This document shows, piece after piece, positions 1-64,000 of a DNA stretch of 64,000 nt. Both the position numbers and the translations under genes were made by a program. Below the pieces are notes generated by a model that was given only the letters and a program-made list of their open reading frames with translations, did not search any database and had not been told where the DNA came from. Numbering within the stretch: the first letter of the stretch is position 1; each line of letters begins with the position of its first letter. Source of the stretch: Diplonema japonicum (lineage: Eukaryota > Protista > Euglenozoa: Diplonemea); NCBI GenBank assembly GCA_964019335.1, contig OZ025746.1, positions 1-64,000 on the forward strand. Direction: 5' to 3'.

Positions 1-1246
1 GGGTTTGCGGGTTTGCGGGTTTGCGGGTTTGCGGGTTTGCGGGTTTGCGGGTTTGCGGGTTTGCGGGTTTGCGGGTTTGCGGGTTGCGGGTTTGCGGGTT
101 TGCGGGTTTGCGGGTTTGCGGGTTTGCGGGTTTGCGGGTTTGCGGTTTGCGGGTTTGCGGGTTTGCGGGTTTGCGGGTTTGCGGGTTTGCGGGTTTGCGG
201 GTTTGCGGGTTTGCGGGTTTGCGGGTTTGCGGGTTTGCGGGTTTGCGGGTTTGCGGGTTTGCGGGTTTGCGGGTTTGCGGGTTTGCGGGTTTGCGGGTTT
301 GCGGGTTTGCGGGTTTGCGGGTTTGCGGGTTTGCGGGTTTGCGGGTTTGCGGGTTTGCGGGTTTGCGGTTTGCGGGTTTGCGGGTTTGCGGGTTTGCGGG
401 TTTGCGGGTTTGCGGGTTTGCGGGTTTGCGGGTTTGCGGGTTTGCGGGTTTGCGGGTTTGCGGGTTTGCGGGTTTGCGGGTTTGCGGGTTTGCGGGTTTG
501 CGGGTTTGCGGGTTTGCGGGTTTGCGGGTTTGCGGGTTTGCGGGTTTGCGGGTTTGCGGGTTTGCGGGTTTGCGGGTTTGCGGGTTTGCGGGTTTGCGGG
601 TTTGCGGGTTTGCGGGTTTGCGGGTTTGCGGGTTTGCGGGTTTGCGGGTTTGCGGGTTTGCGGGTTTGCGGGTTTGCGGGTTTGCGGGTTTGCGGGTTTG
701 CGGTTTGCGGGTTTGCGGGTTTGCGGGTTTGCGGGTTTGCGGGTTTGCGGGTTTGCGGGTTTGCGGGTTTGCGGGTTTGCGGGTTTGCGGGTTGCGGGTT
801 TGCGGGTTTGCGGGTTTGCGGGTTTGCGGGTTTGCGGGTTTGCGGGTTTGCGGGTTTGCGGGTTTGCGGGTTTGCGGGTTTGCGGGTTTGCGGGTTTGCG
901 GGTTTGCGGGTTTGCGGGTTTGCGGGTTTGCGGGTTTGCGGGTTTGCGGGTTTGCGGGTTTGCGGGTTTGCGGGTTTGCGGGTTTGCGGGTTTGCGGGTT
1001 TGCGGGTTTGCGGGTTTGCGGGTTTGCGGGTTTGCGGGTTTGCGGGTTTGCGGGTTTGCGGGTTTGCGGGTTTGCGGGTTTGCGGGTTTGCGGGTTTGCG
1101 GGTTTGCGGGTTTGCGGGTTTGCGGGTTTGCGGGTTTGCGGGTTTGCGGGTTTGCGGGTTTGCGGGTTTGCGGGTTTGCGGGTTTGCGGGTTTGCGGGTT
1201 TGCGGGTTTGCGGGTTTGCGGGTTTGCGGGTTTGCGGGTTTGCGGG
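1..1246 (+). repeat. (GGGTTTGC)n 8-bp tandem array, ~155 copies; telomere-like satellite, G-rich on +
   Basis: Near-perfect 8-mer array from base 1 with only occasional 1-nt deletions (near 83, 144, 367, 702, 791); ends abruptly at ...GCGGG|TCGTTGGTT. Confidence 0.98.
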
Positions 1247-1255
1247 TCGTTGGTT
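1247..1255 (-). other. Third SL copy truncated after nt 8-9 by the satellite
   Basis: Same upstream context as the 5004-5042 copy (AAAAAAACGATTCTA-AACCAACGA), followed directly by CCCGCAAA repeats. Confidence 0.8.
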
Positions 1256-1787
1256 TAGAATCGTTTTTTTAAAAAGGGGGACTTGAGAAAATAAATAAAA
1301 AGGGGGACTTGAGAATGTTTTTTTTTTTTTTTTTTTTCTTCAAAAGACACACAAGGCACGATAAATCTTAAGAGAAAATAAAAATATTCCAAAACAGACA
1401 ATCAAGTTCCAACCTGGGAGGAAGGCATGGGTTTCTCTTTTTCTTTATGGGAGGGAGAGGGGAAGAAGAAGAAGCAACTCCAAATGATAAAAATTCAAAA
1501 ATAAAAATCTCAAAAAAGGCTTAAAAGAAGAAGAGGCAAATTCAAAAACATACTAGGGAGGAATGAGTGGGGCAGGGGGTAAAATTTAGGAGGGGGAAAG
1601 AGGGAGAATCAAAAAAGGGGAAAGGGGCAGAGTGACCAATGTCCATGCGAAAAAGCATAGAGCGGGGGAAGAAGAAAATCAAAAACAGGAAAAACACATC
1701 ACCACAAAAGAAAAAAGAAAAAAAAAAAAAAAACGTCGACCGAGATGGTTCCACTTCAAAAAGAAAAAGAAAAAGAAAAACAGAAAA

Positions 1788-1821
<34 letters not shown>
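1247..1821. repeat. Long direct repeat U, left copy
   Basis: Near-identical to 5034-5606, differing mainly in homopolymer lengths and a few substitutions. Confidence 0.95.
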
Positions 1822-1824
<3 letters not shown>

Positions 1825-3395
1825 GTCGGGTCAGCACCAGCTTTCCCCACCATCACTTCCGACATGGCCCAGAGCGACATCAGCCCCCCTATCCAAACTG
1901 GAGTGCTTCCCACCAGAGTGCCCCCTACCGCTAGCCAAGCGAGCTCCCCGGCGGACCATTCATCCCCTCGGGGCCCCACCTGTACCCTTGACCTGCGGGT
2001 GGTCCTCCTGTCGCTCCCCGGCCTCTTCCACAACACTGCCGCATGCAGGAAGGAGGGGGCCATCCCGATGCCCGCCCCCAGCACCTGCCTCACCCCTGGG
2101 ATCAGCAAGAGGGAGAACAGGGCGACCCAGGCCCACGCCCCCAGGTGCTCCCATCTCACCCCTTCCTTGCTGTGTCCCGTCCGTCTGCGGTGCCTCCTTG
2201 TGCCGGCTGCAGCCCCAGGTGCCGGGATTCTGGGTGCCAGGGGTTGGGCTCCAGGCGTTCCCACCTCGGTCCGCTTCAGCCCCATTGCAGGGTCATCTGG
2301 CTTCTGTTCCAGGGCGGCCTCGTGTTCCTCTCTGCAGGCCCTCCTCCTCCCTTCTTTCCTCGCACGACGGTGCCTTTTCTTCTCCTGTCTGGCAGCCTCC
2401 CTCGCCCCCTCCCTCGCCTTGGTCCTCTTCTCCCGACGCCTCTGAAGGGCCGTTTCGCTCCTGTGCCTCCTCCTGTTCTTCTTCCTCTTGGGTGCTGGCT
2501 TAGGTTCCCTGCCACCCATGGCAATCCAGGGGGCTCTTTTCTGTCTTCTCACAAGGGTGTGCAGTGGTGCTCTCACGTCGCTCGCGGCCTCCGCCCCAAC
2601 CACACCTTGGCGGGCGGTGGGGGTGGGTGCTGGGTCCCCCTGGTTGTTTGAAAAGAAAAAAGGTTCCTCCTTGTTTGTTTTTTTTTTTTCTTTCCCTTCC
2701 ACCCTCAAAAAAAGCCCCCGGCCCTTGGGGACCAGGGTGTACACCTCCGTAGAGGGTCCAGAAAAAATGGGGGGCAGAGAGGGAGGGGCACTACCTTCTC
2801 TCGGGCGTGCTGTCTCTCCCTCTGCCTTTTTTTCCTCCGAAGAGGGTCTGTTTTTCACCTCCGTGGAGGGTCCCTCTGGAGAGGGCTCTATAAAAGAAAA
2901 AGGGGGGGACAAATGGGGGGGAGGAACACTACCCTCTCTCGGGAGTGCCACCTCTTCCCCTCTCTCTCTGTTTTCCTCCGAAGAGGGTCTGTTTTTTACC
3001 TCCGTGGAGGGTTCCTCTGGAGAGGGCTCTAAAAATGAAAAAGGGGGGGACAAATGGGGGGGAGGAGCACCACCCTCTCTCGGGAGTGCCACCTCTTCCC
3101 CTTTCTCTCTATTTTCCTCCGAAGAGGGTCTGTTTTCCTCCGAAGAGGGTTCTAAAAAAAAAAAGGGGGCGGGTGGGGCACTATCCTCTCTCGGGAGTGC
3201 CACCCCCCCTTGCCCACAAAAAAGGGGATCTAAAAAAGGGGGTTCGTCTGTTAACCCAGGGGATGGGTCTTCCTGGGGTGTGCGGGTGAGCTTGGGGCCT
3301 ACCGCACGCAGGGTGATCGACACCCTGACACCAGTGGACATCCCGGACGGGATGTGGTGTGTCCACTGGTGTCTCGCTTCACCTTCCAGCTCCTT
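1822..3395 (-). pseudogene. Second AlkB C-terminal remnant fused to 47-aa Pro/Glu repeats, a basic region and hydrophobic segments (core of ORF 1542..3752)
   Basis: LEGEARHQWTHHIPSGMSTGVRVSITLRAVG is a paralog of the first AlkB C-terminus, but the HxD half is replaced by unrelated sequence. The ORF runs into the poly-T of repeat U. Confidence 0.7.
2785..3205. repeat. ~141-bp coding tandem repeat (VALPREG...EPSTEVKNRPSSEEN), 3-4 units
   Basis: TCTCGGG(A/C)GTGC cores at ~2803, 2941, 3082 and 3193. Confidence 0.9.
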
Positions 3396-3616
3396 GGCTT
3401 TTTTTTTTCTTGGCGTCCGCCGTAAAATTGGTGATATTTTGATAAACAAGAGAGGTATGTATGGGGGAAAAAGTGCATGCTCAGTGTTGGGGGGGGTCCG
3501 GAATAGTGGTTTTATCCGCCTCTTTTCACCCATGGGACGGAAAAGCCCCCGCCTTGCCGATCGCGATGGAAGACACGGTTTATGGTTCCCATGCCCCCCA
3601 CCGGAATTAAAATAAA

Positions 3617-3768
3617 TTTTTTTAAAAAGGGGGACTTGCGAAAATAAATAAAAAGGGGGACTTGCGAAAATAAATAAAAAGGGGGACTTGCGAAAATAAA
3701 TAAAAAGGGGGACTTGAGAATGTTTTTTTTTTTTTTTTTCTTCAAAAGACACACAAGATAAACCTTAA
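3617..3768. repeat. Third, truncated copy of the U terminus containing four 26-bp tandem units (AAAAAGGGGGACTTGCGAAAATAAAT)
   Basis: ACTTG cores at 3634, 3660, 3686 and 3712 (26-bp period), followed by the U sequence GAGAATG(T)nCTTCAAAAGACACACAAG. The full U copies carry only two units. Confidence 0.9.
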
Positions 3769-3778
3769 CAAATGGGGA

Positions 3779-3816
3779 CAATAAAGTACAGAAACTGTAG
3801 CTTTAGAATCGTTGGT
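3779..3816 (-). other. Second genomic SL copy (38 of 39 nt), not followed by a GT donor
   Basis: Minus strand reads (A)8-CC-ACCAACGATTCTAAAGCTACAGTTTCTGTACTTTATTG-TCCCC. Confidence 0.93.
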
Positions 3817-3893
3817 GGTTTTTTTTCTTATCCTCCTCCTGGGAGGGAACAAAGGGGGGGAATCTACAATGGGGGGGTTTACAAGGGGGGAAT

Positions 3894-4586
3894 TTACAAG
3901 AGGGGGGACAGATAAACAAGAGAAAGAAGAACAAGAGCGGAGGAAGGGGGGGAAGGGGCGCCTCCCTCTCTCGGGGACACCTCCTTCGCACTCTCTTTCC
4001 TTCTCCCCACAAACACAGTTTTTTTTTTTTCTATTTCCTCCACAGAGGACACAGAGGGGGAGGGGAGGGGCACGGGGCAGCCAACCGTCCGCAGGGTGAT
4101 CGACACCCTGGAGCCCGAAGAACACCCTTCGGGGATGTGGTGGGTCCATTCGTAGCGGGCCTCACCCTCCAGAATGGCCCAGGTGAAGGGAGGCACCAGG
4201 TACTTCGATACCCTGGACCCCTTCTTCAGGACCATCGTGGTCTCTGCACCGTACGAGAGGATGAGGACCACTGGTCCCAACCTCACGTCGTCGGTGTGGT
4301 GGGCGATTCCACACCCAGGCTCGTATCGATTTACGAGCACCTGGTCTGGGGTGATCCCCAGCCCCGCTGCGGTGGCCACCTCCGCCACCCAACCCCTGGC
4401 CCCCTCTGGGATCGGGGTGGTGCGGCGCACTTTGGCACGGGCACCCACCCACCTGAAACCAAATTGGAGGGTTTCCCTCCCTTTGTTCCCCGAAATGGAC
4501 TCCCACCCCACCGAGAGCAAGGTCTCTGGGTGGGTGGGGGCTGGGCCTGTTCTTAAGCCCGGGGGGTGGTCCCCTCCCGTGAGCAC
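3894..4586 (-). CDS. AlkB-family 2OG-Fe(II) dioxygenase (ALKBH8/ALKBH7-like motif set); no in-frame ATG, so possibly frameshifted upstream or a retropseudogene
   Basis: Motifs PPGL...LQFG, VNRYEPGCGIAHHTD (NxY, HxD), GPVVLILSYG, LEGEARYEWTHHIP (distal His) and RVSITLR (Rx5R). Confidence 0.85.
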   Translation of the reverse strand: MLTGGDHPPGLRTGPAPTHPETLLSVGWESISGNKGRETLQFGFRWVGARAKVRRTTPIPEGARGWVAEVATAAGLGITPDQVLVNRYEPGCGIAHHTDDVRLGPVVLILSYGAETTMVLKKGSRVSKYLVPPFTWAILEGEARYEWTHHIPEGCSSGSRVSITLRTVGCPVPLPSPSVSSVEEIEKKKTVFVGRRKESAKEVSPREGGAPSPPSSALVLLSLVYLSPLL

Positions 4587-5003
4587 CCACCCTCCTTTTT
4601 TTCTTTTTTTCCCCCCTCTCAGTCTTCAGGCGGGTGGCGGTGGCGGCTGCGGAATCGGGAGCGGGCGCGCTGGCTGCGGGTGGTTCTATTTTTTTATGTT
4701 TTTTATTATTTTTGACGACATCTAGAGGGGATCTAAGGGAGGGGAGGGGTCATACTGCCCGGCCAGATTTCGGTCTGGTCGGGTGGTCGGCTTGGTCGGC
4801 GTCTCTCGTAGGCGTTCCTCCTGCGGGCGGCGGTCTCCGACGACGTTTCGTCTAGGGTCCATTTTTATTTTTTTTTTTTTTGTGTTGAGGGGGGAGGGGA
4901 TCCTTTGCTAAACGGCAGGCGGGCCGGGCCGAAACAACCCCCCCAGACGACGACGAACGGACACCGAGCGGACGCAGCAGGCACCAACAAAAACACAGAC
5001 GAC

Positions 5004-5042
5004 CAATAAAGTACAGAAACTGTAGCTTTAGAATCGTTGGTT
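5004..5042 (-). other. Complete 39-nt spliced-leader (mini-exon) sequence AACCAACGATTCTAAAGCTACAGTTTCTGTACTTTATTG
   Basis: Length 39 nt, AACNAACG 5' end and CAGTTTCTGTACT(T/A)TATTG 3' end match euglenozoan SL exons (cf. T. brucei AACTAACGCTATTATTAGAACAGTTTCTGTACTATATTG). It is followed by GTCGTC rather than the usual GTATG SL-RNA intron start. Confidence 0.93.
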
Positions 5043-5606
5043 TAGAATCGTTTTTTTAAAAAGGGGGACTTGAGAAAATAAATAAAAAGGGGGACTTGAG
5101 AATGTTTTTTTTTTTTTTTTCTTCAAAAGACACACAAGGCACGATAAACCTTAAGAGAAAATAAAAATATTCCAAAACAGACAATCAAGTTCCAACCTGG
5201 GAGGAAGGCATGGGTTTCTCTTTTTCTTTATGGGAGGGAGAGGGGAAGAAGAAGAAGCAACTCCAAATGATAAAAATTCAAAAATAAAAATCTCAAAAAA
5301 GGCTTAAAAGAAGAAGAGGCAAATTCAAAAACATACTAGGGAGGAATGAGTGGGGCAGGGGGTAAAATTTAGGAGGGGGAAAGAGGGAGAATCAAAAAAG
5401 GGGAAAGGGGCAGAGTGACCAATGTCCATGCGAAAAAGCATAGAGTGGGGGAAGAAGAAAATCAAAAACAGGAAAAACACATCACCACAAAAGAAAAAAG
5501 AAAAAAAAAAAAAAACGTCGACCGAGATGGTTCCACTTCAAAAAGAAAAAGAAAAACAGAAAAATAAAAAAAAAAAAAAGGAAAAACAAAAAGAAAAAAA
5601 AAAAAT
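5034..5606. repeat. Long direct repeat U, right copy
   Basis: Near-identical to 1247-1821. Confidence 0.95.
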
Positions 5607-5735
5607 CTAAGTGGCACCTGTTCCCTATTCTTTTATTTTTCCCTTTTTTTTTTTCTCAGAAAAAAAAAAAAAAAAAGTTTCACATCTTCCTATGGGGGGG
5701 GGGGGGGGGGACCAGCCCCCCACACCCCCGCTGGC

Positions 5736-6905
5736 TTATCTGGCCAGCGAGCCTTTGGACCTCTTCTTGTGGGGTATGGGCCCCACCCGTGCCCTCCCCG
5801 ACTCGAGCTGCAGCCAAGCCACCGCACTGTTCACCGGGGCCCAGTTCTCCTTGTTGCGCACCTTGACCGTGTCCCGCACCAGGTCGTCGCTCCCCAGCTC
5901 TTCCATCAACCTGTGCTCCGCCAAGAACTTGAACTGGGGCCCGGTCATCAACTCTTCGTCTCCATCACCCTTCCCAAGGAAGTCCTTCACCACCCCCGGA
6001 TCCTCGCTTGCACTCGTGGGGTGCGGCATCGTCACCACCGCCCCCACAGAGTACAGCGACTCACTCACCCGGAAGTCCATTGCGCGGAACACGGTCCCCT
6101 CGTACTTCGGCTGCGACACCATTGCTCGGTGCAGCGAATAGGCGAAGTCTTTCATCGGCTCGTAGCGCTGTCGCTCCCCGCGGAACGCCACCCCACGCAT
6201 CGCCGCATTCACGTCATAGCACAAGGGGCTCTCCAGCGTGTACAGCCGAAGGTACGGCTCCGACTTCCCCTCCACCTGCTGCACCGCCCACTCCGCAGTC
6301 ATCTTCTGGAACACCCCACCAGCCGCCCGCTGAGCCGCTTTTAGCTTCCCGCACTTCGCGAGGTGCCGCTCCTTGCCCCCCGCATTCAGCGCCGTCTCAC
6401 ACGCAGCGCACGTCACATACCCCTCGCACTCCGCCCCCATCGCAGCCTCCACCGTCGCCAGCATCGGCCTCGCGCACGACGCACCACCCTCGAAGAACTC
6501 GCTCCACCCTCGGTCCACGTCAATCTCGCCGAGCCCGTCGCTGTACCGGTTCACCCCTCCCTTACTTGCTGGCACCACCCCTCCAGCCACCTTGAACGCC
6601 TTCACCGCCTTCTGCAGCTCTTTCCGTCCCTCCGACACCAGCGATAACACGCAGTTCCCCACATCGCGCTCCTCGCTGCGCTTCAGGAGCTTCTGCATCA
6701 CAGCAATCACACTGTGGCACAATGCGTCGTGCCACCTCCCCAGCGCCACCTCCAGCTCCCTTCGTGTTGTTTCCACGGGCGTAGTGGTTGTGGTTTTCGC
6801 GCTGCCCTCCAACTGTCCACGCAGCTGCTCCACCGCTTCCCACGCTTTCTTAACAGCTCCCTCTCCTGCTGGAGGAGGCGACGTCAGAGACTTCGCAGCC
6901 AGCAC
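5736..6905 (-). CDS. C2HC zinc-finger plus NAD:arginine ADP-ribosyltransferase (ART, R-S-E class)-like protein; first ATG at 6698; C-terminal catalytic loop atypical
   Basis: CAAC-x11-H-x3-C finger; LRLYTLESPLCYDVNAAMR, GTVFRAM (catalytic R) and PTSASED (STS-like). A pyrimidine tract plus CACACAG acceptor lies at ~6941-6975. Confidence 0.72.
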   Translation of the reverse strand: MLAAKSLTSPPPAGEGAVKKAWEAVEQLRGQLEGSAKTTTTTPVETTRRELEVALGRWHDALCHSVIAVMQKLLKRSEERDVGNCVLSLVSEGRKELQKAVKAFKVAGGVVPASKGGVNRYSDGLGEIDVDRGWSEFFEGGASCARPMLATVEAAMGAECEGYVTCAACETALNAGGKERHLAKCGKLKAAQRAAGGVFQKMTAEWAVQQVEGKSEPYLRLYTLESPLCYDVNAAMRGVAFRGERQRYEPMKDFAYSLHRAMVSQPKYEGTVFRAMDFRVSESLYSVGAVVTMPHPTSASEDPGVVKDFLGKGDGDEELMTGPQFKFLAEHRLMEELGSDDLVRDTVKVRNKENWAPVNSAVAWLQLESGRARVGPIPHKKRSKGSLAR

Positions 6906-8065
6906 ACCAGATCCCGCAAAGCCTTTTGCAGGTTGGAATTCTGTGTGAATGTGCGTTTAAAAGAGAAAAAGAAAATTCAATCTTTTAACGTCAAGGTGAC
7001 AAGCCGAACAACGCTCCAAGGGGTGGGGGTGCTTGTAGTCAAACGACACATTGGTTAGGCCAAAGCACCGTTCGTGAGCCAAGTAGGAGAGGGAGGTAAG
7101 GGGTCGCGAGTAACAGCTCCGTTCCAATATCTTCCACTCCTGCAGCTTCTCATCCCGCTTCGCAAGAAAGAACCCCTCACCTTCTAAATCTTCTTCGTCT
7201 GTGTAATTGATCGTCTCCAACCCTGCATAAACCCGCAAGCCCGTTCGCCTCCCTTCCTCTGCTCATATTGGTATATGTAAACAGAACTGTTCTTTCCCCC
7301 CTACTCTTACGGCAAAAAATACAATAAGAAAAAGAGAAAGGAAGCGAGGGGGGAAGTAGAAGAAAAAAGAACAAAAAAATTAGAATAGGAACATGACTAA
7401 AGCACATTACCAGTAAGGGTGTGAGCTAAAGACGCACGGGCATCAGTCTCACAGCTGTCTACAGTTAAGCAATTTTTACAGATTTTTCCTGTTCAAAAAA
7501 AAGGGAGGAGGGGGGGAAAGGTGGGAGGAAGGTGTTGTTAAACACAAGGTGCAATGACCAGACTGCACCTTGTGTCCATCTGGAGAGAGATTCATATGTT
7601 AACGAGTTAATTCGTTCTAATCGAAAATAACATGTCTGAATACGTAATGAAATGAAAGTACAGGCTCTACAGGAAAAGGAGGGCGCGGGCGCCCATTACA
7701 CTTGTATTTCACCCTCCAGACAATGACATCCACATCGAAAAAAAATAGCTAATAGAGAAATAAAAGATAATAAAAGGGAGAATTTAAAGAAAACGAGAGA
7801 AAAAAAAAAGAAAAAACATAAGAAAAAAAAAGAAGAACAGAAAAGAAAGTATTAAGGGTCCGCTACAATAAGTGTCCGTTTAAAGACTTGTGAGACTTTA
7901 ACTTTCTTTTCCTTTTTCTTTTCTTCTTGATCCTCTGGGTTTTTTTTTTTTTTTTTTTTTTTTTCCCCTTTTTTTTTTTAAATTCCGCTAAAGACACAGG
8001 GAGAAAGAAAGAGAGAGAGAAAAAAAGAGGTTTTTAGACTAAACTACTACGACTCGGACATGGTC

Positions 8066-11000
8066 TTACAATGAAGGGATCAGGCTGCCGTACACCTTCT
8101 TCAGCTCAGAACGTAAGAAGCTCTCGATCTTCGCCTTGATAGCGCTGAAGGAAGGGTTCACGTTGAAACTGAAATTGATCTTCTGCTTCACGATCTCAAG
8201 GCTGGCACTGAAGCCCACCGCAGCAGATGAGCTTGACAACCCGGCTGTGAAAGACAAATAATTGATCTTGAGGACGTTGCTGAGTGCGCCACCCACAGCA
8301 CTGACAATGTCGCCGAAGGCGTCTGTCACCTTCGACACCGCATCCATCGTCTTCTGTGTAGCAGTGACGACACCCTTAGCAGTGTTAACGGCACCACGTG
8401 CCACATCGAGCGCCCCTTCAGTGGCTTTGATCAGAACTGTCAGGGCTCCTTCCGCAGTCGCCTTCGCTGCGGCAATGGCCGCGTACTCAGTCCAGCAAAC
8501 GGGGACTGCACCGCACGTCCAGAACTTCTTCTTGCATTTCTTCTCCTTGCTTTTGCAGCTGCTCTTCTTCCTGCTCAACGAACCCGACAGACTGCTCACC
8601 TTGTTCCTTGCGCCTTTCAGTTCACCAGTCACTTCGTCCTCCACATTCTGCAGCTCTTTGTTGGCGTTGTCCAAGTCCTTCTTTGCCGCGTCAAGGTCTT
8701 TCTTAGCAGCTGCGGTGGCCTTGTCTGCGGCGTCGCTGAGACTGTCAAGGAAAGCAGTGGCCTGTGCGATGATCGCGCTGATGAGGTCGCCCTCCATGGT
8801 TGCCGTGATCTGGTTGTGGAAGTTGGACTTGCCCGGAGTTCCCGTTGCCTCGATCTCCACCTGCACATTGAAGTTGCTGCCCAGGCTGAGCATGAAGTTC
8901 CCGTAGATCCCATCGTCGGCCATGTGCAGGTAGATGCTCACGTAGCTTCCGAGGATCCGCGCTCTGCCGTCAATTTCCAGGCTCTGCTTCTCCTTCGTCA
9001 GCTCCAAATCGAAGGAAGGACCAGCCCTCCCGTTGCTTGATGTGATCTGGATGGGGCCCCAGTTCATCTTGTCGAGGATCAAGGTTGCCTTGAGGCCAGT
9101 CGCCTTCACGCTGAACTGGGCGTAGGACACCTTGATGACGTTCCACAAGTTCAGGTCCACAATCTCCAAGTTGATACCGGCAGGGACGGTGGACGAGACC
9201 CCGGCCACAGTGACATCCACCGCGTTCACGGGGTCAGGGTTGAAGCTCCCATCGAAGCTCTTGATGGATGCAGTGGTCAGGGTGTTCCCCACCTTGCCGA
9301 GGCATGTGTTGCAGTTCGCGATGGAGGTCACGATCTTGTTGAGGTTGAAGTTGTTCACCTGTGCCCGGAAGGCTGTTTTCGTGAAGTCCTTCACATCCAC
9401 GCTGATGGTGATCTTCCCCGAGGTCCCAGCCACCTCTAGACCGCCGATGAGCTGGAAGCTGCTCGGGAGCAGGGCGGGGGAGATGGTCATCCCGATCGCA
9501 AGGGGGAACAGCACCTTCACATTGGAGATCCCGAACGGGTTCACCCAAGGCGTCGCGCTGTTCAGAGAAATCTCAACACCGAGCCCGCCAGCAGACAGAG
9601 AGATGAAGCCAATCGCCGTGAAGTCCTGAGCGTTGCTGCCGCTTCCCAGTGTGAAGTCGAGCTCGACGTTGAACCCCATCTCGGGGCCCCCAGTTGTGAT
9701 GCTGAAGGCGAGGGCGATAGTGCGCAGGGTCGCCTGGCCCCCGAGGGGGATGTTCCCAGCAAGCTGCACGAAGATGTTGAGCTCGGTGGTGGAGACGATG
9801 TCAGCAAACAACAGGAGCCCGCCAGAGGCGCCCGCAGCCTGGATCTGGCTCTTCATGTCACTGGGGGCCACACTAAGCACGTCTCCGATGACACCGCCGT
9901 CCAAGGGGAGGGACGCAGCAATGGAGAGACCTTTCCTCAGGGTGACATCCCCGACAGTCATCTTGTTCTTCGCCACGGAAAGCCTGATGTAGTCAGGACC
10001 CATGGAGGAGAGCACCGTCTTGATCGGACCGGGAAGCCCGTCGGCGTTCGCAAAGTTCTCTGCCGTGAAGGCCATCCCGTAGAGCCACGTCCCCTGCTTC
10101 TTGAATGAGACGAGGATAGAGAAATCGATCCCGAACACCTGTCCGTCGGCAGTGAGAGAGATGCTCTTCTCCGAGAAGGAAACCTCCAGTGCCACGTTGT
10201 TCAGGTTCAAGTTCTTCATGGAGCTGAGCATCCCACCAGCGTTCCCGATAGAGGAGGAAAACTGGCTGCCCCCAGAAAACTCGCTCGAGAAGCTGTCCGG
10301 GGACACGCTGCTGCCACTCTTCAATGCGCCCCTCAGCGTCACGTCGATGGGCCCACCGACCGTGAAGTCCAGGCTCAGGATGAAGCTCGACAGATAATTC
10401 CCGTTTACAGAGACTGTCTTCTTGCCGTCCTCTCCCTGAACAACACTCACGGTGACAGTGGGGAGGTTGATGACCTTCGAGTGGAAAGGGATGGCGAGCC
10501 CGTCAAAGGTCCCTGTGATGGCCCACGCTTTGCTCGGAGACCCGCAGGACTTGGAAAACGCAACCTGGGTCTCAATGGCAGGGATGTTGTCCAGATTCCT
10601 GAGAATGAGAGTCCCGGTCCCGGTGCAATCCGAGCTCACAGCAACGCTGATCTTCACGTTCGTGTCCTCGAAGGTGATGGTCCCTGTCACAGAAGAGGCA
10701 CTGCTCGAGCTGTCGAAGTCAAGGGAGAATTCCAAACCGGCAGAGGTCTGAGCCGTGACAGTCCCGGTCCAGGAGCGTCCAGCGAGGGGAGAAGAAGCGT
10801 CGCCCCCATTGCTGCTCGATGTAAGCGCGATGCTCACGCCCGACAGAGAGGTCGCACCGGGCCCGTTCCAGGCATCGATGGCGCCGTTGATGGTCATCAC
10901 ACCGGAGCAGCTCTCGTACGTCATGCCACCTGTGAAGACCAGGTCGTTCGCCCCGTCCAGCCTCAACGTCGCCTCCCTGATGGTACCGGTCACAGGCTCG

Positions 11001-13096
11001 CAACCCGACTTGTAGGTGAAGGCCACTGTACTACTGAAGATGAGATTGTCAGTGGAGAAGGAGGTCACCACGTCGACGGACTCGAAAGCGCCATCTGCGA
11101 ACACAACCTTTGCAGAGGAGCTGGCGCCGAACAGGTTGGCGGTGGCCTGGAGGGTTCCGCTCCAGGTGAGCGCCCGGGTGGCCGCGTTTGCGATTTTCGC
11201 GTGCAGCACGAACCCGACGGACGACAAAGTGAGCCCGTCCATGGTGAGGTCACCGTCGAGGGTGCCCTCGAATGTGAACCTCTCTTCATCCAAGGCGGCC
11301 GCACACTCGTCGAAAGACATCGCGGCGTCGAACACCTGCCCGGTGGTGAGCGTGAGCGTTCCGGACCCCGCGATCGGAGCGCAGCCTTGCTCCCTGTCCG
11401 GGGTGATCTCGATCGAGCCCTCGAAGGTGGCCCCGTTCCCGTTCACCGTCAGGTCTCCCACTAGGGAGGTGAGTGCGTTGTCCTCGAGTGTGGTGGTCAC
11501 AGTGATCTCTGTGTCGTCTATGGCTGCCGTCCCACTGATGCTACCTGACCACTTCACAGGCCCCCCCGCTACAGCTCCCTGCAAATCGATATGCACGTTC
11601 GTCAGCTCCACTCCGAACACAGTCCACGATGCAAGATCCCCTGTGATGGACCACAGCGGCAGGTGCGCGTTGTCCGCGTTGTAGTTGAAGACGTGCGACA
11701 CAGTGGCCGTGAATTCGGGAATTGCAGCGTTGCTGGGGGCAGCTGTGATGGCAGCGGTACCTGTCGCCACACCGTCAGCGACAGCAAGGTCCACACTCCC
11801 GGTCACGATGTCGTTCTCGATCGAACCAGCCACGCTGAAGGCAGTCACTCCGGTAGTACTGTCGAAAGAGACACTTGCGCTGACCGTCCCCTCCCCAACG
11901 GTGACAGTCCCCGAGGCATCGCCAGTCCAGACGGTGCCGGAAGACCCCTCCGAGGAGGTCAGGTGCACAAGCATGCTAGACACAGCAACCTGGGACACGG
12001 TGGCGCTGTCCACGCTGGCTGTCACGTCCCACAACGGGGTCGTGGTCCCAGAGACACAACCCAGCTGAGCGATCGCGCATGCTGCTGTGAAGTCGGCGTC
12101 AGGAATGGAGAGCGTCGCAGACCCGCTGTTCTCCGTGCTGCAGCTGTCGACGAAGGTCAAGGAGCCCTGCATGGAGAGCCCTCCGTAGGTCGCGTCAAAG
12201 TCTACCGAAACCGAGAGCAGCTCCGACCCGTCGAACTCTCCTGCAACAGTGGCCTCGCTTCCGAACATCTCTATCGTCGCCGACAACGAGCCCGCGAAGG
12301 TCACCCCCTCAGAATCGCGGCCGATAGATACTTCCGTCTCCAGCGAAGGGAGCTTCAAGCCGCGCAGGTCGTACTCCGTGTTGAGGGCAGCTCCCAGAAC
12401 AAGGACGGGCTTAGTGGACGATGAGTCCATGAGGGCGCAGGGGTCGAAAGACACACCTGTCACCTCAAGTCCAGCGTCCACGCCCGGCACGGAGAGCTCT
12501 GGAAGGCCGACGAGCGGGGTCAGAGGGCACGATGATGACACGAGGCTTCCATCGAAGAAGGGAGCGCCGGGGAGGTCGAGGCTTACCCTGGAAGGGAGGG
12601 CCAGCTCCATCTCCGTGTCCTCGATGTCGATGTGCATCAGGGTCTTCACTGCCGTCTCGCTCTGCAGCAACTCGAAGCTCGCTTCAAGGATTCCTATAGT
12701 GGCAATGGTACCTTCGATGCTTCCGTCCCATGTCAGGGCGCCGCTGTCCATGCGGATGGTGAGGCTCGCCGCAGCCGTCAGATCGATGAGGTTCGTGTTC
12801 AGAAGGTTGGCGTACCCGTGGAACTCAACCGCTAATACCTGCGTCTCGCACGTCAGCACTGATGCACTGCTCAGCATGGTGGCGAAGGCCGTCCCCGAGT
12901 ACTTCACTGTCCCCGGCAGGCTGTGCGTCCCGCTACTCACGGTATAGTTGCTCTCCGTGTTGCAGCTGCTCAGAACAGTCTCCAGTTCTGAGTCCAGCGC
13001 TACGCAGAGTTCGAGGTTTCCGTTAGTCCCACAGACGTCCATGCCTGCAGCTGCAACAGCCAGGCTGCAAAGCAGCACTGCCATTTTTGTGTTCAT
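8066..13096 (-). CDS. 1676-aa secreted, beta-strand-rich protein with C-terminal Cys-knotted coiled-coil hairpin; function unknown
   Basis: Uninterrupted 5-kb GC-rich ORF; N-terminal signal peptide MNTKMAVLLCSLAVAAAG; ~1450 aa of alternating G/S/T/V/L/F strands; Ala/Lys heptads around CKSKEKKCKKKFWTCGAVPVCW. Confidence 0.92.
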   Translation of the reverse strand: MNTKMAVLLCSLAVAAAGMDVCGTNGNLELCVALDSELETVLSSCNTESNYTVSSGTHSLPGTVKYSGTAFATMLSSASVLTCETQVLAVEFHGYANLLNTNLIDLTAAASLTIRMDSGALTWDGSIEGTIATIGILEASFELLQSETAVKTLMHIDIEDTEMELALPSRVSLDLPGAPFFDGSLVSSSCPLTPLVGLPELSVPGVDAGLEVTGVSFDPCALMDSSSTKPVLVLGAALNTEYDLRGLKLPSLETEVSIGRDSEGVTFAGSLSATIEMFGSEATVAGEFDGSELLSVSVDFDATYGGLSMQGSLTFVDSCSTENSGSATLSIPDADFTAACAIAQLGCVSGTTTPLWDVTASVDSATVSQVAVSSMLVHLTSSEGSSGTVWTGDASGTVTVGEGTVSASVSFDSTTGVTAFSVAGSIENDIVTGSVDLAVADGVATGTAAITAAPSNAAIPEFTATVSHVFNYNADNAHLPLWSITGDLASWTVFGVELTNVHIDLQGAVAGGPVKWSGSISGTAAIDDTEITVTTTLEDNALTSLVGDLTVNGNGATFEGSIEITPDREQGCAPIAGSGTLTLTTGQVFDAAMSFDECAAALDEERFTFEGTLDGDLTMDGLTLSSVGFVLHAKIANAATRALTWSGTLQATANLFGASSSAKVVFADGAFESVDVVTSFSTDNLIFSSTVAFTYKSGCEPVTGTIREATLRLDGANDLVFTGGMTYESCSGVMTINGAIDAWNGPGATSLSGVSIALTSSSNGGDASSPLAGRSWTGTVTAQTSAGLEFSLDFDSSSSASSVTGTITFEDTNVKISVAVSSDCTGTGTLILRNLDNIPAIETQVAFSKSCGSPSKAWAITGTFDGLAIPFHSKVINLPTVTVSVVQGEDGKKTVSVNGNYLSSFILSLDFTVGGPIDVTLRGALKSGSSVSPDSFSSEFSGGSQFSSSIGNAGGMLSSMKNLNLNNVALEVSFSEKSISLTADGQVFGIDFSILVSFKKQGTWLYGMAFTAENFANADGLPGPIKTVLSSMGPDYIRLSVAKNKMTVGDVTLRKGLSIAASLPLDGGVIGDVLSVAPSDMKSQIQAAGASGGLLLFADIVSTTELNIFVQLAGNIPLGGQATLRTIALAFSITTGGPEMGFNVELDFTLGSGSNAQDFTAIGFISLSAGGLGVEISLNSATPWVNPFGISNVKVLFPLAIGMTISPALLPSSFQLIGGLEVAGTSGKITISVDVKDFTKTAFRAQVNNFNLNKIVTSIANCNTCLGKVGNTLTTASIKSFDGSFNPDPVNAVDVTVAGVSSTVPAGINLEIVDLNLWNVIKVSYAQFSVKATGLKATLILDKMNWGPIQITSSNGRAGPSFDLELTKEKQSLEIDGRARILGSYVSIYLHMADDGIYGNFMLSLGSNFNVQVEIEATGTPGKSNFHNQITATMEGDLISAIIAQATAFLDSLSDAADKATAAAKKDLDAAKKDLDNANKELQNVEDEVTGELKGARNKVSSLSGSLSRKKSSCKSKEKKCKKKFWTCGAVPVCWTEYAAIAAAKATAEGALTVLIKATEGALDVARGAVNTAKGVVTATQKTMDAVSKVTDAFGDIVSAVGGALSNVLKINYLSFTAGLSSSSAAVGFSASLEIVKQKINFSFNVNPSFSAIKAKIESFLRSELKKVYGSLIPSL

Positions 13097-13216
13097 GTGT
13101 TGAAAATAAGTATCCTGTGGGAAGGTTTTTTAAGAAAAGCGGACAGACTTACGAAGAGAGCTACCGAGACATTATTTGAAGTCCTGCTCGCTCAAAGAGT
13201 AAGTTGAATCATGAGG

Positions 13217-13248
<32 letters not shown>

Positions 13249-14346
13249 CCCGTTGCAGAAAAAGAGAATAAAAAAATAGAAACAAGTAGACGAGGGTGGT
13301 GTGTGGGGGGAAGGGAACAGTATGAACAAGGATAGCAGCAATGATGCCTGTGCGACGAGGGTGGGTGACAGGCAAGCAGAAACTGCACCTTTTTACTTTT
13401 TTTTTTAAAGCCCTCTTTGCCGAGATTCGCTTCCTTCATATTTAGCGACATAACAATCAAAAATCAAAAAACAAAAAGAAGGGGAATTCACTCTGATGGG
13501 GGGGGGGGGGGGGGGGGGGGGGGGGTGCTTGCAACGACCCACCAAAGAAAAAAAGAAAAGAAGATAAGAAGGTCCAGCTTCTATTATTTCATCATCTTTT
13601 CGTTTCTTCTACTTTTTTCTCTTTTTTTTAATTTGTTTTGTAGATCAAAAAAAAAGAGATAAAATGAAGAAAGGGGTGGATCAGGAGGAAACACACTTAG
13701 GGAAAAAAAGGGGGGAGAAAAGGAAATCTGTCTTTTTCTTTTTTTTGGGGGGGGGGAGACCATGGCACCTTTGCAAAAAGGGCCCGATAGAAGAGAAGAA
13801 AAAAAAAAAAAAGAGAAATTCGGTATTTTAACGTCAAGATGACACATCGACACATTGGAGTGAGCCTCTAACCTGTGTGGCGCCACCTCTCAGGCTGGTT
13901 ACACACCTAGACCCGGCCAAAGGTCTTGCTGCCCCTTGGAGAATAAAAAAAATAAAATAAAAAAGACAAAACACCACCCACCTTCAAGATCAAGCACATA
14001 CCCACTTACCCCCATCACACCTCCTGTAGGGTGGAGGCACGTGACGCGTAGAAGGCTTGGGGGCTTTTTGTTTTTTTTATTTTATTTCTTCTAAAAAAAA
14101 AAAAAATAAGGGGGGGAAAGGGTAATCGAAGGTGCGGTGTGGAAATGTTCCCCCCCTTTTTTTTCTGTATTTATTTTTCTACTTTTTTCCCTTAAATACA
14201 GGGGAGGAAAGAAATAATGGCCTCTCATTTCAAGCGAAGAAAGAGAAGGCGAGGAGGGGAAGAGGGGGGGTGCCCGTTTTTCCCCCAGTCTTGTATCCAT
14301 CTATTTTAGAAACTTTCTTTAGACTGGGCGGGGGAAGGGGAGGGGG

Positions 14347-14387
14347 GCAAAAGGAAAAGGAAAAGGAAAAGGAAAAGGAAAAGGAAA
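14347..14387 (+). repeat. (GGAAAA)n microsatellite
   Basis: About six tandem units visible. Confidence 0.85.
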
Positions 14388-15595
14388 GAAGAAGAAAAAG
14401 AGAAAAAAAACATTGATCACGGCAAAGGCCTTTAAGAAGAAAAAAAAAAAGAAAGGGCCTTCAGAAATTCAAAAAAAAAAGGATAAAGTCGGTTATAATT
14501 GTTGTTTGTGTCCACAGCCGGGGGTTAACCTGTAGTTTATTACCATTCTTTTCTTTTTTTTTTTTTTTTTTTTTTTTTTTTGAGAAAAGTTTTGTGTGTG
14601 TGTATGTGTGTACAGCTGAGGAGGCTTCAGAGAACCTGCTTTTTAGAAGGCATTTCACTTTGCACACTGCTAAAAAAAACAGCATCGGTATTTAGAAGGG
14701 AAAAAAAAAGATTATTTTTTAAAAGAAGAGGAACTTGGAAGAAAAGAAAAAAATCTCGGATTCGAGACAAGAGAAAAAAAAAAAGAAACTTGAAAGAAAA
14801 AGAAAAAAGAAAAAAAAAGAAAAACAACAACGTTTCATTTATCCGTCTTTTTTTCCCTTTCTTTTTTTTTCCCCCCTTTTTTTTTTCTCCTTTTTTTTTG
14901 AGTAGAAACACAAAGACAAGGGTACGAAATTCTTATTTTTTTTTTCTTTTCACTTGATGTGATGAAAAAAAAAAAGTGAAAAAAAAAAGAAATAAAACAA
15001 GGCACCCTGGACAGGTACCCTCCTTGCCTTTTTTTTTTTTTAAAAAATTTTAAAAAAAAAATCTTTTTTTTCTTCTTTTCAAATCCAGTTAGCCTGGCGA
15101 TATTACCAGGCACAAAGGGAGGGGGAGGGAGAAACATAGATATATATATATTATATAAAAAAAAGAATCACTATGATAGGAAACGAACGGCCCACCAATA
15201 AAAAAAAAAAAGAAAGTCCCCACCCGGGGCTTCAGTACTGATCGCCATAGGATCACCTTGCTTGGTTTTTTTTTTCTTCTTTTTTCTTCTTTTTTAAGAA
15301 CGTTCTTGGCTCATCTCTTTCTCACGCATATTTTCATTTCTTTCTTCTTCTTTTTTTTTTTTTTTTTTTCCCTTGTTTCTTTCTTTCTTTCTCAGGGAAA
15401 AGAGGTTGCAGATGGCTGAGCGCTCTGTATCCCGAAAGGAGAAAGAAAAAAAAAAAAAAAAGAACGAAAACACACTTCTTATTTATTTTTTATTCTCTCT
15501 TTTTTTTTTTTTGTTGTTTGCAACCGAAAGGAACCAAAAGGAATAAGGGAGCACATGGATTAGGGATTTATGTAACATAACATAAGGTGTCAAGA

Positions 15596-15631
<36 letters not shown>

Positions 15632-16476
15632 CTCTTTTAAATCAGCTGCTGACAATTGGGACATTATCTCAGATAACGAGACTTGAAAGAACGTGGGACA
15701 GTGTACTCAAAATATATATTGCATCCTTAGTTTAAAAAAAAAAAAAAAAAGCAAAACACTAGGAATGCGCGACTCGGAAGGATTCACCTCTTTAGGGGGG
15801 GGGGGTGGGGGTGGGGACCTTTCATTCTCTGATAAAGATACCCTTTCTGATCGCAAAGAGCTTGTGGCATTCTCTTGTTCTTAAAATTATTATTTTTTTT
15901 TTTTATATACCGAACCCAATTCACTAGATATCCATCTGCAACTATTACAAAAAATAAAAAGGAAAAGAAAAAGGATGAAGAAAGGAGGCCTTCCTCATTT
16001 GATTCAAAAGGCTTCCTCCGTTTTATTTCATTTTTTTTTTTAAATTCTTCTTCCTATTTTGTGTTTCTCCTTTATTCAGGGCGGCTCCGTAGTACAGCCT
16101 GCCAAGACTTTTTTTCTTTTTTTTTTTTTCGTTCTTTCATTGCATCATCAAAAAAAATATGGAAAAAAAAAGGCCTTTTTTTTTTTTACGAACAAAAAAA
16201 GAAGCAGCGGAGAGGAGAGAGGGAAAATTGAAATTCGAATTCAATAAGGGGGGGGGGGGGGAGAAAACCCCACACACGGTAAGTTAAGTTACCGTATAAA
16301 AAGATTTTCCGTTCCCCCCTCCTCTCTGCGCTCCTTGGGGAAGGGGGATATATATATATTTTTTTTTCTTTTTACACCAACAAAAAAAAACAACAAATAT
16401 AATTTTTTGTTTACAAAAAAAAAAGGGGGGGAGGGAAAAAAAAAGAAAAAAGAAAAACCAGATTTTAATCTATTTA

Positions 16477-16516
<40 letters not shown>

Positions 16517-16561
16517 CAACAAAAAATTTACAAAAAAAAAAAAAAAAAAAAAAAAAGAAAA

Positions 16562-17326
16562 TCAACCTTCCGTCTCCACAGCACACAACCAAGGATGCTG
16601 AAGGATGTCACGTAGCGAAGGGCGATTACGGGGGTTTGGCTGGAGGATGTAGCGAACCAATTCTGAATCAGAGGCGCGAACGTTGGCGGGGGTGGCAGGG
16701 GTGGCCGTCAGAGCCACGTGAAGTGTGGCACCAAGAGACCAGATGTCCGCTTTGAAAGGGCAGAACTTTGGCCGGGTCATCAGAACCTCAGGTGCAGCGT
16801 AAGACGGAGAGCCACTAGGGTGGGTAGCCTCACATGACGAGACAGCAAACCCATAATCGGCAAGCTTCACAACTCCTTCTTGAAACGAGACCAAAATATT
16901 CTCAGGCTTCACATCACCGTGTGCGACACCCTTGTTGTGCAAATGTAAAAGCGCTTTAAGAACACCTTTAAAAACCCATCGAGCTTCATAGTCAGGGAGC
17001 CCTCTCTTTTCTACAATGGCTTCAAATAAATCACAACCTTCCACCAATTCCAAAACTGTGTACAGGTACTTGCTGCTCTCCATAACATCGAGCAGTTTGA
17101 TAACATGGGAGCCGACGTCTTTCCCCAGCTCTTCCAAGACCTTCACCTCTTCTCTGGCAGGGCCTTCTCCTTCCCCCCCCAGCTTGGTGATCTTCACCGC
17201 TACCCTTTCCCCTTCCTCGTTCCACCCTTCCTTTACCTTGCTGTACCCACCTGTGCCGACTGTTCTTCCTAGATAGTATGGACCCACCTTGACAGGCTTC
17301 GCTGACTCCGAGTAAGGAGGTGCCAT
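16562..17326 (-). CDS. Compact CAMK-group-like Ser/Thr protein kinase (non-RD)
   Basis: GTGGYS Gly loop, VAVK, alphaC Glu, HGDVKPEN, DYG, YAAPE, ADIWSLG and RPS...ILQHPW. Confidence 0.95.
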   Translation of the reverse strand: MAPPYSESAKPVKVGPYYLGRTVGTGGYSKVKEGWNEEGERVAVKITKLGGEGEGPAREEVKVLEELGKDVGSHVIKLLDVMESSKYLYTVLELVEGCDLFEAIVEKRGLPDYEARWVFKGVLKALLHLHNKGVAHGDVKPENILVSFQEGVVKLADYGFAVSSCEATHPSGSPSYAAPEVLMTRPKFCPFKADIWSLGATLHVALTATPATPANVRASDSELVRYILQPNPRNRPSLRDILQHPWLCAVETEG

Positions 17327-17875
17327 TTTTTTTTTTTTAATTGTTACGGGTGTTCCAACACCTGTGGGGTGTGGGGGTTTTCAAGGAAACTTGCGAAAAA
17401 AGGACAAAACAAGGAAAAAACTGCCTCGCCCTAAAAACCCTACCCCCCCCCCCCCCCCCCATCCCCCTTTTTTTTTGAAAAGAAGAAGAAAAAAAAAACT
17501 AGAAAGGGGGAGAAGATTTTTTTTTTCTTTTTTGCTTTTTGGTGCGCACTAGCGGGACTTTATAGCTGCGACAAAAAATAAAAAAAAAGGGAAAAAATCT
17601 GTATAAAATCAACTAACCGCGCCTTCGCCAACGAAAAGCTCTTGTTAATACAAAGAAGAGAGGGAAACAGGTGTGAGAAGAAAAAAAAATGTTCGCGCAG
17701 AAGGGCTAAGGCGCGACACTACATTACATTGTAAAATATAAAAGAAGAGGGGGTGGGTTCACCCAGGGGGGGAAGGATGTACGCTAGTTGACGCAAGTCA
17801 CTTGATGTCCTGCCAGCCAGTCTGCACAAAGAAATCATTTCTTTCTTTTTTTCCATCCCCCTCCCCAGTGAACTG

Positions 17876-18630
17876 AAATAATTACTATTTTTAATTTATG
17901 AAAATAAAGTGAACTTTATTTCCCGCGGCTGATAATCTGTCTCGAGGGGGTGATTTTCCCTCGCTTCGCTCGTGAAAATCAGATTCCGAAAGACAGATTA
18001 GCCAAGGGAAAAAGTAAAGTCCACTTAATTCATGAATACGTAATTTTATTTATTTTCTGGTTCCCGATGGCACTCCCAAACCCCCCCAAAGCCAGGGGGT
18101 TGCTTGCACTGCTCGTCCACGCGTGGCAGTCAACCTGGGCCAGTCTTGCAATTTTGTGCTTATGCTTCATGGAATGGTTCAGGCGGCTATAAAGGGACCA
18201 GAGGCTCGACGGCTTAGCACTGGGCTTTCTGGTGCGGATGCGGCTGAACTCGATGAACTCCGTGAGGAACCTGAGTGCACCAGCGACGCATGGCCCCTGT
18301 TCTCGTCCACCCAAACAGCTCCCTACTTAGAGGGCTGCGAGCGATGTTCTTACCGCAGATGCCATCCATGACTGAAAGGCAAACCCGACTGCCAACACCA
18401 GGATGCAACAGCAGAATGGTGACATCCCTGTCCACGGTGGGCACCAACCATGGCACAAATACCGCAAAAATTTGTTGATTTTCTGGCCTCTTTTCTCTGA
18501 AGCCCCATTTTCACAAATCTGCAGAAAACATAAGGGAAAAAATAAAGTACTTTATTTTCCCTAGGGAAATATGGAAAACTTTATTTCTTTAGAGGGAATC
18601 CAGAAAATAAATAAAAAAATAAAATAAAAA
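17876..18630 (-). mobile_element. Probable Crypton-like (tyrosine-recombinase transposon) deletion relic
   Basis: Repeated AAATAAAGT/ACTTTATTT palindromes (17902-17921, 18540-18557); GATTTTC-CCTCGCTTCGCTCGT-GAAAATC hairpin (17952-17980); inverted repeat 18044-18065/18594-18616; internal peptide KPSSLWSLYSRLNHSMKHKHK resembling the N-terminal region of eukaryotic tyrosine recombinases. Confidence 0.42.
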
Positions 18631-18683
18631 AGCCCGACTCACACCTGAGTGGGCTCTACAAGTGTTGATAGCCTCATCATGGT

Positions 18684-19967
18684 TCACACGTGCTCCTCGC
18701 TGTCTTCAAGGTCCTGTTGTTCTTTATCGTTATCGAAGGTGTGCAGGGATGCTTTGCGGCTTCCTTCCTCGTGGCTGGCATCGGAGAAGGCGTCAGGGGT
18801 CGCGTTCGTGGAGGTGCCGCCTGTGTGAGCAAGCCAAGTGGCAAATTTCAGCTTCGCTTCGATAAGCTCATCCAACGCCCTGTCAGCCACCTCCCTTTCT
18901 GTGGCGATGGAGTCTGTAAGAGTTCTCACCGCATCGCTGCAGTGCTCGCCGTACAGCCCACACACCTCGCCGCCTGCCTCGTCCATCACACCCTGCCTCC
19001 ACACCCCTTCCTCTTCCACCAAGCACCTTACTACAAGCTCTTCATAACACGTTGTTTCCTCCGTCATTGTGGCCTCCTTGCAGTATTCTGCTGCGCCCTC
19101 CAACATGTTCATCGCCAGTTTTTTCGCACGCTCTGCTTCCGCTTCTGCGGCCTCTGCGGCCTGTCTCTCCCTCTCCCTGTCCTCCTCTGTCTCTTTCAGA
19201 TCCTGCAGCTGCCTTGAAAGGATCTCCGGCAGTGTGCCCAATGGGAGCGTCGCCTCCATCGCATCGCGCTGCGTTGAGCTGAAGATGCTGCTCGTCTTAG
19301 GGGCCAGCGAAAGAGGCTTATCCAACTCGCTGCCCCTGGGGGTCACAGGGGACAAAGGGGGGTTAGGGGTAGGAGAAGGGGAAGGGGAAGGAGAGGGCGA
19401 CGGAGAGGGTGAGCCAGAAGACGACTCATCCTCGTACCTCCTTGGAGGCAGCTGCGGAGGGAGCCCTATGATGTCGAGGGGGTCCGTCAGGTCCGTGGGA
19501 TCGGTTGGGTCGGTGGGGTCCGTCGGGTCGGTGGGATCGTACGACGCCCTTCTTGGCATCTGATACGCTTCCAGTGCAGGGTAGTCAATCGATATCCTCC
19601 TTGGCTGCGCAGGGGCCTCTCGACCCTGCCCCTGTCCCTGTATCTCAAAGGTGGAAGGTGTATTGACCACGATCTCGGGCAACGTGCTGAGCAGCAGCGT
19701 GCTGTCGAACGTGTTCCCTGTGTTCTCCTTCGCGTCGTCCATCACGACAGCCCTCCTTTCCTTCTCCATGTCATCAGTCTCAGAATTGACGGACGCCCTC
19801 GAACGCCTCCGCCACATGCGGATCGCTTCGCCACTATCCTCGTCGCATGTGCTCTCTTCTTCGGTGTCACTCTGCTCGTGCTTCGGCACTATATGTGTAT
19901 CTTCCTCTCCAGTGTCGCTGTTCGCCGCCCACTCCACATCACTGTCACTATCATCGAACGCCTGCAT
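18684..19967 (-). CDS. 427-aa acidic low-complexity protein with (PTD)n and (SP)n tracts and a C-terminal coiled coil
   Basis: Long ORF with coding-like composition, ATG start and co-orientation with its neighbours. Confidence 0.85.
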   Translation of the reverse strand: MQAFDDSDSDVEWAANSDTGEEDTHIVPKHEQSDTEEESTCDEDSGEAIRMWRRRSRASVNSETDDMEKERRAVVMDDAKENTGNTFDSTLLLSTLPEIVVNTPSTFEIQGQGQGREAPAQPRRISIDYPALEAYQMPRRASYDPTDPTDPTDPTDPTDLTDPLDIIGLPPQLPPRRYEDESSSGSPSPSPSPSPSPSPTPNPPLSPVTPRGSELDKPLSLAPKTSSIFSSTQRDAMEATLPLGTLPEILSRQLQDLKETEEDRERERQAAEAAEAEAERAKKLAMNMLEGAAEYCKEATMTEETTCYEELVVRCLVEEEGVWRQGVMDEAGGEVCGLYGEHCSDAVRTLTDSIATEREVADRALDELIEAKLKFATWLAHTGGTSTNATPDAFSDASHEEGSRKASLHTFDNDKEQQDLEDSEEHV

Positions 19968-20074
19968 TCATATGCGCCTCCCTATGTGTTTGTGAACGAC
20001 ATGGTGACTGAAGACATTGAGAAACAAAATGCGGGGGAGGGGGGGGGGGGGTTCCTTTGTAAAAAGGGGTCCTT

Positions 20075-21799
20075 TTAAGTGCTTCTTTTCTTGCCGGCCA
20101 TCCCGTCGTGCTTTTTGAACTCGTTGTTCATCTTCAGCGTGAGCGCCACCACGTGCTCAGCTCTCTTGCTCTTTTTCACAAAGTTCGACTCGTCCATGGT
20201 CTCGAGGAGGTACCACACGTGACGTGATTTGAGGTACTGTTTGAAGGCATCCTTCGACACGTTGAAAGCGTGGGAGCAGTGTGCGAGGCAGAACTGGACA
20301 TCCGCCGAGCACAGTGCCTGGTCAGGGGTGTTGTTCAAGAGGTGGAGGAAGCAGGTTGTCGTGAGACGCGACCGCTCGACGTAAAATCGCAGAACCTCCA
20401 GCATGATGAGCACACGCATGTCGATACGTATGCCGGGCACCGTGTGGAGCAGCTTGTTCTCGTACTGCTCGAACCATGTTATGTTCCCAGTTTTAGTTTG
20501 CGTCTCATGCTCCTTGGTGAGCTCCATCTCCACCATTGCGTGCGCCTTGTCGATGGCACGCTTCGGGCTTGTGTTCACGTCGAACTTCTGGTTCAGCAGA
20601 CATTTAAACATTCTCTTCGACGTGCGTGCGCGTTCCGTCTCCAGCCGCATCAGCTCCCTCTCGCTCCGCTCACCGAACTCTTGCTTCTCTGCCTCCATGC
20701 GGCGCATGAACTGTTGGAACTCTTCAACCTTGTTGTCCTTCTTCTCCATGACTTCGTGCCGTCCCTTTCTGGCCTGCCGTCTGTACCTCACGGTCCTGTA
20801 GTTGTTGCCCGGCAGCTTGAGGTCCACCCAATTGCTGTGCAGTGCCGGCAGCCCTTTGAACTTAGCACTCTCGTCTTCGACCGCGGAGCTTATGGGCGGC
20901 AGCGGTGCCACGAGGTCACCCGACGAAGTAACCCTCTTCATGGTGCTCGGCTTTCTGTCGGTCGTTCCTGAGAACCGCATCTGCCTTATCCACTCGCCTG
21001 CTAGATCTAGGCCGCTGTCAGAGCTGAACATCGACTGGTGCCTGCGTATGCTGGGGGGGGCGCTGTGTCCACTTCCTGTATATGCGTACGGCTCTATCTC
21101 CACAAAACGTGTTTCTTCGCTCAGTGCATGCCCCAGCGACCTGTACATCTCCGCCTCGCTGGCTGTCTCTTTGTACTCATCTTCTGCGTCTTCTTGCACT
21201 TGTTCCTTTGGCTTTCCAGTTCTTTTCTTCAGAAGATGCAATGCTGAGTTCTGCGGTATCATCGGTATAGATGCCTTGCCCCTGTTGACAGCACGCCGCC
21301 CTTGCTTCGCTGTGATCATCACTTGTGCTGCCCGCTGGTGCTGCAGAATCAGCGCGTGCTTCGTTCTGCCCTGAGGCTGCACTGCCACGCTGGGCGGGAC
21401 GGGTTTCTTGTGTTTCTGACGCAGTTTTTGGGATTTCTTCAAGATCGTCTTGAACTTCGTGACAGCAAGGGCTGCCCACCACAGGGTCCACAGCTTGGGG
21501 CCTTTTGCGTGTTTCGAGTCGTTTTCCCTGTTGTCCTGTTTGACCAGCCACTGGTGTTGGTGCAGCTGCACCGGACGCACTTCTGATGTCATTACTTCTT
21601 TCTGACCCATTGCAAGTTTTCTTTCTCTCTCTGCCTCCCGTCTTTGCAGGAGGACTTTAACACCCACCAAGGCATCCTCGCACTGCTCGGAGTCGGCTGT
21701 GCTGTTCACCTTTTGCTCGTCATCTACATCGCAAATGTCTGCACAGCTCGCCGTGCCACTGCTGCCTTCCTCCTCCTCGGACTCGAACACGCAGAGCAT
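20075..21799 (-). CDS. 574-aa hypothetical protein (coiled-coil, basic)
   Basis: Long ATG-initiated ORF bounded by AT/homopolymer spacers. Confidence 0.85.
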   Translation of the reverse strand: MLCVFESEEEEGSSGTASCADICDVDDEQKVNSTADSEQCEDALVGVKVLLQRREAERERKLAMGQKEVMTSEVRPVQLHQHQWLVKQDNRENDSKHAKGPKLWTLWWAALAVTKFKTILKKSQKLRQKHKKPVPPSVAVQPQGRTKHALILQHQRAAQVMITAKQGRRAVNRGKASIPMIPQNSALHLLKKRTGKPKEQVQEDAEDEYKETASEAEMYRSLGHALSEETRFVEIEPYAYTGSGHSAPPSIRRHQSMFSSDSGLDLAGEWIRQMRFSGTTDRKPSTMKRVTSSGDLVAPLPPISSAVEDESAKFKGLPALHSNWVDLKLPGNNYRTVRYRRQARKGRHEVMEKKDNKVEEFQQFMRRMEAEKQEFGERSERELMRLETERARTSKRMFKCLLNQKFDVNTSPKRAIDKAHAMVEMELTKEHETQTKTGNITWFEQYENKLLHTVPGIRIDMRVLIMLEVLRFYVERSRLTTTCFLHLLNNTPDQALCSADVQFCLAHCSHAFNVSKDAFKQYLKSRHVWYLLETMDESNFVKKSKRAEHVVALTLKMNNEFKKHDGMAGKKRST

Positions 21800-21918
21800 G
21801 GCATTCCTTGTGTCCTGTGTGTCGTTAGCACTGTCGTGATGCCACGGTAGAAAGGTAGGTATAACTACTGATCTTGATATTTGGGAAACAATGGAAATAA
21901 AAAAGGGGTCTTTTTAAA

Positions 21919-22572
21919 TTATTTTACGCTTTTCTTCTTTTTCACGATCTTTTTGCGTTTTTTTTTCGGTGCCTCGCCCTCCCCCTCTTCTCCGTCGCCC
22001 TTTGTGTCCGTGTACACCCCCGCCACGCTGTCGTTCCCCGCGACCACCGTGTTGTCGATCAAGGGTAGCATCGCCTCCTCGCCCTCCGCCACAAGGTGCC
22101 TTATACTTGATATCACAATGTTTCGCAAGGACGGTGTGCTGTATGGGGGCTCGAGGGCTCCCTTTAGATTGCTGATGGGGTGGATGTCCTTTTCTATGAG
22201 GCGGCTCAGTCCTCGGGGGGCGGGTGCCAAGCCGTGTGTCCCGTTGGGAAGGCATAGCCTCAGGCTTACTTCTCTTAAATAAAACAACAGTCGTTGGTAC
22301 TCGTTTCGTGTAGCCTCCTGTGGCAAGCTGGCCAAACACCGTTTTGCCTCTGCTTCGCTGCAGCTTCTCGCGCTCAGCACCTTCCAAGCAATGCACCTGC
22401 TTTCCTCCCGCAGCGCCACCGGGATCTCGTGTGGCCACACCTCACCCTTCACGTCCGCTAGCTTCTCTATCAGCGTTGCTTCCGCCTCTTTCTTGCCCCC
22501 TTCTGCTGCCCAGAACAGCCACATACCCCTGGCGTCCAGCCCTTTCTTGCTATACCATGTCTTTACGTCCAT
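21919..22572 (-). CDS. 217-aa hypothetical protein with C-terminal NLS-like tail (PKKKRKKIVKKKK)
   Basis: ATG preceded by a pyrimidine tract and AG on the minus strand; globular-looking sequence. Confidence 0.75.
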   Translation of the reverse strand: MDVKTWYSKKGLDARGMWLFWAAEGGKKEAEATLIEKLADVKGEVWPHEIPVALREESRCIAWKVLSARSCSEAEAKRCLASLPQEATRNEYQRLLFYLREVSLRLCLPNGTHGLAPAPRGLSRLIEKDIHPISNLKGALEPPYSTPSLRNIVISSIRHLVAEGEEAMLPLIDNTVVAGNDSVAGVYTDTKGDGEEGEGEAPKKKRKKIVKKKKSVK

Positions 22573-22693
22573 TCCTTTAGAAGAAAAATAGAGGGAAGGA
22601 GGAAAATGGAGGGGGGGAAAAGACTGTTCTCTCTTGCTTGGAAAAACAACAATACTTTTTTATTCTTATTTTATTTTTTTTTTTCTCGGGAGC

Positions 22694-23134
22694 TCACCGC
22701 GGGAACAGCGCGACTGCTCTGCGGTTCTCGGATCGTTGGTAGAGATCGAGGTAGTAGATGTTTCTTTCGTAGTCGCAGTGTGCCTTTCTGACGCCTGCGG
22801 GCACAAGGTGGTGCTCAAAGGTGCGTGTTCTGAGGGGGCTTCGAGACGGGTTTGTTTTGGCAACAGTAGAACACATGAACCAAGGATTGGCCTCCAGCGT
22901 GCTGCGGTAGGGGAGGATGGTGGAGAGGTATGTGCTCACCCCTAGCAGGGTCACGCCAGCGTCATGTTCCAGCAGCTCCCCAGTGCCACAGCCGCCTTCC
23001 TTTGGCTTCAAGGCACGGCCTCTACGTGCTGTGCCCGTTCGTTTTGCTTTAAAAGTCTGTGCCCCATACTCAGTCTCCGCCCATTCATCCTCAATGAAGG
23101 GAACCACTCTCCTCCCTAGCCTGCCTTTCACCAT
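22694..23134 (-). CDS. 146-aa hypothetical basic protein (start MVKGRLG)
   Basis: Pyrimidine tract ...TTTTCAG-GGA-ATG just upstream; the upstream part of the tracked ORF is Phe-rich non-coding sequence. Confidence 0.6.
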   Translation of the reverse strand: MVKGRLGRRVVPFIEDEWAETEYGAQTFKAKRTGTARRGRALKPKEGGCGTGELLEHDAGVTLLGVSTYLSTILPYRSTLEANPWFMCSTVAKTNPSRSPLRTRTFEHHLVPAGVRKAHCDYERNIYYLDLYQRSENRRAVALFPR

Positions 23135-23706
23135 TCCCTGAAAATGTAAAAAGAAGGAAAAGTGATAACAAAAGGAAAGAAGTTCACTGAAGCAGTGACT
23201 GGGGTGGGAGGGGTGGATATGCAGTGGGGAGAATGTTTTTTTTTTTTTTAACCCATAAAGGACCGCTATTTTTCGTCCAAAAAGTCGATTTTGAACTTTT
23301 CGTTCAAATACCAAAATAAAATGGCGAGAGTGGAGTTAGAGGGTGTGTACCTATATTATTTTCACTACCCCATTTCTGGAGCGCGAAGCGGCCTGCATTT
23401 CAGCCCCAGACGCGCCCAAACTTTGGTGGTAGAGCAGCATTTGAGAGAAACAACTCTTGCAAAGGGCACATGCTATCCGGAGGTATGCGACTTGTCCAAT
23501 TTAAACGTATTTCTATTTTCAAGTGGTTTTCAAGAGGTTTTCAGGTGGTTTTTTAAGTTGTCGTTGGTGTGAATTTTTTTTTAGCTGAATATTCAGCTCC
23601 GGTCCTTTATGGGTTAAAAAAAAAAGGGTAGATTTCAGTAAGCATTGGGGTAGTGCTCACTGTAAAGAAATTCACACAGCGTGCCTGGTCTTTATACCAG
23701 CAATAT

Positions 23707-23750
23707 CATCGCCAGCCCATTTGCAGTTCATCGCCAGCCCATTTGCAGTT
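23707..23750. repeat. Perfect 22-bp tandem duplication CATCGCCAGCCCATTTGCAGTT x2
   Basis: Directly visible. Confidence 0.95.
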
Positions 23751-24358
23751 GCTTTGCCTTGGCTGCCCAAGAGGGGAAAAAAATATAAAAAAACAGGTCG
23801 ATGTGGACCACAAGGATCATCGTGGACTACTCACTCGATTTTTTTTTTTTTTTGGTACTTTTTGTTTCTTTTCTTCTTTTTTTTTCCCTCCCTCGTTCTT
23901 CTTTCTTTTTTTTTGACAAAAAAGGATAGGTCTGCAAAGAGCAAAAAAAAAATATATATATATATATTTGAAAGCACTTATTGCAAGGACAAACCTTTGC
24001 TTGTGGTGTCAAATTCACCAAAAAATACATCCTCGTCAAATGGGAGAGGGGGGGATAACATTTGCTGCAAAAAGAGAAAAATATAAACGAGTTATTGCTG
24101 AAAGCTGGCGTTTTTTTCCTTTCTTTTTTTCTACATTTCTTTTTCCAAAAGATAATAGTAAAGTGGGGGGGGGCTTTTTTTATTTGATTTTTTTCCCCCC
24201 ACTCGGGACAAAAAAGGGGTGGGGGGGAAACAAGAAGAAGAAAAAAAAACCACTAAGGGTGGTGAGAGCTGAAGAAAAAAAAAATGAAAAAAAAAAACCC
24301 TCCCTAAAAAGTTTGTGTACCAGAAACGATTTTTATTTATTTATTTATTTTTTTTTTT

Positions 24359-25729
24359 TTACTGAGGATCGCTAGCAACGGTAACGAGGGGTTGGGGAGC
24401 GGGAACGGCAAAGAGAGAAGCCTCATCACAGTGATCGTCATCAGCGCTGTCGTCACTTTCAACAAGCTGCTGCTTGTATCCAGCACTGCTTCGGGAGAAG
24501 AACCCCCGCATGCCTCCCCGTTTCTTCTCGCCACCGCCACTACCGGACGTGCACCGTGCCGGGCTCGCTTCCTTCTCCTTTTCGCCATCTGAGCCGTCTC
24601 CCAGCATACCCAGTTTTTTGCTGTTTCCCAACGGGCTGCTAAAACTACCTTGAAGCTCACCTTCCGTCACCTCGGTCGGAGATGTTGGCTTCTTGCTCGA
24701 TTTTCTGAACAACGACCACCCCTTCTTCACAGGGCTGCTCACAGTGAACCCAGCCAAGGTGGTCATCAACAAAGGAACGGGTACAGAGTGCCAGCACTCA
24801 CCTGTTGCAGTCTGCACCAGCAGTCTTGAAGCACATTTTGTTATACTTGACACAATCCCTCCAAGGAACAAGCCACCGAGAGGGACCACCACAACCTCCC
24901 ACCCTGATGGTGTTAAAACCCATGACACCACCTCCTCCTCCTTCATGCACATTATACTGTTCCCACTGCATGTCACCTGTCCTTCTTTTGATCCGATGGA
25001 TATTTTCTCCTTGAAACCGGTTTCCTCGAAGCTCTGCAAGCAGTACCCTACAACGTCCGTCCCGTTGGACACGATGAGCTGCCTGTCGTCGTAGACGACA
25101 AGCGGTGTTGCCTCCTTGAAGGGCATCTTCTGCGGGAGAGGGGTTGATGTCACCCACTTCTTGCTCCGCGTGTCGAAGACGCGTATGCTTGAGGACGGCT
25201 TCTTGTTGCCCTCGTTCCTGCCCCCGAAGATCATGAGCAGCCCGTCCATCACAAGAGGGCTGCCTCCCCGTATTTTAGAGGTGCTTTTGCACAGTACGTT
25301 GGTTGTGCCTGTTGCCGTCTCTATCATGCTCACTGTGCTGCCTTTGCTTACGGCGTAGATGTGCCCTTGGCTGTACCCCAGGGTGCAGTCCTCCGGCAAT
25401 GGGGTGTCGAGGTGGACCTCATTGTCCGTGTCCCACTCCCCCTCCGTTGTGCACTTTAAACTTCTCAATGTCGTCTTGCTGACGTACCATCCCTCGCCTT
25501 CTTCGCCGTTCACTGCAATGCCTTCCACTCCTTTACACAGTGGTGTCCATTGACCGTCGAACGTGGGCCTTTCCGTGCTGTCTGTTGTGCCGACCGGGTT
25601 AGCTTCCCACTCGCAAGTCGGAGACGGCGGAGCATCTACAGGGGAAGGGGAGCGGACGGGCGGGTCCTCCTCTTCAGAGGAACAGCCGTCATCAAGCTTT
25701 ACCTTGGAGCTCTTGAAAAAGCTTTTCAT
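24359..25729 (-). CDS. Divergent Kelch/beta-propeller protein (start MKSFFKSS)
   Basis: One clear Kelch blade LMIFGGRNEG...IRVFDTRSKKW plus degenerate beta-rich blades. Confidence 0.75.
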   Translation of the reverse strand: MKSFFKSSKVKLDDGCSSEEEDPPVRSPSPVDAPPSPTCEWEANPVGTTDSTERPTFDGQWTPLCKGVEGIAVNGEEGEGWYVSKTTLRSLKCTTEGEWDTDNEVHLDTPLPEDCTLGYSQGHIYAVSKGSTVSMIETATGTTNVLCKSTSKIRGGSPLVMDGLLMIFGGRNEGNKKPSSSIRVFDTRSKKWVTSTPLPQKMPFKEATPLVVYDDRQLIVSNGTDVVGYCLQSFEETGFKEKISIGSKEGQVTCSGNSIMCMKEEEVVSWVLTPSGWEVVVVPLGGLFLGGIVSSITKCASRLLVQTATGECWHSVPVPLLMTTLAGFTVSSPVKKGWSLFRKSSKKPTSPTEVTEGELQGSFSSPLGNSKKLGMLGDGSDGEKEKEASPARCTSGSGGGEKKRGGMRGFFSRSSAGYKQQLVESDDSADDDHCDEASLFAVPAPQPLVTVASDPQ

Positions 25730-25811
25730 GTGAATTTGCCTGTTCGGGTTGGTGCGGATATGAAAAAAAAGGAATGAAGAATAAACAAGGGTGGGGTGGG
25801 GTGCAGGACAG

Positions 25812-27449
25812 CTACGCCTCATCTGAAACGAGAGCGCCGGTGTTTATATTCTTGAAACCGAACCCGTACTTCAAAGAGCCATCCAGCACCATCTCATAGT
25901 CGGTGAGCCAGAAGGTGGGGTGCGCCGTGCGCACGATCCTCTTCGGCTTTCTCTTGGTGCCGTCCGCGTTGCTCAGGTTGCAGTACCTCTCCTTGTACGC
26001 CATGATGCCTTTGTTCAAATTGGGGAGGATGTTGGATAGCATCAAAGCCCATCCCTTGTCGTCGCTGGTTCTGCTGTGCTTCTTGAGCATGTACGTCAAG
26101 GGGGGCAGCTCGAACAACAGCTCCTGCTTGCAGTCCAGGAGCGAACCCGACCTGGGAGGTGTGGCCCCGCCCCAGTCACCAGGCACCCTGTACTTCGACC
26201 AGTGAATGTAATGCAGCAAAGGTGCGTTGTTATCTACTTCCCATTTCTTCTGCGGTGTTGCTGTGCCCCAGAAGCTCTCAGGGTAGGTCTTTCTGCCTAT
26301 CTCGGGTGTGAAGCAGTAGTGCAGCATACAAGGCAGCCCCTCCACACCAACAGGGTGCATCCCCAGAGGGTGGTGGTCGACCACAGGCTTGCTAATCTCA
26401 TACTTCCCGTCCCACAACCCATTCTTGCGCAGTGTTGGCTCTGCCACGTCGGGCCTGTCCCACATCCCGTCCCTCACAATGTGCGACCTGAGGTCCAGCT
26501 TCGCCATGCCGATGCTCATCCCGACCATCTCCGATACCCATTTCCCCCACACGCGGCGTGCCTCGATTGTGTACTGCACCCAGTAGGTGGACACGGCCAC
26601 CCAGTCGTCCCGGGTCATCATGTGTGGGGGACCAGGACAGAAGTCCTTCTTGCCAACGAGCGGCGGACAGTCCGGACAGATCTCGAGGTACTGTTTGTCC
26701 CAATCTTCGGACACCAGGTAATCATAGTACTGCCCGACAGGCCTGCCAGGGCGCACCTGTGGTGCGTAATAGAGCGGCTTGACAAACACCATGTCGGGGT
26801 CGAGAAGGCACAGGACGTCCTCATAGGGACGCGCAAGGGTGAGCCAGTACAGCACGGAAGCAGGGCGGTTGAGGGGGGCATAGGAGGACTTCGTGTTCTT
26901 AGGTCCAGGGACGGCAGAGGTGTCGATTTTAGGAGCGAAAAAAACAAAAAGCTTGTCGGTGTCAATGTTGCGGCGCTTAAGGAGCTTTAGATTAGTATGC
27001 GAGACGGCAGTCTCAGACACACAACCGCTGACGATGCGGGTGATGGCCCCGGGGTGATGCACCTCGAGCCAAGACCGCTCGAGGCCGAGGACCTGCCATA
27101 GGGAGTGCTGCGTGCAGTCGCATGTATAAAACAGGTGAATGCTGTCTTCCTGTGTGCCTGAGTACTTCCCCCCAGGGTACACCCTTTCACGCTGTGCCAT
27201 GTGTCCTTCGTTGATGCTACGCATCACATCGTCGACAGAAGGTGTCCGCTGCAAGTACTTCACGTCCTGAACGAGCTTGGCAAGCTTTGCTGCCTGCACG
27301 GCTTCCAAGTCCCTTTGCTGACTACGTGGGGGTACATGAACAGGCTGCGGTGGAGTGACGGGCACCTCATTCAACTGAACCAACACTGTGAACAGTACCA
27401 AGCAGTATAACCCGATTAGCATCCCTAACATTCTGCGGTTCATGGCCAT
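25812..27449 (-). CDS. Peptidyl-serine alpha-galactosyltransferase / Hyp O-arabinosyltransferase-like (GT96/GT95) type-II membrane glycosyltransferase
   Basis: N-terminal signal anchor; TCDC...WQ, PGAITRIVSGC, YAPLNRP...WL, LLDPDMVF (DxD), GPPHMM, WVSEM and MLHYC motifs. Confidence 0.85.
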   Translation of the reverse strand: MAMNRRMLGMLIGLYCLVLFTVLVQLNEVPVTPPQPVHVPPRSQQRDLEAVQAAKLAKLVQDVKYLQRTPSVDDVMRSINEGHMAQRERVYPGGKYSGTQEDSIHLFYTCDCTQHSLWQVLGLERSWLEVHHPGAITRIVSGCVSETAVSHTNLKLLKRRNIDTDKLFVFFAPKIDTSAVPGPKNTKSSYAPLNRPASVLYWLTLARPYEDVLCLLDPDMVFVKPLYYAPQVRPGRPVGQYYDYLVSEDWDKQYLEICPDCPPLVGKKDFCPGPPHMMTRDDWVAVSTYWVQYTIEARRVWGKWVSEMVGMSIGMAKLDLRSHIVRDGMWDRPDVAEPTLRKNGLWDGKYEISKPVVDHHPLGMHPVGVEGLPCMLHYCFTPEIGRKTYPESFWGTATPQKKWEVDNNAPLLHYIHWSKYRVPGDWGGATPPRSGSLLDCKQELLFELPPLTYMLKKHSRTSDDKGWALMLSNILPNLNKGIMAYKERYCNLSNADGTKRKPKRIVRTAHPTFWLTDYEMVLDGSLKYGFGFKNINTGALVSDEA

Positions 27450-30400
27450 TTTTCTTTCTTTTCCTTCTTTTTTTATTTCCCCCGGGGGTGCAGGGAAGGG
27501 TGGGGGGGGGGGGGGGGGTCTGTTTTTAAAAAAAATTGTGTTTCTGTAAAAAGACGAAAAAAACAAAAATGAGGGGGGGGGTGGGAGGGAAAAAAGAAAA
27601 GAGAGGAAGAGGGGGGAAAATAAAATAAAAAACAAAAAAAAAGAGGACGGAGGGGGTATGGAAAAGATGGGGAAAAAAAAGAAATAAAACAACTAAAGGG
27701 AAAATAGAAAAGAAAAAGGGAAACCAAATAAAGGGGAACACCCTTAGAGACTAAGGGGAGGTAGGGGGAGGGATCGGACCAACCATAAAAAACCCATCAA
27801 AGGGCGATATTACATAAAGATTAAAGGCAGGGGAAGAAAATGGGGGGAAAAAAAAATTGCACGTAGAAACAAGGGGAAGGAGGATATCGTGGAGGAAGAA
27901 GGTATTTTTTTCTTTTTTTTTTTTTTTCTTTTGTTCTTTTTCATTTTATGAAAAATGTCCCCTTGATTCGTATTGATCTACTAGCTGTGCACAATGTATG
28001 GGTTTGGGGAGGAGGGGAGGGGAGGAAAGAAGAAAAAAAAAAAAAAAAAAAAAGTAATTTGGGGTTTTTTTTTTTTTTTAACGCGTATAGTTTCTACACA
28101 TGAAAAGGGATAAGAGTGGTGCCAAATCTTTATTGGCAAGCATTCATTACTTTGCAAATACGGGAGAAATCTTGGGGGACTAGGGGGAATGGGAAGAGCA
28201 CGTAAAAAGAAATTTGTGTTTTTTTTTTTCTCTTTTTTTTCTTGTGGCGCTTAGGCCCGCTCTGCGAGTGTCGTATCCCACCGTTGTTGCTATTTTTTTT
28301 TTTTTTTTTCGATCCATTCCTTTGTTCCTAAAAAAAATTATTTTCTTCCGTTATTAGGGAGGGAGGGGGGTTCCCTTGAGGAACTCGAGACAACTTCACA
28401 AAAAAAAGGAATCAAATATTAATTTGGAAAAAAAAAAAAAATTAAAAAAAAAACACGAGGGAAAAAAAAAAAAAAGATATCACCACTTTTAGAGACACAA
28501 TCCTCCTTGAGAGCCTGCAAAAGTAAGTGAAAATAGAAGGACGGGCGAAGAAGAAGGGAAAAGAAAAAAGAAGAAAAAGACATAGAAACTACCCGCCCAT
28601 TGGTAACGGCAATCGTTGAAGATCCCACTTTGGGCTAAGTTTTTTCTTTTTTTTTCCTCTTTTTTTTTTTTTCAATGTCGGGGAAGGTGAAATGTTTTTT
28701 GCTATTTTCTTTTTCTTCTTTTTTTTTAAAAAAAAAAAAAAAAACTTTGGCATGCAAGACGAGGGGTGTTGAGGGGGGGGAAGGGAGGGGAAGGGAATAA
28801 AAAAAATTCACTATTGATGAAGGGAGAGAGGAAATATTTCTTTTTTTTTTAAAAAAAATCTCTTTTTTTCTTTTTTTTCCCCCCCTCTTTAGCCCATGCA
28901 CATAAAAGGGGGAAAAAGAAGAAGAAAAAAAGAAAAAAAAGAAAAAAAAGGGGGGGAGGGGGAAAGAAGGGCCAAAGGGGATTGCGGGGGGTGGAAAATA
29001 AGGGATAAGGAATAGAAATACATTAAGAGAAATGCAAAAAAAAAAAAAAGGGGGAGGGACAAGCAAAAAAAAAAAAATCTCTCTGTATATCTTCTGTTCT
29101 TTTTTTTTTTCCTCCCCAAAAGACAAAGAAGCAAATCTTTAAAGAAAGGGGGTGGGGGGTAGGAAGGGCATGGGGAAATTGCTATTGAGGAAAGAAGAGA
29201 GGAAAGGGAAGCATCAAAAAAAAAAGAAAGAAAGAAAAAACCAGGACCAAAACCCACCACAGTTCTGACCTTTGATTTTTTTTCCCCCCTCCGTTTTTTG
29301 AGTTGCACCTCTATGTTTTCATCCTCCACCCAAAGCAGTACCTTTTAAAAAAAAAGGGAGGGAGACAGTGCCATTGAAAAAAAAAAAAAGAAAGAAGATA
29401 CAATAAAGAATAGTCACGATCGGACCCACCACAGCCCTGCACGATTTCTCCTTTTTTATGTTCTTCTTCTTTTTTTTTCTTTTTTTGCTTTTTTTTTGAG
29501 TTTCAGTCTTTCCCTCTCTTTTCTTTCTTGCCCCCCTTGGTTTTTCCTTTCGTTCTCACTTCTTTATTTTTTTTTTTCTGTTTTTCGTTTTTTTTTTTTT
29601 AAATTACATTTGATAAATACCGAAGCAAAGGGGACACCCTCCCTATTGCTTTTTTTCCCCCTTAAGTTCCTCCCCACTTTCCCCTCTTTTTTTTTTCTTC
29701 GTTTTTTTTTTTTTTTTTTTTTTTTTTTCTTCTTCATTTTTTTTTCTTCGTTCGGCGAACCAATGACCCTTCTTCTTCTCGCACAGGTGCAGAAATAGGG
29801 GGAAAAAGAGATGGGGGGGGAGGGGAGGGAGGGGGGGAATCATCATTCTTTTCTGATCCCTCTTTTGCCGAAAAAGGAAGAAAAAAAAAAAACTTGTATT
29901 GTTGTCATGTGCATGGAAGAAAGAAGAAAAAAAAAAGAAAAAAAAAGAGGGGAAAAGAAAAGCTGGCATGACGGATCTAACCCACAACAGCCCTAAAACC
30001 CCATAGAAAAAAAAAAATACAAGAGTAACTGAAGGACGAGGCTATTTCTTGCTCTAGACCGATTTTCTTACCTTTTTTTTTTTTCGATACTAGAAAGCTT
30101 AGAAAATAAACAGTAAAATACCCACCAGATTCAGCGGGGCAATAAAAAAAAAAAAAAAAAAAAAAAAAAACAGAAGAAGCCACACTAAAATGACCATTCT
30201 CGCCATCGCCGTTTAAGGCTTTGGGGCGTAGGGGAATAAAAAAAAAAAAAAAAAGTACAAAAAGTGAGCTAACGGCTGACCTCTAAATGCAGGGAAATAA
30301 AAAGAAAAAAAAAGAAAAAAATCACGCATACACAAGAAAAGCCCCCCTCAACCCCTCCCAAGATGCCAAAGCAGTAAATTGTTGATTTTTTTGTTTCCCC

Positions 30401-30545
30401 CTTCCTCCCCCCCCCCCCCCCTCCTCTCCTATTTTTTTGAGGAGAGTTGGGGGGGGGGGGGGGAAAGTGTGTTTTCTTTTTTTCTTTTTTTTTTTTCCAA
30501 AAAATATTTTTTCATTTTTTTTTCTTTTTTTTCCACGTCCCTGTG

Positions 30546-30577
<32 letters not shown>

Positions 30578-30634
30578 CAGAGTAAGTAGTGTGGAAGAAA
30601 GAAATTTTAAAAAAGGGGGAAAAGTTCAGGATTT

Positions 30635-30665
<31 letters not shown>

Positions 30666-30791
30666 GAGAAAAGGATTTACGGTTCGAAGGAAATGTGGGG
30701 ACACAACAGCAGAGGGCTGCGCTAAAACGAAAAAAAACGAAAAAAAAGAAAAAAAAGGAGGAGAAAAAAAAAAACACAAAAGAAAGAGGAT

Positions 30792-32626
30792 CTATTGCAC
30801 TGAGACGTTCTTCTTTTCTTCGGGAGAAAGCAGATCAGCACCACCATCTTCCATCTCGAAATCGTTGAACTTCTTTGCCTTTGTGTTGCTCTCAGCATCG
30901 TCCTTCTCCTTCTTGCCCTTAATAAGCATGAAGAGGAGGTACCCAATGAGCAAGCCGAAGAGAACCCACAGCACAATGATAAGAGCGGCCGGGAGGCACG
31001 CCTCACCAAGTCGAAGACCTTCACAGCATTCTTCACCATTCCCAGGTGCTGGCTGAACGCTTCCTGTCTCGTCATTAGGCGCACCCTGAACCACCATAGT
31101 GGTGTTGAAGCTGTTGTCAGCGTTGTGTGACTTCACAGGGATCCACCCATTCACGTTGCCGTTCTTCCAGCACACTGTGTAGTCACGGTCGGCCTCGTCA
31201 GCAACCTCCCACTTCATGGTAACATTGACCAGAAGTTCCATCTGGCTCTTGGGTTCAAGAGTGGCGTTGTTCTGGACCACTGCTTGGCAGGCTTCGTTCA
31301 CCTCCAGTGCTTCGCCAGCCTCCATTGTGCACTCGGGTGGGACATCCACTGTGCAGTCCTGGTCGCCCTTCACGATCTTGATCTTCCTGGTCTCGCTGTT
31401 CTCAGGTGTTGAGTCGAAGCACCCATGCACAATGTATGTGAAGGGTTCGTTCTTCAACGGCCTCAGCGGGAAGGTGGTGTACCATGTGGGCATCGCAGGG
31501 GCGCACGATCTCATCTCGCAGAAGCTTCCGCCCCAACCGCTGTTGCACAGGCATGCGCCGTTCGCGTCGCATGTCCCCCTGTTGTTGCAAAGGTCCTCGG
31601 AGCACACCTCGCACGTGCCGCTCGGAGTGGGCGTGATACAGATGTCGCAGTTAGCACCGCCCCAGCCGTCATTGCACTTGCAGCAGCCGTCCGCCTCGCA
31701 TGCTCCGTTCTTGCACGTTGCGCTGCACAGGTTCACACACTTGTCGTTCTTCCACTCGCATGTGTCGGCTGCGTTACAGCGTGTCGGCGTACTGAAGAGC
31801 GAGCACTTCGCGTCCTCCATCGGGATGCACGTGCTGTTTGTGCTGATCCACTGGCACTCCACGTTGTCGGGGTTGTTGGTGCACTGGTCGTTGCTGAGGT
31901 AGAACTCGCACTGGCTGCGCGGCTTGCACACGTCTTCTGGGGTCCACTTGCACTTCGGGGACTCCGTGCACTGCGTCTCGACGGTGTGGCTGCTGCACTG
32001 ACGGAGGTCAATGCACTTCTTAGTTGCGTCTTCCCACTCACACGACGCCTGTGAGTTACAGCTGGGCTTCTCCCTGTGCAGGAAGCACCCGCTCGAGGCC
32101 TCGCAGACGTTGTCTTTCCACTGGCAGATGGCGAAGTCGTCGCACAGGTCTTCCGTGGGGTGCGTGCTGCACGCGTTGTCGCACCTCGGCGTGCTGGTAG
32201 TGGTGAACCACTCGCAGCTGCTGTTGGCTCTGCACTCCGACTCGCTTGGGATGGCAACGCAGCCCTTGTCGACGCACTTCTCAACGTCGCCGTTGGCAGT
32301 TGTGACCACGATCCAAGTGCACATGGGGTCCTGAGAGCATGTGGGGGCAGCAACGTGAGCAGGGCAGCCCGTCTTGTCAACGCACAGCTGCTTGTTGTCA
32401 TCCCACAGGCAGACGTTGTCATTCTCGCAAGAGGCGATCGGGTAATCAGCACCCATGTGCTTAACACAGCCCGTCTGGGGCTCGCACACACCTGACACGG
32501 TGTCCCATTGGCAGATAACCTCAACATTGCACGTCCCCTGGTCGGGGTAAGCGGCACAGTTCTTCTTGATGCAAGTGTCCATGAACCACACGCAAGTAGT
32601 CGAGTCACCGCACTTGGTGGCATCAG
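30792..32626 (-). CDS. Giant VWA/EGF/lectin surface protein, last exon (Cys-rich repeats, two EGF domains, Ig-like domain, TM helix, short cytoplasmic tail)
   Basis: Joins in frame after removing intron 32627-32661 (KGCALI-ADATKCGDSTTCVW); TM segment ALIIVLWVLFGLLIGYLLFMLI. Confidence 0.9.
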
Positions 32627-32661
32627 CTGTATGGGGTGGGGTGTATTAATAATGTATATAC
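32627..32661 (-). other. 35-nt GT-AG intron
   Basis: GTATAT...ATACAG; removal restores the frame and the Cys spacing. Confidence 0.9.
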
Positions 32662-32783
32662 CAATGAGGGCACAGCCCTTCTTGTCTTCGCACTCACCGG
32701 AAGCGGTGTTCCACACGCACACGAAGTCGTCAGCGCAAGACTTCTGCGACAAGTGCACGCTGCACCTCTTCTTGTCATTGCAC
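32662..32783 (-). CDS. Giant surface protein, internal exon (122 nt)
   Basis: CNDKKRCSVHLSQKSCADDFVCVW repeat between two introns. Confidence 0.85.
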
Positions 32784-32819
32784 CTGCGAGTGAATGTTAT
32801 GGGTGCAAACGCAACATAC
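32784..32819 (-). other. 36-nt in-frame, stop-free GT-AG intron
   Basis: GTATGT...TCGCAG; removal converts NLK-YVAFAPITFTRR-CND into the repeat-consensus NLKCND. Confidence 0.8.
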
Positions 32820-33227
32820 TTGAGGTTGGTGGTGTCCCACCGGCACGCAATATCATCGTCACACGGGCTCTCGTACTTGTGCTTGTGACACCCAACAGAG
32901 GGCTTGCAGAGGTCCTTAGAGCTACCAGAAGATTCAGCAACACTGTCCCACCAGCAAAGGGAATCGCTCGAGCACGTGCCGGTGTTCTTGTGATCACAGA
33001 CGGCCCTCTTGCACAGACCCTTGTCAGCGTTCCAGACGCAGTTGTCAGTTCCAGCCTTGGCAGTGCACTCAGTCTCACCGCACAACTCAGGGCAGATGCT
33101 GGGGAGGCAGGTCGCCTGGCTCTTGCTTGTAGACCACACACAGGCGGAGTCGATCATGCAGCTGTCGGTCGTGGGCCACGCGCTGCACAGTTTGTGGAGC
33201 GACTGACCGTGGGTGACAATGTAGTAC
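32820..33227 (-). CDS. Giant surface protein, internal exon (408 nt)
   Basis: Cys-rich repeats, in frame with the flanking exons. Confidence 0.88.
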
Positions 33228-33260
33228 CTGTGGTGTGTGTGGCGTTGTCATGTATCATAC
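33228..33260 (-). other. 33-nt GT-AG intron containing an in-frame TGA
   Basis: GTATGA...CCACAG; removal gives TPIG-YYIV...HKLC, matching the post-VWA consensus. Confidence 0.9.
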
Positions 33261-33436
33261 CCAATAGGAGTGTTCTCATTGCAGAGGCCTTCCAGGACGT
33301 CGGTCTTCAGCGAGTCCATGTCAACAGAAACGAAGTGTCCGTCAACAGGCTCAGACAGGATGGGCTTCAATTTCTTGTCCACCCTCAGATCCGCATTCGT
33401 AACACTTGTGAAACGTCTCAAAGCAACCCCGAATAT
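33261..33436 (-). CDS. Giant surface protein, internal exon (176 nt; end of 16th VWA domain)
   Basis: IFGVALRR...EGLC continues the VWA consensus. Confidence 0.9.
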
Positions 33437-33480
33437 CTGTGTAGTTGGTGTTGTGTAATGTGAATAGTCTGTGTACATAC
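33437..33480 (-). other. 44-nt GT-AG intron
   Basis: GTATGT...ACACAG; removal gives LNVQ-IFGVALRR, as in the other VWA copies (VQVFGIVLR). Confidence 0.92.
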
Positions 33481-36400
33481 CTGAACGTTCAGCGCGTCGA
33501 GCAACAGGCGCGAGTCCTGCAGGTTGTCACCGTCGTCTATCTCACCAGAAGAAATGATGATCATTATCTTCTTCCTGTCATACGGCGACTTCTCGAAGAT
33601 ATAAGTACTCATCTCGAAGGCGTGCGCCAGGTAGTGCTGGCTGCTGCCGATCTGGTTAACTTCGTGCCAGTGCAGGTCATCGTATACCTCCTGGAACTTA
33701 CCGGTGAGGCGACCTGCCGCACCGACGCCAGTGGCGGTCCTCGTTGCGCTGTGGTACTTTGCGAACTGCACGAACGCCAACCTCATGCCGCTTGTGGAAG
33801 CGACAGACTTGATACCAATGTCAGCGGCCTCACCGGTGAGGGGCAGAGTGCTGGCCCAATCAGACACCATTTCCATCAACCCGAAGTAGCCGTTGGGGTG
33901 TCTGCCAAACGTCTGCGTCATAGTGTCAGAGCCATCCAGGAGCATGACGATGTCCATAGGCTCGCAGTTCGAGTAGATGGACGGGAAGCATGTTGTGTCG
34001 TCCTTGTTCCAGGTGCAGCCGGTGATCGCCTTGCACGCGCACTCCTCGGTGTTCATGCTGCACACCTTGACACCCTCCTCGCACTTGGGGTTCCCGTTCT
34101 CCGTCCACACGCAGCCATCAGCAACAGCATCATCGGACTCACATTTCGCCTTGCTCTCAACGTATTTCAAGCACTTCTTTTCACCGCACCTTGCAGGAGA
34201 GTGGTCTATGTGCCATTCGCACTTGTCGTTGGCAACACATTTCTTCTCGTCCGGGTACTGGATGCACTCGTTGATGACCTTGCAGGTGTCGCCCTCCCAC
34301 TTGCACTCGTAAGAGTGCTTCTCGCACTTGGCTTGTGTGTCGAAGACGCAGGGTTTGTGGATGCACTCCTTGGTGGCCTCGTTCCACAGGCATTCGGGAC
34401 GCATGCCACAAACATCGCTCTTGTAGTTGCACGGGTACACTATGCATTCACCACCCGCTGAGTCATCCCACTCGCAGCCGAAAATGTCAGCAAGGCACGA
34501 ATCCTCAGTAGTAGAGCCCACACAAGGCTTCTTGCCGCACAGGCTCTTGTCAACGTACCAGTGGCAGTTGTTCGACTCGCACGTGGCAGTGTCGGGGAAG
34601 TCGCACTCAAGCCTCCTCTCACAGAAAGTGCCCGCAGTGTTCCACTTGCAGCTGGCGCCAGTGTAGCTGTTGCACTCGGTCTCACCGCAGATCTTGTGGC
34701 ATTCCGCGAAAGTGCAGTGCAGTGTGCTGTCGTTCCAAGCGCAGTTGCTGTCGGCCTCGCACACCCTGGCGTCGTTGTAGAAGTCGCACGGCAAATGGAC
34801 GTGTTCCTTGGCAGCTGTCACAGTGTCGTAGTTCATCACAACTCCACCGAAGGTGCTGGTAGGGTCGCACAGTTTCATGAGCACCTGCTCCTTGAAGTCG
34901 TCCAGGGGCACGCTGAGCACGTGCTCTGACAGAGGCGTAGTGGCAATCTCCTTCAACGATTTCTCAGCCTCCATGTCCTCTGACGACCTTGTGCTGTACT
35001 TCCTCAAAGCAATACCAAACACCTGCACCTTTTGGTTTGCAAGCAGAACGCTGGCTGAACCAAGGTTGCTCACGTCTTGAATCTTGTTGTCTGCAATGAT
35101 AAGGAGGACCTTCTTTCTAGTTGGAGGCGAGTTCTGGAACAGCTCACCGGCCCAGATGAGGGACTTCGCGATGTAGGTGTCGCCGTGCATGAAGTGTGTT
35201 TCCTGCCAATCAAGGTCGGCCTCCAGCTCAAGGACAGCACCGGTCAACCTACCAGATGAACCAACACCGGGAGGCGACTTCTTAGGCTGGCCCTGGTTCG
35301 AGAACTGCACGAAGCCAACACGCACACCACCTTGCGCAGCAACGGAAGCGCTGCCCTGGACAGTCGATGCCTCCTTGGTGAGCGGCAATTCCTCGATCCA
35401 CATACGCAGAGCCTCAACAACACCGAAGTAACCGTGAGGGTGGTGGCCGAAGGAGCCAGACATGGAGTTAGACCCGTCAAAGAGCACCACAATGTCCATC
35501 ACAGGGCAGCCACCGAACTGCTGGGAAACGCACTTGGCGTTACCAGCAACCCTCGAGTCCCAGAAGCAGGTCTTCTGCTTCGAGCACTCGCAGCTGTCGA
35601 GCTTGTTGCAGTCTACCTTCTTACACTTCGAGTCAGTAGTGCTCCACAGGCAGCCCTTCTCCACAGCGCAGTCCTGTGTAGTCTTCTGTTGGGCGCACTT
35701 GCTCTCCTGGCACGTGCCCCACCACTCACAACCCTCGTGGTGGACACAATCGGCCTCGTCAGGGTACATCACACAAGGCTTAGGGCCACACTTGGAGGAT
35801 TCCCACAGGCAGCGGTCGTCGGACACACATGCAGTGATGCTAGTTGAGGTACACGGCTTCTCAACGCAGGCAACCCACGCAGGGCCGCTGCCTTCAAGGA
35901 TCGCATCCCACTGGCAAGTTGGGTCTTTTGCGCACGTGTCTGAAGTAGTGTACCTACAGGGCCTCGGTTCACAGGAGTCCGTTTCTTCCTTCCAGATACA
36001 GCCCTCAGCACCCTGCAAACAACCGTCTCTGCTCGTGTACTGGCACTCCTTCTCCTTGCAACCAAGAGCATTGTTAAGCTCTGCAATTGCACCCCATTCG
36101 CAGCCAGGGTCTTGACTGCACGACAGGATGTCGTCGTGGTAGCACAGCTCTTGTTTGAAGCATTCACCGCCAACCCATTGGCAGAGGTTGACGTGGTCGG
36201 CAGAGCACTCAGCCTCGGTACAGTGTGTCAGACAGCCAGATGATGCGCACGTCTGCAGACGGTCGTTCCACCTGCAAGACTTGTCTTTGTTGCAAGAAGA
36301 ACTGCCGAGGTACATGAGGCACGGGACAATAGTCTTCTTGGTCTGAGGAACACCCTCCTTCACTGCTGGCTTGGTGATTTCCTTTCCGAACAAGGAGTGA

Positions 36401-39400
36401 GGGTCGCACAGGCTGCTGAGCTTCTCCTTCATGTCATCAAGCTCGATGTTCGTCAAATGGTTAGAAGTCTCCTTGCTCACAATGAGCCTGGCACTTGCTT
36501 CAGCGTTCTGGTCCGTCTTGGTGTGCGCCGTGAGCGGTCTCAGCACAATACCGAATACCTGCACGCTCGACGACTTCAGCTTCGCCTCGGCTTCCGTCAC
36601 CTTGGCACCAATGTTAACTTCACCGTCGAGAATAATCAGCAGCACACGCTTCCTGCCTGAGCTCGTTGCGCCAAGGAACATGTCTGAGGCAATCTTCATG
36701 GCAGAGCCAGCATCCGATCCGTCGGCGTCCAGCCTGAACTTGCTGTGCCACGAAAGGTCATCGATGATCTCACTTTTGTCACCTGACAACCTCCCGCCAG
36801 TACCAACGCCGATGGGAGTTTTCCTGGCACCGGTGCTGAACTGCACGAAACCAAGACGAACACCAATGGGCGCCACACTCGACGCGGAAGCAGAGCTTCC
36901 AGTAAGGGGAAGCGTCTTAGACCAGTCAGCAAGGGTCTGCGTGAGGCCGTAGTACCCGTCTGGGTGACGGCCAAAGGCGTTGGTCATGGAGTTCGAGGAG
37001 TCGAAGGCAACGACGATGTCCATCACAGGGCAACCACCGAAAGCAAGGTTCAGGCACCCAACAGTCATCGACTTGCTGTTCATCACGTACGGCGTCGAAT
37101 CCCAGAAGCAGCCGTGGTCAGTCTTGCAGTCGCACGAGCCCTTGATCTTGGTGCAGTCCTTGTCTTTGCACTTGCTGGACGTCTCGTTCCAAGAGCACTT
37201 CAGTTCAGGATCGGCATTGCAAGTGTACTCGTTGGTGTACCTTCCGCAGTACTTCACAGAGCAAAGCGAAGGCGAACTGCCGGTGTCCCAATGGCATTCC
37301 TGGTCCAAGTCACAGCTAAACTCGTCGGGGTACTGTGTGCAAGCCTTGAACTGGCACCTGTTCTGCCACTCGCACCTGATGTCCTTGACACACTCTGTCT
37401 CGGTAGTATCTTTGCAGTGCACCTTTTCGCACTTGTCAGTGCCGTTCAGCCACACACACGTCGCGTCAGTGATGCAAGTCGCAGCGTCGACGTAGTTGCA
37501 AGTCTTGGGATCGCAGTGCTTCTTGGCCGAGTCCCACACACAGCCTTCTGGGTCGTATTCACAACTGTCCTCGGATTCGTGGTGGCACACCTTCTCAGTA
37601 CAAGTGTTGCTGACCCAGTCGCAGTAGTCCTTGGCAACGCACTCCTGTTGCGTGGGCATGCCACAAGGCGGCTGCTTGTAGCACGCCTTGTCAGCGTCAC
37701 TCCACTGACATTTGTGCTCGTTGTCAGCAACACAGGTAGCGCTGTTGCACTGGTGCAATAAACAGGGAGAGATAGCGCAGGCGAGGTAAGTCTCACTCCA
37801 CTCGCAACCAGGGTCGGCCTTGCACTTGGTAGGTGAACTGTGCGAGACACACGACATGCTCGCGTTCGCGGTACCGTGAGCGATAATGGCCTTGCCCCAC
37901 TTCGTCGTAGGTTTGCACATCTCAGCCAAAATGGTTTCAACGTCACCCAGCTCCGATGCGTAGAAGTGGTCATCGTTGACGACAGACATCACCGGCTTGA
38001 CGCCTGCCTCGTTGTCAAGGTCGGTCTGACTCTTCACAGAAACAGTTCGCAGCACAATACCGAACACTTGGACGTCCTCGGTGTCGAGATTTGCCCTCAC
38101 CGTAGCAATGCGGTCCAGATCCCCTGGGGTGTTGTGGACAATCAGCACCAACATCCTCTTCCTACTAGGGGGCGAGCGCTTGAAAATGTCACTGACAAGC
38201 CCCAGAGTGGGCTCGAAGAAGGTAGGCTCAGGTGTGGACAGCTGGTGGGACAGGAAGTACTCGATGTCATTCACCGCCTGCGCTTTCACACCAGACAACT
38301 GTCCGCCAGTGGCCACCTTACCAGATGCGGCGTAAGCAGAAGTAGTCATCTCGTTAACAACAAGCGACGCACCGAACTGGACAAGACCAATCCTCATACC
38401 CACGGGCTTGGCATCCTTCTTTTCAACAGTGTAGCTATCGCCGTTCAGGGGGGTGGTCCTCATCCAGCCCTGGATCATGTCCAAGAGTGCGGCGTAACCG
38501 TTCGGGTGACGGCCGAACTGCTGCGACATGGAGGCAGCACCCGAGAAGGCAATGACGATGTCCATGTTGGGGCAGGCACCGAACTCAACACCCACGCAAG
38601 CCGACGCTTCAGTTGCCCAGAAGCAGTGCGGGTCAGCACGGCAGTTACACTTATCTGCGCTGTAGACGTCACAAGTTTTCTTCACACAGATATCATCGGA
38701 GCCCACCGTGCACACGGGGTCAAGCTCACAAGCTGCTTTGTCCGTCTTCCAGAGACTGCAATCTGTGGGCGTGCAGTACGCAGGGGACGACGAAGAGTCC
38801 CACTCACACTCACGGTCAGGCAAGCAAGACACCTCATCAGTGTACTGCACACAAGGCTTCTGCTTGCACACCCTCGTTGCGTCCAGCCACTCACACCTCG
38901 GGTCGTTCTTGCACAGAACGGCATACGTGAACGAACACTGCTTGGGCCCGCACTTCTTGCTGTCGGCGTCCCAAGTACAGAGACCGTCATTGTTGCAGTT
39001 AGTGGCGTCGGTGTACCTGCACTTAGTTTCTGTACACTTGGACTTCGAGGAGTCCCATTCGCAGCCATGCGTGTCAGCAATGCAAGCACCTTCAGAGTGG
39101 TGGTTGCATGGCGTGGGAGCGCAGATGCCGGTGGCGTCGACCCACGTGCATTCGTAGTCGAGCTCGCAGCTCACCTTGTCGGTCTTGCCACAGACGCTCT
39201 CCTTGTAGCACGTGTGCTCAAAGCTGTTCCACATGCAGCGCGACGAGACAAGCTTATCGCAGTCAGTCTTGTTGCACACGTGGAGGCAAGGACTGTCGGC
39301 ACAGATAATGAGACTGTCGTCCCAAGCGCACCCAGTGTCCTTGTTACAGCTGGTGGAGTCGTAGTGGAAACCACACGGGAGGTGGTCCTTGGATGCATCA

Positions 39401-42400
39401 GCAACCAGCCACTTGCCCCACTCGGTCTCAGGGCTGCACAGCTTGTTGAACACGTTCACCTGCAGCTCTTCCAGCTTGTAGCTCCTGGTGACGTCACTGA
39501 TCGAAGACAGGGAGTTTTCAGCATCGATGTCAGCTTGCGTGCTGATGTCAAGCTTCCTGAGAGCAACACCCAAAATGTACACGTTGGTCGAACGAAGCTT
39601 TGTGGTACCCTCAGTCAGCTGCTGGGGCTCATCCATGACAAATTTGTCCGTGATGATGATCACCATCCTCTTCCTGTTGTCAGTGACAGTTCCGAACATG
39701 CCCGCTGCCACGTTCAACGACTCTGCAACAAAGGTATCCTTTTTAGCCTGGCTCTTCTCATGCCAAGCGATGTCAGAAACAAGCTCAGGGTAGTAGCCAG
39801 ACAGACGGCCCATGGAAGTGGTCGGGTCAGACTGCGAGGGGTAAACCGCAGAGCCAGGGACCTTACCGGCCACAATGAGCTTCTGGTCACCGCTGAACTG
39901 GATGAGACCGACACGTGCAAGACCCTTGCCGTAGCCACTGGGGTTGGCACCGGCCCTGCCCTCCACGCCGGCCAGGGAAAGCATGTGGAACCAGTCCTGG
40001 AACATTTCGGTGACAGCGAAGTAGCCGTTGGGGTGGCTGCCGAAGGCATCCGACATACTATTGGAGCCAGAGAACAGTACGATGACATCCAAAGTAGGGC
40101 AGGCACCGTAGTTGATGTTCACGCAAGACCCTTCGTGCCAGAAGCAGTTAATATCAGCATTGCACTCGCAGTGCGCTTCTGCCGCAGAGTTGTGGCTGTC
40201 ACACTTAACCTCGTCACAAGTTCCGAAGTCGTAGTAGCAGAGAGGGTCCATGTTGCAAGAGTTCTGGTCAGGGAACTGAGCGCAGTAGCGCTGCTTGCAT
40301 GCCCCGGGCGATAGCTCGGCGTTCCACTTGCACTCTGAGTCCTCAGCGCACGACTCCTCAGTTGCGTGGTGCACACATGGCTTCTCTACACACTTGACCT
40401 TAGCGGCATCCCAGTCACACAACAGCTGCTGCTTAATGCAGCAGTTCTCGTCTGCGCACTTGCTGCAGACCTTCCTCTTGCAGATGGTGTCAGCAGTGTC
40501 CCACACGCAGTCCACATTATCAGTGCACGCAGGCTCAGTACCAAGGTTGACGCAAGGGTCGAGGGAGCATTCCTTGGTGATGGAGTCGTACAAGCACCCA
40601 ATCGGGTCGCTGAGGCAAGAGTCCTTGGACTCGTGGACGCACGGCTTGACCTGGCACCCGTTAGGGGTGGATGTCGCATTCCAGAAGCATTCGGCGTCCT
40701 TCACACAGTCAGAACCACTGTCGTACTTGCAGACCTCCTTCTTGTAGCAAACAGACACGCTGGCGTCCCAAACACAATGGTTGTCAGTGTCGGCGTTGCA
40801 CTCGTTTACCTCGCAGTGCGTGAAACACGGGGTGTTACCGCACGACAGACTGCTGTCCCTCCACACACAACCCTTGTCCTGGTTGCATGTGTTCTTCTGA
40901 ATGTAGTAGCCACACGGATTGTGTGCGCCACCAGGCTCGTTGGCGCTGTCGGCGACGACGTACTTGCCCCACTTTCCGTTAGGGTCGCACAGCCCGTCGA
41001 GGACCTTCTCAATCACTTCATCAATGAGCAAGTTCTCGAAGTGCTCATCCTTGGGGCTGGACACGATCGGCTTCAAGATGTCCTCAGCGTCCTTGTCCAC
41101 CTGAGTATGGCTAGTCGCCCTCCTCAGCACAAGACCGAACACGACCACCCTTGCCTGGTCGAGCTTCTTCCTGGACTCCGTGAGGCGGTCGGCGTCCATG
41201 ATGGCACCGTCAGTCAGGATGATCATCACCCTCCTCCTGCCGTCGTTAGGAGACCCAGAGAACATGCCAACCGCCTTCTCCAGAGCCTCCTCGATGTAAG
41301 TCTTGCCCATCATGTAGTTGGACTCGTGCCAAGTAATGTCGTTGTTCAACTGGTCGAGGCTGCCTGACAGCCTACCGCCGGTGCCCACAGCAGGGGGTGT
41401 CTTGATAGACGACTTCACCACGGTGTTTGTGGGGCTCATCTGTGTGCCGTCACCACTGAACTGGATGAGACCAATCCTCACGGCTCCAGTCGGCTGGGAC
41501 TGAGAACCAACAGACGCAAGCTCACCACTCAAGGGGAGCGTCTTCATCCAGTCACGGAGCATCTCAATCATGGCGTAGAAACCGTGCGGGTGGCGCCCGA
41601 AGCTCTGAGACATGGAAGCAGACCCGTCCACCACCATCACAATGTCAAGGGTGGGGCACTGCCCGAACTTCTGCTCTTCGCAGACACCCACGCCGTTGTG
41701 AACGGTCCAGTAGCACGATGGGTCCTGCTGGCACGCGCACGAGTCAGGGATCTTCCTGCAAATCTTCTCAACGCACACATTCTTGATGCTTTCCCAGATG
41801 CACCCTGGTTCGGGAGCGCACTGACCCTCGGTGAACTTGGCGCAGTACGGCTGCTGGCAACTACCAGGGGGCGATGACACGTCCCAGTGGCACTTGAGCT
41901 GCTGGTCGCATGAGAGTTCATCAACGTACTGAACGCACGGCCTCGGCTGGCACTCTTCAGAATCAGGCATCCACATGCAGAATACATCATTCTTGCAAAC
42001 AGTTTCGTCGGTGTGCGTGCACTTCTTCTCAATGCAAGTGTCGTTCTTCCACTCGCACGAGCCAGACGGGTCGGTGTTGCAAACAGTGTCCACAGTGTGC
42101 ATCACGCACGGCTTGAGCACGCACTTCCCAGCGGGCATCTCCCATTCACAAACAAACTCGGTGTCGGTGAGGCACGAGTCCTCGTCACCGTGCTTGCAAG
42201 GGGTAGGGCCACATGTGTTGCCGGTAGAGTTCCAAATGCATGCGCCACTCGGAACACCATTGCAGTCAGCCTCGTTGTCCTGGGGACAGATGGGTTCCTT
42301 GTAGCACGACTTAACGTCTTCCTTCCACACAGTGCATTGGTTCTCAGTGTCCGCAAGACATATTGTGCTGTTGCAGTGGAGCAGACACGGGGAGTCCACA

Positions 42401-45400
42401 CAAGCAGTGAGAGAGTCGCTCCAGTCACAGCCGCTGTCCTGCATGCAAGTGCTCTTCAACACGTAGGTTCCGCACGGCTGATGTACGCCACCGTCGTTCG
42501 CGGGCTTCAGCGAAAGAACCGAACCCCAACCGAATGTCCTATCACACAACCTGGTCAGAGGGCTCTGCTGAGACACAAGGTCGTCCATCTCGAGGTTAAT
42601 GAAGTGGTTCATGTGATCGTCAGATGTGATGGGCTTCAATGCCGCCTCAGCGTCGATATCAGTGGTGGTGTGTGCGGAGGTACGTCTCATGACGATACCG
42701 AAGATCTCAGCGTCGGCAGACAGAAGCGCACCTCTGCTGCTGGCAGCCTTGGTGGTATCCTGGAGCTTCCCGTCGGTGATGATCATCACAGCACGCCTCC
42801 TGCCGGGCTCGGTGGGCGACGCACGCATCATGTCCGCAGCCATCGTAAGGGCGTAAGAAACGAAAGTCCCAGAGCCCATGAAGTTGTCCTCGTGCCACTG
42901 CAGATCGGCCTTGAGTTCAGCAAGGTCACCGGAGAGCCTACCGCTGCTTCCAATACCACCTGGGGCCTTGACAGCAGACGTCGAACCATCGTCGATGCCA
43001 CTGAACTGGATAACTCCAAGCCTCATTTTTCTGGTGTTGCCGTTGGTGGGCATGCCCGCCTTCTCACCGCTGAGTGGCAGCGTTGCAATCCAGTCAGACA
43101 GGGCAGCTGTGAGTGCAAAGAAACCGTGCGGGTGACGGCCAAAGGACTGGGACATCGTCAGAGAACCATCGATAATGAGGATCAAGTCAAGCGTGGGGCA
43201 CGTGCCGTACGTCTTGTCAACGCACTGGGCAACACCATTCTCCTGAACAAGCCAGAAGCAGTCAAGGTCGCTGTGGCACTCGCATGCATCCCACTTCGAG
43301 CAGTCCTTGGTGACGCAGTCCTCAGTCTTGTTGATAGGCATGCACTGCGCGTCCTGCGAGCACGTTTCTTCGTTACAATCATTACCGTTGCAATGCTTTC
43401 TGCAGAATTTCTCGAAGCAGATACCAGGGGCAATGGAGGTGTCCCAGTGGCAGTTCTTCCTCCTGTCACAGGTCAGCTCGTCACCGTACTCAGTGCAAGG
43501 CTTGGGGTTGCATGTGTTGCTCTTCCACTCACAGTACGGGTCAGTAGAGCATTTCGTCTGGTCAGTGTACTGGCACCTCTTGGGTACGCACACGCTTGTG
43601 GTAGCATTCCAGGTGCAGTTCTCCTTCTTCAGATCCAACTCGCAGGCGTCGTAGTTGTCGTAGTTGCAGATCTTCTTTATACACTCCTGGTTCAAGTTGT
43701 CCCACACGCACTCCAGAGGGTCTGTCTGGCAGCCCTGCTCATTGTCGTGCTTGCACTCCTTACCAATGCAAGTCTTGCCATCGGTGTCCAGCTGGCAGTT
43801 CGCATCTGCTGCGCACTGCACGGGGTCAACATAGACACAGATCTTCTCCTTGCCACAGCCCTGCGTGGTCGCGTTCCACTGGCACTTGTTGTCGGTATCA
43901 GCAGTGCAGACAGATGACTCACAGTGAGTGAGGCACTGTGACTCACTGCACGACAGAGTGTTGTCATACCACACGCAGTTTGAATCTTTGTTGCAGCCAT
44001 CCTTCACAGTGTACTGCGGGCAGGGCTTCGCGGCCGTCTCAGGCTTGGCGATAAACTTGCCCCAGTTCTCAGGCTTGCTGCGGTCACACAGACCTTCAAG
44101 CACACCTGGAAGGAGGTCGATCTGGACGTTCACAATGTGCTCTTCCTGGGGGCTAGTTGTCACCTTCTTCAGTGACGTCGTAGCGGCCTTGTCAACAGGG
44201 CCGGTAGCCCCTGTGGGCCTCACAACAGCACCGAACACGTGAGCACCAGCCTGGTCAAGGGCGGCCCTGGCGGTCTGGTACTGGTCCTTGTCGTCAAGCT
44301 CGTTGTCAGTCACCACGATGAGAACCTTGGTGCGGGTAGCGGGCGAGGTGCGGAACAATTCCACAGCCTTGTTCAAACCAGCAAGGAGGTAGGTCTTCTG
44401 AGTAGCGGGCTGAAGCACAGCAGACATGCCCATGAAGTTGGCCTCGTGGTCAGTGATGTCAGCAGCAAGCTCAGTCCTCATACCAGAGAACCTGCCACCA
44501 GTACCAACACTGGGAGGTGTCACGTACATCTGCCTCCTGTCGTCAGCTGACCACAAGTCGCTACCACCGAACTGCACAAGAGCAACCCTCGACATGTCAG
44601 ACATGGAGGCGGTGGGGGCACCAGCAGCTTCACCGCTGAGGGGCAGAGAGAACACCCAGTCCTTCAGCATTGAGGTCAAAGCGTAGAAACCGACAGGATG
44701 CCTGTTGTACGCCCTCATCATCGAAACACCACCATCGAAAAGGACCACAACATCCATAGTGGGGCACGCACCGTACTTCTGCGAGGTACAGTGGGGACCA
44801 CCCGAGGCGGAGCTCCAGAAGCAGTCAGCGTCAGACCTGCACGAGCACTGGTCCTTGCCAGAGCAGTCCTTGGGAACACACACACTGGCAGCGGTGTCGT
44901 ACATGCAAGTGCTCTCGCTGTCGCAGTTGGAAGAGTTGAACTTCCTGCACGGCTCCTCCTTGCACAGGCCCGGTGACTGCGAGACATCCCAGTGGCATCC
45001 GTCATTGTTCTTGCAGCACTTCTCGTTGGGGTACTGTGTGCAAGGCAGGCGTTGGCAGGTGGTGCCAGTCCACATGCACATGGCGTCCAACTGACAAGCG
45101 TCAGAGAAAGAGTGGGGACAAGGCTTCTTGATGCACACGTGGTCGTCGCAGTCGTCGTCCCAGGCACACGCAACATCGTTGTTGCAGTCGGCCTCAAGAG
45201 GGTGTTGGCAGGGAGTCACGATACAATCCTTGCCGTTCTGCCACTCGCACTTGTAGTCGGAGTCGGCAATGCAACTCTGCTCGTCGCTGTGCTTGCATGG
45301 CTTCTCAATGCACTCAGTGTTGTTCCACGCGCATTCGCTGTCGGAGTTGCAGCTGCCGGCATCGTTGTGCTTGCAAACATTCTCCTTGTAGCACACAGAG

Positions 45401-48400
45401 TTGGTACTGTTCCAGTAGCAGTGGTTTGCGGTGTCGGCAGTGCAGTTCTGATCAGCGCAGTGCCTCATGCAAGGAGTGTCAATGCACGCGGTGAGCATAT
45501 CACTCCACACGCACCCGGCGTCGTTCCCGCAGTCAACCTTGCCCAGGTAGTTCTTGCAAGGGAGGTGCACACCAGGCTGGGGCACAGGCTTTTGCATGAT
45601 CTGGCTGCCCCACGGAGTGGCGGGGTCGCAGATACCATCAAGCAGGGTGCTAATCTCGTCGATCTCCAGGTTCGCGAAGTGCTCGTTCTGCGGGTTGGTC
45701 GTAAACTTCTTGAGGCTGGCCTCGGCAGCGGTGTCAACAGGTGTGCGGGAAGCGAACCTCCTCACTACAAGACCGAAGGTGTCAACACTCAGCATCCTCG
45801 AGCGCGGCGTGGCGAGGTCGCTTTCGTCAAGGATCTCGCTGTCAGCCATCACAATCAGAATCTTCTTCCTACCTGCGGGAGACACGTCGAACATATCAGC
45901 AGCAGCACTCATGGCAGACGCCAAGTACGTTGCACCGTACATGGGGTTCGTCTCCTGCCAAGCAATGTCGGTCAGGAGCTCCAAACGGTCGCCAGACAGC
46001 CTGCCGCCAGTGCCGACGTTCGAAGGAGCCTTCCTTGCACCGTCAACCCAGTTGTTGGGTGGGATCCTGAATTGGCTCAAACCACTGAACTGGACAAGGC
46101 CAACCCTGGACTTGCCTGCAGGGGGGGTAGCAGAGGGTGTCGATGCTGCGGCCTCACCACTGAGAGGCAGGCTGGCAACCCACTCCTTAATCACCTCGAG
46201 CAGACCAGTGTATCCAACAGGGTGACGCCCGAAGGTAGCCTTCATGGAGCTAGAGCCATCGAACAGTACAACGATGTCCATAGTGGGGCAGTCACCGAAC
46301 TGGGTCGACACACACGAACCTTCCGTGGTCCAGAAGCATTCAGCATCGCTCTGGCATCTGCACACCTCGAAAGTGGTACAGTCCTTCTTCACGCACTTCG
46401 GAGTGGATTGGCTACTCGAACCCGACACAGTGCCGTTGCTCCACATGCACTGACCGTCGCCGTTGCAGGGTCCTTCCTCGCCGTACCTCCTGCAGTACTT
46501 TTCGAAGCAAATACCAGGAGCGATCGAGGTGTCCCAATGGCAGTCCTCGTTGTCCTGGCACTTCACCTCATCAGCGTACTGCGTGCACGGTTTCTCACCG
46601 CACTCGTTCTCCCACTCACAGTAAGGGTCCGCAGTGCACTCGGTCTTCTTCGGATACTGGCACCTCTTGGTCACGCACGTTTGAATGGTAGCGTTCCAAG
46701 TGCAGTTCTCTTTCTTCAGATCCATCTCGCAGGCGTCGGGGTTGTCGTAGTTGCAGACGGTTTCACCACAAGTCTTTGCGATGTTGTTCCACTGGCAGGT
46801 GTCAGGATCAGCCTGGCAACCCTGCTCAGTCTCGTGTTTGCACTTCTTGCCGCTGCAAGTGTAGCCGTCACCAACTTCACACCTATCGTCAGCCTCACAG
46901 GCAGCTGGGTCTGCGTAATCGCAGATCTTCTCCTTGCCACAGCTCTCTGTGCTTGTGTTCCACTGGCAGGTGTTGACAGTGTCAACAGTGCAGTTAACAT
47001 CCTTGCAGTGAGTGAGGCACGGTGACTCACCGCACGACAACGAGTTGTCGAACCACACGCAGTTTGAATCTTTGTTGCAGCCATCCTTCACAGTGTACTG
47101 CGGGCAGGGCTTCGCGGCCGTCTCAGGCTTGGCGACGAAGTTGCCCCAGTTCTCAGGCTTGCTGCGGTCACACAGACCTTCAAGCACAGCAGGGAGAGCA
47201 TCGATCTCGACGTTCACGATGTGCTTATCCTGGGGGGCAGTTGTTATCTTGTTCAAGGCAGCGGCAGCGGCCTTGTCAACAGGGCCGGAAACTGAGGGCC
47301 TCACAGCAGCACCGAACACGTGAGCACCAGCCTGGTCAAGGGCGGCCTTGGCGGTCTGGTACTGGTCCTTGTCGTCAAACTCGTTGTCAGTCACCACGAT
47401 GAGAACCTTGGTGCGGGTAGGGGGCGAGTTGCGGAACAGGTCCACAGCCTTGTTCAAACCAGCAAGGAGGTAGGTCTTCTGAGTAGCGGGCTGAAGCACA
47501 GCAGACATGCCCATGAAGTTGGCCTCGTGGTCAGTGAAGTCAGCAGCAAGCTCAGTCCTCATACCAGAGAACCTGCCACCAGTACCAACACCAGGAGATG
47601 TCACGTACATCTGCTTCCTGTCGCTAGAAAGCCACGAGTCGCTACCACCGAACTGCACAAGAGCAACCCTCGACATGTCAGACATGGAGGCGGTGGGGGC
47701 ACCAGCAGCTTCACCGCTGAGGGGCAGAGAGAACACCCAGTCCTTCAGCATTGAGGTCAAAGCGTAGAAACCGACAGGATGCCTGTTGTACACCCTGTTC
47801 ATCGAAACACCACCATCGAAAAGGACCACAACATCCATAGTGGGGCACGCACCGTACTTCTGCGAGGTACAGTGGGGACCACCCGAGGCGGAGCTCCAGA
47901 AGCAGTCAGCGTCAGACCTGCACGAGCACTGGTCCTTGCCAGAGCAGTCCTTGGGAACACACACACTGGCAGCGGTGTTGTACATGCAAGTGCTCTCGCT
48001 GTCGCAGTTGGAAGAGTTGAACTTCCTGCACGGCTCCTCCTTGCAGAGACCCGGTGCCTGCGAGACATCCCAGTGGCATCCGTCATTGGTGTTACAGCAC
48101 TTCTCGTTGGGGTACTGTGTGCAAGGCAGGCGTTGGCAGGTGGTGCCAGTCCACATGCACATGGCGTCCAACTGACAGTCAGCGGAGGCCGCGTGAGTGC
48201 AAGGCTTCTTGATGCACACGTGGTCGTCGCAGTCGGCGTCCCATTCACAAGCAGTATCGCTGCTGCAGTCGACCTCAAGAGGGTGTTGGCAAGGAGTCTC
48301 GATACATTTCTTCTCGTTGGTCTGCCACTCGCACTTGGTGTCGGTGTCGACAAGGCAGCTTTGCTCGTTGTCGTGCTTGCACGGCTTCTCAATGCACCCA

Positions 48401-51400
48401 GTTTTGTTCCACTTGCACTCGTCATCGTTGTTGCATTCAGCAGCGTTGCCATACGTGCACGGCTTGAACTTGAAGCACTCTCCAGTTGCGCTGTCCCAGA
48501 AGCAATGGTTGGCAGTGTCAGGAGTGCATTCAGCTTCCTCACAGTGAGCGACGCAGGCGGAGTCGGTGCACGCAGTGAGGACATCGCTCCAGAGACACCC
48601 AGGATCCTGATCACAACCGACCTTGTTGCCGTGATGCATGCACGGAAGGTGCTTGCCAGCCTGGTTGGTAGGGATTGGAGGGACGATGAGTTTTCCCCAC
48701 TTGCTACCGGGGTCACAGAGGCCAGTAAGCACGGTGTTCACCTCGTCAATCTCCAAGTTGTAAGTGTGCTCAGAGTCGACGGATGACACAATCTTCTTCA
48801 GAGTCTCCTCCGAAAGCTTGTCGCCAGCGGTGATCTGCGTTTGCCTCCTGATCATGATACCGAACCTAGCAACACCCATCCCTTCAAGCTTGACAACAGC
48901 ATTAGTTGTGTCACCGATGTCCTGAATCACACCGTCCGTAAATACGAGCAGGACCTTGGTCCTGCCATCTCCGGGAGATTGGCTCTGGAAGATGGACACC
49001 GCTTTTTCCAAGGATTTGGCGATGAAGGTACCAGCCGCAAGGTAGTTGCCCTCGTGCCAGGTAAGGTCACTAGAAAGTTCCGACCCAAGACCCGAAAGCC
49101 TGCCCGCAGTACCAGTGCCAGGCGGAGCCACGGCAACGGACTCAATAATGGGGCCAGAGGCACCGAACTCGGGGTGGCCACTGAACTGAACGAATGCAAC
49201 TCTCACCTTCTCGGTAAGCTTGGAAGCAGAACCGACGACGGCGGGCTCGCCATTAAGAGGGAGCGACAGAACCCAGTCACGGAGCATTTCAATAAGTGCG
49301 TAGAAACCGTTAGGGTGACGGCCGAAGCTCAATGCCATCGAGCCAGACCCATCGATGATGGAGACGATGTCCAGGGTGGGGCACTCGCCGTACTTCGAGT
49401 CAACGCAGGTGGCGGTACCAGCGTTGTCGATCTTCCAGTAGCACTCGACATCCTTCTTGCACTCACACTTCTCGAACTTGTTGCAGTCCTTGGGCACGCA
49501 CTTTGCAGGTGTGTGGTCAACATCGTCATACACACACTCACTGTCTGCGTTACAAGTGTCCTTAGTGGTGTACTTCAAGCAGGGCTGCGGCACGCACATC
49601 GCCGGCGACACAGCGTAGTTCCAGTCACAGTCCTCGTCCCTTGCACAAGTGATCTCATCTGGGTACTTCGCGCAAGGCTTCAAAGTGCAGTTCAATTTCA
49701 CGTCGTCCCACACGCAGTACGGGTCCTGCTTGCAGTCACCCATGCTGGACGTGCACTTTTCTTCCTCGCATGCACCAGAGGTGGCGAACTTGTAACCGAA
49801 AGCGTTCGACGACATGCACGGTGTGTCGGTGGGCATGCCGAATTCGCAAGCGAACCCAGCAACACCCGGCCCTGCAAGGGTGGACGTGGTCCATGCGCCA
49901 GACGGCCAGGACACAACAGCGTAGTTATCAGCAGAAGGCTCAGCCGGTGCGTTCCAGTTGTTGTACACGGTCTTGGACAGATAGGTCGCGGGGACAAAAG
50001 CAGCCCCAGCACCAGTACCAATGTCCATGCCTGTGTTACCGTTCTCCTTGCCCTCAGGGCCAGTCACCCACTTCCAAGTCGACTGAACAGCGACGTCGGT
50101 GGCACCGATCCAGCTCTGCCCACCAAGCTTGTTGGTGGCAATAGTAGTCTCCTCAGCGCTGGTGATCGTCATGAGGTAGCCCTGGGAACCGAGTACGGTC
50201 TTGGTTTCGCAAGCTGCCTTTGCCTCCTCCCAAGTGCAGCCACCGTTGGTGCCGGAGCACTCAGAGGTCTCGAAGTAGCGGTAGTAGTGGCCTGTCTCGA
50301 ACGCGTAGTAAGCGTCGCCAAGGTTCCACGTCAACTTCCTGGCAGCACCGTCGTCGGAAGTCGTGGTGAACTCAACCATACGGAGCCCAGCCAAAAGATC
50401 GTTGATCGAGGCAGCGGCACCACCAGGGCCCCTGAAGAACAAGAGACCCGACTTCGAGCGCCACTCAACCTCAAGACCAGTGCACGCGGGGCATGCAAGC
50501 GAATCGGTCTTCATGTTGTAACCCTGCGAGATGGCGACGACAGCACCCGGGATGGTGGAAGTGCATGTAAGGGAGCACGACAGCATGGAGCCGGTACAGT
50601 CCTTGGGGTACCCCTCGTCCGTGGAGGTACCGAAGGGCTTCATGGGCGAACCCTTGGAGTACGACGAACTGGTTCCATTGATGGGCTGAAGAGTGTTCCA
50701 AACGCATCCGCTGCCGGTCTGGCATGCGGTCGGTGAAGAGGCAATGCAAGGCTTGTTGCCACAAGTGCTGGCGATGTTGTCCCACACGCACGGGTCAGGG
50801 TCAGCAAGGCAGCCCATCTCGTTGTCGTGGTTGCATGTCTTGTCAGTGCAGGTCACGTTGTCGGAGGCCACCTCACAGTCGGGGTCCGAAGCGCAGTCGA
50901 CAGGCTTGCCAGTGTGGCTAGTGCAGTCAGTGGGGGTCTTCCAGCACGTCTCAGTGTTGGTGTCGTAGAAGCAGTTGTTGACAGTGTCAGCAGTGCAGTT
51001 GGCCTCGAGGCAGTGCTGGAAGCACAAAGTGTCCTGGCAAGACACCGAAGAGTCGTACCAAACGCAACCGGCGTCGAGGTTGCACCCCTTCTTCTCGTTG
51101 TACTGGTTGCAAGGCTTGTGCTTGCCGCCGTTAGTAATGTCAGTGTTGTTCTTGACGTCGACAATGAGCTTGCCGAACGCACCGTTGATGTTGCAAAGGC
51201 TGCCAAGCGCCTTGTCGGTGAGCAGCTCATCGAGCACGATGTTGACAATACGGTCAGTCTTGCTCGGGGACGACGCAATCAAGTTCAGCGAAGCGACAGC
51301 GGCGGTGTCAATGTTGGTCGAGGCAGCCTGCCTCCTCACAGCAACACCGAAGACCTTAGCACCGGACACATCAAGGGTGGCGAGGTAGGGGTTGATCACG

Positions 51401-54400
51401 TCGGTGTCGTAAATCTTCCCTGGAGTCACCACAATGACGATCTTCTTCCTTCCGTCCTGAGGCGAGTTGGACTGCGACAGCATGTTGGCTGCGATCTGCA
51501 GACCCTTCTGAACCATCAGGCCACCGTTGTAGAAGTTAGCCTCCTGCCACTCAATATCGTTCTCCAGCTCTGAAACCATACCAGACAACCTGCCGGCAGT
51601 AGAACCGACAACGGAAGCGGGTACCGCCTGAGCATCAGACCTGCCCAAGTTACCACCATCCTTGTTCACACCAGAGAACTGCACAATACCCACCCTCACG
51701 TTCTTGGCGGTAGAAGTAGGGGTACCGATTGCGCCAGCAGCAACGCCGTTCAGGGGCAGGGCCCTTACCCAGTCCCTCAGGAGCTCAAGCATCCCATAGA
51801 AACCCTGGGGGTGACGGCCGAAGCTCTGCGACATGCCAGTGGAACCGCCAAGAACAAGGACGATGTCCATCTTGGGGCAATCACCGTAGTCCTTCCAGCT
51901 GCAGCCCCCCGGGACGGTCTTGTCGGCACTTCCAGCCTTCCAGAAGCAGTCAGTGTCAGAGATACAGTCACACTTCTCAAGTTTGCTGCAGTCCTTGTCA
52001 ACACACTTGGTGCTAGGGGCAGTTCCGGTGGAAGTACAGCGGGGCTCGGAGTTGCACGCGTCAACATCGTCGTGGTACTTGGCACAAGGCTTCAAAGAGC
52101 ACAGGGCGGGAGACACACTCACGTCCCAGTGGCAATCGTCATCGTGACCGCAGCAGCGTTCGTCTCCGTACTGCGTGCAAGGCTTCCTGCTGCACTTGGA
52201 GGTAAGCGGGGCCCACTCACAGTGCTGGTCGCTGCTGCACACGGTGTAGTCCTTGTGGTCATCAGCGCCACAGCGGTCCTTAAGACAAGCGTCGGGGTTA
52301 CCAGCGTTAGCCGCGCACACATCCCATTCGCAGCCAGCAGCGTCAGTAGTGCAAGAAGACATGTTGCCGGGGTGGTGGCAAGGCTTCAAGTCACACCTCT
52401 TAGTGGCAGAGTCCCATTCGCAGACATCGTTCACGTCAGCCTCGCACTCGGCTTCCGTGGGCTGGTTGCAGGGCCTCTCCTCGCACGTGCTGTTGCTAGC
52501 GGTCCATGTACACTGATCATCGGCATCACAGCAAACCTTGTCGGTGCACCCGCAGATCTCCCTCTTCCAGCAGGCGAGTTCAGTTGAGTTCCAAGTGCAG
52601 AGGTTCTGGGTGTCAGCAGTGCAGTTAGTTTCGCCACAGTGCCTGACGCAGGGAGAATCAATGCACTTCACGAACACACCGCTGTAGATGCAACCCTTGT
52701 CGATAGTGCAGTCGGCTTGGTTGGCATACTGCGAGCACGGCTTGTGCTGGCCTGCCTGGGGGGGCCCTGCAGACTGAGCGATCATCTTACCCCACTTGGT
52801 AGCAGGGTCGCAGAGGCCGCTGAGCTTGGCCGCGAGTTCATCGATCAGAATGTTGTCCATGTGGTCATCAGCAGGGTTTGTCGCAAGAGGCTTGAGCGAT
52901 GCCTCTGCGTTGGTGTCCGCAGCGGTGTGGGCACTGTACCTCCTGATGACGGAGCCGAACACCTCAACATTAAGGTTCACAAGTGCAGCCTGGGCAGCAG
53001 TTACCGTTGCAATGTCAGTGAGCGTGCCGTCAGTCAAAATGATAAGCACTCTCTTCCTGTTGCCGACTGAATCAGCGAACACGGTAGCAGCACGCTCCAG
53101 GGAGGGTGTGATGACCTTGTTGCCGTTTCCAGTGCCAGAAAGCAGCATGTTCTTCTCGTGGTACTGCACACCTTCCTCCAGCTCAGTAGCGTCACCAGAG
53201 AGGCGGCCGCTTGCGCCTGTGCCTGAAGGAGAGTGGCTCTCAGAGCTCACTCCGAACTGCACGAAAGCAACTCTCATACCACCGCTGGTGGCGGTCGAAG
53301 CTGAACCAACAGTGTAACTCTCGCCAGTGAGCCACAGGGTCTTAATCCAGTCGCTCAGCATAGTAGTAATGGCGAAGAAGCCACTTGGGTGCCTCCCAAA
53401 GGTCCTGCCAGTCGATACAGTGCCCGGGATGGCAATGACAATGTCCATGACAGGGCACTGCGAGTACTTGCCCTCCACGCAGTTCTGCTGAGAGCCAATC
53501 TTGCTCTGGTCATTCCAGAAGCATTGCGGCTCCTCCTTGCAAGAGCACGGGTTGTCAAACTTGCTGCACTCCTTGTCAACGCAGATACCGTTCTCCCAAG
53601 TGCAGCTAGCATCGTTCTGGCAGAGATCCGTGCTCTCGTGTTTCCTGCAGGGCGTGACAACACACACCCCAGGTGCAACACTGACATCCCAGTCACACTT
53701 CTCGTCGTCATTGCAGCTCCTCTCGTCGGGGTACTCCGCACACGGCTTCACCACGCACGGGTCAACGTTACCGCCCACCCACTCGCAGAACGGGTCACCT
53801 TCGCAAGTAGTTTTGTCGGTTTCAGTGCACTTCTTCTCCTTGCAAGTACCGGAGACCAGTTCCTGGCTGCCCCACACCTGCGACGGGTCGTTCAGACAGA
53901 CGTCACCAAGACCGCCCCATTCGCAAGCAAAGCCGGTGACAGCACCAGCAACCTCGAAGTCGGCCCACTTACCCGAAGGCAGCTTCACAGCAGCGAAGCG
54001 CTCACCGGCACCGCTGGACGGCTCGCTGGGCTGCTCCCAGTTCACGTACGTCGCGGGGAGACCCTTGCCATTCGCATCAGCACCAGACAGAGCACCATTG
54101 GTGCTGACGGTGAAGCTGCACATTGTGGAAGCTGCCTGGAGCACACAGGGGTTGGATCCACTGATCGCCTCGGGCCCAGTAACCCACCTCCAGCTGCCTG
54201 CAGCACCAGTTGTCGTGGAGTCAGTAGCACCAATCCAGCTAGTGCCGGACAACTTAGCAGTAGCAACGTTGTTCTCATCAGGGGTAGTAATGGTCATGAG
54301 ATAACCCTTGAGCCCGAAGAGGTCGTGTGTGGGGTTCTGACAGAACTGCTGGGCCTCGAGCCAAGTGCACCCGCCACCAGCGCCGCCGCACTCAGCAACA

Positions 54401-57400
54401 GTGTAGTACGCGTAGTAGTGGCCAGTGAGACCTGAGAACAGGGCGTGGCCAAGACTCCACGTGAGGACCTTAGTGGTACCGGCAACAGATGATGTCTGGA
54501 ACTCAATGCTAGCAATTACGGCAGCGTACTCCTCAGCAGTCGCAGCACCCTTAAGCGCAAGCTGTCCCTTCGACCAAGTAGCAGTGATCTTAGGGCCGCA
54601 TGCCCTGCAGTACAAGATGTCCTGGCCGTCAACGTAGCCCTGGCCGATGTCGACGACCGCACCGATCTTGCCGTTGTCACCAAGGGTCATGCTGCAGCTG
54701 CACGGAGCCTTCCAGCTGGTGATGCTTCCGGCGCACGTGAATGTTCCGAACGGCTTCAAGAGGGACATCGCTTCGTACGTAATGGCGCCATTGCCACCAC
54801 GGTTTCCGGCATACGTCTCCCATTCGCACGAGTCGTCAGCAGCACAATCAGCAGGCGTCCCGAGCTCACACGGGGTCTTAGTGCAACCGGGCGTGGGGAG
54901 GTCCTTCCATTCACAACCCTGCTCGTCCATGAGGCAGGCATCCTCAGAGTCGTGCTTGCAAGGATCGGTGGTGCAAGATGCTGGCTTGGCAACAGCGTAC
55001 TTCGCTGAAGGGGCCGCGCACAAGCACTTCCAGTCACCAGTAGAGTTAGCCGACCTGTCAGGATCAAAGCACTCCTGTGTGCACTTCGGGACAGTGTTAG
55101 TGCCCTGCGGGCAGCAGGTGTTTTCCTTGCACTCATCACGGTCGCACCTGGCTGCCTGACCAGTCGCCAAACCAATAGCGGGCTTCTTGCAGACGCAGTC
55201 CCAGTCGTTCGTTGAGGTAGCAAGAGTGTTCCTGTCGACACAAATCTGGTCAACGTCAGAGCACGTGTTGCCGGCGCATGTCTTGCAGGTTGCAATACAC
55301 TCATCCAAGTTGCAAATAGCAGGGGCGGCCTGCTGCGAACCAGTCGCAGGTGGGGTGCACACGCACTCCCAGTCACCGTAGGTGGCGAGGTCGGGGTCGT
55401 TGCACGTCTGGCCCTGAGCCTTGCATGTGCTCTCGTGGTCCTTACATTCGTTGTATTCGCACACGGTGGCTTGCTGCTGACCCACGCTAACGGAAGGAGG
55501 AGGGCACTCGCAGACCCAGTCATTACCGCCGGGGCACGACTTGTCGTTGTCAACGCAGTTCTGGTTAGCCACGGAGCAGGTGCTCCTGTTGAAGCACTCA
55601 TCGCAAACGCAGTCAGCTGCCTTCGCCGTAGCAAAACCAACACCAGGATCGTCACAAGTGCAAGTCCAGTCCATAGTCGAATCAGCATACGGGTTCGGGT
55701 CCTCGCATGTCTGCCCAGTGGGGCAAGTCCCGTTGGCGCAAGTAGGGCAACCCATCACCAAGCACTCATCAAGCAGACACAAAGCAGGTCTGTTCTTTGC
55801 TGTCCCTGTTGCGGGGGGCTTGCACTTGCACTCCCAGTCACCGGTCACAGTCAGGTCAGGGTCATCGCAGATCTGGCCCTTAGCGGTACAAGTGCTGCCG
55901 TGGTCGTCACACTCGTTGAACTCACAACCAACAACAGGGCCGGCGGTCTGGATACCAACCGACGGGGGGGGGCACTCACAGATCCAGTCGTTCATACCTG
56001 GACAGCTCTGGTCTACGTCAATGCAAGTCTGGTTGGCACCAGTGCAGGTGTCGTTGTTAACAGCATTGTCGCACTCGTTGCAAACGCAAGTGGCAGCGTG
56101 AGCGGTAGCGGCACCGACACCAGGGGCGTCACAGGTGCAGGTCCAGTCAAGAACAGAGGACGCGCTAGTGTTGGGGTCGAGGCAAGTCTGGCCAGTGAGG
56201 CAAGTATCATTAGCGCAAGTCGCACAGTTCATCACCACACATTCGTCAAGAAGACACTCGGCGGGGGCTGTCGCCTGGTTGCCAGATGCAGGGGGAACGC
56301 ACTCGCACTCCCAGTTGTCCGGAGTCGTGTGGTCGGGGTCAACGCAGATTTGGCCCTTGGCCTTGCAGGTACCTTCGTGATCATTGCACTCGTCCCACTT
56401 GCAAATGGCAGCCGCAGTGACATTTGTCGTGGTTGAAGGAGGTTCGCACTCGCAGATCCAGTCATCCGTCTCAGGGCAAGATTTGTCAGGGTCAATGCAA
56501 GTCTGTCCTGCGGTAGTACAGGTGGCGTTGTTAGCCGCGTCTGCGCACTCGTTGCAAACGCAGACGGCCGCTGCGGCAGTGGCAGAACCAACACCCGGAG
56601 CATCGCAAGTGCATGTCCAGTCAGACTTCGAGTTGGGGTCGATGTTGGGGTCACTGCAAGTCTGGCCCGTCGGGCAGGTGCCCTTAGAACACGTGGGACA
56701 AGTCAAAACACACTCGTCAAGCGAGCAGTTGGCAACGTGGCCCTTAACAGGCGGCGAGTCAGTCTGCACCTCCGGGGGAGTGCACTCACAGAACCAGTCA
56801 TTGAGCGACAGAGCACTGGTGTTGTCGTCGCGACACAGCTGGCCCTGAGAAGTACAGGTGTGACCACTGCCGTGACCGGTGTCAGCACATGTAGAGCAGA
56901 TCGTAGTGCACTCATCGAGCACGCAATCCGCAACATCATTAGTAACGTTAGCGCCCACAGCAGGGGGGATACACACACACTCCCAGTCACCGTTGTCCTG
57001 CATAGGTGTTGGGTCGTAGCATCCCTGCCCAGCGTCAGAGCATTTCTTCTCACGATCGGGGTAGGTCTTGCACTCACCCTCGTATTCACAGATAGCAGGC
57101 ATCGTAACATTCTTCTTCCCAGGGGAAGTAGAAGGAGGCACGCACTCACATGTCCAGTCATTCAAGCTGCCGAGGGACGTGTTGGGGTCATTGCAGACCT
57201 GACCTGCCTTGTGGCACTCGTCTTCGTGCTCGTGGCACTCATCGACAATGCAGGTGGCCACACCAGCGACAGCAAAGTCATACGCAGGAGGTTTGCACGT
57301 GCAAATCCAATCGCTGGTGTTCGTCGCAGAAATGTCAGGGTCGTGGCAAGTCTGGTCATTGTTCTCGCACTCGTTGTTGTTGCAGTGTGCGCAGCTGACA

Positions 57401-60400
57401 ACGCACTCGTCGATTGTGCACGTAGCAGCAGCAGCAGTAGCCACACCAGTCTGGGGTGTAGGGCAAGTGCAGGTCCAGTCGTTGAGGCTGGTTGACGACG
57501 TGTCAGGGTCGTTGCACAGTTGGTTCACGGCCGAGCAGGTGTCGTTGGCGCAGGTGGGGCAGTTCATCACAGTGCACTCGTCAAGCTCACAGTTTGCGGC
57601 TTTCTGGTCAGCTTGCCCAGAAGCAGGCGGCTTGCACTTGCACTTCCAGTCGTTCTGCACCAACTGGTCAACATCGTCACACTCCTGGTCCTGAAGGGTA
57701 CATGTGGACCCATGCTTGTCACATTCATTCACCCTGCAGTCAGCAAGGGCACCAACCATCGTTGCGTTCGAGGGAGGTGGGCACACACATTCCCAGTCGT
57801 TGATGCTGCTGGCTAGCTTGTTGGTGTCAAGGCAAGTCTGGTTACCAGCACTGCAGGTGTCATTGGCACACGAGGAGCAGTCCTGAACAACGCACTCGTC
57901 AAGCATGCAAGTGGCACTGCTTGCGGTCGCAACACCACTCGAGGGGGGAGGGCAAGTGCAAGTCCAGTCGTTCAGAGAGGTGGATGAGTTGTTAGGCTCA
58001 TCACAAACCTGGTTCACAGCCGTGCATGTGTCGTTGGCACACGTGGGGCACGAGTCAATGCACTCGTTGACGAAACAATCAGCAGTGTGTGCAGTGGCAG
58101 ACCCTGTGAACGGAGCAACGCACACGCACTCCCAGTCGCCCTGGACAAGACCGTTGGGGTCAGTGCAGTTCTGACCAATGTCAGTGCAGGTTTTACCGTG
58201 GGGCACACACTCGTCGAAGTTGCAGTCAGCAAGGGCACCAATCTTCGTGTTGTTGGAAGGAGGTGGGCACACACATTCCCAGTCGTTGATGCTGCTGGCT
58301 AGCTTGTTGGTGTCAAAGCAAGTCTGGCTACCAGCACTGCAGGTGTCATTGGCACACGAGGAGCAGTTCTGAACATTGCACTCGTCAAGCATGCAAGTGG
58401 CAGCGTTTGCGGTCGCAACACCACTCGAGGGGGGAGGGCAAGTGCAAGTCCAGTCGTTCAACGACGTGGACGAGGGGTTCGGGTCATCACAAACCTGGTT
58501 CACAGCCGTGCATGTGTCGTTGGCACAAGTGGCACAGTTCTGAACCTCGCACTCATTGAGCTTGCATCCAGCGGGCTGTGCAGTAGCGTTGCCTGTCGAG
58601 GGGAGCTTGCAAATGCACATCCAGTCTCCCGTTTTAAGCTCATCAGGGTCATTGCAGGTCTGGCCTCTGTTAGTGCATGTAGCACCGTGGTCGTCACATT
58701 CGTTGACGCGGCAATCAGCAAGGGCGCCCTGCAGGACAGCTGTGGACGGGGGAGGGCAGATGCACTCCCAATCACCGGTGCTCGTTGCGTCGGTGTCGGG
58801 GTCATGACAAGACTGTTTACCAGCAGTGCAGGTATCGTTAGCGCAAGTAGCGCAGTTCTTTACTGTGCACTCATCAAGCTTGCACTGTGCAACGTTGGTC
58901 TTTGCCACACCACTCGAGGGGGGCGGGCACGTGCAGGTCCAGTCGAGGGTCGACGAGGAGGATGTGTCAGGGTCGTTGCAAGTCTGTCCTGCGGCAGTAC
59001 ACGTGGTGTTCGCGCACGTCGCACAGTTCATCACAACACACTCATCCAGCTCACAAGAAGCCACCTGCTTTGTTGCTACACCAGATGCTGGAGGCGGGCA
59101 AGTGCAGGTCCAGTCATCAAGCGAGCAAGGGTCCTTGTTTGGGTCATTGCAAGTCTGGCCCACAGTCGCGCACACCTTACCTGCGTCGTTGCACTCATCG
59201 ATCTCGCAGACCAAGTTGGTTGCGTCCCAAGAGCAGACGGCATCAGCCTTGCACTTGTCCTCGTTGTACTGTTTGTCGGTCGTGTTGTACTTGCATGTGC
59301 ACACGGGAACGGGCTCCTTGAAACACTCCTTAGCCGTGGAGTTCCATGCGCAGTTGTAAGTGTGAGGGACCTGTGTGCAGTTCGTCTCATCGCAGTGAAT
59401 CAGACACGGGTGGTTGATGCATGCAACACCAGAGTCAGACCATGTACAACCAGGGTCAATCTCGCAGTTAGACTTGACCTTGTAGTCGGGACACGGAAGG
59501 TGGTGCCCAGAGGTGGGCGTAGGAACATTGTGGACGATGAGGTGTCCCCAGGGGCCGTTAGGGTTGCAGATGTCGGAGATCACGCTGTGGACCTCATCCA
59601 TCTGGAGGTTCTCAAAGTGCTCGTCGTGGGGGTTGGACGTGATAGGCGACAGGGTGGCCTCAGCATCAACGTCGGTCTTGGAGTGCTGAGCGGACCTCCT
59701 AATTACAATACCGAACACCTGTACGTCTTCACTGTCAAGCACAGCCCTGGCAGGGCCAAGGGAGTTGGGGTCGTAGATTTGACCGTCGGTGAAGATGATC
59801 AACACACGTTGTCTGCCGTCAACGGGTGACAGATGGAAGGTGTCACCAGCAAGTGTGAGGGCCTCCTCGATATAGGTGCCGCCCGAGTAGAAGTTGTTGT
59901 GGTGCCAATCAAGATCAGCGTTCAGCTCGCTCTTGACACCGGACAGCCTACCACCAGTACCAACGTTCGAGGGGGTCATCTTCGCAGCACTCCACCACCA
60001 GACAGACGAGAACTGAATGAATGCCAACCTGACACCATTGTTGTCCTTCTGACTGCCCAAACCCAAAGATCCGGGTTCATTGTTCAAGGGGAGGGAGTCA
60101 ACCCATGTCCTCAGGACCTCGAGCAGCGCGTAGTACCCGTGAGGATGGCGACCGAAAGACCAGGACATGGATCCGGACCCGTCGATGATAACAGCCACGT
60201 CAAGCGTGGGGCATTCACCGTACTCGGCTTCAGTGCACATACCACCAGAGGGAGTGGGCTTCCAGTAGCACTTTTCGTGCTGGTCACAGGGGCAACGTTC
60301 GTCGAACTTAGAGCAGTCTAACGGCAAGCACTTCAAGGTGCCAGTGGCGTTGGTAGTCCACATGCACTCATCCTGAGCATTGCACTTGGTCTCATCCTTG

Positions 60401-63400
60401 ATCTTCGGGCATTCTTCCTCGATACAGACCGAGGGCGTGACGGAAATGCCCCAAGTGCATTCGTCAACGTGGTCGCAGCAGCTCTCCTCCTCGTACTTAG
60501 CGCACGGCTGTTCAGTGCAAGCATTGTTCTTCCACAAGCATGCGGCATCAGCCTTGCACTCGGCCTTGGCAGTGTACAGACACTTCTTCTCTTCGCACTT
60601 CATGGTAACGTTAACAAGAGGACACACAGGTGCCATCCAGATGCATTTGTCATCATTGTCGCAGTCCAGCTGTGCGTCGTAGAAGCACGGGATCGGGATG
60701 CAGGTGTCCTTCCCGTTGACATTCTTCCACTCGCACTTGCGCTCAGGGTCCAACAGACAGTTGGTCTCGGAGTCGTAGTTGCACGGCTTCTCTGAGCAAG
60801 GAGGAGACTTGGTGGCGTCCCAGACGCACTCCTTCGGGTCGGCAAGACAGTCGGCCTCGACGGTGTGGGCACAAGTGGTGTCCTTCCAACAGTCGCCGGT
60901 TGTACTGTCCCACTTGCAGAGGTTCTGGGTGTCGGCGGTGCAGTTCACTTCCTTGCAGTGGTGAGAACAGACCGAGTCCACACAGAGGAGCGTGGTAGAG
61001 TCGAAGATGCATCCAGGGTCCGCAGAACATTCCTGAGCTTTAGCCTTGTACAACACACACGGCTGGTGGACACCAGCCTGAGTCTGCGTGACAATAAGGT
61101 GGCCCCAAGGACCGTTGGGATCACACAGCTGGTCAAGAACATCAACCTTCACTTCATCCATACGCACGTTCATGTAGTGCTCGTCGTGCACATCAGAGGT
61201 GATGGGCTTCAGGGTGGCCTCAGCATCGATATCCTGCTGCGTGTGGGCAGACTGCCTCCTGACAACGATACCGAAAGTCTGCACGTCTTCAGCGTCAAGC
61301 ACAGCCCTGGCACTCGCAAGAGCATTGGGGTCCTGGATCTGACCATCAGTGACAATGATGAGGATTCTCTTCCTTGCGCTGGCCTGATGCGCAGAGTCGA
61401 ACATGTCACCTGCAAGCTCCAGACCCTTCTTAATCATGGTACCAGAGCCGTAGAATTTGTCCTCGTGCCAGTCAATGTCTTGGTCAATCTCGTTGTACAC
61501 ACCAGACAGCCTACCGTTGCTGCCAGTTCCGCTGGACCACTTGGCGTCAGACTGACCGTCGTTGCACCACCACAGGAAGCACCATGGGTTGGAACCAGAG
61601 AACTGCACGAAACCAATACGCAGACCGTCAACATTGTTAGCACCACGGTCGACACCTGCAGGCTCACCGGTCAGGGGGATGGTCTTCACCCAGTCCCTGA
61701 AGATCTCCATCAGAGCGTAGAAACCGTGCGGGTGACGGTCGAAGGACCAGGACATACTGCCAGAAGCATCAAGAACAAACACAACATCCATAACAGGGCA
61801 CTTACCGAACTTGGCGTCAGTGCAGTGCGGCGTGTTGTGCGTGTGGTCCCAGAAGCACTCGGGGTCGGCACGGCAGAGGCACTCCTCAAGCTCCTTGCAG
61901 ATCTTCTCTGTGCACTCCTTAGTCGTCGCGTCGAACATACACTTGCTGTCGGAGTTACAATTGTCCGCGTCAGTGGGGTCAGGGTATGTCTTTGGGCAGT
62001 ACTTTTCCATGCAGGCACCTGGTGCGGCACTTACGTCCCAGTGGCAGTGCGGCATGTGGTCGCAGCACTTCTCGTCGGGGTAGTTCACGCACGCCTTCTC
62101 TTCGCAAGCACCAGCAGAGCTCCACCTGCAAAGACGGTCGGCCTGACAACCAGCAAGAGTTGAGTGCAGAGCAGAAGCGCAAGGGGTCTTTCTGCACTTG
62201 TGGTCCACTGGATCGGGACAGTCGTCGTCCCATTCGCACCCAGGCTCGGAAGTGCAGTTGGTCGTGTCATTGTGCATGCAAGGAGTCTCAACACACGCAG
62301 AAGGCGCAGGCACGTCTTGCCATGTGCACGAAGGGCCCAGCTTCACACAGTCATCCTCAGACTTGGCCAAGCACGGCTTGGTAGTGCACGAGGGTGTCTT
62401 CAGGGGGTCCCAGCCGCAGTCGGAGTCGGCATCGCACTTTACCTGAGTGTCATGATTCTCACACATCATCTTCTCGCAAGTGTGAGTCGCGCTGTCCCAC
62501 ACACAATCGTTTGTGGCATCAGCAGTGCAGTTCGGCTCAGTGCAGTGAGCGAAGCACGGGTGGTCAGCGCACGCCAGGGTGATGGTGCTCCACTTGCAAG
62601 TCGGGCTCGCAGTGCAGAGAGCGCTAGTACCCAATTCGGTGCACTGCTTGACCTTAGATGTCCCAGTAGTCCCCTTGGTGACCTCAGCACCGAAGACACC
62701 CGAGGGATCGCAGAATTTGTCAAAGAGAGTGTTCAGCTTCTCAACTGACGCCGAAGCGGCCAGCTTGTTCGCGGGGGAGGTTACTACGTTGTCCTGCATC
62801 GACTGCCTGTTCACTTCCTGCGCAGCCGTGGGGGAGATGTAAGGGGTCGTCATAGTCACAGAGAAGATCTTGATGCCCTTGTTTACAAGAGTAGTCCTGG
62901 CAGCAGCCAGAGCAGCGGCATCAGCAGGGCTACCATCTGTGATGAAAATCAGCACCTTCTCCCTGTTGGACGGGGATTCAGTGAACACCTGATTGGCCCA
63001 GCTCAAGGCGTTAGCACCACCAAGAGAGCTGCAATTCGCCTTCAGGTTGGCCTGCTGCCAAGCGAGTTCCTTCTCAATCTCGGACTGCACACCAGACAGC
63101 TTACCGCAAGTAGTGGTCGCAGACGAGGGCAGGGTGAGCGGCACCGTTCCGCACGAGCACCCAGCACACTGGGCAACGTTTACATCCTTTGTGAACTGGG
63201 AGATAGCAAACCTCATGGAGCCGGTCTTGTCCGTGGATGAGGCACCCACAGATGCCGCCTCACCGGTCAGAGGAGCAGCCTTAACCCAGTCCCTGATGGT
63301 ATTCAGCCATGCATCGTAGCCGTCAGCGTTGCGTGACGAGCAAGTGCTTCCAAGAGCAAAAGCGATATCCAGGTCAGGGCAACTGCCCCACTTGCTGGCC

Positions 63401-63999
63401 TTGCACTTGACAGGAGTCACAGCAGTGTCGAACTCGCACCTCGAGTCCTCCTTGCAGGGGCATGCAGTGTCAGCATCGTCGTTGTAGTCATCGCACACCT
63501 TGTCGACGCACGAGTTACTGCCAGTGTCGAACTCGCACTTCTTGTTGGGGTCGGTGTTGCAGGCAGCCTTGTTGGTGCCGTAGTTCTTGGAGCAGAAGCG
63601 CTCAACGCACTTGCCGCAAGCTTTCTGCTCATACTCACAGTTCGGGTCGGACTCACAAAGGAAGGGACTAGCGTGGGTGCTGTAGCAAGTGCTCATTGAG
63701 CACGTTGACGAGGCAGAGTCCCAGTTGCACGCGGAGTCAAGAGTGCACTCACCTTCCACGGTAGTAGTGCACCTAGTTTGGTAGCAAGTGCTGCTCGCCG
63801 CGTTCCACATACAAATACCAGAGGGGCACTGCAACTGAGTACCAGCAGGCTTGCAGGGGTCATGGGTGCACTTACCCGTCATGCAGTTCCAAGAGCACTC
63901 GCGACTCACGTGGGCATCGCACTTGGGCTGGTCAATGATCGAACCGCAGTCAGGTTTCTTAGGGGTGCACTTGTCGGTGGTGTCGTCCCACAGGCAGTT
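33481..63999 (-). CDS. Giant VWA/EGF/C-type-lectin surface protein, >30.5-kb exon, open past the window edge (5' end not in window)
   Basis: Stop-free frame of ~10,170 codons; 16 VWA starts (consensus GxCPxMD) at ~63380, 61800, 60210, 53455, 51880, 49380, 47845, 46290, 44765, 43200, 41655, 40100, 38575, 37030, 35505 and 33960; C-x-W Cys-rich linkers. Confidence 0.97.
43960..48295. repeat. Near-identical internal duplication (~43960-45210 vs ~47050-48295, offset ~3.08 kb)
   Basis: Long runs of identical DNA, e.g. GCGTAGAAACCGACAGGATGCCTGTTGTAC at 44681 and 47762. Confidence 0.93.
54960..59200 (-). repeat. Array of 26 EGF-like coding repeats (EC...Q.C.DP...DW.C.C.PP..G)
   Basis: 26 DW-x-C-x-C cores counted in the translation. 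Confidence 0.9.
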
Positions 64000-64000
64000 G

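Follow-up and report, generated by a model that had tools for sequence, protein, structure and literature searches.

A probable decayed array of chromosome-tip, spliced-leader-bearing non-LTR retrotransposons in Diplonema japonicum

Retrotransposons of chromosome ends and spliced leaders

The SLACS, CZAR and CRE1-2 elements of trypanosomatids split the spliced leader (SL) RNA gene at a fixed site (nt 11/12) and are flanked by the halves of that gene. An AlkB domain has been captured by plant flexiviruses. TRAS1 and SART1 of Bombyx mori, which have two ORFs, employ an APE-type endonuclease (as cited in PMC7367193). MoTeR1 and MoTeR2 of Magnaporthe oryzae and the FoTeRs of Fusarium are telomere-targeted, SLACS/CRE-like non-LTR elements with a restriction-like endonuclease (PMC7367193, PMC12857005), and in MoTeR arrays both truncation with capping and BIR from proximal copies have been documented (PMC7367193). 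In dinoflagellate retrogenes a genomic 5' SL marks retroposed, trans-spliced RNA (PMC6050394, PMC5585692), and Ty3/Gypsy elements of orchids have captured an AlkB domain (PMC9289625).

We analyzed a 64,000-nucleotide stretch of Diplonema japonicum DNA, here called the window, which is the opening stretch of contig C99 (C99:1-64000). Its positions 1-5949 are a chromosome end, probably occupied by the decayed remains of a head-to-tail famA-famB-famA array of two related, autonomous chromosome-tip non-LTR retrotransposons; the resulting pile is a one-off mosaic and not a new mobile element.

Among known elements, the telomere-targeted, SLACS/CRE-like MoTeR elements come closest. Like these, famA and famB have a SLACS/CRE-type RT and, at the C-terminus, a nuclease motif (here a motif-based assignment), lie within or beside terminal repeats, and form head-to-tail arrays of one orientation whose sense strand is continuous with the C-rich repeat strand; in both, truncated copies are capped by new repeats, with BIR and deletion remodeling the arrays. 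They differ from MoTeR in that their 3' poly(A) faces the chromosome end, which MoTeR faces with its 5' ends (the orientation of HeT-A and of the Giardia elements is also the reverse of theirs), in having a true poly(A) and a 5' SL where MoTeR has telomere-like 5' repeats, in an ORF of 2800-3000 aa that includes AlkB and OTU, in the lack of a repeat tract between most adjacent copies, and in their host, a euglenozoan protist. With SLACS, CZAR and CRE1-2 they share a euglenozoan host, the architecture of an RT with a restriction-like nuclease and the association with the SL, the likeness to SLACS being one of annotation of the best named database relatives; unlike those elements, they are headed by a whole SL, have terminal repeat as their 3' flank and are free of SL-gene context. 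As in TRAS1 and SART1, the poly(A) sits directly on the telomeric repeat in fixed phase and orientation, a joint consistent with sequence-specific target-primed reverse transcription where the genome retains telomerase, whereas a Pfam search found no APE domain in famA or famB.

Dinoflagellate relict SLs have a counterpart at locus L061, where a full SL is followed by a truncated one, the mark of repeated cycles, but such tandems are rare here (1 of 33 junctions), and in this euglenozoan most of the SL-headed copies are themselves retrotransposons. As in the orchid elements and the flexiviruses, an AlkB-type Fe(II)/2OG dioxygenase forms part of the element's own polyprotein; those carriers are LTR elements and RNA viruses, whereas famA and famB are non-LTR elements in which AlkB is paired with an OTU domain. 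Our literature search turned up no published description of an AlkB domain within a non-LTR element.

Layout of the chromosome end

The element famA is a non-LTR retrotransposon of roughly 9.2 kb, whose 3' UTR is here called U, and famB is a related element of 10.7 kb that begins with 1.2 kb of SL, leader and AlkB. The features of the chromosome end are the following.

1-1247, read on the plus strand: terminal 8-bp array (GGGTTTGC)n at the start of C99 (TRF: 156.5 copies, 99% match)
1247-1263, minus strand: SL stub CGATTCTAAACCAACGA, made up of CGATTCTAA (SL nt 7-15) and ACCAACGA (SL nt 2-9)
1264-1821, minus strand: distal U, the famA 3' UTR, corresponding to nt 8680-9237 in the C31 copy and matching full-length famA at 98.8% identity; U 1821 to 1271 with one 26-bp repeat, A7 tail 1264-1270
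1822-3388, minus strand: 5'-truncated famA body (nt 896-2321), collinear with the copies on C31 and C93 at 96-98% identity, with a C-terminal AlkB' remnant, 141-bp repeats and the beginning of the ORF's basic/TM part
3381-3616, minus strand: fragment of the famB 3' UTR region, 216-225 nt (3605 to 3381), after an 11-nt filler TTTATTTTAAT; 100% identical to nt 10233-10448 of the C24 unit
3617-3818, minus strand: mini retrocopy of CC, SL nt 2-39 (3816 to 3779), a 155-nt variant U 3' end (short U, 3778 to 3624, three 26-bp repeats) and A7 (3623-3617)
3819-5050, minus strand: 5' 1.2 kb of famB, matching nt 14-1240 of the C24 unit at 98.7% identity, with CGATTCTAA (5050-5042), SL (5041 to 5004), leader with ATG at 4862 and AlkB ORF (4586 to 3894)
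5051-5949, minus strand: 5'-truncated famA 3' end (last ~65 ORF codons, U and A7), 93-98% identical to famA nt 8283-9237; the end including the proximal U 5949 to 5058, A7 tail 5057-5051
5950-6917, minus strand: 3'-truncated member of a host multigene family, the last chromosome-specific DNA, adjoining the pile at 5949

On the minus strand from 5949 to 1247 the order is therefore the one given in the first-pass annotation, U-A7-SL-leader-AlkB-A8-SL-short U-A7-AlkB remnant/repeats-U-A7-SL stub-(CCCGCAAA)n, the last being the minus-strand reading of the terminal array, which runs to position 1; the boundary of the composite, formerly placed at 5606, moves to 5949, where it abuts the truncated host gene. 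Every piece is sense-oriented, and their succession is collinear with famA-famB-famA. The 19-nt core of the SL occurs twice against zero expected by chance. The A8 that ends the famB fragment (3826-3819) is an internal A-run in full-length famB, and the 216-bp famB 3' UTR unit has at least 30 copies in the genome, about 20 of them at 100% identity. The famA body is joined directly to U, the 6.4-kb OTU-RT-nuclease part being deleted between them, and its AlkB remnant (3297-3389) is 73% identical to positions 4080-4172. The SL stub is broken off inside the SL, and the terminal repeat follows with a 1-nt overlap.

The 8-bp array caps nearly all contigs examined, on the plus strand at contig starts and on the minus strand at contig ends (5,287 40-mer matches); a search of the genome found no TTAGGG arrays. 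The G-rich strand of the repeat has its 5' end at the chromosome end. On the interior side, the C-terminal peptide of the proximal famA piece is common to a 1795-aa ORF, and a 389-aa ORF (5736-6905) represents the host gene fused in frame to the famA C-terminus. Paralogues of the host gene (84-92% identity), a family for which no Pfam match was found, occupy internal sites on C96, C66, C49 and C93, with homology ending at ~5952-5972.

The element families, their RNA origin and their protein

The copy number of U and of the AlkB unit had been named as the critical check, and both proved to be multicopy, with longer copies encoding an RT and a nuclease-like domain. At least 40 copies of U (95-100% identity) were found near contig ends, and at least 17 near-full copies of famB. 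Of the 19 minus-strand U copies, 17 are no more than 10 kb from a contig start, on the plus strand every copy with a known distance to the contig end lies within 21 kb of it, and the AlkB unit obeys the same end-proximal, one-orientation rule. Copies of famA and famB are found almost exclusively at contig ends, in one orientation, with the poly(A) toward the end and directly against the terminal repeat; only at some junctions (L002, C62, C107) can insertion into the repeat itself be seen.

The SL is 38/39 nt long, (A)ACCAACGATTCTAAAG...TTATTG. Full-length copies open with the 38/39-nt SL. Among 33 distinct junctions, 28 have ACCAACG as the SL start, preceded by an extra base that varies, and the SL is joined to at least six different leader positions. 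In the genome it ends with TG, not AG, and about 40 leader copies included no SL-less master copy. In two sequencing runs the depth of the SL bins exceeds that of the flanks 100-3000x, and the SL is joined to many different sequences. A small re-copied piece of SL had been proposed ahead of each SL; this holds for CGATTCTAA and not for AACC, which, because the leader is 38/39 nt long, belongs to the SL itself. All three U copies of the window do share the proposed terminus, CCCCCTTTTT followed by A7; in genome copies the poly(A) always begins after CCCCCTTTTT, but its length varies, with tails of 7-8 or 22-63 A elsewhere, and what comes next is CCCGC.. repeats, a short filler, a 5'-truncated body or SL. 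SL heads and poly(A) tails at many copies support the earlier proposal that the pieces are RT-made DNA copies of SL-capped, polyadenylated RNAs, the SL presumably acquired by trans-splicing.

Each family encodes one giant ORF (2800-3000 aa) containing AlkB, OTU, RT, and a C-terminal CCHC and restriction-like nuclease motif, as seen in a tandem 10,659-bp famB unit on C24 (2990 aa; AlkB, OTU, RVT_1) and in the C31 copy of famA, with an uninterrupted 2826-aa frame from the AlkB' region to a stop just before U. The AlkB ORF of the window matches Pfam 2OG-FeII_Oxy_2 (1.5e-11), and, compared with the intact copy, its frame is broken by a 4-nt deletion and two 1-nt indels; the HxD...H and RxxxxxR motifs of the element AlkB are intact. 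The RT matches R2 structures, and its best named relatives are D. papillatum proteins annotated 'SLACS'. The C-terminal restriction-like nuclease is putative and recognized from motifs, the CCHC, RHD, PAD and D-V motifs being kept between famA and famB; a PDB profile search with this domain gave no match, and its fold model is poor (pLDDT 45). Proteins of D. papillatum have the same AlkB-OTU-RT order (35% identity over 1263 aa). The single giant ORF of both families includes AlkB, which is therefore a native N-terminal domain of the elements and not, as in one of the options first proposed, a cargo.

Proposed origin of the array

The 29-nt junction A7-CGATTCTAA-ACCAACGA (J1/J7) occurs in the genome only twice, at 1247-1275 and 5034-5062, both in the window, and is a local duplication and not a family terminus. 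The SL/U junction of the mini retrocopy and the famA body/U deletion junction (J3 and J6) each occur once in the genome. The adjacency U-A7/8-SL-famB recurs at C93 and C33 and, judged from adjoining coordinates, at C69 and C79. The junction sequences by themselves would fit deletion, template switching and recombination alike.

From the observed structure, copy number, location and orientation of the elements, and from the junction sequences and their uniqueness, we infer the priming mechanism and the order of events as follows. The poly(A) tail of an element RNA would pair either with the G-rich repeat strand at its 3' end (...GGGTTT) or with a T-run lying across from an older poly(A), and the paired end would prime reverse transcription of that RNA; such priming would leave the poly(A) of every copy facing the chromosome end and the SL retained in full-length cDNAs. 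A chromosome truncated within the host gene would at first have borne a famA-famB-famA array. Most of famB may then have been lost, with a 184-nt SL-headed U-tail retrocopy placed at the break, in the internal A-run, and two more deletions would have removed the famB tail with the famA head and then the OTU-RT-nuclease region of famA. Finally, the eroded distal U could have copied U-A7-CGATTCTAA-ACCAACGA from the proximal U junction, and terminal repeats would have capped the end inside the SL. Features that count against this reading are the facing of the element 3' ends toward the chromosome end, the position of the G-rich repeat strand with its 5' end there, the scarcity of repeat tracts between neighboring elements, the TG ending of the genomic SL and the lack of an SL-less master copy among about 40 leader copies.

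The strongest competitor of this decayed-array reading, though an unlikely one, is that one or a few long chimeric cDNAs laid down the whole mosaic by template jumps of the RT during a single target-primed reverse transcription, passing from famA RNA to famB 3' UTR, U-tail RNA, the famB 5' end, an SL piece and famA poly(A). It would account for the sense orientation of all six pieces, the short fillers or 1-5-nt overlaps at junctions (CC, TTTATTTTAAT, GGAG/GGAAGG), the partial SL upstream of a full SL in the window and at L061, the start of several partial SLs at SL nt 5-7, the place at which an RT would be halted by a modified cap, and the variable poly(A)/repeat fillers at other chromosome ends. 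However, the famB fragment stops at an internal A-run instead of an RNA 3' terminus, the A7 tails do not differ from one another and have a templated look, with U-A7-repeat bits-A50+ present at L012 and L017, and the doubled A7-CGATTCTAA-ACCAACGA junction requires duplication at the DNA level regardless. Moreover, with U-A7/8-SL-famB present at four other ends, that junction was inherited and not made in the window. The head-to-tail template jumping of the first-pass annotation may apply to some junctions, although these can be explained without it.

An assembly artefact, with cDNA-like or chimeric long reads stitched at a repeat-rich contig end, is improbable. The region consists wholly of repeats, the homopolymer indels of the AlkB fragment could be consensus errors, and the short independent Logan contigs listed from other runs cover the pieces while none spans the window-specific junctions. 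Against this, poly(A)/repeat, poly(A)/SL and repeat/SL junctions recur at dozens of contig ends with differing details, at least three studies contributed runs in which the pieces appear, as they also do under a second organism label, and the host gene to which the array is joined has its paralogues at internal sites.

A non-autonomous, SL-targeting composite that moves as a unit with an AlkB cargo, the candidate new family of the first reading, is largely refuted: although U and the SL-AlkB unit are both multicopy and the RT has as its named relatives proteins annotated for an SL-gene-targeting element, the internal junctions of the composite are unique to the window, its AlkB copy is frame-broken, AlkB shares a frame with OTU-RT both in D. 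papillatum and in the intact elements of two families, and a complete SL stands at the 5' end with none at the 3' side, where poly(A) abuts the terminal repeat, which is not the arrangement of a split SL gene.

The composite at the C99 terminus

Dissection of the chromosome end at the start of contig C99 shows that the finding is real: the first-pass annotation was right about a cDNA origin and wrong in reading AlkB as cargo and the composite as a mobile family. Toward position 1 on the minus strand, the window carries U with A7, a spliced leader (SL), an element leader, an AlkB-like ORF, A8, a second SL, a 155-nt tail of U with A7, an AlkB remnant with 141-bp repeats and an ORF fragment, U with A7, 17 nt of SL-derived sequence, and the 8-bp satellite, an order already proposed from the sequence and borne out by the window itself, the SL core counts and the Pfam match of the AlkB ORF. 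U is a T-rich sequence of ~560 nt terminating in CCCCCTTTTT and A7; the SL is (A)ACCAACGATTCTAAAG...TTATTG, 38/39 nt, and its 19-nt core occurs twice in the window against none expected. Alignment to full-length copies of two retrotransposon families, famA and famB, resolves the following pieces.

Pieces of the C99 composite (all minus strand, innermost to outermost)
Piece 1, innermost: member of a host multigene family, cut at 5950
Piece 2: famA nt 8283-9237 and A7
Piece 3: CGATTCTAA, SL and famB nt 14-1240, terminating in what is an internal A-run of intact famB
Piece 4: CC, SL nt 2-39, a variant U tail and A7
Piece 5: 11-nt filler and famB 3' UTR nt 10233-10457
Piece 6: famA nt 896-2321
Piece 7: famA nt 8680-9237 and A7
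Piece 8: CGATTCTAA-ACCAACGA
Piece 9, outermost: terminal repeat

Every piece is sense-oriented and collinear with a famA-famB-famA array, and the frame of the famB fragment is broken by two 1-nt indels and a 4-nt deletion. The array stands as annotated, except that it starts at 5949, not 5606; of the supposed re-copied pieces of SL, CGATTCTAA is one, and the only one, since the SL is 38/39 nt long and 'AACC' is therefore part of it. Two junctions, 1822|1821 and SL|short-U, each occur once in the genome, and the 29-nt A7-CGATTCTAA-ACCAACGA junction is found genome-wide only at 5034-5062 and 1247-1275. The U-A7/8-SL-famB adjacency recurs at C93, C33, C69 and C79, there without the 9-nt duplication. 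In contig-level Logan data the unique window junctions are not bridged by any of the contigs listed; the mosaic pieces and very deep SL are present. Because its internal junctions are unique in the genome, the composite does not constitute a mobile family; it records events private to this one chromosome end, with ordinary decay. The interest is carried instead by famA and famB.

Two other readings of the window were rejected: an SL RNA gene at 5004-5042, where the downstream sequence is an element leader and ORF common to at least 17 copies, and U as an independent SINE, as U is always the famA 3' UTR. With Rfam, neither the window at gathering thresholds nor ten SL-bearing loci in E-value mode gave a useful match, and these searches did not turn up the true SL RNA gene.

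Several features accompany the array. The 389-aa ORF at 5736-6905 (minus strand) is an in-frame chimera of the host multigene-family member and the last ~65 residues of the famA polyprotein; its host part has paralogues 84-92% identical on C96, C66, C49 and C93 and lacks a Pfam match. A 216-bp unit at 3390-3605 has at least 30 copies in both orientations, ~20 of them 100% identical and most, on contigs of known extent, near contig ends; it sits in the 3' UTR region of the famB unit on C24 and terminates in an A10 run. Just inside the array, a 1676-aa ORF (8066-13096, minus strand) has a signal-like N-terminus and Ser/Thr/Gly-rich repeats and is followed at 7940-7979 by an A11-GGGG-A25 tract. 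Two low-GC islands lie at 14001-16000 (GC 0.35) and 28001-30000 (0.36), elsewhere in the window the GC being 0.51-0.60.

Structure and coding capacity of famA and famB

The opposite end of C99 carries a 6,021-bp tandem unit whose 3' UTR is U and whose 1795-aa frame contains OTU and RVT_1. Full-length famA (~9.2 kb), as at the left ends of C31 and C93, consists of SL, leader, AlkB', 141-bp repeats, OTU, RT, nuclease motif, U, 26-bp repeats and poly(A), and the C31 copy is one uninterrupted 2826-aa frame. famB is a 10,659-bp tandem unit on C24 that begins with the SL and leader seen in the window; its 2990-aa ORF contains AlkB (aa 128-258), OTU (846-931) and RVT_1 (1350-1560). The longer relatives of the window sequences thus encode an RT plus a C-terminal nuclease-like motif. 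The Pfam RVT_1 matches are at 1.3e-16 for famA and 1.1e-18 for famB, the RT region matches R2 protein structures in phmmer, and the nearest named RT relatives are D. papillatum proteins auto-named 'SLACS 132 kDa' (39-40% identity). The C-termini of the two families share the invariant motifs C..C..H..C, RHDRV, PADV, D-V..VHP and K..KY, a set with the pattern of the restriction-like endonucleases of R2/CRE-type elements; a PDB profile search with the putative nuclease region gave no match, and its AlphaFold2 model was poor (pLDDT 45). A tails of variable length from one fixed site, 5'-truncated bodies after poly(A) tails and the absence of LTRs among the elements seen are the hallmarks of non-LTR retrotransposons.

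The window ORF at 3894-4586 matches 2OG-FeII_Oxy_2 (AlkB, PF13532) at 1.5e-11, with HxD, H and RxxxxxR present, and the famB ORF gives a second PF13532 match at 1.2e-9; the translations show HHTD, WTHH and RVSITLR. By these residues the domain is a predicted AlkB-family Fe(II)/2-oxoglutarate dioxygenase. No long protein with a similar AlkB emerged from a word-indexed search; an exhaustive search with the domain then returned mostly small AlkB proteins, at no more than 42% identity, together with D. papillatum proteins that share the order AlkB-OTU-RT and are 35% identical over 1263 aa. Since the D. papillatum proteins keep this order, AlkB, in frame with OTU and RT in famB, is an old and integral domain of the element lineage, not the cargo that it had been taken for. 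Two of the D. papillatum ORF fragments, KAJ9446222.1 and KAJ9439924.1, are named 'tRNA (carboxymethyluridine(34)-5-O)-methyltransferase', and other members of the same 90% cluster 'SLACS 132 kDa protein'. The predicted AlkB and OTU domains point to a need to demethylate the element's own RNA, or to handle ubiquitin, in retrotransposition.

Placement at chromosome ends and comparison with known elements

The assembly comprises 62.5 Mb in 132 contigs, the window being the first 64 kb of C99. The repeat (GGGTTTGC)n opens contigs on the plus strand and closes them on the minus strand, and there are no TTAGGG arrays in the genome. Neither U nor the SL-leader-AlkB unit is single-copy: U is present in at least 40 copies (95-100% identity), 17 of the 19 minus-strand copies lying <10 kb from the contig start and all plus-strand copies on contigs of known extent <21 kb from the contig end, and the SL-leader-AlkB unit in at least 17 near-full copies (93-100% identity) placed and oriented like U. 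A sister family, 73% identical to this unit, has at least 19 copies of like placement and orientation. The elements are confined to chromosome ends, in one orientation and in or beside the terminal repeat, with a few exceptions (U at C74:2239, plus strand, and C81:401047, minus strand; a famB 5' copy at C30:335112). The poly(A) end is the end nearest the terminus at every terminus examined; terminal-repeat tracts flank an insertion on both sides at L002/C71, C62 and C107, and in most neighbouring copies, the window's included, the poly(A) of one is joined to the 5' end of the next, no repeat intervening. At C115:~67,500-67,600 (L041), in the middle of a 190-kb record, a run of N comes after a terminal-repeat tract beside a U copy, which looks like a scaffolding join of one chromosome end to another, or to a contig.

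The closest known kind of element is the telomere-targeted, SLACS/CRE-like MoTeR/FoTeR group of fungi. MoTeR has the same orientation relative to the repeat strands as famA and famB, but its 5' end is nearest the chromosome end, whereas theirs is the poly(A) end; the way in which their poly(A) meets the repeat resembles TRAS/SART. The SL-gene-specific CRE/SLACS elements have halves of the SL gene on both flanks, whereas famA and famB have a whole SL at the 5' end only, their 3' flank being terminal repeat, filler, another element or a new SL. Because a fixed-site insertion in the SL RNA gene was looked for and not found, famA and famB are not SL-gene-specific CRE/SLACS elements, and the SL-targeting element earlier considered is not borne out. 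They differ from everything that we found described in four respects: the N-terminal half with AlkB and OTU, the SL heads, the 3' ends facing the terminus, and the G-rich strand 5' at the terminus. Literature searches yielded no paper on AlkB, or AlkB with OTU, in a non-LTR element, on SL-headed retrocopies in Euglenozoa, or on the 8-bp terminal repeat, and in the D. papillatum genome paper 'SLACS reverse transcriptases' appear only as an entry among ~2500 TE-like models. The families would extend the range of telomere-targeted retrotransposons of the restriction-nuclease type from fungi to Euglenozoa.

At window positions 1-1247 and all contig ends seen (C1, C3, C4, C5, L005-L025), the G-rich strand (GGGTTTGC) is 5' at the terminus, the reverse of canonical telomeres; homogeneous blocks of variant repeats occur, of CCCCGCAAA in L025 and of CCCGCGCAAA in L018. 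Repeats of CCCGCAAA directly follow element bodies truncated at the 3' end, and likewise an SL that breaks off at nt 8-9, with a 1-2 nt overlap; these joins look as if repeats had been added de novo to the C-rich strand. The genome has a telomerase-type RBD gene. The end junctions bear on this odd polarity, which, if real, would be a far bigger finding.

Copying from processed RNA and proposed growth of the arrays

Poly(A) always begins after CCCCCTTTTT, whatever the number of 26-bp repeats, and is 7-8 or 22-63 nt long; it is followed by terminal repeat, usually starting CCCGC, CCGC or CGC, by a 13-70-nt filler and then repeat, by a 5'-truncated element body, or by an SL. The SL stands at the exact 5' end of copies that have poly(A) at the 3' end, and the position of the join varies among the 33 distinct junctions, features of relict SLs that, as first proposed, speak for a cDNA origin. 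The core starts ACCAACG in 28 of these junctions, preceded by A, C, T or G; a mostly constant core start with a variable extra base is expected of a reverse transcriptase that meets a cap. On the famA leader the SL join falls at six or more different positions, and the parent leader has a canonical AG at only one of the variant junctions. In two public runs the depth of the SL exceeds that of its flanks 100-3000-fold and a wide variety of sequences adjoin it, which fits a true trans-spliced leader. As caveats, an SL precedes every famA leader copy checked (about half of the copies), and the genomic SL terminates in TG, not AG, with 20 of the 33 junctions going on with GT.

One relict tandem was seen. 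The L061 copy has a full SL followed by a truncated SL, TTTCTGTACTTTATTG, the product expected if an older genomic SL were re-spliced at its internal CAG, and it implies repeated rounds of trans-splicing and retroposition. This internal locus (G000:C20:398340-399510) reads three terminal-repeat units, SL nt 5-20, TCCC, full SL, TTTCTGTACTTTATTG and famA leader. SL heads provide an intrinsic mark of copying through RNA in an organism that trans-splices, a mark used so far mainly in dinoflagellates.

The antisense strand of the elements runs on into the G-rich strand of the repeat, and the joins between poly(A) and repeat show a preferred phase. The ...GGGTTT 3' end of the G-rich strand may prime cDNA synthesis on the poly(A) tail, as may a T-run that faces an older poly(A) or an internal A-run; such priming would produce head-to-tail arrays without repeats between. 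It would also account for the mini retrocopy in the famB A-run. Later deletions would account for the loss of most of famB and of the coding core of the distal famA. The short A7 was perhaps templated from read-through transcripts, not a fresh tail, as L012 and L017 suggest, where U-A7 and bits of repeat precede A50+.

Reverse transcriptase jumping between templates, one of the first-pass proposals, could be the source of several junctions, but it leaves unexplained both the duplicated junction and the inherited U-A7-SL-famB adjacency. The duplicated junction is best explained if an eroded distal U invaded the proximal U, copied a few dozen bases and was then capped inside the SL. A parallel exists at C40, where U-A7-CCAACG is followed by repeat, and the MoTeR arrays of Magnaporthe provide documented cases of truncation with capping, of D-loop/BIR starting from proximal copies, and of deletion (PMC7367193). 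It is conceivable, if rather unlikely, that a SLACS-like lineage with trans-spliced RNAs, leaving SL relics with each round of copying, and with its own RNA demethylase (AlkB) and deubiquitinase (OTU), primes on a terminal repeat of which, uniquely, the C-rich strand is the 3'-ending one, and continuously rebuilds diplonemid chromosome ends; were this true, the repeat-capped SL stub at 1247 would directly record the adding of repeats to the C-rich strand.

The SL is dispersed through the genome in about 215 copies, which stand at the head of several repeat families. At 20 internal SL sites (L047-L066, on C2-C21) these families include SL+GT(A/G)TC(C/G)GACCGTGCCAATAAAG... and SL+(G)GTGG..ATAACATGGAAATATAAG, the junction position varying in the second; a T-run often lies just upstream, and poly(A) often 150-200 nt downstream.
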